Translations under genes and position numbers: made by a program | The notes under the pieces: generated by a model | Seen by the model: the letters and a program-made list of their open reading frames with translations, nothing else | Told to the model about the DNA's origin: nothing | Databases searched by the model: none | Shown here: in pieces, positions 1 to 64,000 of the stretch | How positions within the stretch are numbered: position 1 is the stretch's first letter | Layout: each line of letters begins with the position of its first letter | Assembly: GCA_047495785.1 (NCBI GenBank) | Contig: JBLDXI010000019.1 | Span: 2,914,001 to 2,978,000, forward strand | From: Lepidodermella squamata | Lineage: Eukaryota; Animalia; Gastrotricha | Length of the DNA: 64,000 bases | Reading direction: 5' to 3'

Positions 1-2979
1 AAGTAAATATTGCTAATATCCACTGTTCACTGATGAAAGCGAAGCGGATATCCTTACGTGGCGTTTTTACGAAAAGTCATAAGCGGATATTAAAATTTCA
101 AGAAGTATAACTGTCTATAAGCATTGCAAATGGGTATCTCGCTGTATATTGTGTTTGAGAATGAAAGTGAAAAACTGAGAATGAAAGTGATTTCATAGAT
201 CACTTCTGAATGCTTGGAATGCGCACTGTTCCGTGGCACTAGATGGGGGCGCGTACAAGGGAGAGCGAAGCGAACCAGGTTTCGGCCCGGAGGGCCGTAC
301 AAATAACAACCTGCGCGCTGCGCGCTACTCAAATTAGTAGTGATTTGCTGATAAATGAATGAGAAATGCAATCGGGATTCAGAGTTTTTAATCCGAGTAA
401 CCTGTTGTTAAGATAACAATAAGATGCATTGTTATCAGCCATGAATTTGCTGAGTTGGCGAATGCTTTACTGTAGCACTAGTAAAATTCCCCTTTCCCAG
501 TTTAATTTAACTCGACCAATACCATTAATTCATATTGAAAACTAGCCTATGACGCATTTTAGTTCTAGGAGGTCGTCATCGTGGATCTGTGAACTTGCAT
601 TTTGGCTGTGATCGAATTTTTTGGTATCTAGATCTCTAATGTAACACCTGGAAGCTTCTAATATCAATTTTCATATTCCGTAGTCAGAGAGATCATCTTC
701 AAAGAGTGAGTCTCAAGAGATCTTCATCACTTAATCTTGTGTGTCAGGGTTGTCATTTTGATCTACACCCCCCATTTCGTCAAATGACTTTGAGCGGCCA
801 TGATCTCTCTAAAAGATCATTACTTTACTAAATCAATCGCGGAGTATTTGAAAATCAATTAGAAGATTCTGGGAGTTAGGGTTGGAGATACAGATAGATC
901 ACCAAGATGACCCGAGATCTCCCCTAAGGGGGCACGGGGTACTAGGGCGCCGGAGAGGCACGTCGATTCTTCTGAACTATTGGTTTTTCAACGGTTTTTA
1001 TGTAACTCGACCATGCTGAATTTAGCGCAATTCACAGAATAGTTCAAGCCATCATAGTTTTTTAGCTACAACCTAGCGAAGCCTAGGATGACGCCGCGGC
1101 CTCGCGCGCGCTCATTGCTCATCGAACGAAGAAAAACCGTTGCTAATGTAAACAACAAATACTTAAAAATTCTAATTTCTTTATTCAGAATACTTCAATT
1201 GTTAGCCCGCTCCACAAGCGATTCATCATAGAGTGCCCATTTATGTTCAGTGTACATCGATGGTTTTACGCTAAAACAGACCGATCGCATATGCGCTCAT
1301 AAAAACCATTTTTATAGAAGTGGGCACTTTATTCATCTTCTTGAACGTAAAATAAGGGGTCTTCACTGTAACATCTGGGAATAACAAGGCTCCAAAACTT
1401 GATTTTGAGCATAAATTGTGATTGCCAAGTATTTCGATAAAATCGCATGCGCCCGGTCCTGCGTGCGCCACTCTTGCGTTTTGTATTATCCTCAACTAGC
1501 CAATTCAAAAGAACTAATATTCAGATTGCTTTGGATTGAAAGAATTATTTGGTTTTCCGTGAATTGAACTAAGTTTGACGTAGATATGCCATAGTTCATG
1601 ACCTAGGTACATATGTCGTTCCAAAACAAATATCGCTCTATTACGCCTTTTAATTATATATGTAAAGGGTTGAATCAAATGTATAATATAGCTAGCGAGA
1701 TGGCATCTGTTTTTATTTCCGACTATTAAAAAGCATTTTTGAAATCGTATTTCATTAAAAAATAATTGATAATCCTTTTTCTGAGAGCAGATGGAATACA
1801 CCCTTAGAGCTCCGAAACGAAATTCCATAAATTCCACAGAGAAAAATCTTTCCAATCTTGAAAATTCTTTTCTCTACGCCAGGAGCTCGCTGTACCTAAG
1901 CATGGCCAGTAAAAAATTTGAAAAAATTTCTCGAATTCTTTTTAATTTCGGCTCATTTCCTAATAAACAGGAAAAGTCGGGTTGTCCCAATTTCAGACAG
2001 GCAAAAAAACACGGCTATTTTGCAGATTGCTATTACTTCCCTTTGAATTTTTCTATCCTTCGACGCTGAATAGAAGAAATGAAGAACAAAAAACCTCTCC
2101 ATCGGAGCCAATTTGTTTCCAATTCAACCGGGATTTACAATTGCCAACAAAATTCACCGCTAAAATAAATTGCGTAGTCTTAATCCTGTAAATCGTAGCC
2201 AAAATGTAAAGTGTCACCTGTGCGCGCACTATGTAAGCAAAACCTGCGAATTGTAACCACAAAAGTGAAGCTGTAGTCAGGTGCGTTAGAATGGGGCCCC
2301 AAATCAATAATTCGCGCGATTGCCCTATTTCGTTGAGTTCGTGCCCATTTGAGTAGCCCGCTGCATTTTTGAGAGCCTATGTCGCACCGAAAGGTAAGAG
2401 GCTATATGACTTTTTCTGGTAAATTTTTTGGAATTTTTTCTCGGCACATTCATTTGAAAGTCTGGTGTTTTGCAATAATGACCTCTAAAATGACCTCAAA
2501 AAGCGACAGGAACCATGAAAAACCTTCAGGTGGGCAATAATCGTCACCGTACCCGGCCAGGCCAAACTAGGCGCTATGCGCTATCTACCTATGACTCATC
2601 CGAACCCCCTTGTCTTGTTGCCTTTTTTCCATTAGTTTCTGTTGGCTAGGGTTTAGTTTACAATTTCTGGGAAAAAGTTGACAATTTCATGGGCGCGGGT
2701 TACGATTTACAGTCTTTCGCAGCGCTGAACTGGAAAGCGCTGCGTTTTCAAGGTTTTGTTGACATAATACATAATTCAAGATTAGGTGGCGATTTCTTTT
2801 ATTTGCACTTCGAAGATTAAGGTGGCGCGCACACACATTCTAGATGACACTTGTTCATTTTGAGAGGTTACACAAACACATTTTCAGACTACACAACTTA
2901 GGCCACCCAAAATTCACGATACAATAAAGCCAACGCTGATTCATTGCGACATTGTGTGAAAGCAAATTTATCAAGCGAG

Positions 2980-2998
2980 GTGACGCATTATTGGAATT
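2980..2998 (+). promoter_or_regulatory. Conserved 19-bp upstream block of the NB-ARC/ANK genes (CRE-like TGACGCA plus inverted CCAAT); identical copies at 17033-17051 and 26358-26376
   Basis: GTGACGCATTATTGGAATT is identical about 160-190 bp upstream of all three paralogous ATGs while the flanks diverge. Confidence 0.55.
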
Positions 2999-3181
2999 TG
3001 ATAGTCATCTACTACCACAAGCCCAAACATCCGATGTGCACTTGGCTGAATAGTAAATATAGAGCCAGGAAAAAACGTTGCGTGACTGAAAACCCCCACT
3101 CACCATAATTCGATCGTTTTGCGGTGTATTTTAGAAATTTCACCAAAGAAATTTTAGTCTTACAAAGTGCGGACTCAAAAC

Positions 3182-3716
3182 ATGAACTGCTCATCAGAAA
3201 TCTCGGAAGCCATCGAAGTGTGTCGAAAATTCGGCTTCAATGCAGCGTCAAAAGCTAGAAAAATGCTAGACCCTAACCAGCGTCCTATCGAGAATCGATC
3301 GAACACATTTTTGCTCAAATTTGCTAAACAAAATCCCAGAAAATCCTGATAAAGCTGTCAACTTGTTTTGCGATAATATGCTGGAAACAGAAATAAGTCT
3401 TGAAGGATCCTATTATTTCTGACTAACTCAGACCGATTGCTAATCGATCATCTAATAACGACGAATTTTTCAATGTCGGACTGCGAAAAATCCGAGCGAA
3501 TCGCCGAAATTCGATTTGCGATAATTCACCTACAGCGATCTGAAAGTATTTTCCTGCCCTGACTACATAAATAACTCGCCAACGAGAGTTAGGATATACC
3601 ATGATTGAACTTTTGCGAAAATTTCGAATTACATGCCTCGCACTGGTGATGTTTACCTGAAGGCATATTTTGAAGGACTCTGTTTAAGATATTCACTTAA
3701 GAGCTGTCTAGTTTTC
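3182..3716 (+). pseudogene. 5' fragment of an NB-ARC/ankyrin STAND gene paralog
   Basis: ATG 3182; EISEAIEVCRKFGFNAAS-ARKMLDP and later CPDYIN and NYMPRTGD segments match 17208+ and 26541+; frameshifts and stops; homology ends just before the P-loop. Confidence 0.9.
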
Positions 3717-3719
3717 GTG

Positions 3720-4165
3720 AGTAAGCAGTCTATCCTAAATAATTTCTATGCTTGCATCGCACTTTCAAGGTTTAATGTCATCTGAATCGTCCTATAACTC
3801 TGCAACCTGCCCTGCAATTATATGTTTCCCTTCTCTTCTGGGCGATACGGCTTCTTAAATAAATAGATAAAGAAATAAATAATCTCGCAGCGTTTGGTCC
3901 GTAGATTACATGGGTTTATTGCGTGGACTAGGTCGGCAGTAGACATTTTTTCAAGGCCATAGGTATTCCATTGCTCCGATTTGAGTGAAGCAATGGCCCT
4001 AATCAAGAAACTCAAGAGACTCCGTGATATTTTCGAAGAGATAAAACTTAAAGCCTGCTGCTTGTTGCCAAAACTAGATAATTCATGGCGTTGATAAGCA
4101 TGACAATTTTTTTTTATATCCGGTGTTATTCTGTTCGCTGATGTTTCAGGTGATTGCAGATACTG
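3720..4165 (-). pseudogene. Degenerate non-LTR retrotransposon RT-like fragment; probably continues at 16652-16824 on the other side of the EnSpm insertion
   Basis: Minus strand reads SQYRPLA (16824 side), then HAYQ...ALSFISSKISRSL (4165 side), the order of the LINE RT YRPI and QHAF motifs; heavily decayed. Confidence 0.35.
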
Positions 4166-4555
4166 CCCAGTCAAAAGTCTGTAGGCCTAGACTAGGCCTA
4201 TGTAGGCTCCCCTACTATAGGCCCAAACTAGGCCTAAATTTGAGCGCTTTTTTAGGCCTAGTCTAGAGTTTTCTAGGCCTACGTTAGGCCTAGGAGCAAA
4301 AAAGACGCCTGGTTTCTAGCACTCTGGGACTTTATTTAAGATTGCAGATGGCACATATTATGGCAAGTATGAGTAAAAGAGTATATAGGTATGGCGCAAG
4401 TATCATAAATGGCACGAGTATAGTTATGTCAAGTACTGTATATAGAAATACAGTATTATAAGTATGTCAAAAGAATCACAAGTAATCAATAGAAGAATCA
4501 CAACAAAGTTAGTTTGAACTAGTTACACTACCATGCTTTATTCACCATGTCGTCT

Positions 4556-6632
4556 TTATTCATCGTCTTCATCATCCGCGCTTTCCGCTTCTTGTTCGCA
4601 TTCTTCGGCTTCCCCGTCTTCCTCGGCTTCTTCGTCTTCCCCGTCTTCCTCGGCTTCTTCGTCTTCTTCGGCTTCACGGGCTTCCTCCAACGCTTCGTTG
4701 TCGGAATCAATCACAACGACTCGCCGCTTCTTGTGCGCCGGGGCGAAGTCCGGGTAAATGTCGGACAAATCAGCGTCTTCATAGGCGGGCTGGTTCTCAT
4801 CTTCGACATGTTTCTTGATCTTCTCCGCCTTCTTGGCCTTCTCCATCTTCTTGGTTTTCGTGGTATCTTCGTTCTTCTCCCGCTCTTGCCGGAGCATGTC
4901 GCTCACGGCCTTACGCAGCGTGGAATCCTCTGTAAGCAGCTTGAATTCTTTTTTAACGTGTTCTATAAACGTTAAGAAAAATCGTTAAGAAGCCGCATGG
5001 CATAAATGCATTGAGATAATTTTACCAAAGATTGAATTCTGCAATTTCTTGTCGATAGTCCACTCGGGACGCGTTGCAGTCCCGGACGCTGCGGCGCCTG
5101 GCTCGCGACCACTCAGCGTCCTGGTGGCCATTTCCTCTGGCGTCAGACATAGGTGGAACAGTCCACAAGTATACAACTTCGAATTTCCAATCGCCTTGCT
5201 TTCACGACGCAGGTGCTCAAAGTCTTCCTTGGATATTTTTCGGCCAAACATCGTAATCTAAAATATGAAATAAAATGTTGCAACGATAGGCAATGTCAAG
5301 GTTGGTGTTAAATAAAAACCTTGTTGTCGCCTAAATCAAGCTTGTTGTTAACGACTCGCATCAGCGAGTGGCAAAATTGCTGCAAATCCAAGGGCCATTC
5401 CGACGAATTGAGAATACCCATCATCATTGAATATCTGCCAAACAAACAATCAGTAAGCAATAAATAACTAGAACACGGCAAGACATTTCAAACTCACTCT
5501 TGTTTGCAATCGACATTTTCTGTATCGGTGAACCTATTTTGGGTATACCAAGTTGATGAGTGGAAATTTTATAAACAACGTAATATTTACTCTGAAGACA
5601 GCGCAGCCACTTTGGGTGTTTCGACGATGTCAAATCTAAAAAAAAATCAATCCGTAAAGGCCATTAGAGAAAGATACGATGCTCACTTTAACGGCAAGTC
5701 CGGCGAGGCAGGCGGCGGTACAGGTTTCTTTTGAATACTAATTAAAAGGATATTGCTAATGAATATGACATTAAAGCTGAATGAAAGTTACTTCAAACCA
5801 CAGGAGACATCAGGCTTCTTCTGATTCCTATTAAAAAAAGATGCAATTATAAATAGACAGCATGAATGAAGACATTTTACTTCAAAGCAGGCGAGACGGT
5901 CGTCTTGCTATCAATCCTAATGAAATAAAAATCATTAAATTGAAATGGAACGCAGTCGAAATGCCACTTACTTCAAGGCAGGCGTGTTCAAGTCAGTCGT
6001 CTTTGGCCTAAACAAACAAATGTTGTTATCATATTCCGAAACAGGCATAGCACTCACATTAACAAACGTGCTGGCGTTGCAGTCCTAAGCAAAAGAAAGA
6101 AAGCAAAAGAGCTGGATCTAAATGTAACTTTATAGGTGGTGCACTCACTTCAATACGGACGCTTTTTGAGACAGCGAAGCAGTCACGCTGCAGAGAGTAG
6201 AAATAAAAATGAAGCTCGAAGTTGAATAAGTGCGATAAGGTTACTTCGATCCGTCGGATAATTGGCTCTTCGGCTTGAGAATTTGCGCCGGCGGGTCCGT
6301 CAATTTGCTGGGTTTCTTACCGCTATTCTTTGCAAACAAAGACATGAGCTTGTCCATCGCATCTTCTCCCTCAGCCATAGATCCAACTGAAATCGCAATT
6401 TCAAACTTCAAAATAGACTCGTCACCAGTCAACTACTAGACGACTTACCAGTTTTTATAGTAAGGCTCTTGTACACCTTGCCTTTGTATTTCACGAAATA
6501 CGTCTTGTCCATACCAATAGTTCCGGAAAGTGGTTTACCATCCTTCTTACAGAAATCCGCACGGTTGACAGTCCCGTAGCTGCTACTGTCGACGAACTTG
6601 ACAACATAGAGGACAACAGGCCTGGCAGGCAT
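4556..6632 (-). CDS. EnSpm accessory gene: BEN-domain protein with acidic tail; 13 predicted exons including 8 micro-exons
   Basis: Exons (minus) 6632-6449, ~6426-6245, 6187-6149, 6084-6058, 6007-5972, 5916-5881, 5827-5792, 5737-5687, 5635-5591, 5533-5498, 5434-5320, 5257-5026, 4962-4556. BEN-like LFHLCLTPEEMATRTLSG...IDKKLQNSIFEHV...LRKAVSDMLRQER. The first intron looks truncated and lacks a clean acceptor. Confidence 0.7.
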
Positions 6633-6975
6633 GACTTCACTATTCAATGTGTCAACACAATAGTGTGATCTAAATAAAACATATACGAGGAAAGCGAAAA
6701 TCATGTTGATGAAACCGAGATTAAGAAACAGGAGACAAGTAAGAGGTTGTAAAAATAACCAAAGGTTTAGGGTCTAACGAAAACCAGGCAACCACATCGG
6801 CTGAAGTAGGTTAAGATCTGAGAAGTTCAACCGAAACATTGGTTTCAAATATTTTGAAAAAGAAAACAAATATTCTTGACATATATAAATTTTAAAGACG
6901 ATAAATAATAATTTCTGATTTTTTGATATCAAACCGAATTTCATAACTTTGAATAATTTTCCCGCCAAACGAGGA

Positions 6976-7009
6976 GCTCGTGGCTCCGTGGCTCGTGGCT
7001 CGTGGCTCG
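6976..7009. repeat. (GCTCGTG)n tandem repeat between the two divergently oriented EnSpm genes
   Basis: gctcgtg gctccgtg gctcgtg gctcgtg gctcg. Confidence 0.8.
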
Positions 7010-7267
7010 AACTGGAAGAAAGAACACGCGCTTTCTGTCGATGTGAATAAAGATCAAGCGTATCGAAGTGTGGAGGACTTGAGCGATGCTGCTGATTTTG
7101 TCAGTCCTGTCTCTTACGATAATTGATATGAGATTTTTACTCTTACGATTTAACTGCAATTGTTTCAGGTGGATTTTTATATGCATTTTTCCAAATTATC
7201 TAGGTGTTATTTCCACTGACTCAATTTGTCTTTTCTTGGCGATCGTTACTGGTCAATAAGTACTGCC

Positions 7268-10200
7268 ATGTCGGCCATGTCGAGAAAAGTTGTTACTGGA
7301 GGTGAAGTTGGTTCAAGTACGAAAAGGCGTCATCGCCAGGGCAAAAGCTCGACGAAGAAAGACGAGGGAAAGAAAATGAAAGAGCAGGAGCCAGCAGCCG
7401 ACCCACTTCCGAGTTCTTCTGTAGACTTACCTGTACAGACGCCCTTCGCATCGTGTCAGCCAGAATTGCCCGATTTGTCATCTGATTCTGATGTTGAATT
7501 GTGAGTAGAAATGAGTTTTTTATGACGATTATAACGATTCAGGTGAATTTCGTTTTCAGTGCTGAACAAGCAGTTCATGTCGATTATTCCTCGGATGATG
7601 GCGGTATTGGCTTACCTAACTACGTTGACGAGTAAGTTATCAGTCTTCTGCTAGCTTTCTATACAAAGTTGAGTATTTTTTAACAGAGAAGATGCCGGTT
7701 CCAATATCCCTGATTTTGGCGGTGATGAAGAGGACGACGAATTTTTTGATGCTCGAGAGGAATTCAGCAGCTATCCAGACTGGCTGAAAAATCTGTACGA
7801 CACACCGTTCTACTCCGGCAGCCCAACGTCCGTCGGAGCGGTTTTCATGCTCGTTTTGGCGTTTTGGGTGCGCTATAACCTGCCCTGGAAGGCCTTTATG
7901 GATCTGTTATCGATTTTTGACACGATCACTCCAACTCGCTACTTTGGGCTTGTTTTCGGTTCCATTCCAACGCTTCAAAAGCGCCTATTCCCGTCTGCTG
8001 CAGATGCCTCGTACCTAAAATTCGCCACCTGCAAGTGTCAAGTTGACAGTGGGACTTGGGATGCTGCTCAAGTTCCCTGGTTCGAGAAATGTGACCAGTG
8101 CAAGAAGGGCGGCATTGGGGTTTACCTATATCTAGAAAATTTCGTACGTAAAGTTGCCGAGCTGAAGAACATCAAGAAAGACACCGTCTTGAAGTTGAAA
8201 TGGTTTTTCGACGGCTTCATGCCTTACGGGCGGAATACTTGGCTACTTGTTTGTCGCTTTCCCGACGTGTCTATCAAGTTTTTGGCGATGGCCTGGGTCG
8301 GTGCTACTCATCCGCCCTCATGGGTACTGCGTCCCTTTGTCCACGAGATGAACCGCCTCTTCAACACCGGTGTTCGACTGGCGAACGGTGCCGTTGTCAA
8401 GGTCGTTCACGGCCTGGGCATCTTTGACAGTCCGGCTCGCGCTCTGGTTTTCGAGCAAAAAAGTCACGGCGGTTACTGCGCCTGTCCGTTCTGCCTAATT
8501 GTTGGCCAGCGTGACAGTACGAATACGAAGACGGTCTACCCTAACGGCAACTATGCACCTCGCACTAATGAGAGCTGGCGGGAATCGGCTAGAAGTGCCG
8601 CTGATACTGGCCTTGTCGACGACGGCATCAAAGCTTGGGCATGTGTCCTCGACTTGCCTAACATGGACCCTTCTAAGGACGCGCCTGTCGAGCCTATGCA
8701 TAACATCTACCTCGGCATAGTACGATATTTGCTGCTTACTTTCTGGCTCAACTCGGCGAGCGAGTTCTATATTGCGGACTGGCGCAATATGGACTTGCAC
8801 GTTGATTTCGACCAATCCAAAGGGCCGGCCTCATTTTTCCCGTCCATTCGGAACGGTAACACTTGCAACGTGTCGAATTGGAATGCTCAGCATCTCATGA
8901 CATTCTTGTTGTGTCATGGCCCAATTTTGCTGAACACATTCCTTATGGCGAGAAATCGCGGTGCCGAGTCGAAATTGTTTCAGAAACTCAGCAAGATCGC
9001 GTGGCTGTGCCTGCATAGCCAGCCGGACACGGCTCTTATTCAGCGCGAGAGCAAGAGCTGGTGCGTCGAATACCAGACCATCTTCGGTGTTGATGCCATG
9101 ACATACAATGTCCATATCTTTTCGCATATTTCGGAGTGCATCGAGCGGCACGGTCCTCCTTGCAATTTTTCGGCCTTCACGTTTGAAAGCTTCATCGGCG
9201 TTACGAATCGGTGAGTTGAAATAATCAGATCAATTTTACAATTTAATGAAAATTTGTACAGTGCTCCCCCGATATCTGCATGGGGGCTGGGTCCATGGTC
9301 GTGCAATTATCGAGGGAAACATTTAACGGGGGCTGTATATGAGAATTAAGTTTGAGCGAGTTTAATTTCAACCCATAAGGCGTGTGGTTCCGTCAAGACT
9401 AAACATCGGTTCGATATGAAAATTTATTGAATGAATTTATTCCCAGGCATGGTCTGATTTCGATGGCCTAATAAGTTCAGAGCAATTTAAAAAATCGGGC
9501 AGAAGCTCCCGCCGCCCCTCCTCGGGATGTTGCAATTTTCAAAGTCAAAATCAAATTACAAACAGCTGTGAATTAACCACGAAATAAATCGTAAAGTAGC
9601 GGCAGTCAGTTTCATGCTAGATCAGGCTAATCGACTATAGAAAATCGGCTAATAATTCCAGTAACTCAGGAAAACTGGAACGAATGAAATCGGTCTAATT
9701 ATGAGAAGAAATCCATGTATCGAAATTAAAAAAAAATCTGAAAACAGGGACATGATTCTTCATGATTACGCAACACAGCCGGGAAATAAATTTAGAAAAA
9801 GTGAAGTTTCAGTTTTCTAAAAAAACACGTTTTAAATCCTAATTTGATCATGCTAATAATGCTGGTAAATTTAAAGAGATTTTCTGGTCGGGAAAAAGCT
9901 AAATAAGGAAAAATCAGGGCAGATGAGTCTATCAGTTGACCTCAGGAAAAATCTGAAAATCAAGGAGATATTAGATACACAGGCATTTTATAGTTATTGA
10001 AATTAATGGCTGATTTTGTCTGATAAACTGGCGTAATTTCTGACTAACAAAAAGTCTTTATTAACTAAAAAAGCAGGACGACTCGCAGCACGACTTGAGT
10101 GGCAGCTAATCCACACACTGTTGCATAATCAAAATCGTTTCAAAACCATAACAACAGCTGAACTTTTCAGGAACGCTATTTAATTTATCAAATAATTATT

Positions 10201-10841
10201 TTTTGTTTAATTAAAAATTTGCTAATTTATTTCCAAATTAATGAAGTCCACAAATTGATGACTAATGACTACTATCGGGGGTGGGCAGATATCGGGGGAG
10301 CACTGTACTCATTTGTAATAGAAATTTAATTTAATGTAATCTCCTTTTCAGATCTCTTCAAAGTGCGTCAAATTTGGCTGTCCAAATCGCCAACCGTGCC
10401 ATGGCAGTGAATTTCTTGCACAGTGTTGCCGGCGGTGGAGCACAATCCCAGCTTCTCAGTCACCTACTGCGTTCTGATCCTAGCTCGACAGCGACTTCTT
10501 GCCCGTTCAATTTCGGCGAGAATGCCGGTGTGCTGTTTGGCCGTGCAAAAAGTCGGCCAGTCCCGATTAGCGATGCTGTGGCCGAAATTTTTCCTGATAA
10601 CGGTCGACATCTGACTTGGCCGAAGTTAAGGAAAAGGGTGTCAGACGACTTGAGTCCAATCTACTTCGCCGATACTATTATTCATTCACCAGATTTGACC
10701 ATCGAGTACTTGAAAGTCAATTATTTCTGCTTCGACAAGAACAGTCGGCGCGTTTACATGTCTGTAACCGCTGTTACTACAAAGCCCCACATGGGTGCGG
10801 TCAGAAAAATTGTTCAACCCAAGAAGGCGGCTGGAGAATAG
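7268..10841 (+). CDS. CMC-EnSpm transposase, join(7268..7500,7560..7631,7687..9210,10352..10841); TAG at 10839-10841 is possibly premature (frame stays open to 10952)
   Basis: Motifs FFDG, FDSPARA...HGGYCACPFC, EPMHNIYLG, TYNVHIFSH...HGP...SAFTFES; all splice junctions keep frame. Confidence 0.9.
9259..10305. mobile_element. Non-autonomous Tc1/mariner-type element (1047 bp) inside intron 3 of the EnSpm transposase
   Basis: 21-bp TIR CAGTGCTCCCCCGATATCTGC; TA on both sides (9257-9258, 10306-10307); no coding capacity. Confidence 0.9.
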
Positions 10842-11427
10842 TTCGTCAACGTGTTCGAAGTCACTATGTTCCGCTGTTATCAGTTCTCAAGCAACGCTGA
10901 TAAATTCATCGTTAAAATACCAAATCTTGTCGATTTACGTGACATCAATTAGGTGAGCTGTAATATTTTTTAATTACTTTTCCAAATTTTCTAAACATTG
11001 GATTTGTATTCATTTCGCCATTTATTAATTTTTAATTGGTTTTCTGGCTTGGAATCCTTTTTAAAAGTTCGGCAAACTACGGTTTTTCAACCAGAATATA
11101 GTTCAAATTTTAGCAATTTTAGTAATTTGTTGTGATCCCAAGATTCCAGATGGGTGATGATGGGAATAGAAAATCTACAATTTTTGTGGATAATCAAATT
11201 ATTTCGCCCTTCAGCCGAGTTTTCGGCGGAAAGTTCAGTTAGTCGTTGTAGTGATTTTTCCAGTCAATAGCCTTATTTCGCCTGTTTCGACTGTTGAGTC
11301 ATTATGACCTTTTCTTCGAGCCAAGTCGATCGGTTTTGCTGCGTAGTTAATCTTCTATAGATTATAAGGCTGAAATTCTAGACTAACGTGACACTACGAA
11401 TGCCAAGACGATTTATCCTAACGGCTA

Positions 11428-11652
11428 CTATGCACCTCGCAACTGAGAATTTTGTTTTAAAAAATCAACCCTAAGCTGAAGTACTGGGTCGTACTGGGTA
11501 TAAATTTTGACAACAGTGTTACTGACATTTTTGAATTGACGAACGCAGTTAATGCATTGATGGTGACCACATTTGCCGAAGACTTCTAAATGGCGCCGCT
11601 GAGGCGAAACGAAGCACCAGTGCGTGCAGTGCGTGCACTCAATTATTTTCAT
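11428..11652 (-). pseudogene. RING-HC-like zinc-finger fragment in the EnSpm element; degenerate tandem copy at ~11976-12070
   Basis: CTHC...KCGHHQCINCVRQFKNV and paralog ECGHHHCINCIRQLKNV; last CxxC pair missing; flanking non-coding sequence also duplicated (~11700 vs ~12176). Confidence 0.55.
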
Positions 11653-13641
11653 AAAATCCCCGAGCTCTCCAGAAAAACAAACGGTGTGCTAAAGAAGAGA
11701 ATACAGTCAAAATGCGATAAATGATGAAACAATTCAGTATATAATACTAGGGATCTTCAAAACGTCCATAGCTACCTTCCGAAGACTTTTGGCTGCTAAA
11801 TTATAGGCCAGATGGGAAAAGTCGAGCTTAGGGAGAATTAACCGGAAGGCGCAGGTAATCTGATCATCCTCGCTTACAGGCTATTGCGATTGACGACGGT
11901 CGCCATTCGCTGACGAATATGTTCGTGCAGCCCTCGATCCGATATTACTTCGAAACAGCGTTTTTTGAAATCGGCCTAAAAACGTTCTTTGACATTTTTG
12001 AGTTGACGAATGCAATTAATGCAGTGATGGTGCCCACATTCGCTAAAATATTTCGACTGCCGAGTTATCAAGGCCTTTTCTACGAGCTAAATCGACATGT
12101 TTCGTTCCACAGTTTTTTCTCAATTTAGCCAACTTGAGTCTGTACTGCAAACCATAAGTGTAATAGCGACAGTAGGAATACAGTCTAAAAATGCGATCAA
12201 TGAACAATCGGTTGAGCTTGTAGTAGTAGGGAATTTTGAAACGTGGAAAAGTAGCTTTGAGATATTTTTGGCGAATTATACTTTAACCGTCAGCAATTTC
12301 CTTCTTTTCACAGCAAAATCCTTTTTCTCACAGCAATTTTTTTTTCGCGAGGAACATCTTTTATTTGCAGCAAATCCCGTTTTATTTCAGGAGAAAAGAA
12401 AAAAAATTGCAAGTTGAAATTGAAATTCACCACGCGATTCAGCGTCGCGTGTTTAGTTAGCATCATCACATGTCAGTAGCATTGTCAGTCAATTATTGCT
12501 AAATTATTCGGAAAAAATGTCAGCTTTTTCTGAAATGAACATTTCCCAATTTTCCACGTCACCCTATTTCCCCAGGGCCACTGGAAAAATTAACGGTTTA
12601 CAATAATAAAAAGTTGTGTTTTAAATAGTATAATTATTCAATTTAAATTGTAAAAAAACAACAGGCGTTAGTTTTCTCAGCAATGTGGCACTTTATTATA
12701 ATGGCGAACTTTGAAGTATAAATCACGACTGAAAACTACAAACAGAGATATCCGACTATAAGTATATTTTGGTTGTTATAACAATTTGAAACATTCCGAT
12801 GAAAAGGCACATATACGTTTCATGGCAAAACAATATGGATATCAATATGAGAGAGAGAGTTACGAAAATGATCGCGAAAAGTCTGAACAAATTACCACAG
12901 TTTCCTTCAAATTAATATTGAGCAATTTTTAGGGTGTAGCAAAGTATTATATCACCAATGGAAAAGCGATGACGAGCATTGATACGAATTTAATATATAG
13001 CAACAACACACAGTGGCCTAAAACGCGAATATGTCGCACCAAACAGCGTTTTGAAAAAGTCATATGATCGGAAAAACCGATATAGATTCTGAAAGCCCTG
13101 GTTTCGGGCTACATTAGGAACTTACAATTTTTGACTTTCTCAGATGACGTAACACCTATTACGTCATGTCAAAATACTACCTAACAGGCGTGCCAAAAAA
13201 GTGTTTTAGAGCAAATTTTGCCACTTGATTGCGAGCAAAGTGTAACAGCTGGGCTTTTATCGTTTTGCAAGTGTGTGAAGGTTATGTCAACAGAGATTTC
13301 CTGAAAATGTCGGCGTCTTTTGACAAACAGATGTTGCGTAATTGTCAAATATCAAACCGCTGTCAAATGCCATCTGTCGGTGACAAAATTGATCTTCGTT
13401 GTAGCCAGCTCTTAGAATCCGTGAGTTATAGGCTCCAAATATTTTTCTGAAATCCCCAGTGACCATATCTATTTAATTTGACACTTAAAAGCTATGTGGG
13501 AGTTCTCCGTATACTAGTAATCAGCGTCACCGAGGGAGAAAGTTTCTGTCGGTGACGCTATTTTTTTCCTGTCACCGACAGATAAATTAACTATTTTTAT
13601 GCTGTTTAGTCATTATTTCGGCATTTTATTGAATATTGAGT

Positions 13642-15748
13642 ATGGCAGCAAAAAGCGGAGCTGAAAGGACTGCAAAATGGCGTTCTAATCTCAGTCAAAA
13701 ACAAAAGGCGGACATTCGAGAACATGATCGACTGTACCACACCGAAACACGGGCAGCAGAATCGTCTGCTGAGACGGAAAATCGACGCAAGAAGGACAGG
13801 GAGAGTAAAAAAGCTACCTATGATATGAAAAAGGCAGCTAAAACCGAAGTTGTCGATACACCAGTGGTGGAAGAGCCTGATGAAAGCCATGAAGAAAACA
13901 ACGACTCGGCTTATTCGAGTCGGCAGCGATTAGGTCGCGATTATGCAAAACTCTGGAGAGCACTGCCGACAGATCCTTCGAAGCAGCAAGTTCTGGCCAT
14001 GAAGCTAGCTAAGGACCAAGGTCTCGGCAAGCAATTACCTAAGAGGCAATACAAGGGGCGACCGATTACCGAGCAATTGAAGGTATTAATTCAGGAAATA
14101 TATGAAGAACATTCCCGAGTATCGCCAAATCAACGTGACGTTCACAAAAATGGTAAATCGAAAATGTTTATGGACATACCAATTAACGAATTATTTGGTA
14201 TATTCTGCCGCCGCCACGGCGAAAATTTGATTGGCAAAACGAAGTTTCAAAAGCTCAGGCCGGAACATGTTATCACGAATGACAAAATACCGGCTAACGT
14301 CTGCGTTTGCGTCGTTCACGAAAACGTCAGGCTTGTCCTGGAAGAGCTTCATCGCGTTGAAAAAGAGTTCCCGATTTCAACTCATGATCTAGTTGCCCAG
14401 GTAGAAATGCTTTATCATTACCTATTGGATTCGTAACACTAATAATTATTTCGATTTAGATTACCTGTGGATCCGAACTCGAGGAAAATTGTGCAAATGG
14501 GCTTTGTGAGAACTGCGGAATGGGTCGTTTGCTGGACTTGGAAGCACGGCTCTTTCCGGATATCAACGCGAGAATGGCTACCATTGTAAATTTCAGAGAA
14601 TGGAAGGCTGGATCGGAAACATACATTGATAAAACAGGTAAAATTATCTTTGTAAATCCCGCCTTTTCACATGTCATTTTTACCTAGGATGTGAAAAAGG
14701 AACGTCACGCACGAAAAAGACGGAGAAGCAGGTCGCGTTGAATCAACTCATTGAAACTCTGAATGGTAAAATCCCGGAACTGCTACTTCATACGTATATC
14801 AAACGCCGGCAAGCAGCGACTTTCAGTCGCCAAACCAAAAACGTCCCCTTGAACAGCTGTGTAGTGCAAGTGGATTTCGCGGAAAATTACACCATTGCTG
14901 AGCAGGATGAAGTGCAGTCCGCTCATTTCGGCAAAGGTCAAGTAAGGTTTTTGTGAATTAATAGTTTTTATATTATATCTGCTAACTTTTTTTTATAGAT
15001 AACATTGTTTACTGCTGTTGCTTGGCTTCGAAAAAAACGCGACGATGCGGAAACTACTGATCCGGAGACTACGCCGTCATGCTTTGCAGTTGCTTCTGAC
15101 AGGATGGAGCACAATTTCGCCGCCGCATATTGCTTTCTTCTCGAAATCTTGAAGCGTCTGATGTCTGATTGTCCGTCAATTCGCCATGTCGAGGGTTGGA
15201 GCGATGGAGCTGCCAGCCAGTTCAAGCAGCGCTATTTTATTGCCGCGTTGACGCTGATGTCGAAAGAGCTGGGCATTTCTATGCATTGGAATTTCTTCGC
15301 CTCTTACCACGGCAAAGGCGCGGTTGATGGCGTCGGTGGATTGGTGAAGAGCAAAGTTCGATCCAAAGTGTACAGCCGTCAAGCGCTAGTTACGGATGCG
15401 AGAACATTTGCCTCGATTTCTGAAGCTATTGTTGAGAACGTGCAATGCTTCTTTGTCAGCAGCGAAGCAGTGGATCGTTGCGAGCCAGAAGTCGGTGATG
15501 TCTGGGACGGTGAGGAATTAATTCAAAAAGAAGTGAAACAAATTCCCGCCACTCAAAAGCAACATTGCTTTCAAGTCATTTCACCTTATGTGATTAGCTA
15601 CACTTCAATTTCGGACTCAAACGACTCTAAAACTCACGAGTTTCACGAAGAATCAAGTTTGCGACGAAGGCGATTCTCCACGGTCTCGATTGAGAATGAT
15701 GATGATGAAATGGACACGTCCATTTCATCATCATCATTCTCAATATAG
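13642..15748 (+). CDS. Sola2-like DDD/E transposase, join(13642..14400,14460..14637,14688..14941,14999..15748); C-terminus disrupted by a foldback
   Basis: CVCVVHEN, C..GLCENC, VDFAENY...QDEVQSAHF, WSDGAASQFK, FFASYHGKGAVDGVGG; frame-preserving GT-AG introns. Confidence 0.8.
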
Positions 15749-15822
15749 CTATATATATCATTCTCAATATAATTTAATATATAGCAACAACACACGTGTG
15801 TGTTGTTGCTATATATTAAATT
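15689..15822. repeat. Two adjacent perfect hairpins (27-bp arms 15689-15744; 25-bp arms 15771-15822; 2-nt loops)
   Basis: attgagaatgatgatgatgaaatggac-ac-gtccatttcatcatcatcattctcaat and aatttaatatatagcaacaacacac-gt-gtgtgttgttgctatatattaaatt. Confidence 0.95.
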
Positions 15823-17207
15823 CGTATCAATGCTCGTCATCGCTTTTCCATTGGTGATATAATACTTTGCTACACCCTAAAAATTGCTCAATATTAATTT
15901 GAAGGAAACTGTGGTAATTTGTTCAGACTTTTCGCGATCATTTTCGTAACTCTCTCTCTCATATTGATATCCATATTGTTTTGCCATGAAACGTATATGT
16001 GCCTTTTCATCGGAATGTTTCAAATTGTTATAACAACCAAAATATACTTATAGTCGGATATCTCTGTTTGTAGTTTTCAGTCGTGATTTATACTTCAAAG
16101 TTCGCCATTATAATAAAGTGCCACATTGCTGAGAAAACTAACGCCTGTTGTTTTTTTACAATTTAAATTGAATAATTATACTATTTAAAACACAACTTTT
16201 TATTATTGTAAACCGTTAATTTTTCCAGTAGTATTTTCCAGGATTAGGCGCCTGCTTCAGTGTACCTCTCGCGACTTGTTGTTGCCAGAACGATTGACAC
16301 CTGTATACTCCTATTCAAGTGACAAATGTTATGCAGTGACCGGCCATCCTGTTTCGCGAATCATCGTGAATCTGCTGCGCAAAAATTAGGTAGGAACATT
16401 TAATTACCACCATCGATGATCCTTTACTTGATGTTAGTTTGCCATTTTAATTCCTAGGCCTAGCTTAGGCCCAGAAATTTAACTGGGCCTAGTCTAGGCC
16501 CAGTTATAATAGCCTATATCTTACGATGATTTCCTTAGGCCTATGCTAGGCCTGGACCGGGTCTAGGCTCGGTGCACTTAGGCCTATGCTAGGCCTAGGA
16601 GCCTAGTCTAGGCCTAGGAGCCTAGTCTAGGCCTACAGACTTTTGACTGGGTGGTAGAAAATATAGGTTATGAAGGTCACCAAGTCACCAAGCTCTCTGG
16701 ACGACACGAGCGAGCGATCGTGGCTGACGGATGACAGTAATGTCTGACTGTGGAATTTTTCCCGGAAAATCGGAAACATAATCTCCATCGCGCGGTGAGC
16801 CAACGGCCGATATTGACTTGGCATTTAGCCTTATTCGATAGATTGATTCGCCTTATTGATATTGATATTCAATATTCAAGATTAAAAACATTGTATACCT
16901 ATTATTGCTAACATCATTCTCATCATTATCGATGCCATAAATAGATATTGGACTAGACCTCGTTTCAGACAGATTAATTTTATCAGTTTTTTTATTGCAA
17001 CACTTTCAAATGAAAGGCTTTTTTTAAGCCACGTGACGCATTATTGGAATTCGATAACCCCTACCACCACCTACTCAATCATCGCAGGTGCGTTATAATG
17101 CTGAATAATAAATAGCGAACCAATATAAACTTCGTGTGGCCGAACTATTCCCAGTCACCACAACAGTACTGTAATAAGGTGTATTTTTGAAAGGTTTAGC
17201 CTCAAAC

Positions 17208-20200
17208 ATGAGCTTATTACCGGAGATCACCAAAGCAATCGAAGCGTGTCGAAAATTCGGCTTCAACGCAGCGTCAACAGCAAGAAAAATGCTAGACCCA
17301 AAATTGCATCCCGAAAATCGTGAATCGATCCAAAGAATTTTCAGCTCGAGTTTTCTGACCAAAATCACGGAAAATACCAACGAAGCCATCGAATTATTTT
17401 GCGACAAAATGCTCGAAACAAAAGATCTCGAGGGATTCCTATTATTCCTGATAAATTCAGACCGACTGCTAATCGATCATCTACTGACTACGAATTTTTC
17501 AATCTCATACTGCGAAAAATCTGAGCGAATCGCCGAAATTCGATTTTCGATAATTTGTTCGATTTATAGCGATCTGAATGTTTTTTCTTGCCCTGACTAC
17601 ATCAACAGTTCGCCACAAAAAGGCAGGATTTATCACGACTCAACCCTGGCGAAAATCAAGAATTACATGCCTCGGACTGGTGATGCTCTCCTTCAAGCAG
17701 AATTCCTGGGACTATGTTCCAGAAATTCAAAGCATAACTGTCTAGTTTTACACGGTCATTCAGGCCTTGGAAAAACCATGGCTGCCACACATGCCGTAGT
17801 TCTGAATGAGCCTCTACTCAAGTCTTGCGGCATCACTACAATCGCATGGCTGAACTGCTCAATTTTCCCGGCTAATAGCAGAAACTATTTAACCAGGAAT
17901 GCATTTTTTGAACATTTGGCCAGGATTTTCAGCTTGAAATACCAATATGGTGACGTGCATGAAGTCGACTACGTCGTTCGATGGTTCCTGCGCGTCTATT
18001 CAGCACCGAACCGGAAAATTTTGCTGGTCCTCGACAACATCAGCCATCCTTTTATCCTCAAATTAGCGGCGAATATCTGCGAAAATGTCCATGTTTTGGC
18101 GACGAGTAGAAATTCGACTTTTAAAACTTTTCATGATTTCAATGAAATTCAAATCATGCATATGGCCGATGAACGTATTGCCGAACTTGCCAATCTGGAA
18201 CAGCCAGAGTTATGTTTGGGATCGCCTTTCGTAGCTTCAGTTGTCGGTTCCAGAATCCTAGAGCCAGCTTGTGAAAACGTTGCTTACAGCTCAAATTGGA
18301 CACATTACGAGATCGACTGCCTAAAATTGCTGAAACTCGTCTTCGATGAGCTGTCTGCAGCTGACAAGGAGCTTTATATTGCTTTCCTCATCTACCTGCC
18401 GGAGATCCCCCTCGAGCCTGAGGATCTAGCTATTTTATGGAATTTCGAAGATTTGAACAAGGTCAGGAAGCAGATCACAATTTTCTTGGAGAAATCACTG
18501 GTCAAAGAAACAGACGAATCAAACTTCGCGATTCATCCAATGCTTTTCGATATAGCTTATCGATTTGCTGTTAATTCGTACGGCCTTGATCCTTACTCGG
18601 CTGTCATCGACGTTAGACGATACATATTGTTGGAGAATCGCGAATGGTTTGAAAAAATTGTGACAAACAAAAGAGTGCAACTTCTCGAAGCTATTGTCGA
18701 ACATTTTCTTAGTGAAGAATGTTATTCCTTGGGAGCTAAAGAGGTTCTGCTCGAATATTTCTTTCCCAATGAGGAGAGTACTCCTCTTACGATCCTTATC
18801 GATTGTAAGCTGGAGAAGCGATTCGACAAAGCTGAGAATTTTGCACTGGTAGCGCTTGGGAGGATTCTGCAAAATTTGCTCGAGGGTGATAATGAGCCGC
18901 GAGACTATCCTGGAATCACGTTACAACGATGCAAAAGTACTGGATTATGGGCTAAAATGTTGGAAACTGTCGAGAATGGGCGATTTTGGTACGAAAACAT
19001 CATGCTAACAGCTGCTGTGCTTGGCTACGATGACTTGGCGATGACATTTCTCGACGATGAAGATTTCTTCAGCCATGTCCATGTGATTGATAGCAACGGC
19101 GAGAATATGTTGATGAAAGCGGTTCGCGGCGGTTGTCCCAGGGTGGCTAGGGCGATTCCGCAGTCGTACGACGCTGTTGACGATAAGGTCTACAACCAGG
19201 TGAATAAAAATGGCGAAACTTCGATGATGATTGCGATAGCGAGTGATTATCCTTCCTGGGCTGCTATTCTGATGAAAACTGAGAAATGTGACTTGGCAAT
19301 GGAGACGACGCCCAAGTTCGATAGACAGCGATCAGTTGGGGCACATTGCCTGTGGCGAACCAGGTAGGTTTGATGGGAAGGAATTCAGCTATATTTGTGT
19401 CCCATTCTCTCTTTTATACTTCTGATTTCAGATTAGTAAGATGCACCTTGAGTATCGATCTCATTGATTGAATTTGTATGATTGATTTCTTTGAATGGCG
19501 GATGATGGATAAACTCGGATCATCATTATAGGGCGACTTTGCAGTCACATGACTAAGGTCAAAGGCCTTCTATTTTTTTCTGGTCTGTGGCGCGGTCGCG
19601 CAGTCGTTGTGGCGTAGTGGATCAAAAACATGGCTTTTTATTCCAACATCATTAGTTCGACTCCTGGTGGTGCATCGTTTTTTTTTACTCTCATTTTTAA
19701 GTAAGCATTTTTTTACACGACCGCCCGACCACAACGACTGCGCGACCGCGCGACCAAGACCAGAAAAAAATAGAAGGACTTTGACCTTAGTCATGTGACT
19801 GCAAAGTCGCCCTATAATGATAGGGAATAATTCTACCTCAAGAGTACTTCTTTTAAAATTTAGCTACACTTGATTGGACCTTGAATTAAAAATTGAAGCA
19901 TTTTCTTCCTTTCAGACATCAAGTTAAACATGACCTGATGGATGAGCTTTCCAAAGTCGCACACCTGGAACCAGATGAAATCGAGTATCTCGACGTCATT
20001 AAACCAGCAACTGAATCGGGCGGCAGTGGAAATCTCGAAATATGCGAAGACATTAACGACCTCCTGTTACGCAGCTTATTCGGCAACGAAGTTACGTCGA
20101 ATCTTCCGCAGAGCTCACGACATCTCATGAAACAAATCTACAACTACAACCATACCAAAGAACTCGATTTAGACTCCCAGGAAGTCAGCCTGAGAGATTT

Positions 20201-21047
20201 GTCGTTAGGTCTTCTTCTCGCTTGTTATATTGGCAGTGAAGCTGCAGAAAACCTTATCAAAAGAGGGGCAAATGTTGACGTGAGGAATCAAGTTTCCCCG
20301 ACCAGAACGGCTTTAATGGAAGCTACAAGAAATGGCAACCAGGCTGCAGTGAAAACTCTCCTTGAAAACGGGGCAGATGTCCATGCTAGGGACGCCCATG
20401 CCCTGACTGCCATTTACTACGCTGCTGGACATGACAGAGAAGTAATAATGAAGCTTCTCATAGAATACGGCACGAATGTTGAAGATAGGAATGAATTTGG
20501 CGAACCCATTCTCAAAATTGCTGCAAAATTTGGATCCGTTAAGTGTACAAAACTTCTGTTGGACATCGGGGTTGATGTTGATTCTCCGGACGAAGATCAC
20601 ATGACGGCGTTGACGGAAGCCTGCTATGAAGGTTTCGACGAAATAGTTGCCATGCTGATCGCATCAGGAGCGAAAATTGATATCAAGGACGATTCAGGCT
20701 GGACTTCTCTCATGCGCGCTGCTACGACCTGTCATCCTAAAGTTGTTGCCATGATTTTGGACCATCCTATAGGTGCTAAAACGATTGACTGGATGAACGA
20801 AAATGGCAATACATCTTTGATGTTGGCTATTAAATATTTGAGTGATCATGAAACGATCCAGTTGCTGCTGGACCATGGCGCTAGGTTGGATTTGCGGAAT
20901 CCAAAGACAAACCGTACTGTTTTAGATGACGCATTCGACGAGTTTGCGGGTGAAACTCACCCGTCCTATGCTCTTTTGCTCGGCTATCGGCCCCCAATAT
21001 GGCGCCGCTTTTGCGGATTTTTTGTGTTGGAACTGCTGGATTGGTAA
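17208..21047 (+). CDS. STAND/NLR-like protein copy 1: N-terminal death-fold(CARD)-like domain, NB-ARC, winged helix, ankyrin repeats; join(17208..19363,19916..21047)
   Basis: Walker A GHSGLGKT, Walker B ILLVLDNI, VLATSR, GSPF (GxP), LWN..FLEKSLV..IHP; ankyrin units TALMEA/TAIYYAA/TALTEAC/TSLMRAA/TSLMLA; phase-2 intron joins the two long ORFs. Confidence 0.88.
19522..19821. mobile_element. 300-bp foldback MITE in the intron of STAND copy 1 (superfamily undetermined)
   Basis: ~90-bp imperfect IRs atcattatagggcgactttgcagtcacatgactaaggtcaaag...; absent from the equivalent intron of copy 2 (241 vs 552 nt). Confidence 0.85.
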
Positions 21048-21710
21048 ATAAAAAATCCGATTTTACTGTCCCAACTTGACAGTATTTCATTTATGGGATA
21101 TGCTAAACTCACTAAATACTCATCTAATATTCTAATTTCCTTAATTTTACTTGAGAGCCATCAAAATTATCATATCAGCTTCGCTAGCTTATCACTTAAT
21201 ACCAAGTACCATCAATACTCTTTGTAATAAATATTGGTTCTTGGATCTTAATCTTTGTATGGAGTTAGGCTGGTCATTCGATGTTCAGTTCTGTGTTCAG
21301 TATCTTAAAGCCTTTCGGACTGAATCGTTCAGTTAGAATATATTCGGTTTCCCGAACATTGCGGTTTGTATTTAATTGTTCTGCCCTCGATATAACAGTC
21401 TTTTTCTTGTTCTTATTCTTGATTCTATTCAGTCAAGTTTTAGATGTGCTAACCTGCACAAACCTATAAGTGAGTTGGCGTCCCTAAAGCTGGGGCGCGA
21501 CAAAACGCAAGGGTGTTGCCTGGACAACGCGACAACGCGACCAGTTGGAGGCAAGTAGGCAATAATAATAATAAATCGCCCGCCCACACAAGATACAATG
21601 CCAATCACGCAAAAACCAGGGTTTATTCGGACTCGATACTAGGTGTATAGGCTTTAATTTTATTTATTCGCGCGAGAACAAAACCGCCGTGAAATTGTAA
21701 AGTAGCCCTT

Positions 21711-23426
21711 TTACAAATCTCGGCAAAGTAAGGATGCGTGGAAGGTAGTCAGCCCAACCATTATAGTAATAACTCGAGCGTAATGAAGTCCCAAAATGCT
21801 GACTGAGACTGATTCAGAGACGAATAAAATCGACGAAATATCGACTAAGACCAAGCCTATCAATCCAAAGGTCTGACTGATCGGCATAGCTCGAAAGGTT
21901 TGACCGAATCCTAACCAAAGGTTCAGATACAGTATTGACATGATTTTAGCAGCTATCAGCTGCGAAGTTATGAGATAAATCACAATTTTTAAGATCAAAT
22001 GGGTGTCTAAGGTTTCGTTTTCAATAAAACCTCGATCTCGAACCGGCAGCCCATCATTAGTCCACCAATCAATGTCGTTCAGCTTGGTGAACAAATAGGG
22101 TGAGTAATCTTTACTCGTGCTTCCATTAAGCCCTTGCTCTAAGGAATAAATCAGCTGAAGTTTCTTTTCGGTCGTGTTCCATTGAAGGGCTACATATTTC
22201 TGCCCAGTCGCCATAGAAACCGGGTTGTACCTGAATTGAGCGCTATTGCGTAATCCAAAATAGTTGACCTGGCTTGCAGTTCGATTTGCGACTTCAACAA
22301 CTTGAGACGTGTTTCTCCAGATATCAGTTAGGGACAAACCTTGTTTTCTGAGGTTTTTCTCAGCTTGGTCAAGAGTAATCAAAGCTTGAAGCTCAGCATC
22401 ATGACCACGATATCTTGCGTCATAATCCGGGTACCTTGTTTTGTTCAATGCTCTGTCCAACATCGCCTCGATGTCGTTGTAGGTAAATCCTAGACTAGAA
22501 GGGTCATCAGCTTTATCCGTGTATTCCATGTCTCCGAATACGAAACTTATCTTGAATTGAGTTAGGATCATCTCTTTTGTGCAACCTTCGTAGATCACAT
22601 CCGGTAGAATAGCTGGATCGACAATGTTTGAAAATGACTGAATCAAGACATATTTTGGTCCTATGAGCCGATGCTTGTAAGTTTGGCACAAAAACTGCCA
22701 TCTTAAGCGGAGAACGGCACTTCCCATGATGATAACTCTAATGTCGGCTTTTTTGATGTTTCTAAACAAGTCATCGTCCATGTAGTCGTTTGAAGCTTCG
22801 AATGATACTGTAACACCACCATTAGTCAGGAAATTGTTGAGATATTGAGCGTTTTGATAGTCGCTTGCAGTATTTGCGAGTATTGAAACTCGGCGCCATT
22901 GTCCGATGTCCATTATGAACCTAGCTCTACCGTAGGATTGCTGTAATTGAGGAGCTCGGATCATGTAAAAATTTGGGTATCTTCGTTTGTCGAGGTACTG
23001 CTCCTGGCTACAGCCTGGAGATATTGAAATGTACTGAAAATGGTGCACCATGGGGCCTAGCAACTGGCACGCAGTTTGAGGGCCGACTAAAATCGGGGAT
23101 CGGTAAAACTGAGCTTTAGCAGGCTTTGTAGCGTATAGATCAGCGAACTGAGAGTCATAATTTAGGAAATTCGAAATTCCTTTGGCACCCGTGCCATCGT
23201 CTATGAAGGTCATTTCCAGGAAATAGTCGGGTAGAATGTCGCTACGGTTATTGACCAGATCGACAACAATTCTCCAAATGGCTCGATAGGTTTTGTAGTC
23301 ATTCGGGGGGTTCTCTCCTGTCTCAGTCGCAACGTGTAGCAGCTTAAGTCTGGGTTTGTCTTCCTTGACGGTCCAGGCAGATGCGATTAAGATACGAAAC
23401 AGTAAAACTAGTATAAATCTTGTCAT
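21711..23426 (-). CDS. Class C GPCR (GABA-B-like), truncated after TM3; intronless
   Basis: Signal peptide, Venus-flytrap motifs (VNNRSDILPDY, RYPNFY, WRRVSIL, DIRVII, IGPKYV), three TM segments; 21 differences in 571 aa from the 801-aa paralog. Confidence 0.8.
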   Translation of the reverse strand: MTRFILVLLFRILIASAWTVKEDKPRLKLLHVATETGENPPNDYKTYRAIWRIVVDLVNNRSDILPDYFLEMTFIDDGTGAKGISNFLNYDSQFADLYATKPAKAQFYRSPILVGPQTACQLLGPMVHHFQYISISPGCSQEQYLDKRRYPNFYMIRAPQLQQSYGRARFIMDIGQWRRVSILANTASDYQNAQYLNNFLTNGGVTVSFEASNDYMDDDLFRNIKKADIRVIIMGSAVLRLRWQFLCQTYKHRLIGPKYVLIQSFSNIVDPAILPDVIYEGCTKEMILTQFKISFVFGDMEYTDKADDPSSLGFTYNDIEAMLDRALNKTRYPDYDARYRGHDAELQALITLDQAEKNLRKQGLSLTDIWRNTSQVVEVANRTASQVNYFGLRNSAQFRYNPVSMATGQKYVALQWNTTEKKLQLIYSLEQGLNGSTSKDYSPYLFTKLNDIDWWTNDGLPVRDRGFIENETLDTHLILKIVIYLITSQLIAAKIMSILYLNLWLGFGQTFRAMPISQTFGLIGLVLVDISSILFVSESVSVSILGLHYARVITIMVGLTTFHASLLCRDL

Positions 23427-24107
23427 TTCCCAGATCTCGTTCTACGGATACAATGAATGAGAGACCCCACTAGCCTGCGATCCATCATTCAAATAGAACC
23501 GTCTAGCGCTCATTACTTTCAAGTGCGAGTGAAAGTTAGACGGAACGAAGCTAATTTCAGGTGCCTAATCAATAATGCTCACGACACTATAGGAAGTTTG
23601 TCGTCATCCCGAAAGCTGCGTGGCTATTTTGTTAAGGAATTAAATTGAAAAGCATAATTGCTCGATAAAAACGTGGATAAAGTCGTTGTTCAAACTGATA
23701 GGAAAAATATCATTTTTATTGGAGGCTCCCCTGCGGCGTTGTTGCTCCCTGGTTTTATCACTAGCGTCAAAGAGGAAAAAACGCAAGTTCGATTTCACCA
23801 TAGATAATAAAAAAGATAGATCTGACACTGTAGTACTTTCATGTGCGTGTGTCGAAATCATTCATCGAGAGTTTGCTTTCTCGGTCACGTGTACAGCTTT
23901 TCCTTTGACAAGTGATCTAGGGCTTCTATTTTATCTCAAATGACCTGTCCTCAAATTTCGACGGGAAAATAGGGTCCAATTTCCGGCTCGGTGCTCATCA
24001 ATTCAAATTTCCAGCCACTTGTCACTTGTCAGATACGTTGATTTGGCCATACTTTTTATAGAAAATTTGTCGAAGGAAAAACTGGTCAATGAATTGTTAA
24101 GTTTCAG

Positions 24108-25254
24108 CAGGGTGCGAAGTACAGGGGTGCTGGGGTGTCGCGACACCCCAGCTCGGTCCGGCGGGAGAAAATTTCAAAATTTAATTGTAGTTATGAAATC
24201 CATTATAGAACCAAAGTAATTAGAAAACACTCATTGTGAGGACGATGGATGCCGAGTTTTTAAGCATTTTCCGGCTATTCCTGACACTAAAATCGCCAAA
24301 AATATCGTCAGCTAAAGCTCGCTGCGCTCGCCTTCGGGTTTTGAGGTTGTATAGGAGATTATGCAACGGTGGCTAATTCAAGGTTCGACTATCGACCCTA
24401 CTAGTAGTTGCATAGAAACCATTTTTTGAACAATATGCTCCGCATCATCTCATTTATATAATTGCCTTGCCATTTTTTTGAGATTTCAGACCCTCCTTCG
24501 GGGTGAATTTAAAAAAAAATTTCCCGCTTCGCTCGTATGTGTGGCCTAAATTACTGGCAATGTTCAGATATGTAGCACTTTTTTCTCAATCCTGCCAGTT
24601 CCAGCATTGTTTATTAGCATCTTGAATAGATTGATACCGAAATGGAATTTGTCTTTCTCAATTTTTGGATTTCGAGCTTGAAAGATAGCAGATAATTTTC
24701 AGGGCTGAAGGCCGATAAAAGGGAATAATAAAATGGCGTGACCGGATAAAGGTCGGATTTTATCTGCGGCCGGATAAGTTGCTTGCCAGCCGTCAAAATG
24801 GCAAGCGGTAAAAACGTTTGTTTTAGAAATCCAGCATTGCAAATGGATCTGGCGCAATCTATGACTAAGAAGATTGCCGCGTCTAGCCAGCTTTTCAAAT
24901 ATGTTTCCAAAAACGGCAAATTTGACATTTTTCTTAGTTTCGAGAATTTGAGAAGTGGCGTAAGAGCTCTTATTTGAGCCAAATAACGATGTGACAATAG
25001 GAAGAAAACGGAGCGAACTAAAATAAAAGTAACGACTGTAAATAGTCAATTTTAGGAGGGTTTGGAATCCTTTTTTACCGAAAAAAATCGAAAAATTTCT
25101 CGCTTCGCTCGCTACATGGGTTAGAATCATAGCCAATTTTCCCCCATGCCGAGTAAAGTTACTGATTTCGCGAACGAGCGTAGCGAGCGAGCGCAATTTT
25201 TGTGTTGCTCAATATTAGGAGCACACCAGCTCGAAAATCCTACTTCGCACACTG
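24108..25254. mobile_element. Non-autonomous hAT-type element (1147 bp)
   Basis: TIR CAGGGTGCGAAGTA / TACTTCGCACACTG; 8-bp TSD AGTTTCAG (24100-24107, 25255-25262); internal CGCTTCGCTCG-type repeats. Confidence 0.88.
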
Positions 25255-25489
25255 AGTTTCAGGGTAACGCCGTATAATCAGAGATGTAATTTTCTTCACT
25301 TTCAAGTTGTACAATAATTTTGTTGAAATACAAAATTTTCTGAATTATTTCTATTATCTAATAGCAAGTATGCTCCTTCGACCAACGGAATGCCGTATTG
25401 ACTGCAGAAAATACTCCTTCGATTGAAGAGTTGTTAACTTTTGGAATAGTTTAATATCGAACATATAAATTGCAGCTCATCAAAGTCAC

Positions 25490-25850
25490 CCAAAAGTTGC
25501 TGCCATGATTTTGGACCATCCAATCGGTGGAAGCCCGATAGACACAATGAACAATGAAGGCACTGCCGCTCTAATGTTGGCTGTTCAGTGTTTGAGTGAT
25601 CATGACACAATAAAGTTTCTTCTGGACCGTGGCGCCATTGTGAATTTGCGGAATCCGAGATCGAATAAGACGGCTTTAGAAAACGCGCTGTACAGAGTGT
25701 CCAAAAAATTCCGCAGAAGGCCGCCTTCTGCGGAATTTTTTGGACACTCTGTATTGGATAGATTCCCGTATTATGGTTACGCATTGGGCTATCGACCGCC
25801 GTTGTAGCGGCGTGTCTCCGGATTTTTCGTGTTGGAACTTTTGGATTGAT
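25490..25850 (+). pseudogene. Isolated 3' ankyrin fragment of a further STAND paralog
   Basis: MILDHPIG...LSDHDTIKFLLDRGA..LRNP...LGYRPP matches the C-termini of both intact copies; Trp codon changed to TAG. Confidence 0.88.
25693..25751. mobile_element. 59-bp perfect-hairpin Tc1/mariner-type micro-MITE
   Basis: TA-cagagtgtccaaaaaattccgcagaaggc-c-gccttctgcggaattttttggacactctg-TA; absent from the paralogs. Confidence 0.85.
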
Positions 25851-26540
25851 GATTCCAGATTTAGCTGAACATGCAGAAGTATAGGTAACACACGCCTTAG
25901 CGTCGGCCTAAATTTCTTTCAGATCACAGAAAATTTTTCTAGTAAACCAACCGAGACATAGGCTTTAGATTGAATCAATTTTTCATTTCGGGAATCAAAC
26001 GCGATCAGTAAAGTGACTATTATACACTGTTTGGAGACACCCGATGACACCGGTCTATCGTGAGGTAGAAGGTCCCTGACTTTCCTTTGGTCCACGGGCG
26101 TAAATCCTCGTAAGGTTCCATCTCATGTATTGATTTTTTGACGCGCACTAATATGCTCCGGAAATCTGTCGGACCTGACTGGGTTCGATTGATATGGATT
26201 TAGCCTCAAACAATCGATTGATTTACCTTGTCGATTCGATAGAAGATATAAAGTGATAATGCTAAAACAGATATAGAGCCCAACCTCGTTTCAGACGCTG
26301 AGTAAATCATCATTTTTTTATTGCAACACTATCACGTGACGAGCTTTTATAAGAGCGGTGACGCATTATTGGAATTCGATATTCGCCTACCACCAACGCC
26401 TACCACCAACTCAAACATCGCATGCGCGTTAGGAGTATTGAATAATAAATAGATCGACAACATAATATGAAAACGTTGCATGGCTGAAAATTCCCAGTCA
26501 CCACAACTATATTTTCAGTGTCCATTTGAAGTTTCCAGCG

Positions 26541-29500
26541 ATGAACATGCGCTTATCATTAGATATCAGCGAAGCCATCGAAGCGTGTCGACAATTCGGC
26601 TTCAATGCAGCTTCAACAGCTAGAAAAATGCTCGACCCAAAATTGCATCCTAAAAATCGAGAATCGATCGAACGCATGTTCGGCTCAAATTTTCTACAGA
26701 ATATCTCCGGGAATTCCAGACGAGAAATTGACTCCCTTTGCAATAAAATGCTGGAAAGTAAAAGTCTTGAAGGATTCTTATTATTCCTGATCAATTCAGA
26801 CCAACTGCTAATCGATCACCTACTCACTAAGAATGTTTCAATGTCAAACAGCGAAAAATCCGAACAAATTGCTGAAATCCGATTCGCGATTATTCGATTC
26901 ATGTACAGCGATCTGACAGTATTTTCCTGCCCTGACTACATCAACAGTTCGCCACAAAAAGTTAGGATTTATCACGACTCAACCCTGGCGAAAATCAAGA
27001 ATTACATGCCTCGGACTGGTGATGTTTACCTACAAGCGAAATTCGAAGGACTTTGCTCGGGAAATTGGAGGACTAACTGTGTAGTTTTTCACGGCGATTC
27101 AGGCCTTGGAAAAACAATGACTGTCACCCACGCCATAGTTCTTAATGAACCGTTACTTAAGTCTTGCAATATCACAAAAATCGCATGGCTTAACTGCTCG
27201 ATCTTTCCGGCAAAAAGCCAGAGTTACGCTGCGAGAGATGCTTTCTTTGTAAATTTGGCTCGAACTTTCAACTTGAAATACCACTATGGAGATTGCAGCG
27301 AAGCCGATTACGTTGTCAGAAGGTTCCTGCATGACTATTCAGCTCCTAATCGGAAAATTCTGTTAGTCCTCGACAACATCAGTCACCCTTTCATCCTCAA
27401 ATTAGCCGCAAATCTGTGTGAAAATGTCCCTGTTCTGGCGACGAGCCGAAATTCAACATTCAAACATTTTCAAGATTTCAGTGAAATTCAAATCATGCAT
27501 ATGGCTGATGAACGTATATCCGAGATAGCTAGTCGAGAGCAACCAGAATTATGCCTTGGATCGCCATTTCTTGCTTCGGTTATCGGCTCTAGAATACTAG
27601 ATCCAGCTTCTGACACTGTTGTTTTCAGCTCAATTTGGACCCCATTCGAAGCCAACTGCCTAAAACTGCTCAAATTAGCCTTCGACGAACAGTCTGAAGC
27701 TGAAAAGAAGCTTTATCTGGCGTTCCTTCTCCATATCCCAGAGATTTCCTTCGAGCTGGAAGATCTAGCTATTTTATGGAATTTCGAAGATTTGAACCAG
27801 GTCAGAAAGCAGATCAAGCAATTTCTCGAGAAATCATTGGTCAAAGAAACGGAAGATTCAAAGATCGCAATACATTCAATGCTATTTGAGGTGGCCTACC
27901 AATTTGCAGTGAAATTTTACGGCCTCGATCTTTACTCAGCAGCCATCGACGTTCAACGGTTCATGCTGTTGAAAAATCGTGGATGGTTTGAAAAAATTGT
28001 AACTAACAAGAGATTGAAACTTCTCGAAGCTATTGTCGGCCATCTTCTGAGAAACGAATGTTATTCAATGGGAGCAAAAGAGGTTCTGTTAGAGTATTTC
28101 TTTCCCAACTACGATGTTACACCACTTACAATCTTGGTTGAATCTAAACTGGAAAAGAAATTCGACAAGGCTGAAAATATCGCTTTAACGATGCTTGGAA
28201 AAATTCTGCAAAAATTACTCGAAGTTGAGGATATCGAAAGTACCGACGATTCCTATTTCGCTAGATTCAAGGGATTTTTCAGTAAGCCCATCGAGGAGCC
28301 ACGTGATTACCGAGGAATCACGCTACAGCGGTGCAAAAGTACAGGATTATGGGCAAAAATGTTAGGAACAGTCGAGAATGGAAGATTTTGGTACGAAAAC
28401 ATCATGCTAACAGCCGCAGTGCGTGACTACGATGATTTGGCGATGGCATTGCTCGACGATGAAGAATTCTTCAATCGGGTTGGTGTTGTTGATAGCGACG
28501 GCGAGAATGTGTTTATGAAAGCGGCTCGTGTTGGTTGTTACATAGTGAATACGGCGTACGATGCCGTAGACGCAAAGGTGCACAATCAGGTGAATAACAA
28601 TGGCGAGACATCTATGATGATTATGTTCGTGAGTGTATATCCGTTCTCGGCTGCGACGTTGATGAACACTGGGAAATGCGATCTAACAATGGAGACGACG
28701 CCCGAATTTGATAGGACGCGATCAGTTGGAGCTCATTGCTTGTGGCGAACCAGGTAGGCATAATTTGCATAAAAGCAGCTCAGACGGGGTCAGAAATGAT
28801 TTTCTAGAAATAGTTTTGCTAGCATCTGCATGTAGTATAGCTTTTTTTAGCTGTTCTTACCCCACTTATTAGAGTATTACGCCCTCTGAATCTCGTCTAA
28901 ATGATTGATTGGGGGTTAAACTAGGATCTTAGGGAAGATTTCATAACAAGTAATACGAGAAAATCCACATCTTGAGCGCGATGATTTTTTCCAGGCATCA
29001 AGAAGAACGTTTCCTTCTGGAAAAGCTTTCCGAAGTGGCACACCTGGAGCCAGATGAAATCGATTATCTGGACGTGATTAAACCAGCTTTGGAATCAGGC
29101 AAGGGCGCAAACCTAGAGCCGTGCGACGAGTTCAACGACCTTCTGCTGCGTAGCCTGTTTGGGAACGAAATTACGACGAATCTTTCGAAAAGCTCGCGAC
29201 ATCTCATGAAACAAATCTACAACTTTAACCATACAAAAGAACTCGATTTGGACACTCGAGAGTTTAGCGTGAGAGATTTGTCCTTAGGTCTACTTCTCGC
29301 ATGTAATATCGGTAGCGAAGCTGCGGAAATCCTAATCAAAAGCGGAGCGAATGTTGACGTGAGGAATCAAGTTCCCCCCGGCAGAACGGCTTTGATGGAA
29401 GCTACTAGAAACGGCAACGAAGCTACAGTGACAACTCTTCTGGAAAACGGGGCAGATGTTCATGCGAGAGACTCCCAAGCTCTGACTGCTATTTACTACG

Positions 29501-30126
29501 CTGCTCAACACGACAGAGCTGGGATAATGCAGCTTCTAATAGAAAAAGGCGCGAATGTTGAAGACAGGAATCGGTACGGCGAATCCGTTCTTAAAATCGC
29601 TGCGAAATTTGGCTCCGTTAAATGTGCGACAGCTCTGATGAGTGATGGTGTGAATGTTGACTCTCCTGACGAAGACCACATGACGGCGTTGACGGAAGCC
29701 TGCTATAAGGGTTTCGAAGAGATAGTTGCTCTGTTGATAGAATCAGGAGCTAAAGTTGATGTGAAGGATGATTCGGGCTGGACTCCTCTCATGCGTGCTG
29801 CTACCAGGTGTCATCCTAATGTAGTTACCATGATTTTGGACCATCCTATAGGTGCTAAAACAATCGACTGGACGAACGAGCAAGGCGATACATCTTTGAT
29901 TTTGGCTGTTCAATATTTGAGTGATCATGAAACGATCCAGTTATTGCTGGACCATGGCGCTAGGTTGGATTTGCGAAATCCGAAGACAAATCATACTGCT
30001 TTAGATTACGCGTTTGAAGAATTTGCTGGTGAAAATCACCCGTCCTATGCTCTTTTGCTTGGCTATCGGCCCCCGATATGGCGGCGCATTTGCGGATTTT
30101 TTGTGTTGGAACTGCTGGATTGGTAA
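26541..30126 (+). CDS. STAND/NLR-like protein copy 2 (death-fold-like, NB-ARC, WH, ankyrin); join(26541..28753,28995..30126)
   Basis: GDSGLGKT, ILLVLDNI, VLATSR, GSPF, IHS; same intron position and phase as copy 1. Confidence 0.88.
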
Positions 30127-30469
30127 TTGAATCGTTTTTCTACTGTCCAGCTTGTCAACATTTCCTGTTTAAAATATGCTAAACCTAAACTCACTAAAAC
30201 TCTTCTAACATTATTATCTTAATTGTGTGTGAGTGCCATCAAAATTATCATTACAGCTTCGCTAGCTAATAACAACAATTGCCATCAATACTCTTTAGAA
30301 TAAATTTTGGTTCTTCAGGCGGAATCATTTTGTGGATTTGGTGTTCATTTTCCTAAGGCCTTTCGTCCTCAGTCTTGCAGTTTAAATACATTTGCTTTAC
30401 GAGCATTAAAGTGTGCATTAAATTGTTCTGCCCTTTATAATATAACAGTCTGTTTATTCTTGATTCAAT

Positions 30470-32875
30470 TCAAGTTTTTGGCTGAACGAAGATGGTGTTA
30501 ACCTGCACAGATCTCCGTCCCACATGTAAGTTGGCGTCCCTGAGTTCACCACACTGCGTCGACCACGCAGTTTTCCTGTTTTGCAAAGCTTCGACACAGA
30601 AAAACGCTTGAGACGCTATCGATATCACAACTCCGGCCACGCAAATGATGACCCGCTGGATAATTGGATCACGGAAGATGAGAAGCAGCAAACTCGTGCC
30701 CAGACCGACGGTAGCACTGTTGACACTGAGCGGGATAACGAACTTGCAAGTTTTGACCTGAAACATGCTGAATGACTGGCGGCGAGCAAGGTAACATGAT
30801 GCGACCAAAACAACAAGATTAGCTATAAAAGCTACAAGCATTTGAATTGCTTCTTGGTCAGAGCGGCATGAAATTGCGAACAAATTCAGGAAAGTATCAG
30901 TATCTTCCGAGTAGCTTGAGGACAATGCCTTTATACAGCAAAACGCCGGGTCGGAAACACTCCAAATCACGATGTAAGCCATCATAATTCCAGCTATGAC
31001 TGATATGATCACAGCAGATGATTTCTCCTTTTTCACAAACGAAGTTTCATCCGAAGGCATGACAGAGATGCTTGAATGACGGACGCTAGACGATGCCGAC
31101 CATCGTCTACTAGTCAAATTGTCACCATAATTAATGGGATGAATTACCTGGCACCTTCCATACAAAGCTCGGCAAAGTAAGGATGCGTGGAAGGTAGTCA
31201 GCCCAACCATTATAGTAATAACTCGAGCGTAATGAAGTCCCAAAATGCTGACTGAGACTGATTCAGAGACGAATAAAATCGACGAAATATCGACTAAGAC
31301 CAAGCCTATCAATCCAAAGGTCTGACTGATCGGCATAGCTCGAAAGGTTTGACCGAATCCTAACCAAAGGTTCAGATACAGTATTGACATGATTTTAGCA
31401 GCTATCAGCTGCGAAGTTATGAGATAAATCACAATTTTTAAGATCAAATGGGTGTCTAAGGTTTCGTTTTCAATAAAACCTCGATCTCGAACCGGCAGCC
31501 CATCCTTAGTCCACCAATCAATGTCGTTCAGCTTGGTGAACAAATAGGGTGAGTAATCCTTATTCGTGCTCCCATTAAGCCCTTGCTCTAAGGAATAAAT
31601 CAGCTGAAGTTTCTTTTCGGTCGTGTTCCATTGAAGGGCTACATATTTCTGCCCAGTCGCCATAGAAACCGGGTTGTACCTGAATTGAGCGCTATTGCGT
31701 AATCCAAAATAGTTGACCTGGCTTGCAGTTCGATTTGCGACTTCAACAACTTGAGATGTGTTCCTCCAGATATCAGTCAAGGACAAACCTTGTTTCCTTA
31801 AGTTCTTCTCGGCTAGATCGAGAGTAATCAAAGCTTGAAGCTCAGCATCATGGCCACGATATCTCGCGTCATAATCCGGGTACCTCGTATTGTTCAATGC
31901 CCTATCCAACATCGCCTCAACATCGTTGTAGGTATATCCAAGACTTGACGGTTCATCGGCTTTATCCGTGTATTCCATGTCTCCAAATACGAAACTTATC
32001 TTGAATTGAGTTAGGATCATCTCTTTTGTGCAACCTTCGTAGATCACATCCGGTAGAATAGCTGGATCGACAATGTTTGAAAATGACTGAATCAAGACAT
32101 ATTTTGGTCCTATGAGCCGATGCTTGTAAGTTTGGCACAAAAACTGCCATCTTAAGCGGAGAACGGCACTTCCCATGATGATAACTCTAATGTCGGCTTT
32201 TTTGATGTTTCTAAACAAGTCATCGTCCATGTAGTCGTTTGAAGCTTCGAATGATACTGTTACGCCGCCAGCAGTCAGGAAATTGTTGAGAAATTGAGCG
32301 TTTTGATAGTCGCTTACAGTATTTGCGAGTATTGAAACTCGGCGCCATTGTCCGATGTCCATTATGAACCTAGCTCTACCGTAGGATTGCTGTAATTGAG
32401 GAGCTCGGATCATGTAAAAATTTGGGTATCTTCGTTTGTCAAGATACTGCTCCTGGCTGCAGCCTGGGGATATTGAAATGTACTGAAAATGGTGCACCAT
32501 GGGGCCTAGCAACTGGCACGCAGTTTGAGGGCCAACTAAAATCGGAGATCGGTAAAATTGAGCTTTTGCCGGCTTTGTAGCGTATAGATCAGCGAACTGA
32601 GAGTCGTATTTTAGGAAATTCGAAATTCCTTTGGCACCCGTGCCATCGTCTATGAAGGTCATTTCGACGAAATAGTCGGGTAGAATGTCGCTACGGTTAT
32701 TGACCAGATCGACAACAATTCTCCAAATGGCTCGATAGGTTTTGTAGTCATTCGGTGGGTTCTCTCCTGTCTCAGTCGCAACGTGTAGCAGCTTAAGTCT
32801 GGGTTTGTTGTCCTTGACGGTCCAGGCAGATGCGATTGAGATTTGAAGTAGGAAAATTGGAATAAATCTTGTCAT
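30470..32875 (-). CDS. Full-length intronless class C GPCR, GABA-B receptor-like (Venus flytrap + 7TM, no nine-Cys domain)
   Basis: 801-aa ORF with signal peptide, VFT motifs, seven hydrophobic segments and WSVSDP at the end of TM4. Confidence 0.88.
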   Translation of the reverse strand: MTRFIPIFLLQISIASAWTVKDNKPRLKLLHVATETGENPPNDYKTYRAIWRIVVDLVNNRSDILPDYFVEMTFIDDGTGAKGISNFLKYDSQFADLYATKPAKAQFYRSPILVGPQTACQLLGPMVHHFQYISISPGCSQEQYLDKRRYPNFYMIRAPQLQQSYGRARFIMDIGQWRRVSILANTVSDYQNAQFLNNFLTAGGVTVSFEASNDYMDDDLFRNIKKADIRVIIMGSAVLRLRWQFLCQTYKHRLIGPKYVLIQSFSNIVDPAILPDVIYEGCTKEMILTQFKISFVFGDMEYTDKADEPSSLGYTYNDVEAMLDRALNNTRYPDYDARYRGHDAELQALITLDLAEKNLRKQGLSLTDIWRNTSQVVEVANRTASQVNYFGLRNSAQFRYNPVSMATGQKYVALQWNTTEKKLQLIYSLEQGLNGSTNKDYSPYLFTKLNDIDWWTKDGLPVRDRGFIENETLDTHLILKIVIYLITSQLIAAKIMSILYLNLWLGFGQTFRAMPISQTFGLIGLVLVDISSILFVSESVSVSILGLHYARVITIMVGLTTFHASLLCRALYGRCQVIHPINYGDNLTSRRWSASSSVRHSSISVMPSDETSFVKKEKSSAVIISVIAGIMMAYIVIWSVSDPAFCCIKALSSSYSEDTDTFLNLFAISCRSDQEAIQMLVAFIANLVVLVASCYLARRQSFSMFQVKTCKFVIPLSVNSATVGLGTSLLLLIFRDPIIQRVIICVAGVVISIASQAFFCVEALQNRKTAWSTQCGELRDANLHVGRRSVQVNTIFVQPKT

Positions 32876-33707
32876 TTTCTAGTAGTCGTTCAACCTGCAA
32901 TGAATGAGAAAATTCTAAGCCTGGGATCAATCAAGCTAATAGGACCGTCTGGTGCTAGCGACTTTCAATTACGAATGAAAGCGTGATGTCATGAAGCTAA
33001 TTTCAGATGCTCAATCAATAATACTCACGACACTGTAGAATTTTCGTCATTTCAAGATCTGCGTGGCTATTCATGCAGTTTGCGTTAAAGAACTAAATAT
33101 ACCTAATAGCATACCTAGTACCTAGTATCCACTTGAAAGATTGATCCAGCTCAGACTACACAGCTCCCTCTGGCCCGGGTTCCGGATATGCCTCGATCCC
33201 CGCATTGCACTCCTATAGGGTGTCACATCGCATCGTAATTAATCCATTTTCAGTGCCAAATTACGCATTATTTTAGCCACACGGAAGGTCGGCTCCAATG
33301 TCTTAGCTAGAGTGGTTGCTAATAGCGAAAATTTGAAATGCAATCTTCACCGAGATTTCAGCATGCGTCATCATAATAGGACTAGCGCTATTATTTTTAG
33401 CTGGCGATTTCTAATTGTAGGCAGTCCGCAGTCTACTTTTCTGCTAGCTATAGCCAGTGTACAGGCCGACGGCAAATGATGAAACATCTTCGATTATGGC
33501 TTGGCTTCTCTTTAGTCAAGGACCTAGAGGTCAGCCGCTTTATTTACAAAAAAAATTACAAAAAAAATTCAGGTCAGCCGCAATGAAAAACAGCAGACAA
33601 GACAGCAGACTAACACGCGTCCATCCGAAATGCTGAGACAAAAAAATACCAATGAGTGTCTTGCGAATTTATTTGCCACATTCTTCATTATTATTACTTG
33701 AAAATCA

Positions 33708-34918
33708 ATGCAATTTCTGCCACTAGTATTTGGTGAGTGTACCTGCTAATTCTTTGTAATATTGACTTTTATTTCTGTTTCCTAGTTTTGTTAAGCGTTC
33801 AGTTCAGCTTAGCAGTTGATTTATGTGGCAACAGCTTCAAAAACGAGATTAATTACAAGAAATGGTGCCGTGTGGAAGCTGGTCGTGATCTTAGATTTCT
33901 AAGCAAATTGAATCCGGCTGAATCCTACGCGCTATCAGATAGCGGCTCGACATGTTCCAAAGAATTCTGCCCTCCTTATCAAACTTTTGACCCTGAAAAG
34001 TGCGGTTGTTCCTGTCCAAGTCAGCTCCTTCTGAAATGCATGGACATTTCTAAAGAGCCAACTGGAACAACCTGTAAATGTGAATGTCCGACCAATCCTG
34101 AAGCTTCGTCAGGCTTCTCGCAATGCAAAGTTTTCGGTAGTGTAGAGACCCGCCTTGGAACCCGGGCTGGTTACTATATTGCCGACAAAAATGGCTGTTT
34201 CGGGGTTACAAAATCAAAACCGATGATCAGCTGTGGTCCAGGCAAGATTTTCGATCAAATAAAGTGCGACTGTGTTTTCTCCGGTGAAATTGTTGGAATC
34301 TGTCAAGAAAACGATCCGCCAACTCGATGCCCCTGCAAATGCCCCGAGAAGCCTAATGATGCAACTGGTGGGCTATGTACCTTAGCAGCTCGAGGCAACG
34401 AAATGCGAGCAGCTTTATCTGACGGCAAATCATTCTACACGGCTGATAGTCGTGGTTGCTTCTACGCAAGTTCGAAATCCCTTTGCGAAGAATCTTTCAA
34501 CCTTGAAACGTGTGCTTGTACTTGTAACATTTACGTCAACCCCGTCGGCTACATCCCACTGGACCTTGATCTGAATTACACTTGTATCGATAGCCATGGT
34601 ACCCGGTCTTATGGGTCTATTTCACGCGGCGATTACTACTACAAAAAGTTCTACCTCGAGGGATGTTATTACCGCAACGAATGCACAGAGCTGACAGGCG
34701 AGAGCTTTACGACAAACAGGTGCGATTGCGAGCGGTTAACGGTGCGAAATACCGATGGTTATTGTAAGACGCAATCGGGGTTAGAGCGAAAGTTCTTTAC
34801 TAGTGATCCTACCCAATACTACAAGGTGGTTTTATCTGCCGATGTTCGAGTACGATGCCCGAGTGGGAAGAAGTTCATTGACGGATCTATTTGTGATTGT
34901 GTCGATTCTTCAAATTGA
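33708..34918 (+). CDS. Secreted Cys-rich protein with CxCxC-type repeats; join(33708..33732,33786..34918)
   Basis: Spliced signal peptide MQFLPLVFVLLSVQFSLA; repeats FDPEKCGCSC, TCKCEC, FDQIKCDC, RCPCKC, FNLETCACTC, NRCDC, SICDC. Confidence 0.82.
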
Positions 34919-35698
34919 ACATTAGTTGTCAAATAAAGTTGTGAATTTTCTCACTGCCTTTCCACACGACTTTTGCCAATGCTTTCTTACAAGGAGAAGC
35001 AAACATAAAGAGGATCTGCTCCGCAGTTCACAGTTCGATTTCGGTTCCGTTTGAACTCAAACACCTCCCCAACCTCAACGCTAACCCCAGCCTGTTATCC
35101 TTGTTCTTTTCGACTTTTCAGGATTTTCGAGCTAAGGATGCGTACCTAAGACACAGACTGAAAAAGCTTTAATGCTCGCTCGGCTGAAGTAAAATCAGTT
35201 GACTTGTTACTGCAATTGGTCCCAAGAATTCATTTAATAAAAACGTGATGGCTGTCCTCATTTAGTTCTGCCATGTATTGAAAAAGGATATGGGTCGTGT
35301 TAGCTCGGTATTTGGCAGCAGGCAAGGCCGTTACTACTTACAGGTGTCTTAAACTAGTTCAAAGGCGATATACATTGTAGAATATTTCATGCATGTCCTC
35401 GCAACGAGTTCACGTTACTTTTTGCGTTTTCCTGGCAAATATATATAGGCACTACGTCGCTCATGTGTGATATGTATGTAGTAGTTATCTACGTTCGCGC
35501 CATTGCATTCAAATATGAGTGTGGCCTTTTTTATTGATTCATGCATAGTAGTGAAAAGTAAAACTGTGTACACTCAACATATGAATCATCCATATTCCTT
35601 TATATCAGCTGCCTGTATTCTGTTCTACTCATCCTATAGAAACCAAAAGTATTAGCAAATTTTCAGAAATTGTATTTGAAAACAAGAAATTTATCATC

Positions 35699-36372
35699 AT
35701 GTTACCAACTTTCGCTGCAATTCTCGGCTTGCTTGTTTCTCAAGTTGCGGCATCCGGCCGTGACAGTGGCTGCAGGGTGGACAGTGAATGCGACTCTTCC
35801 CTTCAATGCTGGTATGGCTACTGCACCTGTCCACCAGAGATGCCCTACTCGGATCGGGATAACGAGCACAAATGCACATCAACCTACATTGCTAGTAAGT
35901 CAAAGTTCCAGGAAATTATCCAAACTTTTAAATAGGACTAGCTCTGTCTTCTGAAGCATACAATAGAGTTGAGAAATCCTTAAATACGCAGATTTGAATT
36001 TTTATCCCTTTTTCAGATAAGCATGCCGCAATGTTTGGAGCCAAGTGCTACATAGCGAACACAAATGACGACTGTTACTTTAATGACCTGAAATGCCTCG
36101 ACGGTGTCTGCAAATGCCCGCCCGAACAGCCTTACTACGTCGGTAACGGCTGCTCGTCATCAGCCAACACCAACTGCCCGAATACCGGCACTTACACGTG
36201 CACGATGGACTCGCAGTGCCCGAAACTGACTTGCAGCGGAAATTCGACATCGTGCAAAGTGAATTCCTGTGTGAGAGGGTGCTGTCTTTACAACAGCAGC
36301 TCAGCGAAACTCGAAGTTAGCTGGTCCATAATAAGTGCTACTTTGCTCGCGTTATTTCTCGGCGATTTTTGA
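35699..36372 (+). CDS. Small cell-surface Cys-rich protein (EB-module-like repeats, probable GPI signal); join(35699..35894,36017..36372)
   Basis: Signal peptide; C..DSEC....C..G.C.CPPE.PY repeated twice; hydrophobic C-terminus after NSSSA. Confidence 0.8.
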
Positions 36373-36753
36373 CCCGTGATTATGTCATCTTTTATTATGA
36401 TTTGCCTTATGAGCTGATACCTTATACCAGATACTTTCTGTCATCTACAATTCTATTCAAAAAACTAATCTCCAATTTTACAATTTGCTATCTGCTGATT
36501 TTGTCGATCGTCACTAATGAGGTAAAAGCTTCGTGAAAATACTCAATACTCACGAAATAAATCAAATTCTTGAAACGTTGGGGATTTTCTCCATATTGAT
36601 GACGGAGAGTCAAGAATAATTCCAAGTTAAACCTTCAAGTCCAAGTAATACATCATTTATTTATAATTTTAACTGATATTTACATCTACAAATATTGAAC
36701 GGTACAATTTAATTGAAGAGAGATTGAAGAGGGAATAAAGTGTAATAATAATT

Positions 36754-39700
36754 TCAGGGTAGTGGGCCATATGGGCCACCATGTGGTATCTCCTCCGCTT
36801 CTAATACAAATTCACAAATATATCCATCCATTGGAGCGTCACATGAAGTCGCGCGAACGAGTAATCTCCAATTCATGCCCTTATCTACCGTAGCGCAATC
36901 GCCGGGTTCCAAATTGAGATGTTCACGTGCCGGCTCTTCAGTAAATTCAAAATTTCCGGGCCAGTCTTTTCCGCCATCCAACCATGTCCATGTGCCATTT
37001 ATTTTCTTCAGGCCGACCCAAAAAAGGGGGCGACCAACGCCCCCTAATGATTCGCCTACTACATATAGAGTGTTGTCGAAAATCGCCAATTGACCATTTT
37101 CGGCCTCGCAGGCACTTTTAGCTTGGTGCCACGTCGCACTGACGAGGAAGTCCTTGAACTTTCTATCAAAAATCTCGCATCGAGCCCTGCTTACAAATTC
37201 GCCGGTCGCAAGACGTTGTTCCTCATTCGCTAAGCAGCCTAGAGTGCTTGATCGGCAAATGACGGCCTGATCGTCCGAGCATTGAAAGTATCCTGGCTAA
37301 AAATAACAAATATTAATGTGTTACAAGAATATTTAACCCAAATTGAACTGAGCAGAACAATATAATATACCTATTATACGAAATCATGTGAATGCTGGTC
37401 GACTTTAAAACTTATTAAAGACGAAAGTAAAGTAACACCAGAAATCCAGTGGAATCATGATAAATTTATAAATCATGATAGATTACAGAGAATATTAATG
37501 TTAAGAAAATTCTGGATCGTTAGGACACCCTTAGCAGTTGCGTAATTTAGATGACAGCCCCCGAATCTTATAAATATTACCTGGACGAGAGATAAACGCT
37601 GCCTCATTTGTTTAACGAAGGTGAGATATGAACTCTTATAATAAGAGCATTTTTGACTTTTTAAACGTAGGCAATTTTATGCCATTCTGGTGAAAATGAG
37701 TAGAGGCAGATTGGTTTGAATTTTGTGTCTCTCTCTGATTTCGAGCTTCCCACGTTATCAAATCATCAGTAGATTTGAAAACAAGGTAACTAAACACAGT
37801 TCCGGAATCATGAGCCTTGGCTCAAAAATAAGGCTAAAACCATCTAACCTGGGGCTCTTCGTAAGTTTCGCATATGAAACCGGGCGTTAATTCAACGCAA
37901 GACTGCACATTGACTGTGTCGCCCGCTGTGAAAGCGCAATCGCCGAGTTTAGCAGCTGTCTGCTGCAGCCAGGCGATCCGTCGACGAGGATCCAGAGCTG
38001 TACCATCAATCCAGGAGTAGAAAGGCGAGTTCTTGGGCCCACTGGCCAAGAGCCCAACCCAGTGAGTGTAGAAAGCTCTTTGCGCAATTCGCAGGTAATC
38101 TGCAAAATCAGTTTGGGTTTTGAATACCGCGAGTCGTCCGTTCAGTTTTTCGCATGAAGCCTTCGCCTCGTACCACGTTCCATTGGCTCGCACTGGTAGC
38201 CAAACTCGCTTTACGGCTATACAAGCAGTTGCAGACATGAAAGTCGTGAGTGGCGGCAGTCTGTCTTCACCTTCGTAACAACCTGTTGACGCCCTTCGAC
38301 AGATCACAAAATCGCCATCTTTTTGGACGCACCGATGATATGAATACGAAGGGGCCTGAAAAACAAAGTGTCAAACTTAGAGTCTTTTGTTGTTGGTACT
38401 TGGCACAGGTGTTGTTTCTGAGTGAGATGAAACTAAAACGAACTTCAGCTCGAATGTGATTTCCAATATCTAGACTATATTGAGAAGTAATTTTCTTCAA
38501 ATGAGCAAAAAATTTTCTTCAAACAAATTTTCCAATCGAAATTACTGTTTTTTTCGAAATACCCTTAATCGGCCAACACGCTGTTTATGGGCTGAATTAA
38601 ATTTCATAGCCGGCTCTTATGATCTTCTAGTACTGAACCAACTCAAAATCCTCGAACTGACCTGAGGTATTCCGTAGGTTTCGCAGATGAAACCGTCGGC
38701 GCTTGACGTGCAGGGCTGAGTTTTGAGTGAACCAATGGCAGTATATCCGCATTCGCCAGGTTTCGCCATCGAGCCGCCCAACCAAGTGTGCAAGACAACA
38801 GTTCCATCAATCCATGAATAGACCGGTGATGCACTGGGTTCGTTGTAGGCGAGACCGACCCAGCTTGCGCCAAGCCCGGGTTGCACGTTTAAGAAGTCTT
38901 GGTAATCAGCTTCCTTCCTGAAAACCGCAAGACGTCCGCCCATTTCTTCACACTGAGTCTTAGCTTCGAACCATGTGACAGAGCCATGCACCGGCTGCCA
39001 AACTCGTTTTGGCGTTTCGCAGTTGTATACATCGCCAAAGTTTGTCAGCGGCGGATTACGTTCCTCGCCATCGAAACAGCCCGTCGATGCTCTTCGACAA
39101 ACAACTTCCCCATCTTTTTGCACACATCGGTGGAATAGGTATTTCTGAAAATTAGCGGAAAATAAATAACTATTACCAGCGAGCGGACAAAATTTTGAAA
39201 CAGCAATATCAGAACAAAACGCACAAACAACGCTTTTGAAACAAACAAACGCACCGGGTCAGGTAATCCCGGCACTGAATGAGTGAGACATGTCTCATAA
39301 TTAGCCCAGAAATGTGCTGATGCAGCGCCATAACTTCTATCCTGCAAAAGTAAAGACATTACTTTGTATCTGGTTTCCAAGTTTCAAGCTCACTTCTCCA
39401 GAGCTCACAGGACACTGGCTGTAACAAATATATTCTCCCCCTGTCAAACAACTCACCGCCTCCTGTCAAAATTATGAGCAAGCGGAAGTCGAATCGCATA
39501 TAAGTCTTACCCCAAGCATGCACATTTTTCTGCTTGGAAAGGTTTCTGGAGAGTAAACGGTGGTTTCGTTTGCCGAACAGCCATCGTTCACAGGACGGCA
39601 GTCCTTGAATACTCGAGACGTTTGATCGAAACACCGAACATGAGGTACGGCGTAGGTGTCGCAAACGAAGCTCTGACTTGACGATGTGCAAGGCTTCGTT

Positions 39701-40991
39701 AGCAGCGCGCCGCCCTTCACGTAGGCGCAGTTGCCCAGAGTCGGGACTTCTTCGGTCAACCAGGCGTTCCTGTTCACATACTCCAATTCAGTACCGTCAA
39801 TCCACGCATAAATTGGCGGACCCTTTGGACCATAGAGAACGGGCTTTGGACGTTCGATTTTAAGACCAACCCAAATCTCGCCATGAGCACCTTGCGTAGA
39901 TCGTTTGAAATCCGCGAACTCGGATTGATTCTTAAACACTGCCAATCGCCCATTCATCAGCTCGCATTGAGTCTCAGCTGCGTACCATGTTACATTGCCA
40001 TCAACCGTTTGCCAAATACGCTGAGCATGCAAACAAGAATCTACAGAGTCGAAGATAATCTGCTTCAGAAATCGCTCCTCCCCGGACAAACATCCAGTCG
40101 AGGCATTTCGACATATAAAAAAACCACCATCTTCTTGCGTACAGCGTTGGAAAGCGCTGTTATTCGACTGTAAAACTGTGGCCTGAGAGAAATAAAAAAT
40201 TCAAATAAATACTTCTAAACACAGTAGCAAAGCTAACCGGGGGCTTTGGCTGGTTCAAGCAATCATTGTGATTTGCCCAGAAATCCTTATGATCCTCGAA
40301 AATGTTCACCTGTCCGACAAAAGAGACCTGTGTTCCGTGAAATGATTCCGTGAAGTTCAGCCTACCCGGTTGTACCGTGAAGGACAGTTGGTGTAACAGA
40401 GTATTTCCTCGCCCACTAGACAGCTCACTACTCCCTATGGAAAGAATGAAATCATGAAATCATGAATTTGGATAGGATTTCATTTTACCCCAGTGAGACA
40501 TGCTTTCTTGTCGAAAAATTTGCCGTTTGAATAACGTCCAGTTTCATTTTTCCAGCAGCCGCTGCTAGCCAGTCGGCAGTCTGTAAAAATTCCAGTCCCT
40601 TTCTCGAAGCATCGAACGTGAGGGCTCTGGATGCTAGGATTCAGCACTCGATTGAAAATAATTATTTCGAATGTTCTGGGTTGAACAGAAAATATTTACT
40701 CACTTGTTACTTTTACGCATGAGGTGAAATTGTCGAAAAATTGATCGCTGTTGATCTGAAAGGTGGGTGATATAATGTCCCAGATAAAAATGAGAATTCA
40801 AGCAAAATACCGAATCTATGGGACACCTTGATCTCGAGGGCGTGCATGCCGTTGGTCCACTGCTAGATATGCATTGCATTTTCTTTGCATGCGATGAAGC
40901 GACGATTGTGAATCGAAAAGCATCGACGCCACGCAGGGCAGACAACGCTAATGGTTGCTGAGGTGATTAAAAACCAGATAATAATATTCAT
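36754..40991 (-). pseudogene. Multi-exon four-CTLD C-type lectin gene, copy A; 5' exon carries a frameshifting internal deletion
   Basis: CTLD exons near 39472-40170, 38660-39140, 37850-38355, 36754-37295 (TW.EA...CE...GRLA, WVGL, WIDG, C...C....FICE); reading from ATG 40991 hits TAG after 42 codons, where copy B has further exons. Confidence 0.7.
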
Positions 40992-41044
40992 CTTTAATCA
41001 AAGTTTGAATGAGAAGAAAATCAACTTTTTACGGATTTTAAAAA

Positions 41045-41069
41045 CACGAGTCTGGCGTCGAAAGTCGAA
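41045..41069 (-). promoter_or_regulatory. Conserved proximal upstream block of the lectin genes (also 47009-47033 and 52926-52950)
   Basis: CACGAGTCTGGCGTCGAAAGTCGAA identical about 55-80 bp upstream of all three ATGs. Confidence 0.5.
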
Positions 41070-41287
41070 CGGTGGCGCAAAAAATGAGTGCGAAATATTG
41101 TCCTGCTAATTATCTGAAAAATTGAAACGGATCTGGGACAGCTTTTGATTGGCGCTAACGCGTGCACCTGTTGCGCAATCATGCGAGATCAGTTCATCTT
41201 TTCATGAATTGAACTCGCACTGGTGATTTGATGCTCATATTTGATGTCAAATTAGAGTTACAGGCGGTTTAAACTTCGCACAATTAA

Positions 41288-41675
41288 CCCTTTCACCGCC
41301 GGAGGTATTCTCGGCCGAGAATACAGCCTTTTCAAATGGTAATAGCCGCCGCGCGATTAAAATTTGTATTTCGACTTTCACCGATATTTACTTATCCTTT
41401 GTGCAAACACGTAATTAGTAGGTAACGCGTAATTTTCACGCGCAAAATTGAGTTGAACAATGAGTTTTGCGTGCGTTGCGTAACAATAACAACAATGTGT
41501 TGACATTGATTGCTTACTTTCGAACGACTTTCGACGCCGGCCCCTTTGTTACTCGGTGCGCGTATATAATACATTATTAGTGAAACATTATGATTTCGCG
41601 TACATGGCATATTATTAGTGATTCACAGCCATTCTCGGCCGAGAAGACAGAAATCTGTCTTCGGCAGTGAAAGGG
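41288..41675. mobile_element. Non-autonomous piggyBac-type element (388 bp)
   Basis: TTAA on both sides; termini CCCTTTCACCGCCG / CGGCAGTGAAAGGG; subterminal palindrome TTCTCGGCCGAGAA at both ends. Confidence 0.9.
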
Positions 41676-43083
41676 TTAAAAATATAAACTACACCAGCCT
41701 GACGTCGAATGGCAAAATATTGTCCCGGTAATTATCGGAACAATCGAAACGGAACTGGGTGAGTGAGGCGACAGGCGGACGCTCTCGGGGTCCTCGCGCA
41801 GAGGCACGCACTGGGCAGCATTTGCCGAATTATGTATGCGAATTCAAGGTGAGATACTTAATAGTACACGCTCGTGGCCTTGGAGCTTGGAGGGTTGAAA
41901 TTCAGACTTAAGCCGGCGAGTTCAAAGGTACCAAAGGAATCGGCGTTGAAAGAGCCCGAGATACAAGCACCGGTTTTGTTGTTAGCTATTACGCCCCCAT
42001 AAAATCAGAATATTTGGATGTCCCGCTCCTGAGATGAAAGGCGACGGATAGCGTCATCGCTGAAAATGCAGACAGCTGCACTCCCGACATTTATCCTTAA
42101 TACCGAATATTCAAACGAAATACTCCACACTGTTTACAATTTCTCGTTTATTTCGAATAATAACGTGCGTTGTGTATACGTGAATGCAATGGCAACGTTT
42201 AGATTCAGAAACTTTTAATGTTAACAGGAATGATTTTAATTATTTCAGAAATAAACCTTTAATGTGGTCGATGAGCATGTTTTTCCGGTTACCAATCGCT
42301 TGCATCAATGAAAATAAAGCCGAGAAGTGCATGGTCATTATAAAAAATGGTAAACGATGGTAATTACTTGATTGATAAATAACAGTGATTAACTCGGTTT
42401 TGCGTGTTTTCACGGTTTTTATCAAGATTTTGAGCGAGCTAAGAATAATTAAAACATATTTACGTGGGTATTTTTGCGACTCATTTACAACATGTTCAAT
42501 TATAGCCGTCAAGCCGGATGGGATGCCTGATTTTAATTCAGTTCCTGGCCGAATTTAATCGCCATAATGAGAATTCCACGAATTTTCCGCAATTCCGTCA
42601 AGCGTTTCTATACATTTGTTGGACTAAATTTCCTTGCTAGATAAATTGCTGAGATGCCAATTCGGGGTATTTTTCATTATTATGCAAAGTATTTCTTGCT
42701 TGAAAAATTGCTGAAAAATTAATAATTGATCGCTTAAAAATCGCCCGGGGTCCACCGATTCTGTTGGCTAAGTATCGATGGCTAAAATTGGCCAAAAACC
42801 ACTGAGTTTCAGGAATAAATTTGTTATATAGTGAAGTGAAGCTTTCATGCAGATTTATGGAACTCTCGAGCAATTTTGAATTTTTGCCTTTTTTGACTTT
42901 CACCAACGATGGCTCCCTAACGGTGAGGAATTGGCTCATGAGATTTTGCGAGCTTACTGGAATGGGTTCTGACTGTTTATGGTCAAAATATGAGCCCGGA
43001 GAACCTCATGGTTATGGAATGACAAGCGTTGGACAAGCGTTTTATGCAGATTTAGGTTACCGTACCCTTACCTTACTTAACAC

Positions 43084-43740
43084 CAGAGCTGGAAAACCTG
43101 CACGATTTCCTACGCGCCGATTTCGAAATTTCCTACCAAACTACCACTTCCCTCAATTTTGGTCCGGATACGATCCAGAAGCCTCGATTTGGAAGACGGC
43201 TACGATTTGGCAGGACACGGATTAAAAGGGGTCTTTTAAAAAGATTTACTTGTTTGTTTTTTCGAGCGCGCGCACTTATTTTTTTTGGTTAATCACTCAC
43301 TCGCACACACAGCAACACGACCATTGTTACGCATTAGGCGGCGTGCTTGTCGTCCCTTATTGGTCTTATGGTCATTTAAAATGAAGTTAAAGTGCCTTAT
43401 TTGCACACTAACAAACATCAAGTTTTTGAAAATGTCTGGTTCACCAGCGGTCAAACGCTTGAAGCCCAACAGCGGCGCGGCAGTTGTTGCGCCCGCAGTT
43501 CATGCCAGTAGCAGCGCCTTTGCAAGCAACACAACCCCTGACAACAGCGATCAGGTCTTGCCACCGCCACATCCTGGAAAACGCCGCCGCGGTCGTCCAT
43601 CAAACGCTGAAATCGCAGCAAGGGCCGCAGCCGCCGCAGCTACCGGTTCAAGTGCAGCATCGACAAGCCGTCCTGATGAAGAAACGCCGGCGCCGACACC
43701 CGCGAAAAGTCGCCGTGGTCGTAAATCGAATGCAGAAAAG

Positions 43741-43778
<38 letters not shown>

Positions 43779-46180
43779 TGTTGCGGCTGCTGTCGCCATC
43801 GAAAACGGAGCAAACTCGGTCGGTTCTGTGAACAGCGTTGAACAGCCAGAGGCGCCAATGGCCACGCCAATCATCGCCGTCGAGGAGGAACCAAACAACA
43901 ACGAAACAGTCTCGTAAGTTTTTTCGACTACGATGCTCCTCTTGCGCTAAAAACATAAATTCCACAGCATTCAAGATGCCCCTGGCCCATCTTCGTCGAT
44001 ACAAGTTGCTGTCTCAAATCCGCTTTACGAAACCTCGGCCGATGAAAGCTCTAGCGATAGCGATGACGGCGACTGGCAACCTCCCGCCCTTGCTCAACGC
44101 GTGTCTTCCTCGTCAGCCTCCTCGTCCAGTGTTAGCCGTCACTCTTCGCCACCTGGTGATATCGATAGCGAATACTTCGACGCCACTACTGTCAACAATC
44201 AGCCTCATATCGCCGAGAAAATTGAAACTTTCAACATTGTCAAATCTCAACAAGGGCATGATCACTACCAATATCATGGTTACTGCTATAAGCAAAAGTA
44301 CAAATCGGCGAAGCACAATCAGATCCTACTTGGTTGCACTTTTCCAGACTGCGAAGGCTCGGCTTACATGACGAAAGAACTGTTGCCAATGTCAGTTTCG
44401 TCGAGTGGTTGCGGCTGGAAAGAACATGATCATGGCTCTCAGCACGACTTTCATGATGCGAAGAACCTTCGTCATGCAATCAAGGTATGTCTTTTATGAT
44501 GTTTTCTGTTCAATTGTAACGATACTTTCCACTTTCAGGAAAAGGCGTCCGCTTCGAAGGAAAATCCGAGCAAAATCCGAGCTTCTGTTTCGTCTGGTGC
44601 TTCGTTGGGCGTAACTGCTCATTTGAAAAGCCATCGCGCAACGCAGCAGCTCGTTCGCAGGGCGCGCAGAAAGACCGCTGCTGCCGATGACATACCGACG
44701 CTTACCCCGCCGACGCGACTCGCAGAAATCGAAATCCCGCCACACCTGGCGACAACGACTCGCGGCGAGCCATTCGTGTTTTACGACTCGAAGTCGGTTC
44801 GGGCGCCGGACGACCGTCGGATCATTGTCTTCGGTACGGAGAAGAACCTGGATATCCTTGAGGAATCTCAGCACCTTGCTGCTGATGGAACGTTCAAGGT
44901 AGTAATTCGGCGTTTTCCGTATTTCGCGATTATTTAGTGCTGATTCTGTTTTAGATAACGCCGACTCTGTTTAAACAAGTTTACATCTTGCACGCAGTTG
45001 TTGGTGGTGCTTCTCTGCCACTGTTCTATTGTTTGCTGCCTGGTTTCGAAACAGCGTACTATCAAGAAGTGCTGGACCAAATTCGATTTCGCCGGCCAAA
45101 CCTTATCATTCGATCGGCTATGACGGACTTTGAAAAGGCGGCGATGAATGCCATTCAAGACACGTGGCCCAATGTCGACTTGGCTGCTTGCCTATTTCAT
45201 CTGGCCCAGTCGATATATCGCCGGCTGAAGAAAGATGGCTTGCAAGAGCTCTATGCGACTGATGAAGAGATTCGCCGGCGATGTCAATGGCTGCTTGGTT
45301 TGGCATTCGTGCCTGCGCAGTCCGTTGTTACCATTTTCGACCGGCTGGATGAAAAACTGGCTGAGGTGCTGGTGTCGGCACCGAAGATGGCAAAGCTGTA
45401 TGACTACTTCAGGAATAATTACATCGGCTCCGTTCGCCGAGGCATCCACAAACCGCCGAGATTTGCCATCGGGGTTTGGAATATGTTCCAAAGAACCATC
45501 GATGATCTTCCGCGAACCGACAATTCCGCCGAATGTGAGATTTGTTTTCAGCGTATCATTCTTACCTAACAACCCTGTTTTTTATAGCTTGGCATCGCGC
45601 ATTTCAAAAGCGGCTCGATCGCATACACCCGGATGTCTATTCGCTCGTCGAGGCTTTCCGAGCAGAGCAAGACGGGGTGGAGCAGGTGTATGACAAGTTC
45701 AAGAAGGGGCAAGGAATCGCGAAATTTGAGGCTAAAAAGGTCTATGTCGTATCTCAGCAAAACATACTGGCCATGACCGGTGATTTTCACAAATATAAAG
45801 ACATTATAAAATACCTTGATGCGATGAATGCGAATTTAGGTCTAAAGTTTCATTCATAAAATTGAATAAACATATTAAATAAAAACGGCCAGGTTTCGCA
45901 AAAAAGTAAAAATGTACAGTGGCATCATAAATGCATAACAAGGCGTAATTGTGAAATCGTTTTTTTTTAATTATTTTCTGCCAAATCGTAGCCTTCTATT
46001 TTTTATTTCCCAAAATAAAATCTGCCAAATAGTATGTCTGCCATTTCACTCTTCCAAATCGAGGCTTCCGGATCGTATCCGGACCCTCAATTTTTGGCTG
46101 TTTCATAAGCCAAAATTGCCTACTTTTCCCAAAATTTCCTACGCACCTGGTGCGTCATTTCTGCAAGTTTTCCAGCTCTG
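43084..46180. mobile_element. Autonomous-looking MULE (Mutator/Phantom-like) transposon, 3097 bp
   Basis: TIR CAGAGCTGGAAAAC(C/T)TGCA plus an inner IR block (43162-43196 / 46050-46084); 8-bp TSD CTTAACAC (43076-43083, 46181-46188). Confidence 0.92.
43432..45859 (+). CDS. MULE transposase with AT-hooks and FLYWCH-like finger; join(43432..43913,43968..44484,44539..44898,44955..45534,45588..45859)
   Basis: KRRRGRPS, SRRGRKS; GYCY...C....C...HDH; AADGTFK, MTDFEKAAMNA, CLFHLAQ, PRTDNSAESWH; no stops after splicing. Confidence 0.92.
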
Positions 46181-46552
46181 CTTAACACTTACTTAGGTTA
46201 CCTTACTTAAACACTTTAACAAATATTCTGCTGAGATTTATAAAGCAGGAATACCTTTTGAAATAAGTCACAAAATAATCGAAAATCGAAATGTTTTCAA
46301 ATTCTTTTAAATTCTTTCTTAACAGCGATAAAAAAACGTTATAATCAAATAAAAGCAAGCTAACAACTTTTATCTAACAAAGAGTAATTACTATCGTTTA
46401 ACATTCGAATGGTGTAGTGTAAAAGCGGCTATTGATTTACAAGGGAATACTTACGGCCATAGAGTAATGCTATTCCTACATTCGCACTATCTGGTCCGCC
46501 TTAAAAAATTTAATTCAGCCATAGAGCAATTAAATTTCCCTATGGCAAAATT

Positions 46553-46951
46553 TTACCATGCGTATGTAGGAATTTGGTGAACAGCTGCGATTATTATGAC
46601 GAAAATGATATTGAAAGTGAACACAACATTACGAAAGATTCGCCTTGTGGACAGCGAGTCAGCAGGGGTCGGCAAACCGGCGACATGTTCGCAGCGTTGT
46701 AACACATTATAGTTACACCAGTTGTGCATTTCTTCCAATTATCGAATTTATAGACCTGGAATTAGGCGATTATCGGCTATTGAAGAGAATAAGAGTGTTC
46801 GTACTCCTGTCTCGTATCTGCGATCGCAGCCACCCTTCATTTCATTTCTGCATGCGATAAATAGATATTGATTTGAATAACATCGACGCCACGCTGGGAA
46901 GACAGCGCTTATGGTTGTCGAGGTGATTAAATACCAGATAATAATATTCAT
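46553..46951 (-). pseudogene. 5' exons of a third lectin-family paralog (copy C), without CTLD exons of its own
   Basis: MNIIIWYLITSTTISAVFPAWRRCYS...CRNEMKGGCDR, then CTTGVTIMCYN...CRPLLTRCP, homologous to 52868-52450. Confidence 0.7.
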
Positions 46952-48142
46952 TATTGTGCGATACAAATGCGATTGAAAACAAATAATTTTTTGTACGGAT
47001 TTTAACAACACGAGTCTGGCGTCGAAAGTCGAATGGTGTCGCAAATAATGAGTGCGAAATATTGTCTCCTAATTACTTGAAAAATTGAACCGGATCTGGG
47101 TCAGCTGTTGATTTCACATTCAACAGAACGAGTTGTTTTTCGCAACACCATGCGGTTTAGCCCGCACGTGTTGTGCAACCACGCGTGGTCAAGTCATCAA
47201 TTGTAAAAAAACGAGCTCATATTCGTCCTCATATTTGTCATGGCGTGACAATGGGGGTTATTTTGGAAGCCGTCCTTATCGATGAATTCAACTTTATCCC
47301 ATAATGTCAACTTTATCGCCCGGGAATAAAGTCGACTCTATGACCAGTATGATTTTCGAACATAAAGTCAACTTTATTTCACTTAAATCGGCTTCATTTC
47401 GCAAACATGAATGTACCATGGCCGATAAAGTCGACCGGCCTCGACTTTAACGGCCAATTTTTGTCCGATATCGTGCGTTTTGACCTCAAAAACATTTGTT
47501 GACCTAATTGTAAAATAATCATAGCAATGCACGAAGCTGGTAAAAAGTTGCCATGAAATTTTAAAGTTGGAAAAATACTTGTTATTACGAAGTTTGAAAA
47601 ACGAACGAGCGACACCTGATTTAACAATGTGATGACGCCAGATATTGCTGACGTAAGCAATTGCAGTAAAACGATTAGGCGGTCTAAAGAGCCCGATTGG
47701 CCAAAATAGAACCTTCTCTTGGGAAAAGTCATTTTTCATGATTTTTCATATGACTGGATAATTTTCGCTTTGCCTGGTGGATTATGCCTCCGAACGTTTC
47801 TCGACGCTAGGTTCCCCGAAGCTCCCATTTCGTTTTCAATGATGTTGCCTGGCAGACCATGTGGCTTGTGGCTCAGAACTTATTCATATTTCGACCGGCC
47901 TGCTGTTCATCAGCCAAATAATTCTATTAAAAAAAGAAAATAAGAAAATTGAAAATGGCTTCCTTATTCTGCATGATGCAGCTTTAAAAAAAATGGGTGG
48001 AAACACTCATAATTTCTGCTGAAACCTCAGCAACCATATTCTTGATTTATTTCTGATTTATGATGCCAAATAATATATACAACTAAAAATATTGAGCTAT
48101 ATAATTTAATTAAATCAACTGGAAGTGGGGCAAGAAATCATA

Positions 48143-51100
48143 TCAAGGGTCAAATGGGATATAAGGCCCAGGGCCGAATGATCCAAATGAGCCAAACGAG
48201 CCAAATGAGTCGTTTGGACCACGGGGTATCTCTTCCGGTTCTGCCACAAATTCGCAAATATATCCATCTATTTCAGCGTCACATGACGTCGCACGCACGA
48301 GTAAATTTCTCTGCCCGCCCTTCTCCACCGTAGCGCAATCGCCGGGTTCCAGATCGGGATATTCACTTGGCGGCTCTTTAGTAAAATTAAAGTTTGCGGG
48401 CCAGTCTTTCCCGCCATCCAACCATGTCCATGTGCCATTGATTCTCCTCAGGCCGACCCACAAGATGTCAGCGATAAAGTCATGCACTGATTCATTCTCT
48501 ACATATTCCCGGATGTCAAATACCGCCAACTGACCTTTTTCGACCTCGCAAGCAGTTTTAGCTTGTTGCCACGTCGTACTTACGCGGTAGTACTCGAACT
48601 TCCTATCAAAAATCTCGCACCGAGCCCTGCTTACAAATTCGCCTCGGTTAGACTCATTCTTCAAGCAGCCCGTAATGTCTGATCGGCAAATGATGGCCTG
48701 ACGGTCCGAGCATTGAATGTATTCTGACTAATAAAAGAAAACAGTGAATTGAAACGTATTCGAAGTAATTCAAAACAGTAGGGTTTTACAGGCTCTAATT
48801 AAAAATATGACGAATAGCTTATATCCATCGAACCTGTGGCTCCTCGTAAGTTTCGCAAATGAAACCCGGTGTTAATTCATTGCAAGACTGAACATCGACA
48901 ACGCGACCCTTAGTAAGAGCGCAGTCACCGAGGTTAGCAGCCGAATCCTGCAGCCAAGAAATCCGTCGGCCAGGATCCAGAGCTGTACCATCAATCCAGG
49001 AGAAGAAAGGCGAGGTCTTCGGCCCACTGGCCAAGAGCCCAACCCAGTGAGTGTAGAAAGCTCTCTGCGCAATGCGCAGGTAATCTGCAAAATCAGTTTG
49101 GGTTTTGAATACCGCGAGTCGTCCGTTCAGCTTTTCGCACGAAGCCTTCGCCTCGTACCACGTTCCGTTGGCTCGCACCGGTTGCCAAACTCGCTTTACG
49201 GCTCCACAAGCAGTTGCAGACATGAAAGTCGTGAGTGGCGGCAGTCTGTCTTCACCTTCGTAACAACCCGTTGACGCCCTTCGACAGATCACAAAATCAC
49301 CATCTTTTTGGACGCACCGATGATATGAATACGAGGGGGCCTGAAAAACAAAGAGTCAAACTTGTTGGTAAGGGTATCAACAAATTTTCCAATCGAAATT
49401 ACTGTTTTTTCAATGTCGAAATACCCTTAATCGGCCAACACGCTGTTTATGGGCTGAATTAAATTTCATAGCCGGCTCTTATGATCTTCTAGTACTGAAC
49501 CAACTCAAAATCCTCGAACTGACCTGAGGTATTCCGTAGGTTTCGCAGATGAAACCATCGGCGCTTGACGTGCAGGGCTGAGTTTTGAGTGAACCAAGGG
49601 CAGTATATCCGCATTCGCCAGGTTTCGCCATCGAGCTGCCCAACCAAGTGTGCAAGACAACAGTCCCATCAATCCATGCATAGACTGGTGATGCACTGGG
49701 TTCGTTGTAGGCGAGACCGACCCAGCTTGCGCCAAGCCCGGGTTGCACGTTTAAGAAGTTTTGGTAATCAGCTTCCTTCCTGAAAACCGCAAGACGTCCG
49801 CCCATTTCTTCACACTGAGTCTTAGCTTCGAACCATGTGACAGAGCCATGCACCGGCTGCCAAACTCGTTTTGGCGTTTCGCAGTCGTATACATCGCCAA
49901 AGTTTGTCAGCGGCGGAATACGTTCCTCGCCGTCGAAACAGCCGGTTGATGCTCTTCGACAAACAACGTCCCCATCTTTTTGCACACATCGGTGGAATAG
50001 GTATTTCTGAAAATTAGCGGAAAATAAATAACAATTACCAGCGAGCGGACAAAATTTTGAAACAGCAATATCAGAACAAAACGCACAAACAACGCTTTTG
50101 AAACAAAAAAACGCACCGGGTCAGGTAATCCCGGCACTGAATGAGTGAGACATGTCTCATAATTAGCCCATAATTAATACTTAATACTAATAATACTGAG
50201 GCACTGCATGGACAGTTTCACACGGTCTTAGAAAGTGAATGCCGAATAGCTATACCCCTCCCCGTTTTCTCAACGCTTTTATGGTGTACGCCACTGAGCC
50301 CTTATCCCAATGCAAAAATTGTTAAAAGAACAGATCTAGCGTCGGGCCCTTTGCGGTTATCAAGAAAGTATTGTAAAAGGTAATTGCCCTCTATTCACTT
50401 CTTTCCTTTATTTCGATCCGCCTCACATTTATTTACGGTATTTAAGGTTCTGAGCATGCGATGCAGTGAATTGTAAAAAAACAAAAACAAAAAGCTCACC
50501 GGGTCAGGTAATCCCGGCACTGAATGAGTGAGACATGTCTCATAATTAGCCCAGAAATGTGCTGATGCAGCGCCATAACTTCTATCCTGCAAAATTAAAG
50601 ACATTACTTTGAATCTGGTATCCTAGTTTCAAGCTCACTTCTCCAGAGCTCACAGGACACTGTCTGTAACAGATATATTCTCCCCCTGTCAAACAACTCA
50701 CCGCCTCCTGTCAAAATTATGAGCAAGCGGAAGTCGAATCGCATATAAGTCTTACCCCAAGCATGCACATTTTTCTGCTTGGAAAGGTTTCTGGAGAGTA
50801 AACGGTGGTTTCGTTCGCCGAACAGCCATCGTTGACAGGACGGCAGTCCATGAATACTCGAGACGTTTGATCGAAACACCGAATATGAGGTACGGCGTAG
50901 GTCTCGCAAACGAAGCCCTGACTTGACGAGGTGCAAGGCTTCGTTAGCAGCGCGCCGCCCTTCACGTAGGCACAGTTGCCCAGAGTCGGGACTTCTTCGG
51001 TTAACCAGGCATTCTTGTTCACATACTCCAATTCAGTACCGTCAATCCACGAATAAATTGGCGGACCCTTTGGACCATAGAGAACGGGCTTTGGACGTTC

Positions 51101-52868
51101 GATTTTCAGACCAACCCAAATCTCGCCATGTGCACCTTGCGTAGATCGTTTGAAATCCGCGAACTCGGATTGATTCTTAAACACTGCCAGTCGCCCATTC
51201 ATCAGCTCGCATTGAGTCTCAGCTGCGTACCATGTTACATTGCCCTCAACCGTTTGCCAAATACGCTGAGCATGCAAACAAGAATCTACAGAGTCGAAGA
51301 TAATCGGCTTCAGAAATCGATCCTCCCCGGACAAACATCCAGCCGAGGCATTTCGACATATCACAAAACCACCATCTTCTTGCGTACAGCGTTGGAAAGC
51401 GCTATTATTCGACTGTAAAGCTGTGACCTGAGAATGATGATGACAAATTTGAAATCAATGCTTCCAAGCACAGTAGCAAAGCTAACCGGGGGCTTTGGCT
51501 GGTTCAAGCAATTATTGTGATTTGCCCAGAAATCCTTATAATCATCGAAAATGTTCACCTGCGCGACAAAAGAGACAGCAATCGGGGTGTTCCGTGAAAT
51601 GATTGAATTTCAGCTCACCCGGTTGTACCGTAAAGGACAATTGGTGTAACAGAGTATTTCCTCGCCCACCAGACAGCTCACTACTCCCTGTAAAAAGGAT
51701 AAAATCGTGAAATCCTGAATTTGGATAGAAATTTCATGTTACCCCAGTGAGACATGCTTTCTTGTTGAAAAATTTTCCGTTTGAATAACGCCCAGTTTCA
51801 TTTTTCCAGCAGCCGCTGATTGCAAGACGGCAGTCGGTGAAAATTCCCGTTGATTTGTCGAAGCATCGAACGTGGGGGCTCTGGATGCTAGGATTTTGCA
51901 CTTAATAGAAAATCACTGCTATGAATGTTGAATAGGACATATTTACTCACTCGTTACGTTTAAGCATGAGTTGAAATTGTCGAATCGTTCATCGCCGTTG
52001 GTCTGAAAGTTAGGCGATAATAGATCTCAGATAAAAATATAAATAGTTGAAACAAAATACCGAATCTAATGGGCACTTTGATCTCAGAGGCGTGCATGTC
52101 GTTGGCACGTCGCCGGATTTGCATTGTTTGAACGTCTGATTCTGGATATGAATTTGATTTAAATTGCCATTATTGTGAGCTATTTTCATGCAAAAACACC
52201 TTGAATGTAGCTTCGAAGGCTTCACAGTCCTTCCAGTCATATTTCAGCGTTTTCGATTCAAACCTTCGAACCTTAAGAATAGATGAATCAAAATGACATG
52301 AATTAGTTATTACAAATGGAAATATTTTTCTGATATAGCTCGAGTACGGCGAGTTTAGATATGAACGATTTACGAGTGCTGCATCAAAAAATATCGAATT
52401 GGCCAAGCTACTCGACTTATATAAGACAAAATTAGCATAAATAATAATTACGGGGATTTCGCCAAATGGACAGCCTCTAAGCAGGGGTCGGCAGATTGGC
52501 GACATGTTCTTTTGATTGTAACACATTATTACGCTCTGTTAAAAAAATGTTTTCATATAGTTAACTGCATAATTCAAGAACAAGATTGTCGATTATTGAG
52601 CGAGAAAGTTTTATAGGCGCGAAACTTACACCAGTTGTGCACTCCTTCAAATTCTTGTAGTTACCGGTCTGGAATTGAGCAATTATCGACTATTAGAGAA
52701 AATAAGATTTTTTCATACCCCTGTCTCTTTCGGGCGATCGCAGCCACCTTTCATATCATTTCTGCACGCAATAAATTGATATTTATGAATCGAATAGCAT
52801 CGCCGCCATGCAGGCCAGACAGGGCCAATGGTTGTGGAGGTGATCAAAAACCAGATAATAAGATTCAT
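48143..52868 (-). CDS. Multi-exon secreted four-CTLD C-type lectin, copy B (apparently intact; not all junctions resolved)
   Basis: Signal peptide at ATG 52868; Cys-rich spacer exons; CTLD ORFs 50717-51364, 49479-49985, 48819-49292, 48143-48664. Confidence 0.8.
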
Positions 52869-55609
52869 TTTTGTCAATCAAAATTTAAATGATGGAAAAA
52901 TTCAACTTTTTACGGATTATAAAGACACGAGTCTGGCGTCGAAAGTCGAATGGTGGCGCAAATAATGAGGGCGAAATATTGTCCAGCTAATTTTTGAAAC
53001 AATTCAAACGGATTTGGGTCAGATTTTGATTAAACAGAATGAGTTGTTTTTCTTTCTTTCCTTTAACTCGCACTTAAGCTGCACCTATTGCGCAACCAGG
53101 CGAGGTCATCAGTTGGAAAAAATCGAGGTCAGGCTTCGTATTCTTTAGCGTTTTCGGATAGAGGCAACTGGTTATTTGATTGCTTATTTGCTGGCCAATT
53201 GATTACTGGCAGTATTGGCTTGAATTCAACATCGCACAATTTGTTAGACGGGGTCAGCATTTCAAATATAAATTCAAATCTAGCCTGAATTCACTGCCAG
53301 CCATCGATTCAGCGTCCTAACACATTGAGTATGTAAATAATCTGGAAGCATTCATGATAATTCTAGAGAGTTAATATGTAAAATTTACATCGGCGAGGTA
53401 AAAGGTTCCTCAGCGATAGGCGGCGAAAGCTGCCCGAAGTTCAAGGAACGATTTCAAGCTATTCAAGCTAATGAGAAGTTATAATGTCCCACTTGTGAGG
53501 TAAAACGCGACGCAACATTTCGGTAAGGGTCGCGTCATCGCTGTAATTGTAGACAAGTGGCTCTCCCGGCTTGGATAATTATACGCACGATATATAGAAT
53601 TTTCATCTGAAATCCTGCTATGGGGCTATTCCCTTCATGCTTTATTGTACCTAAATGCTCTAACGATAATTTAAGAATCGCCGCATCTCATCCATCCGCT
53701 TATACTTTATACAGTCGAAATTAACATCGAATCTCCCCCAATTAGACCGGCTTGCACTGTGCATTTGTCGTTGAGTAGAATTGTCTTGCCCATTTAACAG
53801 TCTCGCCATCGCCAATGTCACTGCATATGGCTCGGGGGAGAGCCTAGCCTGGTAGTTTATGCATCATTGGGCTATCGAACGCCGACGTTAATTCGGCCGA
53901 GTGGTTGGAGGCAATTACAGGATGTTAAAGATTTCACATTGTTGGTGGGTGGGTATTTCTCAATCTACATAAGCCTCTTTAAGCTTCCCTTTTTAAATGA
54001 AGTGCCGACACTTTACAAACGCAACGCACCTAAGGCAGTCCAACTCAGTATCATTTAATACGATAAGGTTTTTGTATCTCCGAAAAATGATGCGATTCTA
54101 TCCTTTCATTTCATCTTCAAAGATGCTGCCTCACAGACCATATGGCTCAGAACTTATAAAAATGCATTCATATTTCGACATGACGCCATGGAGTTTGTTT
54201 CAAAATACAGTCACGCGCTTGTGACTCTGATTGGATTGGGCGTTTTCCATCCCGGGACACAGCATTTCACCGGGGTTCACCTTCAACTTCAAGATAAACA
54301 AGATGTTAAACAATCAAAATATAGATCACCTGGCAGTGATGACTGTGTTTTGTAGATTATCAACGTACTGTCGTTTGAAAGAAACAGGAGGACCGTTTTT
54401 GAATCCTTCACGCAACATTAGCTTAACACGGACTAAAAATTTGTTTCACCTATAGATCATGCGGTTGCACTCTAATTTTGGACAAGGTGTCTGGATGGTT
54501 CAGACACAAATCTGCCAATACGCATTAATTTAAAGCTTTATCCGAACTCCTGATCCAGTTATGTCTGTATAAATATTCAGATCATATAGAAAAGAAAAAT
54601 CATTATATTCCATTTACGAAGAATGCGGAACGGCAAAACATGATCATCGAACCGCGCTTTTCACTGTAGGGTACTTAAATCCCGTTATTAGCTTCGAAAC
54701 ATCGTAAGAATCACGCATCGCGTCGAAGTGATGCGTGTGGGGGAACAAGAAGTGCGTAAGCCTGAAAGTTGCACTTGAAAATTTGAAGGAGATCGCCATC
54801 TCATCAAGCCAAGCTTATCTTTCATTTCTCTCTCGTGGCGACCGACTTAATTCGGCGATCATTTGCGGCTTTCTCTGAGTGTTTTGACTGGGTGCGAAAA
54901 TTTATTAGAATCTCAGGTCTGAGAGGAAATCACGTGGCCATTAATTTAACGATTTCTATTAAAAATAACTTTTTCTCTCATTACTCTGGTCACGCAAAAC
55001 ACCGATTTTCAACAAGGAAGTGTATTGTTTAAGATCGTCTAGACTCTGGACATCCGTTTTAAGTAATACGTCATTCTTCTGTTTTCCTGCTTTATTATCG
55101 GAATGCAACTTTAAAGTACAGCCTCGAGCTACGAATTCTAAATGTGGTATTGAATTCTTTCGTTATTAGTAATCTATCATCGCTTTCAATAATTCATCAC
55201 TGAAACATGGTTCTTCCGATCGATAAGCTTAGCGTTAATTCGATTAAGCGTGCAAAAAGTTGAATCAACGTGAGAACAAAGCGTAGGATGCGCGTCATTT
55301 CAAGCCGGCCTGCTGTTAATCACCCAGCCCCCGCTACGTCGCCCTATTCTTAGTAGCGTGTCATCAATAATTAGTTTGATCAGTATGACTGCCCACTTGG
55401 CATTATGCATACCGGCGCGCGTAACTCCCGGCGTCTTAATATTTTATGCCGGCTGCCATGCGGACGACCGCTTAATCACCCGTTTTTCACGTGTGCGCAG
55501 CCGGGCGTGACGAAGCGGCGCCACGTGTCGATCACTATTTGTTTTTACAACCAAACATCACTTCACTTTTTTGCTCCTGTATTATAGCCGCAAGGTTAAA
55601 AACTCTGTT

Positions 55610-56077
55610 ATGAATCTTCAAACTTTGGTCGCTGGTTACGTGATAGCTGCTGGGCAGGTTCTGGGCGAAGACTCGAACAGGCAGAATGTTGTCTACAAAA
55701 CACCTAAGGGTGTTGTCGTTCAATTGGCGAAAAGCCAAGGTGAACCAGCCAACGAACAGGTGGCGAAATCGGCTCTCCTTCGCACGCTGATCAGTCAAAA
55801 TCAGCAAAATTCGACCTTCACATCGCAAATAAGCGTCGAAGGCTCGGCGAACTCGAACACGACGACGCCTATTTCAAAAGCGAAATCCTTAGCCGAGCAA
55901 ATGTTGGCATCCGGAGCTATGTTTGACATTATGGTGGCCTGTATTGTCATGGTCATTCTCATCTGGTCGATATGGACTGTTAAGAAGATTGTCGACACGT
56001 GCAAAAACAGGCGGAAAGCGCCGCAAATGGGCAAGCTTCTCCAGAATTCGAATACTGATGACTGTGAATGTTCGTGA
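55610..56077 (+). CDS. Small single-pass (type I) membrane protein of unknown function
   Basis: ATG 55610; N-terminal hydrophobic leader, S/T/N-rich stalk, TM IMVACIVMVILIWSIWTV followed by KK; AATAAA downstream. Confidence 0.65.
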   Translation: MNLQTLVAGYVIAAGQVLGEDSNRQNVVYKTPKGVVVQLAKSQGEPANEQVAKSALLRTLISQNQQNSTFTSQISVEGSANSNTTTPISKAKSLAEQMLASGAMFDIMVACIVMVILIWSIWTVKKIVDTCKNRRKAPQMGKLLQNSNTDDCECS

Positions 56078-56329
56078 TGAAATTTAGTGTTAATTCCGCT
56101 TTGAATATCGTTATTCACGCTATTTTAGCCAGTACAATTCAAATTGTAGCCTTCGAATTATTGTTGTGATACCTCAATTTACAGACAGTTACAGACAAAA
56201 TAAAAGGTTCAAAGGGCAAAAAACGTCTGTCATCTTGATTTGTCATTCTATGGCATAAATCATCAGATTTCTTGCTTCGCATTACATCCAATGACGTAAC
56301 AAGTAAATAATTTATTATTGAATCGATTC

Positions 56330-56682
56330 GTACAGCTTGGAGCTATTCATAAGAAAGGCGAATTTTTAAGTTTTGAATACAGCATGAAAGGAAGACGTGT
56401 CGCCGTCTACGGAGCCAAGGGCACAATCCTCGAGTGCGTACCTGCTGGTAACACTGCCAAGCAAATCCACCCGAGACCGCGGTTTCCTCCCTCCCGGTGT
56501 AGGACGCCATTCACCGGCAATCAAGATATGGCTACTCAGTACGCAAAGCCTGGGGACCAAGGTTCGACCATCAACCATGGGAATAGTTGACTCATAAGCC
56601 TTGTGATGATGTCTGATACCAAATGCTAAATGTCGAAAGGCAACTTGCATAAATAAAGAGTATGAGTATGAGTATGAGTATG
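56330..56682 (+). mobile_element. Probable 5'-truncated LINE 3' end
   Basis: GC-richer coding-like stretch ending in AATAAA followed directly by a (GAGTAT)4 tail, as in CR1/L2-group elements. Confidence 0.5.
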
Positions 56683-57586
56683 TCCTATATGGAACAACCG
56701 AGGGAAATTAAACGAAGAAAGGACTCAATTCTAGAAGAAGATACGATGCCCAATCTGCTAGCCGAACATTGAATCCTCCATTGAATCAGGAGCCAACATC
56801 AACTTGCGAGTACAAGCGGCTATTTGCGCCTCTACTTGCTCGTCAAACGGAAGGCCTTCTGCCAAGAAAGGTGAAGCTTTCTGCCATTAATTTTATGATT
56901 GCAATTGAGTAGTAAGGGGGGGGTCTCCAGCAACGGTCAAATTTTCAAATATTTTCCCACGGTCGGAGAAATGAATCATAAGAATAAATATGGAAAATGA
57001 TGGAAAAATAAATGTCAAGGTCATGTGTAAAGTTTTGGCGCCAAAAATTTAAAATAAAAGTCAAGGTCGTTTTCCCAAGGTCACGTGACAGCGGCAGGAC
57101 CGATCATTATTGATTGATTATCGATTATCGATTTTCGGAACTTATATCGGTAATAACAGGATGACAAAGATGTTTTCCTACGATCAGGTGTGACTGCGAC
57201 AGTACTTATCGATTATTGGAAATCACGCTGATTGGAAATAATGAAATTCAATAGGTCGTTTGATGCGATTTTCCCACGGTCAGGATCGATGCTCGCAAAA
57301 TGGAAACTTCCGAAAAGTCAAAATAAAGTAAACAAATACCACGATTCAGTAGGAAAAAAAATAAAATAAAATCCCAAAAATAAATGTCAATTTCGCTGGC
57401 TGCGTTGTCTATCGTAACCATCAAATCGATTTTTGATTAATAATTAAATTACATACACACCTTGCATTGAAATTTTATTGCGCAATTAAAACACTCACTC
57501 ACTCACTCACTCACTCACTCACTCACTCCTTGCGCCTCACAAAATGTTCAAAATCACTCCTTGCGAATTGTGTGAAAATCATCGCA

Positions 57587-57883
57587 TCAATCTAACATGG
57601 GGGCATTTAAAATGCTTCGAATCAGCCGAACACGCTCAATCACTTGCACCAGCATTAGTAAGCCTTCCGCAGTTTCGCGTTGTAAAATCATCAACGAGTC
57701 GACTTTACGCTCGAGCTGATCAATTCGGAATCCAATATTGTCAATGGCAAGTGATAAATCGCGCAGTTGATTCCGCTGCTGCTGCTGTTGAGGATGGACA
57801 GTTACAACCGCAGGAGATAGCTGTTGTTGTTGTTGCTGCTGTTGTCCTTGAGGGCTTCGAAAACCACTGGCTCGAGAATCCAT
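57587..57883 (-). CDS. Gln-rich coiled-coil protein (Polinton cargo; upstream exons possible)
   Basis: poly-Q, then heptads LRDLSLAIDNIGFRIDQLERKVDSL. Confidence 0.5.
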   Translation of the reverse strand: MDSRASGFRSPQGQQQQQQQQLSPAVVTVHPQQQQQRNQLRDLSLAIDNIGFRIDQLERKVDSLMILQRETAEGLLMLVQVIERVRLIRSILNAPMLD

Positions 57884-58301
57884 CGATACTAATAATGATG
57901 AAGATGATGATGATCGTGCTGAATGCTCGCAAAGTAGTAGTAGTACTAGTACAGTATCAAGAGGTTGGTAATAAATTGCGAAAATTTGCAGGAGTAATAT
58001 AGGTATTGCAACTGCAAAGTATTGTTAGTGCATGAAGTTACTTAGATGGCGCGAAAGCACACCAATAATTTGTAATGCTCCTGCTGCTGTCAAAGTTCCA
58101 TTATACACTGGCGTTAATGCACTATAAGCGCGGGTAGAGAGGAGCGGCACGTCAACACACGTCACCGCTCATCAAAACGATCACCGCTCACCAAACCCTG
58201 GGAATAAAAAAAAACCGACAGGTTTCGCGCGCTTTACTTTCGTGACATGTAATATATGCGATTCTTGTTATAATATTGCGAATTGCTAATAATTCGAAGA
58301 A

Positions 58302-59093
58302 ATGGAGGAAATTTTCAAACACCCTTGGAATTTTCACCATATTATTGACAACATTTTATCGTGTATTCATAATGATCATGAGCTCGGCCATTTGTGCAAA
58401 GCTTATTTCGAAACCGGGAGGTATGTAGTTAAATATCACCTGGAGAAGCGAATAGAGTGGTACCTAAGGCCTAACGATAACCGCTTTACGGCTATAACGA
58501 GTCGGATTGTTTTCGCGAATAGACCCACAGGTGATAGCCTCACACCATATTGGGTCGAATATGCAGCTTTTAAATTCGGCGCGACGAAAAGTCTCTTCGA
58601 AATTCTTCAAAATTATCACGTGACAGATTACATCGTCTCCTTATTCATGCGTCAGTTATTATTAAATAAATGAAAAATTAATAAAATTATTATTATTATT
58701 ATCATTATTTCAGACCACGAACCGGATATGAAGTGTGCCCTTGAACCATTCTGGTCTATCTACATGCGAGAAAACGATCGAGCGTCGCTCTTGCTAGTGG
58801 CAGCGGCTAATCCAAACCTGACAAGCCGCTCGCTATCTCGAATGGTAGAAGCCGGGGCTGAAATCAATTTCGTGTCGCCGAGATGGCTACTTTCACCGCT
58901 ATTAGAAGCCGCAGCCACTGGCTCAACCAGTTCGGTTTTGTACCTGGTCAACATGCGTGCAAACGTATATCACGCCGATTTGCATGGTCAACGCCCCATC
59001 GACCGTGTTCATACGTGCGAGTGGGAGAAATATCGCATTTTGCGTCAGGCTGAATCGACCAAGGCAACATCAAAAATAAAAAGATGGCGCTGA
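58302..59093 (+). CDS. Ankyrin-repeat protein with F-box-like N-terminus; join(58302..58650,58714..59093)
   Basis: FHHIIDNILSCI..DHELGHLCKA; GAEIN...SPLLEAA..G....V.YLV..RANVYHADLHGQRPID; 63-nt GTCAGT..TTTCAG intron keeps frame. Confidence 0.72.
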
Positions 59094-59243
59094 TGGGGCG
59101 GCGGCGACCGGTAAAATTCCAGATGATGATGATGAAGCAGAATAATAACGGTGGTCAAGACTTGAAATTTTTTTCAGAATAAAAGGCGCGCGCGCCACCC
59201 AGTTTTAATTTTTTTCCTATTCATTTTGCAATTTTCTCAAATA

Positions 59244-59807
59244 ATGTTTGATATCGACGTTTTTATCAGAAATACTGTTGCTACTTTTAACCTGGGCGGT
59301 GTTGAACTCGAGCTGCGTAAAATAATCACGTATTTCAGAATGGCAGAAATATCACCGAGATTCAGGAATGCCGTTATCATCAAGGAAAAATACTATTCCG
59401 CCTTGATTTTCAAAACAGGCAACATTGTTGTTATAGCCAAGAAACCAGAATTGGCTCTGAAATGCGGGCGGCGGTTAGCGAGAAAACTTCAGCTGCAGAG
59501 CAACAATAACTCGATCAAATTTCAAAACTTTCGAATTCGTAATTGTACCGTTACTGGTCAACTACCAACGACTATTAGCTTCAATACAACTCTCCTGAAT
59601 GAATTATCTTCAATTAGCACTCGAGTAAAGCTCGACTTGACGCGGTTTCCTGCTTTGCGAATCGAAAATATTATGGACCAGAAAGTTAGTATTAATTTGT
59701 TTTCATCAGGTCGATTTTGTATTACAGGGATAACCGATCCCAAATCTGAAATGCAAAATATGGCTGTGGAAAAATTTCTTGTTATCGCTTTGGCGAATTC
59801 AAAATAA
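59244..59807 (+). CDS. Divergent TATA-box-binding protein (TBP) homolog, core domain only, intronless
   Basis: Two TBP repeats: IRNTVATFNLG..LELRKI...AEISPRF.NAVI....SALIFKTGNIV and FQNFRIRN...RFPAL....KVSINLFSSGRFCITG. Confidence 0.92.
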   Translation: MFDIDVFIRNTVATFNLGGVELELRKIITYFRMAEISPRFRNAVIIKEKYYSALIFKTGNIVVIAKKPELALKCGRRLARKLQLQSNNNSIKFQNFRIRNCTVTGQLPTTISFNTTLLNELSSISTRVKLDLTRFPALRIENIMDQKVSINLFSSGRFCITGITDPKSEMQNMAVEKFLVIALANSK

Positions 59808-60116
59808 AATTTCAATTTTTTTGTGTTAAAACAAATCCACCTTAATTTTTTTATTTTTACTTCGTACTCACTCTATATATTATAATCGCGCACAGCCAAT
59901 AGCATGCGAGGTGGGCGGAGCTTGTGGACACCACGCACTCACAATTGTTTTGGCAATCATAACTAGTAGTAGTAGTAGTAGTAGTAGTAGTAGGTAGTAG
60001 CCAGAACAACCATAAAACATGAATTGAATAGACCTTAATGTATGAATGACAATCTCAATAAATATAATATAAATAGCATAATAATAATAATAATAATAAT
60101 AACAACAACACGAGTA

Positions 60117-60293
60117 ATGAAGACTTATACCTCCCTAAATTATGGTTCCAAAATCACTGTCCTGCCATCCTGCCTGTTGCGGAAAGTGGATTTCGACATT
60201 TATATGCAGCAACCTGAAATAATGCTAGCCAAAGTCACCATTTTACCTAACTACCTGTCAGCCAAAGTGGAGTTTGACATATATAATTATTGA
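60117..60293 (+). CDS. 58-aa micro-protein with two 18-aa repeats
   Basis: KITVLPSCLLRKVDFDIY / KVTILPNYLSAKVEFDIY; the repeats differ by synonymous changes (act/acc, ctg/tta, cca/cct, ttc/ttt, att/ata). Confidence 0.6.
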   Translation: MKTYTSLNYGSKITVLPSCLLRKVDFDIYMQQPEIMLAKVTILPNYLSAKVEFDIYNY

Positions 60294-60427
60294 TGCGGAC
60301 CCGTCATCAATCGTATAATAATAAACTTGGGTGCACTTTTGGGGGCTAAACGCAGGAAATATTAGCGGACTGAGGTTACACATTATAGTTTTCACATTTA
60401 TAGAATAATTCTATAGAATAACTTGTT

Positions 60428-60955
60428 ATGGATCAGCAATATAACCCTATTGCTACCTACAACGAACTGTGTGCTGCTGCTCGCGATGCACAGCGTTTAA
60501 TAAATATGCTGCAAGCCTTTAAGCAAGTAATGTCCAGAGAGGTGGACATAGTAAAACGGGACCTCAAGTATCTTGAGGAACATAGGTAAGCTTTTGACGA
60601 ATTTTCTGTCGGCTAATCTAATTTATTACGCGTTAGAATGATGATACCCCACACAATGAGTCCCGCCATCGAGGTACTACTCGGCCAACAGGTCATACTG
60701 GTTGAGATGAATGAACGAAGCTGCGCCCTGAAATGGTTGCTCAACGATATGATTAGCCAGGTAGAGCCAGCTGCCCGGACACAGCACGCAGCAGCCCAGC
60801 AGGCAGCAGCAGCAGTAGCTCAGCAACAAGCAGCAGCCCAACAGGTAGCAGCGCAGCAACAGGTAGCAGCGCAGCAAGCAGCCCGACAGGCAGCAACAGC
60901 ACGAGCCGTTCTGGACGAGGTCTTGGCCGAAGCCTTGGACGAAAATCAAGAATAG
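60428..60955 (+). CDS. Helical Ala/Gln-rich protein; join(60428..60585,60637..60955)
   Basis: ATG 60428; 51-nt GTAAG..TAG intron keeps frame; AAQQQV repeats. Confidence 0.7.
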
Positions 60956-61788
60956 TCGCAGCAGAAGCAGTCAGAAGCAGTCAATGTGGAAAAAGAGGAG
61001 ATACGTCGCCCCACGCCTTGGTGTATATTCATATCACGGTAACAAAATATATGCTTAATTTACTTACACTAATAGCTCCACCTGAAAGCTGTCACTTCAC
61101 TCGGTTCGAAGTTTTTGTAAATATAGCATACAAAATATGCAATATATTTATTACATTATCTCTATCTCACTCGAGGACACACACACACCCACACTGTAAT
61201 AATGAATTCGACTTCGAATTTTTTGTATATAGCGATTGTTATTATTATTATTATTATTATATGCATGCTGGCATGTAAATAGATATCTCTCTCTCTCTTT
61301 CTTTGAAAAATTTTTAAACATAGCGCTTGCTTATTATTATTATTATTATTATTTCGAAAAATTGTAATAATAAGAATCATGTAGAATTTCGCGCTTTAAC
61401 CTGGTCGAACACTTGAAGTTCCATTTTTTTTAAATAAAATAAATCATGACTTTTATACTCCCATCTTTGAGTTCATTTTGAGAATGGAATGCAGATTTTT
61501 TTCAGTGCGCGTGTTCATTGAATAATAAAATTGGACTCACGGCTCGTGGATATGATTGGTGTGCGAGGGGTGCTAACCAACCAATGAGCGCAGAGATGTA
61601 TAGCATTACTAGTATAATTTCTTTTGCAGTAGTAGTCGTACACTACTTCTTAACCGGTAGTTTTTCTACACACTTAAATAGTAACAATTTCCGCGCCAAA
61701 ACAGCAGCAGCAGCACCGAGTGAGTATTTAAAAATGCAGGCCTCTCATAAAGAATAATTTACCCAATTTCATCGATATAATTCTAGTT

Positions 61789-64000
61789 ATGTTGACTGAC
61801 CTCGGCTATCACTGTTATTCTTACCTATTCGGAATTGAGGTCCATAAGTATTCCATCACGGACTTGGATGTCTTACAATCTGGATTGGGATGGGAAACCG
61901 AAGACGATGACGATGAAGGTGGTCATCAAATCGTCGCACTTCTGACCAAGATTCAGCTCAGTTTTGAGTCTGTAGCTCAGCAAATTAAGGCAACTTTTCC
62001 AGATCGGTAATTTCCATTTATTTCCATGAAAATTTATTGCAATCTGTTAATAATAATATTATTAATTTGAAGAGATCACGTTCGAGTTGAATGCCACCAC
62101 GAAGCCCTGCACACCCCATTCTTAACCTCTTATATTGAAGTAAAGGAATTATCCGGAGCTCTGATTCTAAACCAGGCCAACTCGGTTTTACAATCTAGGC
62201 TGTGCGCAACAATGGAAGGGGGTAATTAATTAATTTAAAAAATCAGAAAATTCAAATAAAATAATTATTACTATTTTTAATATTAAAAAGGTTGGACGTT
62301 TTCTGTCTTCAGAATCAAGACTAGTGCATTGGAAGAAGACGAACTAGCCCTAGGGGCTGGTCAGCCGAAGAAAAAGCGACGTTTAGAGCAGACATTGGTC
62401 GATTTTATACTGTCTCACAGATCGGTTCTGTTCATAGACAATGACGATCGCTTGTGCCTATTCAGAGCCATTGTTCACGCTCTAGCTTACCGTGATTTTA
62501 ATGAGCCGAGGGCTGGTCATGAACGTCACGGAAATTTCGAACTATTGCGTCCCTATTATTCGAAAGATCGCGATGCATTAACACCATTGGCAATCCAAGA
62601 GCGAGCAGTAGCATTCGAATACGAAGGGCAATTGGCTAAGCAGCTGATGGAGACTGCTGGTATTGATGGAAATAAAGATCGCTATGGCATCACGGATTTT
62701 AAAAAAGCTGTTGAAACAATAGGGCTACCGTATCGTGGTAAATTCTGGTACCTGAATACTATTTCGACCCCTTACTAATTCTAAGAATTTAATTTTCTCA
62801 GGGATTATTTACAACTTCAAAACGAAACAGGTTGTCGCAATTCATCCTCCGGCAACTGTTGAAATAGCTGACGAGCGAAAAATTTACATTGGTTTTATCA
62901 GTAGTCAAACTATTGCTTCACATGTCGAAGGAGGCGTAGGGTCGTTCGAAAGTGTCGGACACTACGTCGGCCTAACTGGTATTTCTAACATATCAGGCGG
63001 AAAAATCATGTGCCCATACTGCTTCATGCTCCATAAGAAAAATTCCGTAGCGCATAAATGCAGTCGAAAGTGCAATAGGTGCCAAACCGTTGGGGCAGAT
63101 TGTAAAAGCAGTCGAGAGCGGGACATAATATGTCGTGGCTCTTGCGGACTATATTACCATGGAAAGCAGTGCTATGAAGCTCATGTCAAGGTGAACCCAA
63201 CTACTGGAAAATCAATCTGCGATTCTTTCTTCATGTGCAGCAAATGTGGAAGAACGTTGCCGGCGAAAGCTCGAAAAAAGCACAAATGTACGTGGTTGCG
63301 CAATTCGAAGCATGCTCAGGGAAATTTAATCTTTTAGGTGAAATTCGAAACTGCCGTGTCTGTAAAGGTGATTTGCCTCCACGCGACGAGTCTGCACCGC
63401 ACGAGTGCGTTATTCAACCTGGTAGGATTGGGAAAGTAAAGCCGAGGTTGCTTGCGTTGTTTGATTTCGAGACAATTCGAGGCAACGATGGCACCCTGAT
63501 ACCTGTAGTTGTTTGTCTCAATTTCTTTTGCGAATCTTGCAAATTCCTACCGAGCTCTGACAAATGTCCCGCAAATTGTACTAATGATGATCCACGCACT
63601 CACTCATTTGTCTCTGACGGAAGTGACAATTCTTGCGTTAACAAGCTAATGCGGTACATTCTTCAGGAGCAGTTCAGAGGTCTCTTCCTGTTGTCTCACA
63701 ATGGAGCTCGGTAATTTTAATTTCGAAAAACACTTTAGTTTTGAGATTTATTTCCCTACTATTACTATAACAAGCTTCGATCACATGTTCATCATGGCTT
63801 GGCTGCAGAGACATGAATACCAATTTGAAACTATCCACCACAACAATAGTGTCATGGAGATCAAAGTTGAAGGCAGCATTGTATTTCGCGACTTTTACTT
63901 GCTAACAATGACGAGTTTGGCAGCGCTTTTCAAAGCATTTGACCTACAAAATGAAGACATTACTGGGAAGCAATTTTTTCCCTACAACCTGTTGACGCCC
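61789..64000 (+). CDS. polB: Protein-primed family B DNA polymerase (Polinton type), 5' part; join(61789..62006,62073..62221,62291..62737,62802..63287,63338..63710,63775..>64000)
   Basis: IDNDDRLCLFRAI...GHY (OTU-like protease), Cys/His-rich region, ExoI LFDFET, ExoII HNGARFD, FRD...L..L.KAFDL...KQFFPY; five frame-preserving introns; true start may lie further upstream. Confidence 0.92.

What the first reader, a model, noticed from the sequence alone, without database searches (positions are those of the whole stretch)
56908..64000. Maverick/Polinton-like element carrying its own TBP and host-manipulation-type cargo
Seen: an AGTAGT terminus, five compact cargo genes (coiled-coil, F-box-like/ankyrin, TBP, repeat micro-protein, Ala/Gln helical protein), then a protein-primed PolB. 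Known: Polinton core genes are pPolB, integrase, ATPase, protease and capsids, whereas TBP homologs are typical of nucleocytoplasmic large DNA viruses; I do not know of TBP as standard Polinton cargo. Inference: an endogenous virus-like lineage that supplies a basal transcription factor and a ubiquitin-ligase adaptor to redirect host Pol II transcription and proteolysis.
Basis: partly seen in the sequence, partly recalled or inferred. Interest (0 to 1): 0.9.

Follow-up and report, generated by a model that had tools for sequence, protein, structure and literature searches.

The report
Maverick element carries its own TBP
A young, likely multi-copy virus-like Maverick transposon in an animal genome encodes its own altered TATA-binding protein, which likely switches on the element's later genes, while its left-arm genes sit behind motifs predicted to be read by the host's cell-cycle factor E2F.

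Summary
Confirmed: the window ends in the left 7.1 kb of a Maverick/Polinton. A 187-aa intronless ORF is a full two-lobed TBP (Pfam 5e-16; model pLDDT 93, TM about 0.8), at most 33% identical to the 122 relatives compared and more like cellular than giant-virus TBPs. It keeps most DNA-contact residues but changes the TFIIB-binding loop (YEPEL to LDLTR). In one public run the whole arm, TBP included, has 4-5 times flank depth and differs from this copy by 0.3%. One contig shows the predicted CAATTG duplication. A separate metagenomic Maverick has a TBP beside its integrase with the same rare loop change. New here: polB has five phase-compatible introns, and E2F-type motifs cluster in non-coding DNA (6 against 0.4 expected). 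Not supported: the F-box (only ankyrin repeats) and redirection of host transcription or proteolysis. Best guess (about 55%): a late-gene promoter factor; its targets lie beyond the window. In print I found only figure-legend labels of TBP in related viruses. This scan already holds 30 notes on Maverick TBPs from at least 4 other genomes.

The parts
56902..56907 (.). Candidate 6-bp target-site duplication CAATTG (palindrome)
   Evidence: Sequence; one X1 contig matches from 56902 inward with another outer flank, as the opposite junction would
56908..57480 (+). Left terminus (AGT)2 and subterminal non-coding DNA; inner edge of the TIR not determined; holds a palindromic E2F-type site (57034-57045) and three TATCGAT repeats
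   Evidence: Depth step and length variants among copies; motifs
57587..57883 (-). 98-aa poly-Gln plus predicted coiled-coil protein, function unknown
   Evidence: ORF; 81% hydrophobic a/d positions in the best of 7 registers; only a sub-threshold HSBP1 hit, E 0.0095
57884..58301 (.). Divergent promoter region with one E2F-type motif facing each gene (58049-58056 -, 58223-58230 +) and two TGACGT motifs
   Evidence: TGACGT is not enriched (140 of 500 shuffles reach 2)
58302..59093 (+). Predicted two-exon 242-aa protein (intron 58651-58713): unassigned N-terminal part plus 2-3 ankyrin repeats; F-box not demonstrated
   Evidence: Phase check; PDB ankyrin hits; no F-box hit; Atlas look-alikes of exon 1 include ankyrin proteins of giant viruses and green algae, scores 0.89-0.91 with low recognition
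59244..59807 (+). Intronless 187-aa two-lobed TBP without N-terminal extension; DNA-binding face largely kept, TFIIB stirrup altered
60117..60293 (+). 58-aa micro-ORF with an internal 18-aa repeat (60150-60203, 60231-60284); frame differs between copies
   Evidence: 5 synonymous, 7 non-synonymous, 6 identical codons; 1-nt indel in the X1 contig; no Pfam hit
60428..60955 (+). Predicted two-exon 158-aa Ala/Gln-rich protein (intron 60586-60636)
   Evidence: no Pfam hit for either exon
60956..61788 (+). polB promoter and 5' leader: E2F-type motifs at 61387-61394 and 61693-61700, CCAAT boxes, predicted leader intron 61720-61786
61789..64000 (+). 5' part of a protein-primed family B polymerase gene in six stop-free exons (61789-62006, 62073-62221, 62291-62737, 62802-63287, 63338-63710, 63775-64000) with five 50-69-nt GT-AG introns; continues beyond the window
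   Evidence: Phases and stops; PF03175 on the last exon; the X1 contig's 7 gap letters all fall in predicted introns and the contig runs 935 nt past the window end

Best explanation
This is the left arm of a young, likely multi-copy Maverick/Polinton element whose own TBP likely acts as a promoter-binding factor for the element's later (capsid and packaging) genes. Shown: terminus, TBP fold, kept DNA-contact residues, changed TFIIB loop, pPolB, clustered E2F-type motifs. Inferred: host E2F-type factors and host splicing express the left arm (polB and cargo) in dividing cells, as E2F sites drive the adenovirus E2 replication genes. The TBP made at that stage would then bind a TATA-like box on the element's right-arm genes and bring in host RNA polymerase II, through its kept basic N-lobe patch and a weakened or rewired TFIIB contact. 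Identity as a Maverick-borne TBP about 90%; this role about 55%.
For: TBP: Pfam 5.2e-16; model pLDDT 93.4; Foldseek TM 0.76-0.85 to eukaryotic TBPs. Kept against 71 aligned TBP rows: both Asn (N10, N100), F56, F135, P136, F153, T161, E35, helix-2 R76/R77/R80 (yeast numbering and labels recalled). On the element: its contig has depth 364 against 74.8 for the flank, and 7 element contigs have 4.0-5.0 times flank depth. Six of them differ from this copy at 17 of 5636 letters, 1 of 720 on the TBP contig. Independent linkage: TBP P0130, a hit, lies directly behind an rve integrase in loci L002/L003 with an A32-type ATPase, PAZ and a weakly hit Ulp1-type protease. P0130 is the only one of 112 scorable hits (of 150) sharing the D-x-T stirrup. 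E2F-type TTTSSCGC: 6 matches (5 sites), all non-coding, against a shuffle mean of 0.42, 0 of 500; 4 in the 56.9-kb flank. No TATA enrichment in the left arm (TATAAA 3 against 5.4), so the TBP's targets are probably elsewhere. Precedent: KSHV ORF24 TBP mimic for late genes (PMC12529657, abstract); E2F and ATF sites in adenovirus E2 promoters (PMC2794291, passages).
Against: No late gene or late promoter of this element could be read, so the target is untested; the late-switch idea is reused from unchecked scan notes. In L002 I saw no shared upstream box by eye and no E2F motif. The first intercalating Phe is one position off register (F40), and T124, G125, R105, R196, L205, V213 equivalents are changed or lost, so TATA binding may be weak or altered. 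The model was built from an alignment of mostly cellular TBPs, which biases the fold comparison. Trees leave the protein on a long unplaced branch; grouping with P0130 is neither shown nor rejected (p-AU 0.44), and pairwise identity is only 30%. The E2F motif was noticed by eye and was one of 10 motifs tested; over the whole window its count (10) is at chance (12.2). Depth comes from one run that may be the source sample, and the tool warns that depth is not a copy number.
Confidence: 0.55

Rival explanations
1. Decoy against the host (closest to the first reader): the TBP occupies host TATA boxes or soaks up TFIIA/Mot1/TAF1 through its kept basic patch but recruits TFIIB poorly, damping host genes.
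For: Basic helix-2 residues kept, C-lobe acidic pair changed to D/T; those surfaces bind these factors (PMC7221094, section 12 and passages).
Against: No host target or expression data. One acidic stirrup residue is kept. Several DNA-contact changes suggest a different sequence preference, not mimicry of host TATA binding.
Confidence: 0.17
2. Brf1/RNA polymerase III bias: the TBP would assemble with host Brf1 to make an element small RNA, like adenovirus VA RNA (recalled).
For: It keeps an acid at the first stirrup position and the N-lobe patch and loses the second acid. PMC7221094 (passage) says the partner of the second acid is divergent in Brf1, and that Brf1 also grips the N-lobe patch.
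Against: No Pol III gene was looked for or seen in the 7 kb; the pattern also fits plain drift.
Confidence: 0.08
3. Non-transcriptional use: the saddle binds and bends the AT-rich termini for replication or packaging.
For: TBP gene lies near polB here and beside integrase in L002; TFIIB loop altered.
Against: The kept N-lobe patch and E35 are transcription-factor contacts; no canonical TATA match lies in 56908-57586.
Confidence: 0.1
4. Passenger: a host TBP paralogue captured as cargo, with no role for the element.
For: Nematode Mavericks carry captured host genes near the left TIR (10.1101/2022.07.12.499685, passages); the fold is closer to cellular than to viral TBPs.
Against: Intact ORF with the family-invariant residues kept at only 33% best identity, near-identical across copies, and a second Maverick has a TBP with the same loop change. 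The host's own TBP genes could not be examined.
Confidence: 0.1

Closest known systems
Mavericks/Polintons (adintoviruses) of animals; PMC8097293, PMC8502044, 10.1101/2022.07.12.499685 (passages read)
   Same: (AGT)2 end motif, 6-bp duplication, PF03175 polymerase, variable cargo region next to a TIR
   Different: polB has at least five predicted spliceosomal introns, whereas core genes are described as intronless; TBP cargo; integrase, ATPase, protease and capsids not visible here
TBP-labelled gene in MELD viruses with adintovirus-like PolB (Starrett et al., PMC8502044 section 3.4 read whole; preprint 10.1101/697771 passages)
   Same: A TBP homologue in a polinton-related element; the preprint legend also lists an Fbox label
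   Different: Only a legend label with no analysis; the figure is not held, so the carrier virus and sequence could not be compared
Cellular TBP (PF00352)
   Same: Two-lobed saddle, both Asn, three Phe in register, basic helix 2
   Different: 25-33% identity, no N-terminal extension, stirrup LDLTR instead of YEPEL, first Phe shifted, several DNA contacts changed
Viral TBPs: Nucleocytoviricota TBP with viral TFIIB (PMC7221094) and herpesvirus ORF24 (PMC12529657, abstract)
   Same: Virus-encoded TBP fold with kept Phe and diverged TFIIB-contact positions; proposed late-gene role
   Different: Lower similarity to these (6-18% identity, TM up to 0.77); N-lobe basic patch largely kept, unlike the viral TBPs of PMC7221094; no viral TFIIB or polymerase seen in the 7 kb available
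Adenovirus E2 transcription unit (PMC2794291, passages)
   Same: Protein-primed polymerase gene behind E2F-type motifs and dependent on host splicing
   Different: Analogy only; integrated element, and binding by E2F is untested

Membership tests
Maverick/Polinton | Terminal (AGT)2 or (AG)3 motif at a true element end | tested here: met
   AGTAGT at 56908 coincides with the depth step; motif as in PMC8097293
Maverick/Polinton | 6-bp target-site duplication | tested here: inconclusive
   One contig matches from 56902 with another flank, as expected for the far junction; single contig, 24 loose letters, and differences near contig ends are not listed
Maverick/Polinton | Long terminal inverted repeats | not testable with these tools
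   Right end outside the window; no genome; loose ends at 57120 and 57234 do not fix the TIR length
Maverick/Polinton | Protein-primed PolB (PF03175) | tested here: met
   E 2.6e-9, above the curated cut-off
Maverick/Polinton | vOTU protease domain before the exonuclease (PMC11161782) | tested here: inconclusive
   D-x-x-x-C-L-F-R-A and H-Y motifs seen by eye in exons 3-4 (motif recalled); no Pfam hit; single-sequence model pLDDT 48
Maverick/Polinton | rve integrase, packaging ATPase, adenain-type protease, major and minor capsid | not testable with these tools
   Beyond position 64000; seen only in the separate locus L002
Maverick/Polinton | Intronless core genes (usual description, not a strict criterion) | tested here: not met
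   Five phase-compatible GT-AG introns; no RNA to confirm
TBP (PF00352) | Two-repeat saddle fold | tested here: met
TBP (PF00352) | Four intercalating Phe and two Asn | tested here: inconclusive
   F56, F135, F153, N10, N100 in register; F40 one position off
TBP (PF00352) | Acidic pair in the C-lobe stirrup for TFIIB | tested here: not met
   D131 and T133; 98 of 112 scorable hits have two acids, 87 have E/E
TBP (PF00352) | Basic N-lobe patch for TFIIA, Mot1, TAF1, Brf1 | tested here: met
   R76, R77, R80 kept; the K145 equivalent is L84 (numbering recalled)
TRF2/TBPL1 | Loss of most intercalating Phe (recalled) | tested here: not met
   At least three Phe kept
Nucleocytoviricota TBP-TFIIB pair | Viral TFIIB in the same genome | not testable with these tools
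   None among the ORFs of 56908-64000; rest of the element unavailable
F-box/ankyrin ubiquitin-ligase adaptor | F-box motif | tested here: not met
   No Pfam F-box hit at E up to 1, no PDB hit at E up to 10; a partial I-I-x-x-I-L-S likeness by eye only, so a diverged F-box is not excluded
F-box/ankyrin ubiquitin-ligase adaptor | Ankyrin repeats | tested here: met
   PDB E 1.5e-6

The most novel reading that the evidence does not exclude
Mavericks of distant animal hosts share a dedicated TBP lineage, marked by a D-x-T stirrup, that gives them a two-step viral programme: host E2F and splicing fire the replication arm in S phase, and the element's own TBP then turns host Pol II onto capsid genes. 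It would be a one-protein late switch, far smaller than the herpesvirus or giant-virus systems, and a handle on why Maverick virions are rarely seen.
Probability: 0.3. Interest if true: 0.8.

Novelty: new variant of a known kind. Interest (0 to 1): 0.5.

Why it matters
How Mavericks control their capsid genes, and whether they make particles, is open (PMC8097293 abstract start: particles not observed). An element-encoded TBP with a changed TFIIB loop, on young near-identical copies, gives a concrete switch to test with reporter and binding assays. The intron-split polB also means that searches for intronless ORFs would score such elements as degraded. The value of this window alone is limited: it holds only the left arm, and the scan has noted the theme many times.

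Tried and rejected
No whole genome held. Close-relative searches were blank: TBP (0 of 76 candidates), polB exon 5 (0 of 63), polB exon 6 (0 of 10); weak evidence, since the queries are short. Viral contigs: nothing for the TBP or for P0084, P0117, P0092; the one polB hit L001 (26 aa, E 5e-4) was not used, and tblastx of the element against L001-L003 printed no hit at E 0.01. Alignment A3 was too divergent to seed a locus search. Of 10 compact TBP hits, 4 were searched for loci and 1 gave context. No RNA holder listed. Run X2 holds next to none of the stretch. The vOTU exon model was unusable. The Atlas search for the TBP did not complete. Trees did not place the TBP (123 rows, quick tree, 28 of 150 hits left out for length or partial cover; 49 rows). 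CCAAT, TGACGT, TATA and TATAAG motifs are not enriched; GGGCGG is marginal (17 of 500). Rejected: the shadow ORF 57544-58002 (+) as a gene (overlaps the coiled-coil ORF, chance-level Pfam hit), AGTAGT alone as proof of an end, TRF2 membership, giant-virus origin of the TBP. No complex was predicted, as no host TFIIB or Skp1 sequence was at hand. Literature: no analysis of a Polinton TBP in the listings (30 of 233; 40 of 203; 20 of 125); 0 hits for TBP/TATA in PMC10748475, the Widen preprint, PMC8097293 (TBP only), PMC11161782 and 10.64898/2026.10.13.758929 (TATA only). Supplements were not read; Repbase and subscription papers are not covered.
Full report
What is there. The first 56.9 kb of the window looks like animal host DNA: a class C GPCR-type ORF (PF01094), NTPase-plus-ankyrin ORFs, lectin-like repeats and DNA transposons. 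The host taxon was not determined, and no genome is held. From 56908 the sequence begins AGTAGT, the (AGT)2 end motif reported for Mavericks (PMC8097293, passage). The hexamer occurs 22 times on the + strand, so I tested the end with contigs of the one public run that holds the stretch (X1, 0.81 of sampled words; possibly the source sample).

Element boundary and copies. The flank contig (54000-56367) has depth 74.8. The seven long contigs laid between 57551 and 64000 have 296-372, or 4.0-5.0 times that. The tool warns that depth is not a copy number, so I read this as 'probably several copies'. The step lies at 56903. One contig matches from 56902, the first base of the palindrome CAATTG, and has a different flank outside it. 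It rests on one contig with 24 loose letters. Six contigs differ from the window copy at 17 of 5636 letters (0.3%), so the family is young. The TIR length could not be fixed.

Genes. A 98-aa poly-Gln/coiled-coil ORF (57587-57883, minus). A spliced 242-aa ankyrin protein; the proposed F-box had no Pfam or PDB hit, and the Atlas look-alikes of its first exon are unnamed or ankyrin clusters, partly from giant viruses, at weak recognition. The TBP (59244-59807). A 58-aa micro-ORF whose internal repeat diverged mostly at third positions but whose frame differs in the X1 contig. A spliced 158-aa Ala/Gln protein. Then polB: six stop-free exons joined by five GT-AG introns of 50-69 nt, 58-91% AT, all phase-compatible; one lies inside the exonuclease H-N-G-x-x-F-D motif (motif recalled). 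The last exon hits PF03175. All 7 gap letters of the X1 polB contig fall in the predicted introns, and of 11 listed indels in the element only one is in a coding part (7 further rows of that table were not shown). Of five listed substitutions in coding parts, four are non-synonymous, which gives no sign of purifying selection at this depth. Core Maverick genes are described as intronless; scan notes report spliced polB in other genomes (unchecked).

The TBP. Pfam E 5.2e-16 with two stretches. The model has pLDDT 93.4 and matches eukaryotic TBPs at TM 0.76-0.85 and 25-29% identity, viral proteins at TM up to 0.77 and 6-18%; it was folded with an alignment of mostly cellular TBPs. No close relative was found: best identity 33% among 122 compared, none by word search. 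Against 71 aligned rows it keeps N10, N100, F56, F135, P136, F153, T161, E35 and the basic R76/R77/R80; F40 is one place off the first Phe; T124, G125, R105, R196, L205 and V213 equivalents are changed or lost; the stirrup reads LDLTR for YEPEL (yeast numbers and contact labels recalled, reference row P0003). PMC7221094 (passages and section 12) assigns the two stirrup acids to TFIIB binding and the N-lobe basic cluster to TFIIA, TAF1, Mot1 and Brf binding, and finds both diverged in viral TBPs. Here the first is half lost and the second largely kept.

Independent test of the TBP-Maverick link. Ten of the hits are compact, long-branch TBPs with almost no annotation. I searched loci for four; P0130 gave two near-identical metagenome contigs. 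There the TBP follows an rve integrase, with an A32-type ATPase, PAZ, NADAR and a weakly hit Ulp1-type protease: a Maverick. Afterwards I noticed that P0130 has D-x-T and FPAL like the query; it is the only D-x-T case among 112 scorable hits of 150. The two are 30% identical and trees neither join nor separate them (p-AU 0.44), so shared origin and convergence both stand.

Promoters. TTTSSCGC occurs six times (five sites; one is a palindrome) in the element, always in its 2.5 kb of non-coding DNA: subterminal, facing the coiled-coil and ankyrin genes, and twice before polB. Local dinucleotide shuffles give 0.42 (0 of 500 reach 6); the 56.9-kb flank has 4. The motif was seen by eye first and was one of 10 tested, and the whole-window count is at chance (10 against 12.2), so the signal is the clustering (binomial 0.0014 for 5 of 9 sites in 11% of the window). 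TATA boxes are not enriched in the left arm. The TBP gene has no consensus E2F match upstream. Adenovirus E2 promoters carry E2F and ATF sites (PMC2794291, passage).

How it most likely works. Shown: the parts above. Inferred: host factors and splicing express the left arm in cycling cells, and the TBP then binds a TATA-like box before the right-arm genes and recruits host Pol II, as KSHV ORF24 does for late genes (abstract). I give this 55%; decoy 17%, terminus binding 10%, passenger 10%, Brf1/Pol III bias 8%. The late-switch idea comes partly from unchecked scan notes; I could not test it here, and L002 showed no shared box by eye.

Novelty. In the library, TBP appears with polinton-like elements only as a label in figure legends of Starrett et al.; I found no analysis (searches; listings only, supplements and figures unseen). 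The scan holds 30 notes on Maverick TBPs in at least 4 genomes, none similar to this one by short words, and none with all my E2F search words. Verdict: real feature, new variant of a known kind, interest 0.5.

Noticed in passing
window 56338-56680: Very high-copy short repeat (X1 depth about 5200) 230 bp left of the element; one X1 contig at flank depth skips 56368-56679, so it looks like a polymorphic insertion.
   Followed up: no
window 12580-16229: DNA transposon-like unit with perfect 433-nt inverted arms and two ORFs (13633-14436, 14999-15748) without Pfam hits.
   Followed up: partly
window 17093-32878: About 9.3-kb tandem duplication holding NTPase-plus-ankyrin ORFs (NACHT/STAND-like weak hits) and class C GPCR-type ORFs, some as long single exons; possibly an immune cluster.
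   Followed up: partly
window 36752-51454: About 11-kb tandem duplication of ORFs that look like C-type lectin domains by eye (not scanned), interrupted by a MULE transposase at 44955-45569.
   Followed up: no
window 7673-10841: 513-aa ORF that resembles a CACTA/En-Spm-type transposase by eye; no Pfam hit.
   Followed up: partly
window 62007-63774: Three of the five polB introns end in AAG instead of YAG.
   Followed up: partly
window 57933-57944, 59964-60000, 61628-61636: Runs of AGT/TAG, the same triplet as the terminus, lie in the leaders of three element genes; may be plain microsatellites.
   Followed up: no
window 57119-57213: Three TATCGAT repeats in the subterminal region (4 non-coding matches against 0.48, 2 of 500 shuffles); some copies skip about 64 nt between them. 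Resembles the insect DRE element (recalled).
   Followed up: partly
L002 3757-4167 and 1833-2165: The metagenomic Maverick with a TBP also carries a NADAR gene (E 1e-38) and a PAZ-domain gene.
   Followed up: partly
P0027, P0076, P0084, P0092, P0097, P0117, P0127, P0138, P0016: Further compact, long-branch TBPs without context; candidates for more Maverick or virus TBPs.
   Followed up: partly

What the first reader, a model, noticed from the sequence alone, without database searches (positions are those of the whole stretch)
59244..59807. Element-borne TBP keeps the TATA-intercalating residues but has lost the acidic TFIIB stirrup
Seen: all four Phe equivalents (PRF, LIFKTG, RFPAL, LFSSG) and both Asn (IRN twice) are present, unlike TRF2. 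The conserved YEPE stirrup reads LDLT, the first-repeat VCTG reads VVIA, and there is no N-terminal extension or intron. Known: the YEPE glutamates contact TFIIB. Inference: it may bind TATA-like DNA without recruiting host TFIIB (decoy/repressor), or work with an element-encoded partner.
Basis: partly seen in the sequence, partly recalled or inferred. Interest (0 to 1): 0.82.

Follow-up and report, generated by a model that had tools for sequence, protein, structure and literature searches.

The report
Polinton-borne TBP with retuned surfaces
A virus-like jumping element, probably present in a handful of copies in an animal-type genome, carries an intact but very divergent TATA-binding protein whose DNA-reading and TFIIB-contact residues are both altered, so it likely serves as the element's own promoter-recognition factor rather than as a simple decoy.

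Summary
The ORF is real: 187 aa, two TBP repeats (Pfam E 5e-16), a confident TBP-saddle model, and at most 34% identity to any relative found. It lies 2.3 kb inside the left end (AGTAGT, 56908) of a pPolB-bearing Polinton/Maverick-like element whose depth is about 5 times that of the flank.

Three of the four intercalating Phe are in register; the first is one position off, with Arg in its column. The stirrup is only half lost: the first Glu is Asp, the second is Thr, and the next Leu is Arg. The DNA face also differs at the three positions known to retune TATA specificity.

'Keeps Phe, diverged stirrup' is published for viral TBPs (Ravarani 2020; KSHV ORF24, an activator). Best reading (0.5): an element-specific promoter factor for host Pol II; decoy 0.18. 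Binding, expression, partner and dN/dS were not testable.

This scan reported Polinton mini-TBPs (about 145-154 aa) on other DNA. This 187-aa form has no look-alike among those notes. I found no paper on TBP in animal Polintons; the nearest is a figure-legend label for MELD viruses. New variant of a known kind.

The parts
59244..59807 (+). Divergent two-repeat TBP-like ORF, 187 aa, basic (pI 10.2); stop codon overlaps AATAAA
59361..59366 (+). First-lobe stirrup F40-R41: Phe one position off the F99 column
59631..59651 (+). Second-lobe stirrup L130-D131-L132-T133-R134-F135-P136 (family majority Y-E-P-E-L-F-P)
56908..56913 (+). AGTAGT, the (AGT)2 end motif of Mavericks; likely left terminus of the element
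   Evidence: searches (sequence; PMC8097293 passage), depth step
56908..57480 (.). Likely left terminal inverted repeat with internal sub-repeats; right limit approximate; the partner repeat is outside the window
   Evidence: (bins 56918-57135 at 754-830 against about 370 inside)
57587..57883 (-). Small Gln-rich, coiled-coil-like ORF of unknown function
   Evidence: HSBP1 E 0.01, below cut-off
58302..59093 (+). Ankyrin-like gene in two coding segments with a candidate intron
   Evidence: (Ank_4 E 0.006, below cut-off)
60428..60955 (+). Small helical, Ala/Gln-rich gene in two segments, unknown function
   Evidence: no family above cut-off
61732..64000 (+). 5' part of a protein-primed family B DNA polymerase, in segments separated by short AT-rich GT-AG stretches read as introns; includes an OTU-like Cys/His pair and Cys-rich repeats (motif reading recalled); runs off the window
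   Evidence: (PF03175 E 2.6e-9 at 63701-64000)

Best explanation
The ORF encodes a divergent TBP-fold protein carried inside a Polinton/Maverick-like element, and it likely acts as the element's own promoter-recognition factor, predicted to bend a non-standard TATA-like box and to bring in host RNA polymerase II through a weakened TFIIB contact or an untested element partner. Shown: intact ORF, TBP homology, residue states, position inside the element. Predicted: saddle fold. Inferred: expression, DNA binding, altered specificity, activation of element (probably late) genes.
For: Fold kept despite deep divergence: AF2 on a 119-row alignment gives pLDDT 94.8; Foldseek TM 0.79-0.86 to human TBP in the top four rows, E about 1e-15; best identity 34%. 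Three Phe, both Asn, P136, T161 and both S-G turns are kept, and the protein is basic. Changes cluster where they should retune rather than abolish binding: R139, S149 and N151 at the TBPm3 positions, giving a more polar interface, as reported for KSHV ORF24, which keeps the Phe residues, lacks the acidic pair and activates late promoters. Viral TBPs as a class keep the DNA Phe and vary at C.L3.2/3.4. One unrelated-source protein, P0130, shares the same second-lobe states (49% identity over residues 129-163, next best 40%, median 29% of 140), so they need not be private decay. In run X1 the ORF lies in one contig at about 5 times flank depth with no listed difference, against 7 in 617 bp of adjoining non-coding DNA (P 0.011, or 0.046 if one unlisted end difference is coding).
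Against: No expression, binding or partner data. The F99 column holds Arg, T124/G125 read Ile/Ala and the R196 column holds Glu, any of which could weaken DNA binding. The R139/E141 register depends on the alignment: HMMER puts the one-residue gap earlier. No significant shared promoter word: TATAAT lies before 4 of 5 element genes (not the TBP gene), nominal P 4.6e-4 as best of 941 six-mers, so not significant, and two of the regions overlap. No capsid, ATPase or integrase gene is in the window. The model was guided by an alignment of ordinary TBPs; the single-sequence fold failed (pLDDT 36.8). X1 may be the source sample, collapsed contigs hide variants, and depth is not a copy number. No close relative beside a pPolB was found.
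Confidence: 0.5

Rival explanations
1. Decoy or repressor: it would occupy TATA-like DNA, or soak up N-lobe partners such as TFIIA, Mot1/BTAF1 and TAF1, without recruiting TFIIB, and so dampen host or element transcription.
For: Second Glu to Thr and Leu to Arg in the stirrup; basic helix 2 kept (R76, R77, R80, K81), whereas PMC7221094 reports that viral TBPs generally lose the N-lobe signature; no TFIIB-like gene in the 7.1 kb seen.
Against: The Arg-contacting acidic position is kept as Asp. An altered DNA face should compete poorly for host TATA boxes. The viral precedent with the acidic pair missing is an activator. The conserved Asn of the N-lobe loop reads Met (N in 129 of 140).
Confidence: 0.18
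2. Captured passenger: a TBP copy that drifts or decays inside a recently amplified element and does nothing.
For: Long branch (1.17 against median 0.41); changes at very conserved sites (G125 column, F99 column); near-identical copies could reflect recent amplification alone; no related element found.
Against: An open 187-codon frame with fold-critical residues kept at about 30% identity is hard to get by neutral decay; it is no recent host capture, as no hit exceeds 34% over the core; stop codon overlaps a poly(A) signal.
Confidence: 0.14
3. Orthogonal pair: it would work only with a TFIIB-like protein encoded in the unseen part of the element, as proposed for giant DNA viruses.
For: PMC7221094: almost all viruses with a TBP-like gene also have a TFIIB-like gene, with co-varying interface positions. 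The two nearest ESM Atlas clusters are mostly viral, commonest Nucleocytoviricota.
Against: None in the 7.1 kb seen; Polintons are 13-25 kb and none of the Polinton papers searched mentions TFIIB or TBP (terms searched differ by paper).
Confidence: 0.1
4. Architectural role in replication: it would bend AT-rich terminal-repeat DNA to help protein-primed initiation rather than transcription.
For: DNA-bending residues are kept while partner surfaces drift; it lies between the terminal repeat and pPolB; the terminal region has AT-rich sub-repeats. Host DNA-bending factors help adenovirus origins (recalled).
Against: No precedent for a TBP in this role is known to me; no test was possible.
Confidence: 0.08

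Closest known systems
Cellular TBP (PF00352; yeast 1YTB/1TBP, human 1CDW)
   Same: Two repeats, saddle fold (predicted), N69/N159, F116/F190/F207, P191, T215 equivalents, basic helix 2.
   Different: 26-28% identity to solved TBPs; F99 column Arg; E186 Asp, E188 Thr, L189 Arg; I194/V203/L205 equivalents Arg/Ser/Asn; T124-G125 Ile-Ala; core only; element-borne.
TBP-like proteins of large dsDNA viruses (Nucleocytoviricota; PMC7221094)
   Same: DNA Phe kept, variable TFIIB stirrup, compact gene; BFVD fold hits (TM up to 0.78).
   Different: Closer in sequence to cellular TBP (26-28%) than to BFVD viral models (at most 19%); the element is a small pPolB type; no cognate TFIIB seen; basic helix 2 kept.
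Beta/gamma-herpesvirus vTBP (KSHV ORF24; PMC12529657)
   Same: Lacks the full acidic pair, more polar DNA face, would use host Pol II.
   Different: ORF24 is a multidomain protein with a Pol II-binding N-terminal domain, a DNA-binding C-terminal domain and five partners, and needs all four Phe; this protein is a bare core.
TBP-labelled genes of MELD viruses (PMC8502044 / bioRxiv 697771 figure legends)
   Same: A TBP-like gene on a midsize linear dsDNA element.
   Different: Only a legend label in figures about mostly non-animal datasets; I could not see the figures or compare sequences.
Polinton mini-TBP reported in this scan's earlier AI notes
   Same: TBP-like gene inside an animal Polinton/Maverick.
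   Different: Those are about 145-154 aa by the noted lengths; this is 187 aa, and a look-up by sequence found no look-alike.
TRF2/TBPL1
   Same: Divergent animal TBP-family protein with a changed DNA face.
   Different: TBPL1 has Trp at N.L5.1; this protein has F56 and keeps F135 and F153.

Membership tests
TBP family (PF00352) | Two TBP repeats above the Pfam cut-off | tested here: met
   58.7 bits against cut-off 22.9, two stretches
TBP family (PF00352) | Saddle fold | tested here: met
   AF2 pLDDT 94.8 with alignment; Foldseek TM about 0.8 to solved TBPs; model is alignment-guided
Canonical TATA-binding TBP | Four intercalating Phe in register | tested here: not met
   3 of 4; F99 column holds R41, F40 one off
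Canonical TATA-binding TBP | Two central Asn | tested here: met
   N10, N100
Canonical TATA-binding TBP | Acidic pair C.L3.2 and C.L3.4 | tested here: not met
   D131 kept acidic, T133 not
Canonical TATA-binding TBP | Binds TATA DNA and TFIIB | not testable with these tools
   No DNA or binding assay available
TRF2/TBPL1 | Trp at N.L5.1 and loss of most intercalating Phe | tested here: not met
   F56, F135, F153 present; the Phe-loss feature is recalled
Orthogonal viral TBP-TFIIB system | TFIIB-like gene in the same element | tested here: inconclusive
   No hit in the 7.1 kb within the window; the rest is not held
Polinton/Maverick | Protein-primed family B DNA polymerase | tested here: met
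   PF03175 E 2.6e-9, 37 bits against cut-off 25.8; gene cut by the window edge
Polinton/Maverick | (AGT)2 end motif | tested here: met
   AGTAGT at 56908-56913 at the depth step
Polinton/Maverick | [quoted passage not shown] | tested here: inconclusive
   One end only; roughly doubled depth in two bins fits a repeat present at both ends, but summed short contigs can inflate it
Polinton/Maverick | Retroviral-type integrase, packaging ATPase, protease, capsid genes | not testable with these tools
   Element runs off the window at 64000; no genome held
Polinton mini-TBP (earlier scan notes) | About 145-154 aa and sequence likeness | tested here: not met
   187 aa; no look-alike by shared words, a search that misses distant relatives

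The most novel reading that the evidence does not exclude
A second, full-length lineage of Polinton TBP, separate from the mini-TBPs, has rewritten both its DNA code and its TFIIB contact, giving a transposon-sized animal element a private promoter system that runs on host Pol II with no TFIIB of its own: a one-protein orthogonal transcription switch.
Probability: 0.2. Interest if true: 0.8.

Novelty: new variant of a known kind. Interest (0 to 1): 0.5.

Why it matters
How Polintons control their genes is essentially unstudied in the papers I searched. A bare 187-aa TBP that reads a different box would be the smallest virus-type initiation factor to test, and a natural probe of whether one acidic stirrup residue and three Phe suffice for Pol II initiation. 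The residue pattern itself is already described for viral TBPs, and this scan has seen TBP genes in other Polintons, which caps the surprise.

Tried and rejected
Searches for close relatives found none: word search of 5.8 billion proteins with the ORF (76 candidates, 0 hits) and with a two-row alignment (only P0092 itself among 466); viral contigs with the ORF, P0092, P0130 and an alignment (one search matched one stretch but gave no locus); metagenome contigs with the ORF and P0092. A pPolB segment gave 0 of 63 candidates and one chance phage locus, L001, which I dropped. The top HMMER hits were inflated by repeats or duplication (P0001, P0002, P0003, P0005). Kinship with P0092 was considered from shared rare residues and rejected: it shares 12 of 91, no more than five other rows. 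Trees (133 rows FastTree; 32 rows quick IQ-TREE because the careful run did not finish) put the protein among long branches without strong support, so its origin is unresolved. Single-sequence folding failed. No RNA holder listed. dN/dS could not be computed, because copies collapse into one contig. A shared promoter word was not significant. No complex prediction was run: a negative would not count, and a TFIIB pass would follow from solved structures. The Atlas look-up for the pPolB segment did not complete. The host taxon was not determined; C-type lectins, a family C receptor-like gene and short GT-AG introns point to an animal.

Full report
THE ORF. Window 59244-59807 (+) is an uninterrupted 187-codon ORF. 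It matches Pfam TBP in two stretches (E 5.2e-16) and 30 distinct PDB TBP sequences (best E 1.3e-9). HMMER against 1.84 billion representatives gave 200 hits at E up to 0.001, of which 150 were listed. The three strongest are inflated by repeats or duplication, and the highest identity over the core is 34%. AlphaFold2 on the ORF plus 118 hits gave pLDDT 94.8; alone it failed (36.8). Foldseek ranks cellular TBPs first (TM about 0.8, 26-28% identity) and viral TBP-like models lower (at most 19% identity). The stop codon overlaps AATAAA.

RESIDUES. I aligned 140 of the 150 hits, dropping 4 repetitive or non-TBP rows and 6 outside 150-470 aa. Yeast numbers follow the chain offset. Kept: N10 (N69), N100 (N159), F56 (F116), F135 (F190), P136 (P191), F153 (F207), T161 (T215). 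The F99 column (F in 124 of 140) holds R41, and F40 lies one column earlier (F in 1 of 140). Both flanks, EISP and AVIIK, align without a gap, so the first Phe is out of register unless the loop shifts. In the stirrup, E186 is D131, E188 is T133 and L189 is R134. PMC7221094 (sections 9, 11, 12 and passages) names these two acidic sites C.L3.2, which contacts a TFIIB Arg, and C.L3.4, which contacts a Thr. The first is therefore conserved in charge. Of the 140 relatives, 15 lack an acid at the first site and 12 at the second. On the DNA face, 12 of 27 positions (list recalled from TBP-DNA structures) match the family majority. The equivalents of I194, V203 and L205 are R139, S149 and N151; these three positions carry the altered-specificity changes of yeast TBPm3 (PMC1636458, passages). 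The R139 assignment depends on gap placement: HMMER differs, while strand alternation and P0130 favour it. Helix 2 stays basic, but the N-lobe loop Asn is Met.

THE ELEMENT. A pPolB domain (PF03175, E 2.6e-9) begins near the right edge. Coding segments upstream of it, from about 61732, are separated by short AT-rich GT-AG stretches that I read as introns (no RNA evidence). They carry an OTU-like Cys/His pair by my reading of the motif, as expected of Polinton pPolB (bioRxiv 2024.03.18.585575, passages). In run X1, contig depth is 74-75 over 53461-56367 and 56710-56813, and 340-372 over the internal genes. The step falls in the bins around AGTAGT at 56908, the commonest Maverick end motif (PMC8097293, passages); one contig of intermediate depth spans 56784-56864, so the exact edge is not fixed by depth alone. 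The tool warns that depth is not a copy number, and X1 may be the source sample, so 'about five copies' is an estimate. No genome is held, and integrase, ATPase, capsid genes and the right end are unseen. Vertebrate Mavericks are reported as intronless, so introns here are unusual.

SELECTION. The ORF lies in one X1 contig with no listed difference from the window; one unlisted difference near the contig end may or may not be coding. Seven differences are listed in 617 bp of adjoining non-coding DNA, P 0.011 or 0.046. The two listed differences in the ankyrin-like gene both change a residue by my reading. This is a weak hint and no dN/dS.

RELATIVES. No close relative was found. P0130 (199 aa, cluster of 5 from metagenomes) shares D131, T133, A137, R139, S149, I150 and N151. 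No other row shares more than 3 of these 7, but the set was picked from P0130's own matches; the fairer figure is 49% identity over residues 129-163, against 40% next and 29% median. Its genomic context could not be fetched. ESM Atlas places both proteins near two mostly viral TBP clusters and one mostly eukaryotic cluster, commonest Nematoda; these are leads only. Trees leave the origin unresolved.

PROMOTERS. TATAAT precedes 4 of 5 element genes but not the TBP gene; it is the best of 941 six-mers and not significant after correction. TTTSSCGC, an E2F-like consensus that I recalled, has 6 of its 10 window matches in the element's 11% of the window (P 2.6e-4; 5 of 9 distinct sites, P 1.4e-3; post hoc). 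Sites lie before the pPolB gene and in the divergent promoter, none before the TBP gene.

MECHANISM. Shown: intact ORF, TBP homology, residue states, location. Predicted: fold. Inferred: the protein is made, bends a variant box on element promoters and recruits host Pol II, with TFIIB bound weakly through D131 or bridged by an unseen partner (0.5). The precedent is KSHV ORF24, which lacks the acidic pair, has a polar DNA face and activates late genes (PMC12529657, passages and section 16). The late-gene idea also comes from this scan's earlier notes, which I could test only by the inconclusive motif count. Rivals: decoy 0.18, passenger 0.14, orthogonal TFIIB pair 0.10, replication-origin bending 0.08.

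LITERATURE. Searches for polinton/maverick with TBP or TATA returned no paper on TBP in animal Polintons. The only direct mention is a figure-legend label for MELD viruses (PMC8502044 and bioRxiv 697771, passages and section 8); I could not see the figures. Term look-ups in four other Polinton papers found no TBP. Subscription journals, Repbase and supplements were not searched and may hold such annotations. The scan's own index holds 14 findings with these words, 8 shown, all mini-TBPs on other DNA, plus one similar orphan; none matched this sequence.

VERDICT. A real, element-borne, divergent TBP. New variant of a known kind; interest 0.5.

Noticed in passing
window 57034-57045, 58049-58056, 58223-58230, 61387-61394, 61693-61700: E2F-like TTTSSCGC sites are concentrated in the element (6 of 10 window matches), before the pPolB gene and the divergent promoter; could tie early genes to S phase (inferred).
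   Followed up: partly
window 61732-64000, 58302-59093, 60428-60955: Element genes appear to carry short spliceosomal-type introns, unlike intact vertebrate Mavericks; the TBP ORF has none.
   Followed up: partly
window 57935-57947, 59964-59993, 61628-61649: Internal AGT runs resembling the terminal motif; the third has AGTAGT and ACTACT facing each other just upstream of pPolB.
   Followed up: no
window 56368-56679: A 312-bp high-depth insertion that the single-copy X1 contig skips; likely a small non-autonomous transposon.
   Followed up: no
window 12580-16229: Element with 433-bp perfect inverted repeats and transposase-like ORFs without a Pfam hit; looks recent.
   Followed up: no
window 43161-46085: MULE-domain element with 36-bp inverted ends.
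   Followed up: no
window 17178-32878 and 36754-51929: Tandem host duplications: NTPase/ankyrin genes with a family C receptor-like gene (about 9.4-kb unit), and C-type lectin arrays (about 11-kb unit).
   Followed up: no
protein P0130 (cluster P0130, P0170-P0173): Metagenomic TBP-like family with the same second-lobe stirrup and specificity residues; genomic context unknown.
   Followed up: partly
window 57544-57640 (+): A CxxC-x10-HxxC pattern in the frame antisense to the small coiled-coil ORF; unclear which strand is coding.
   Followed up: no
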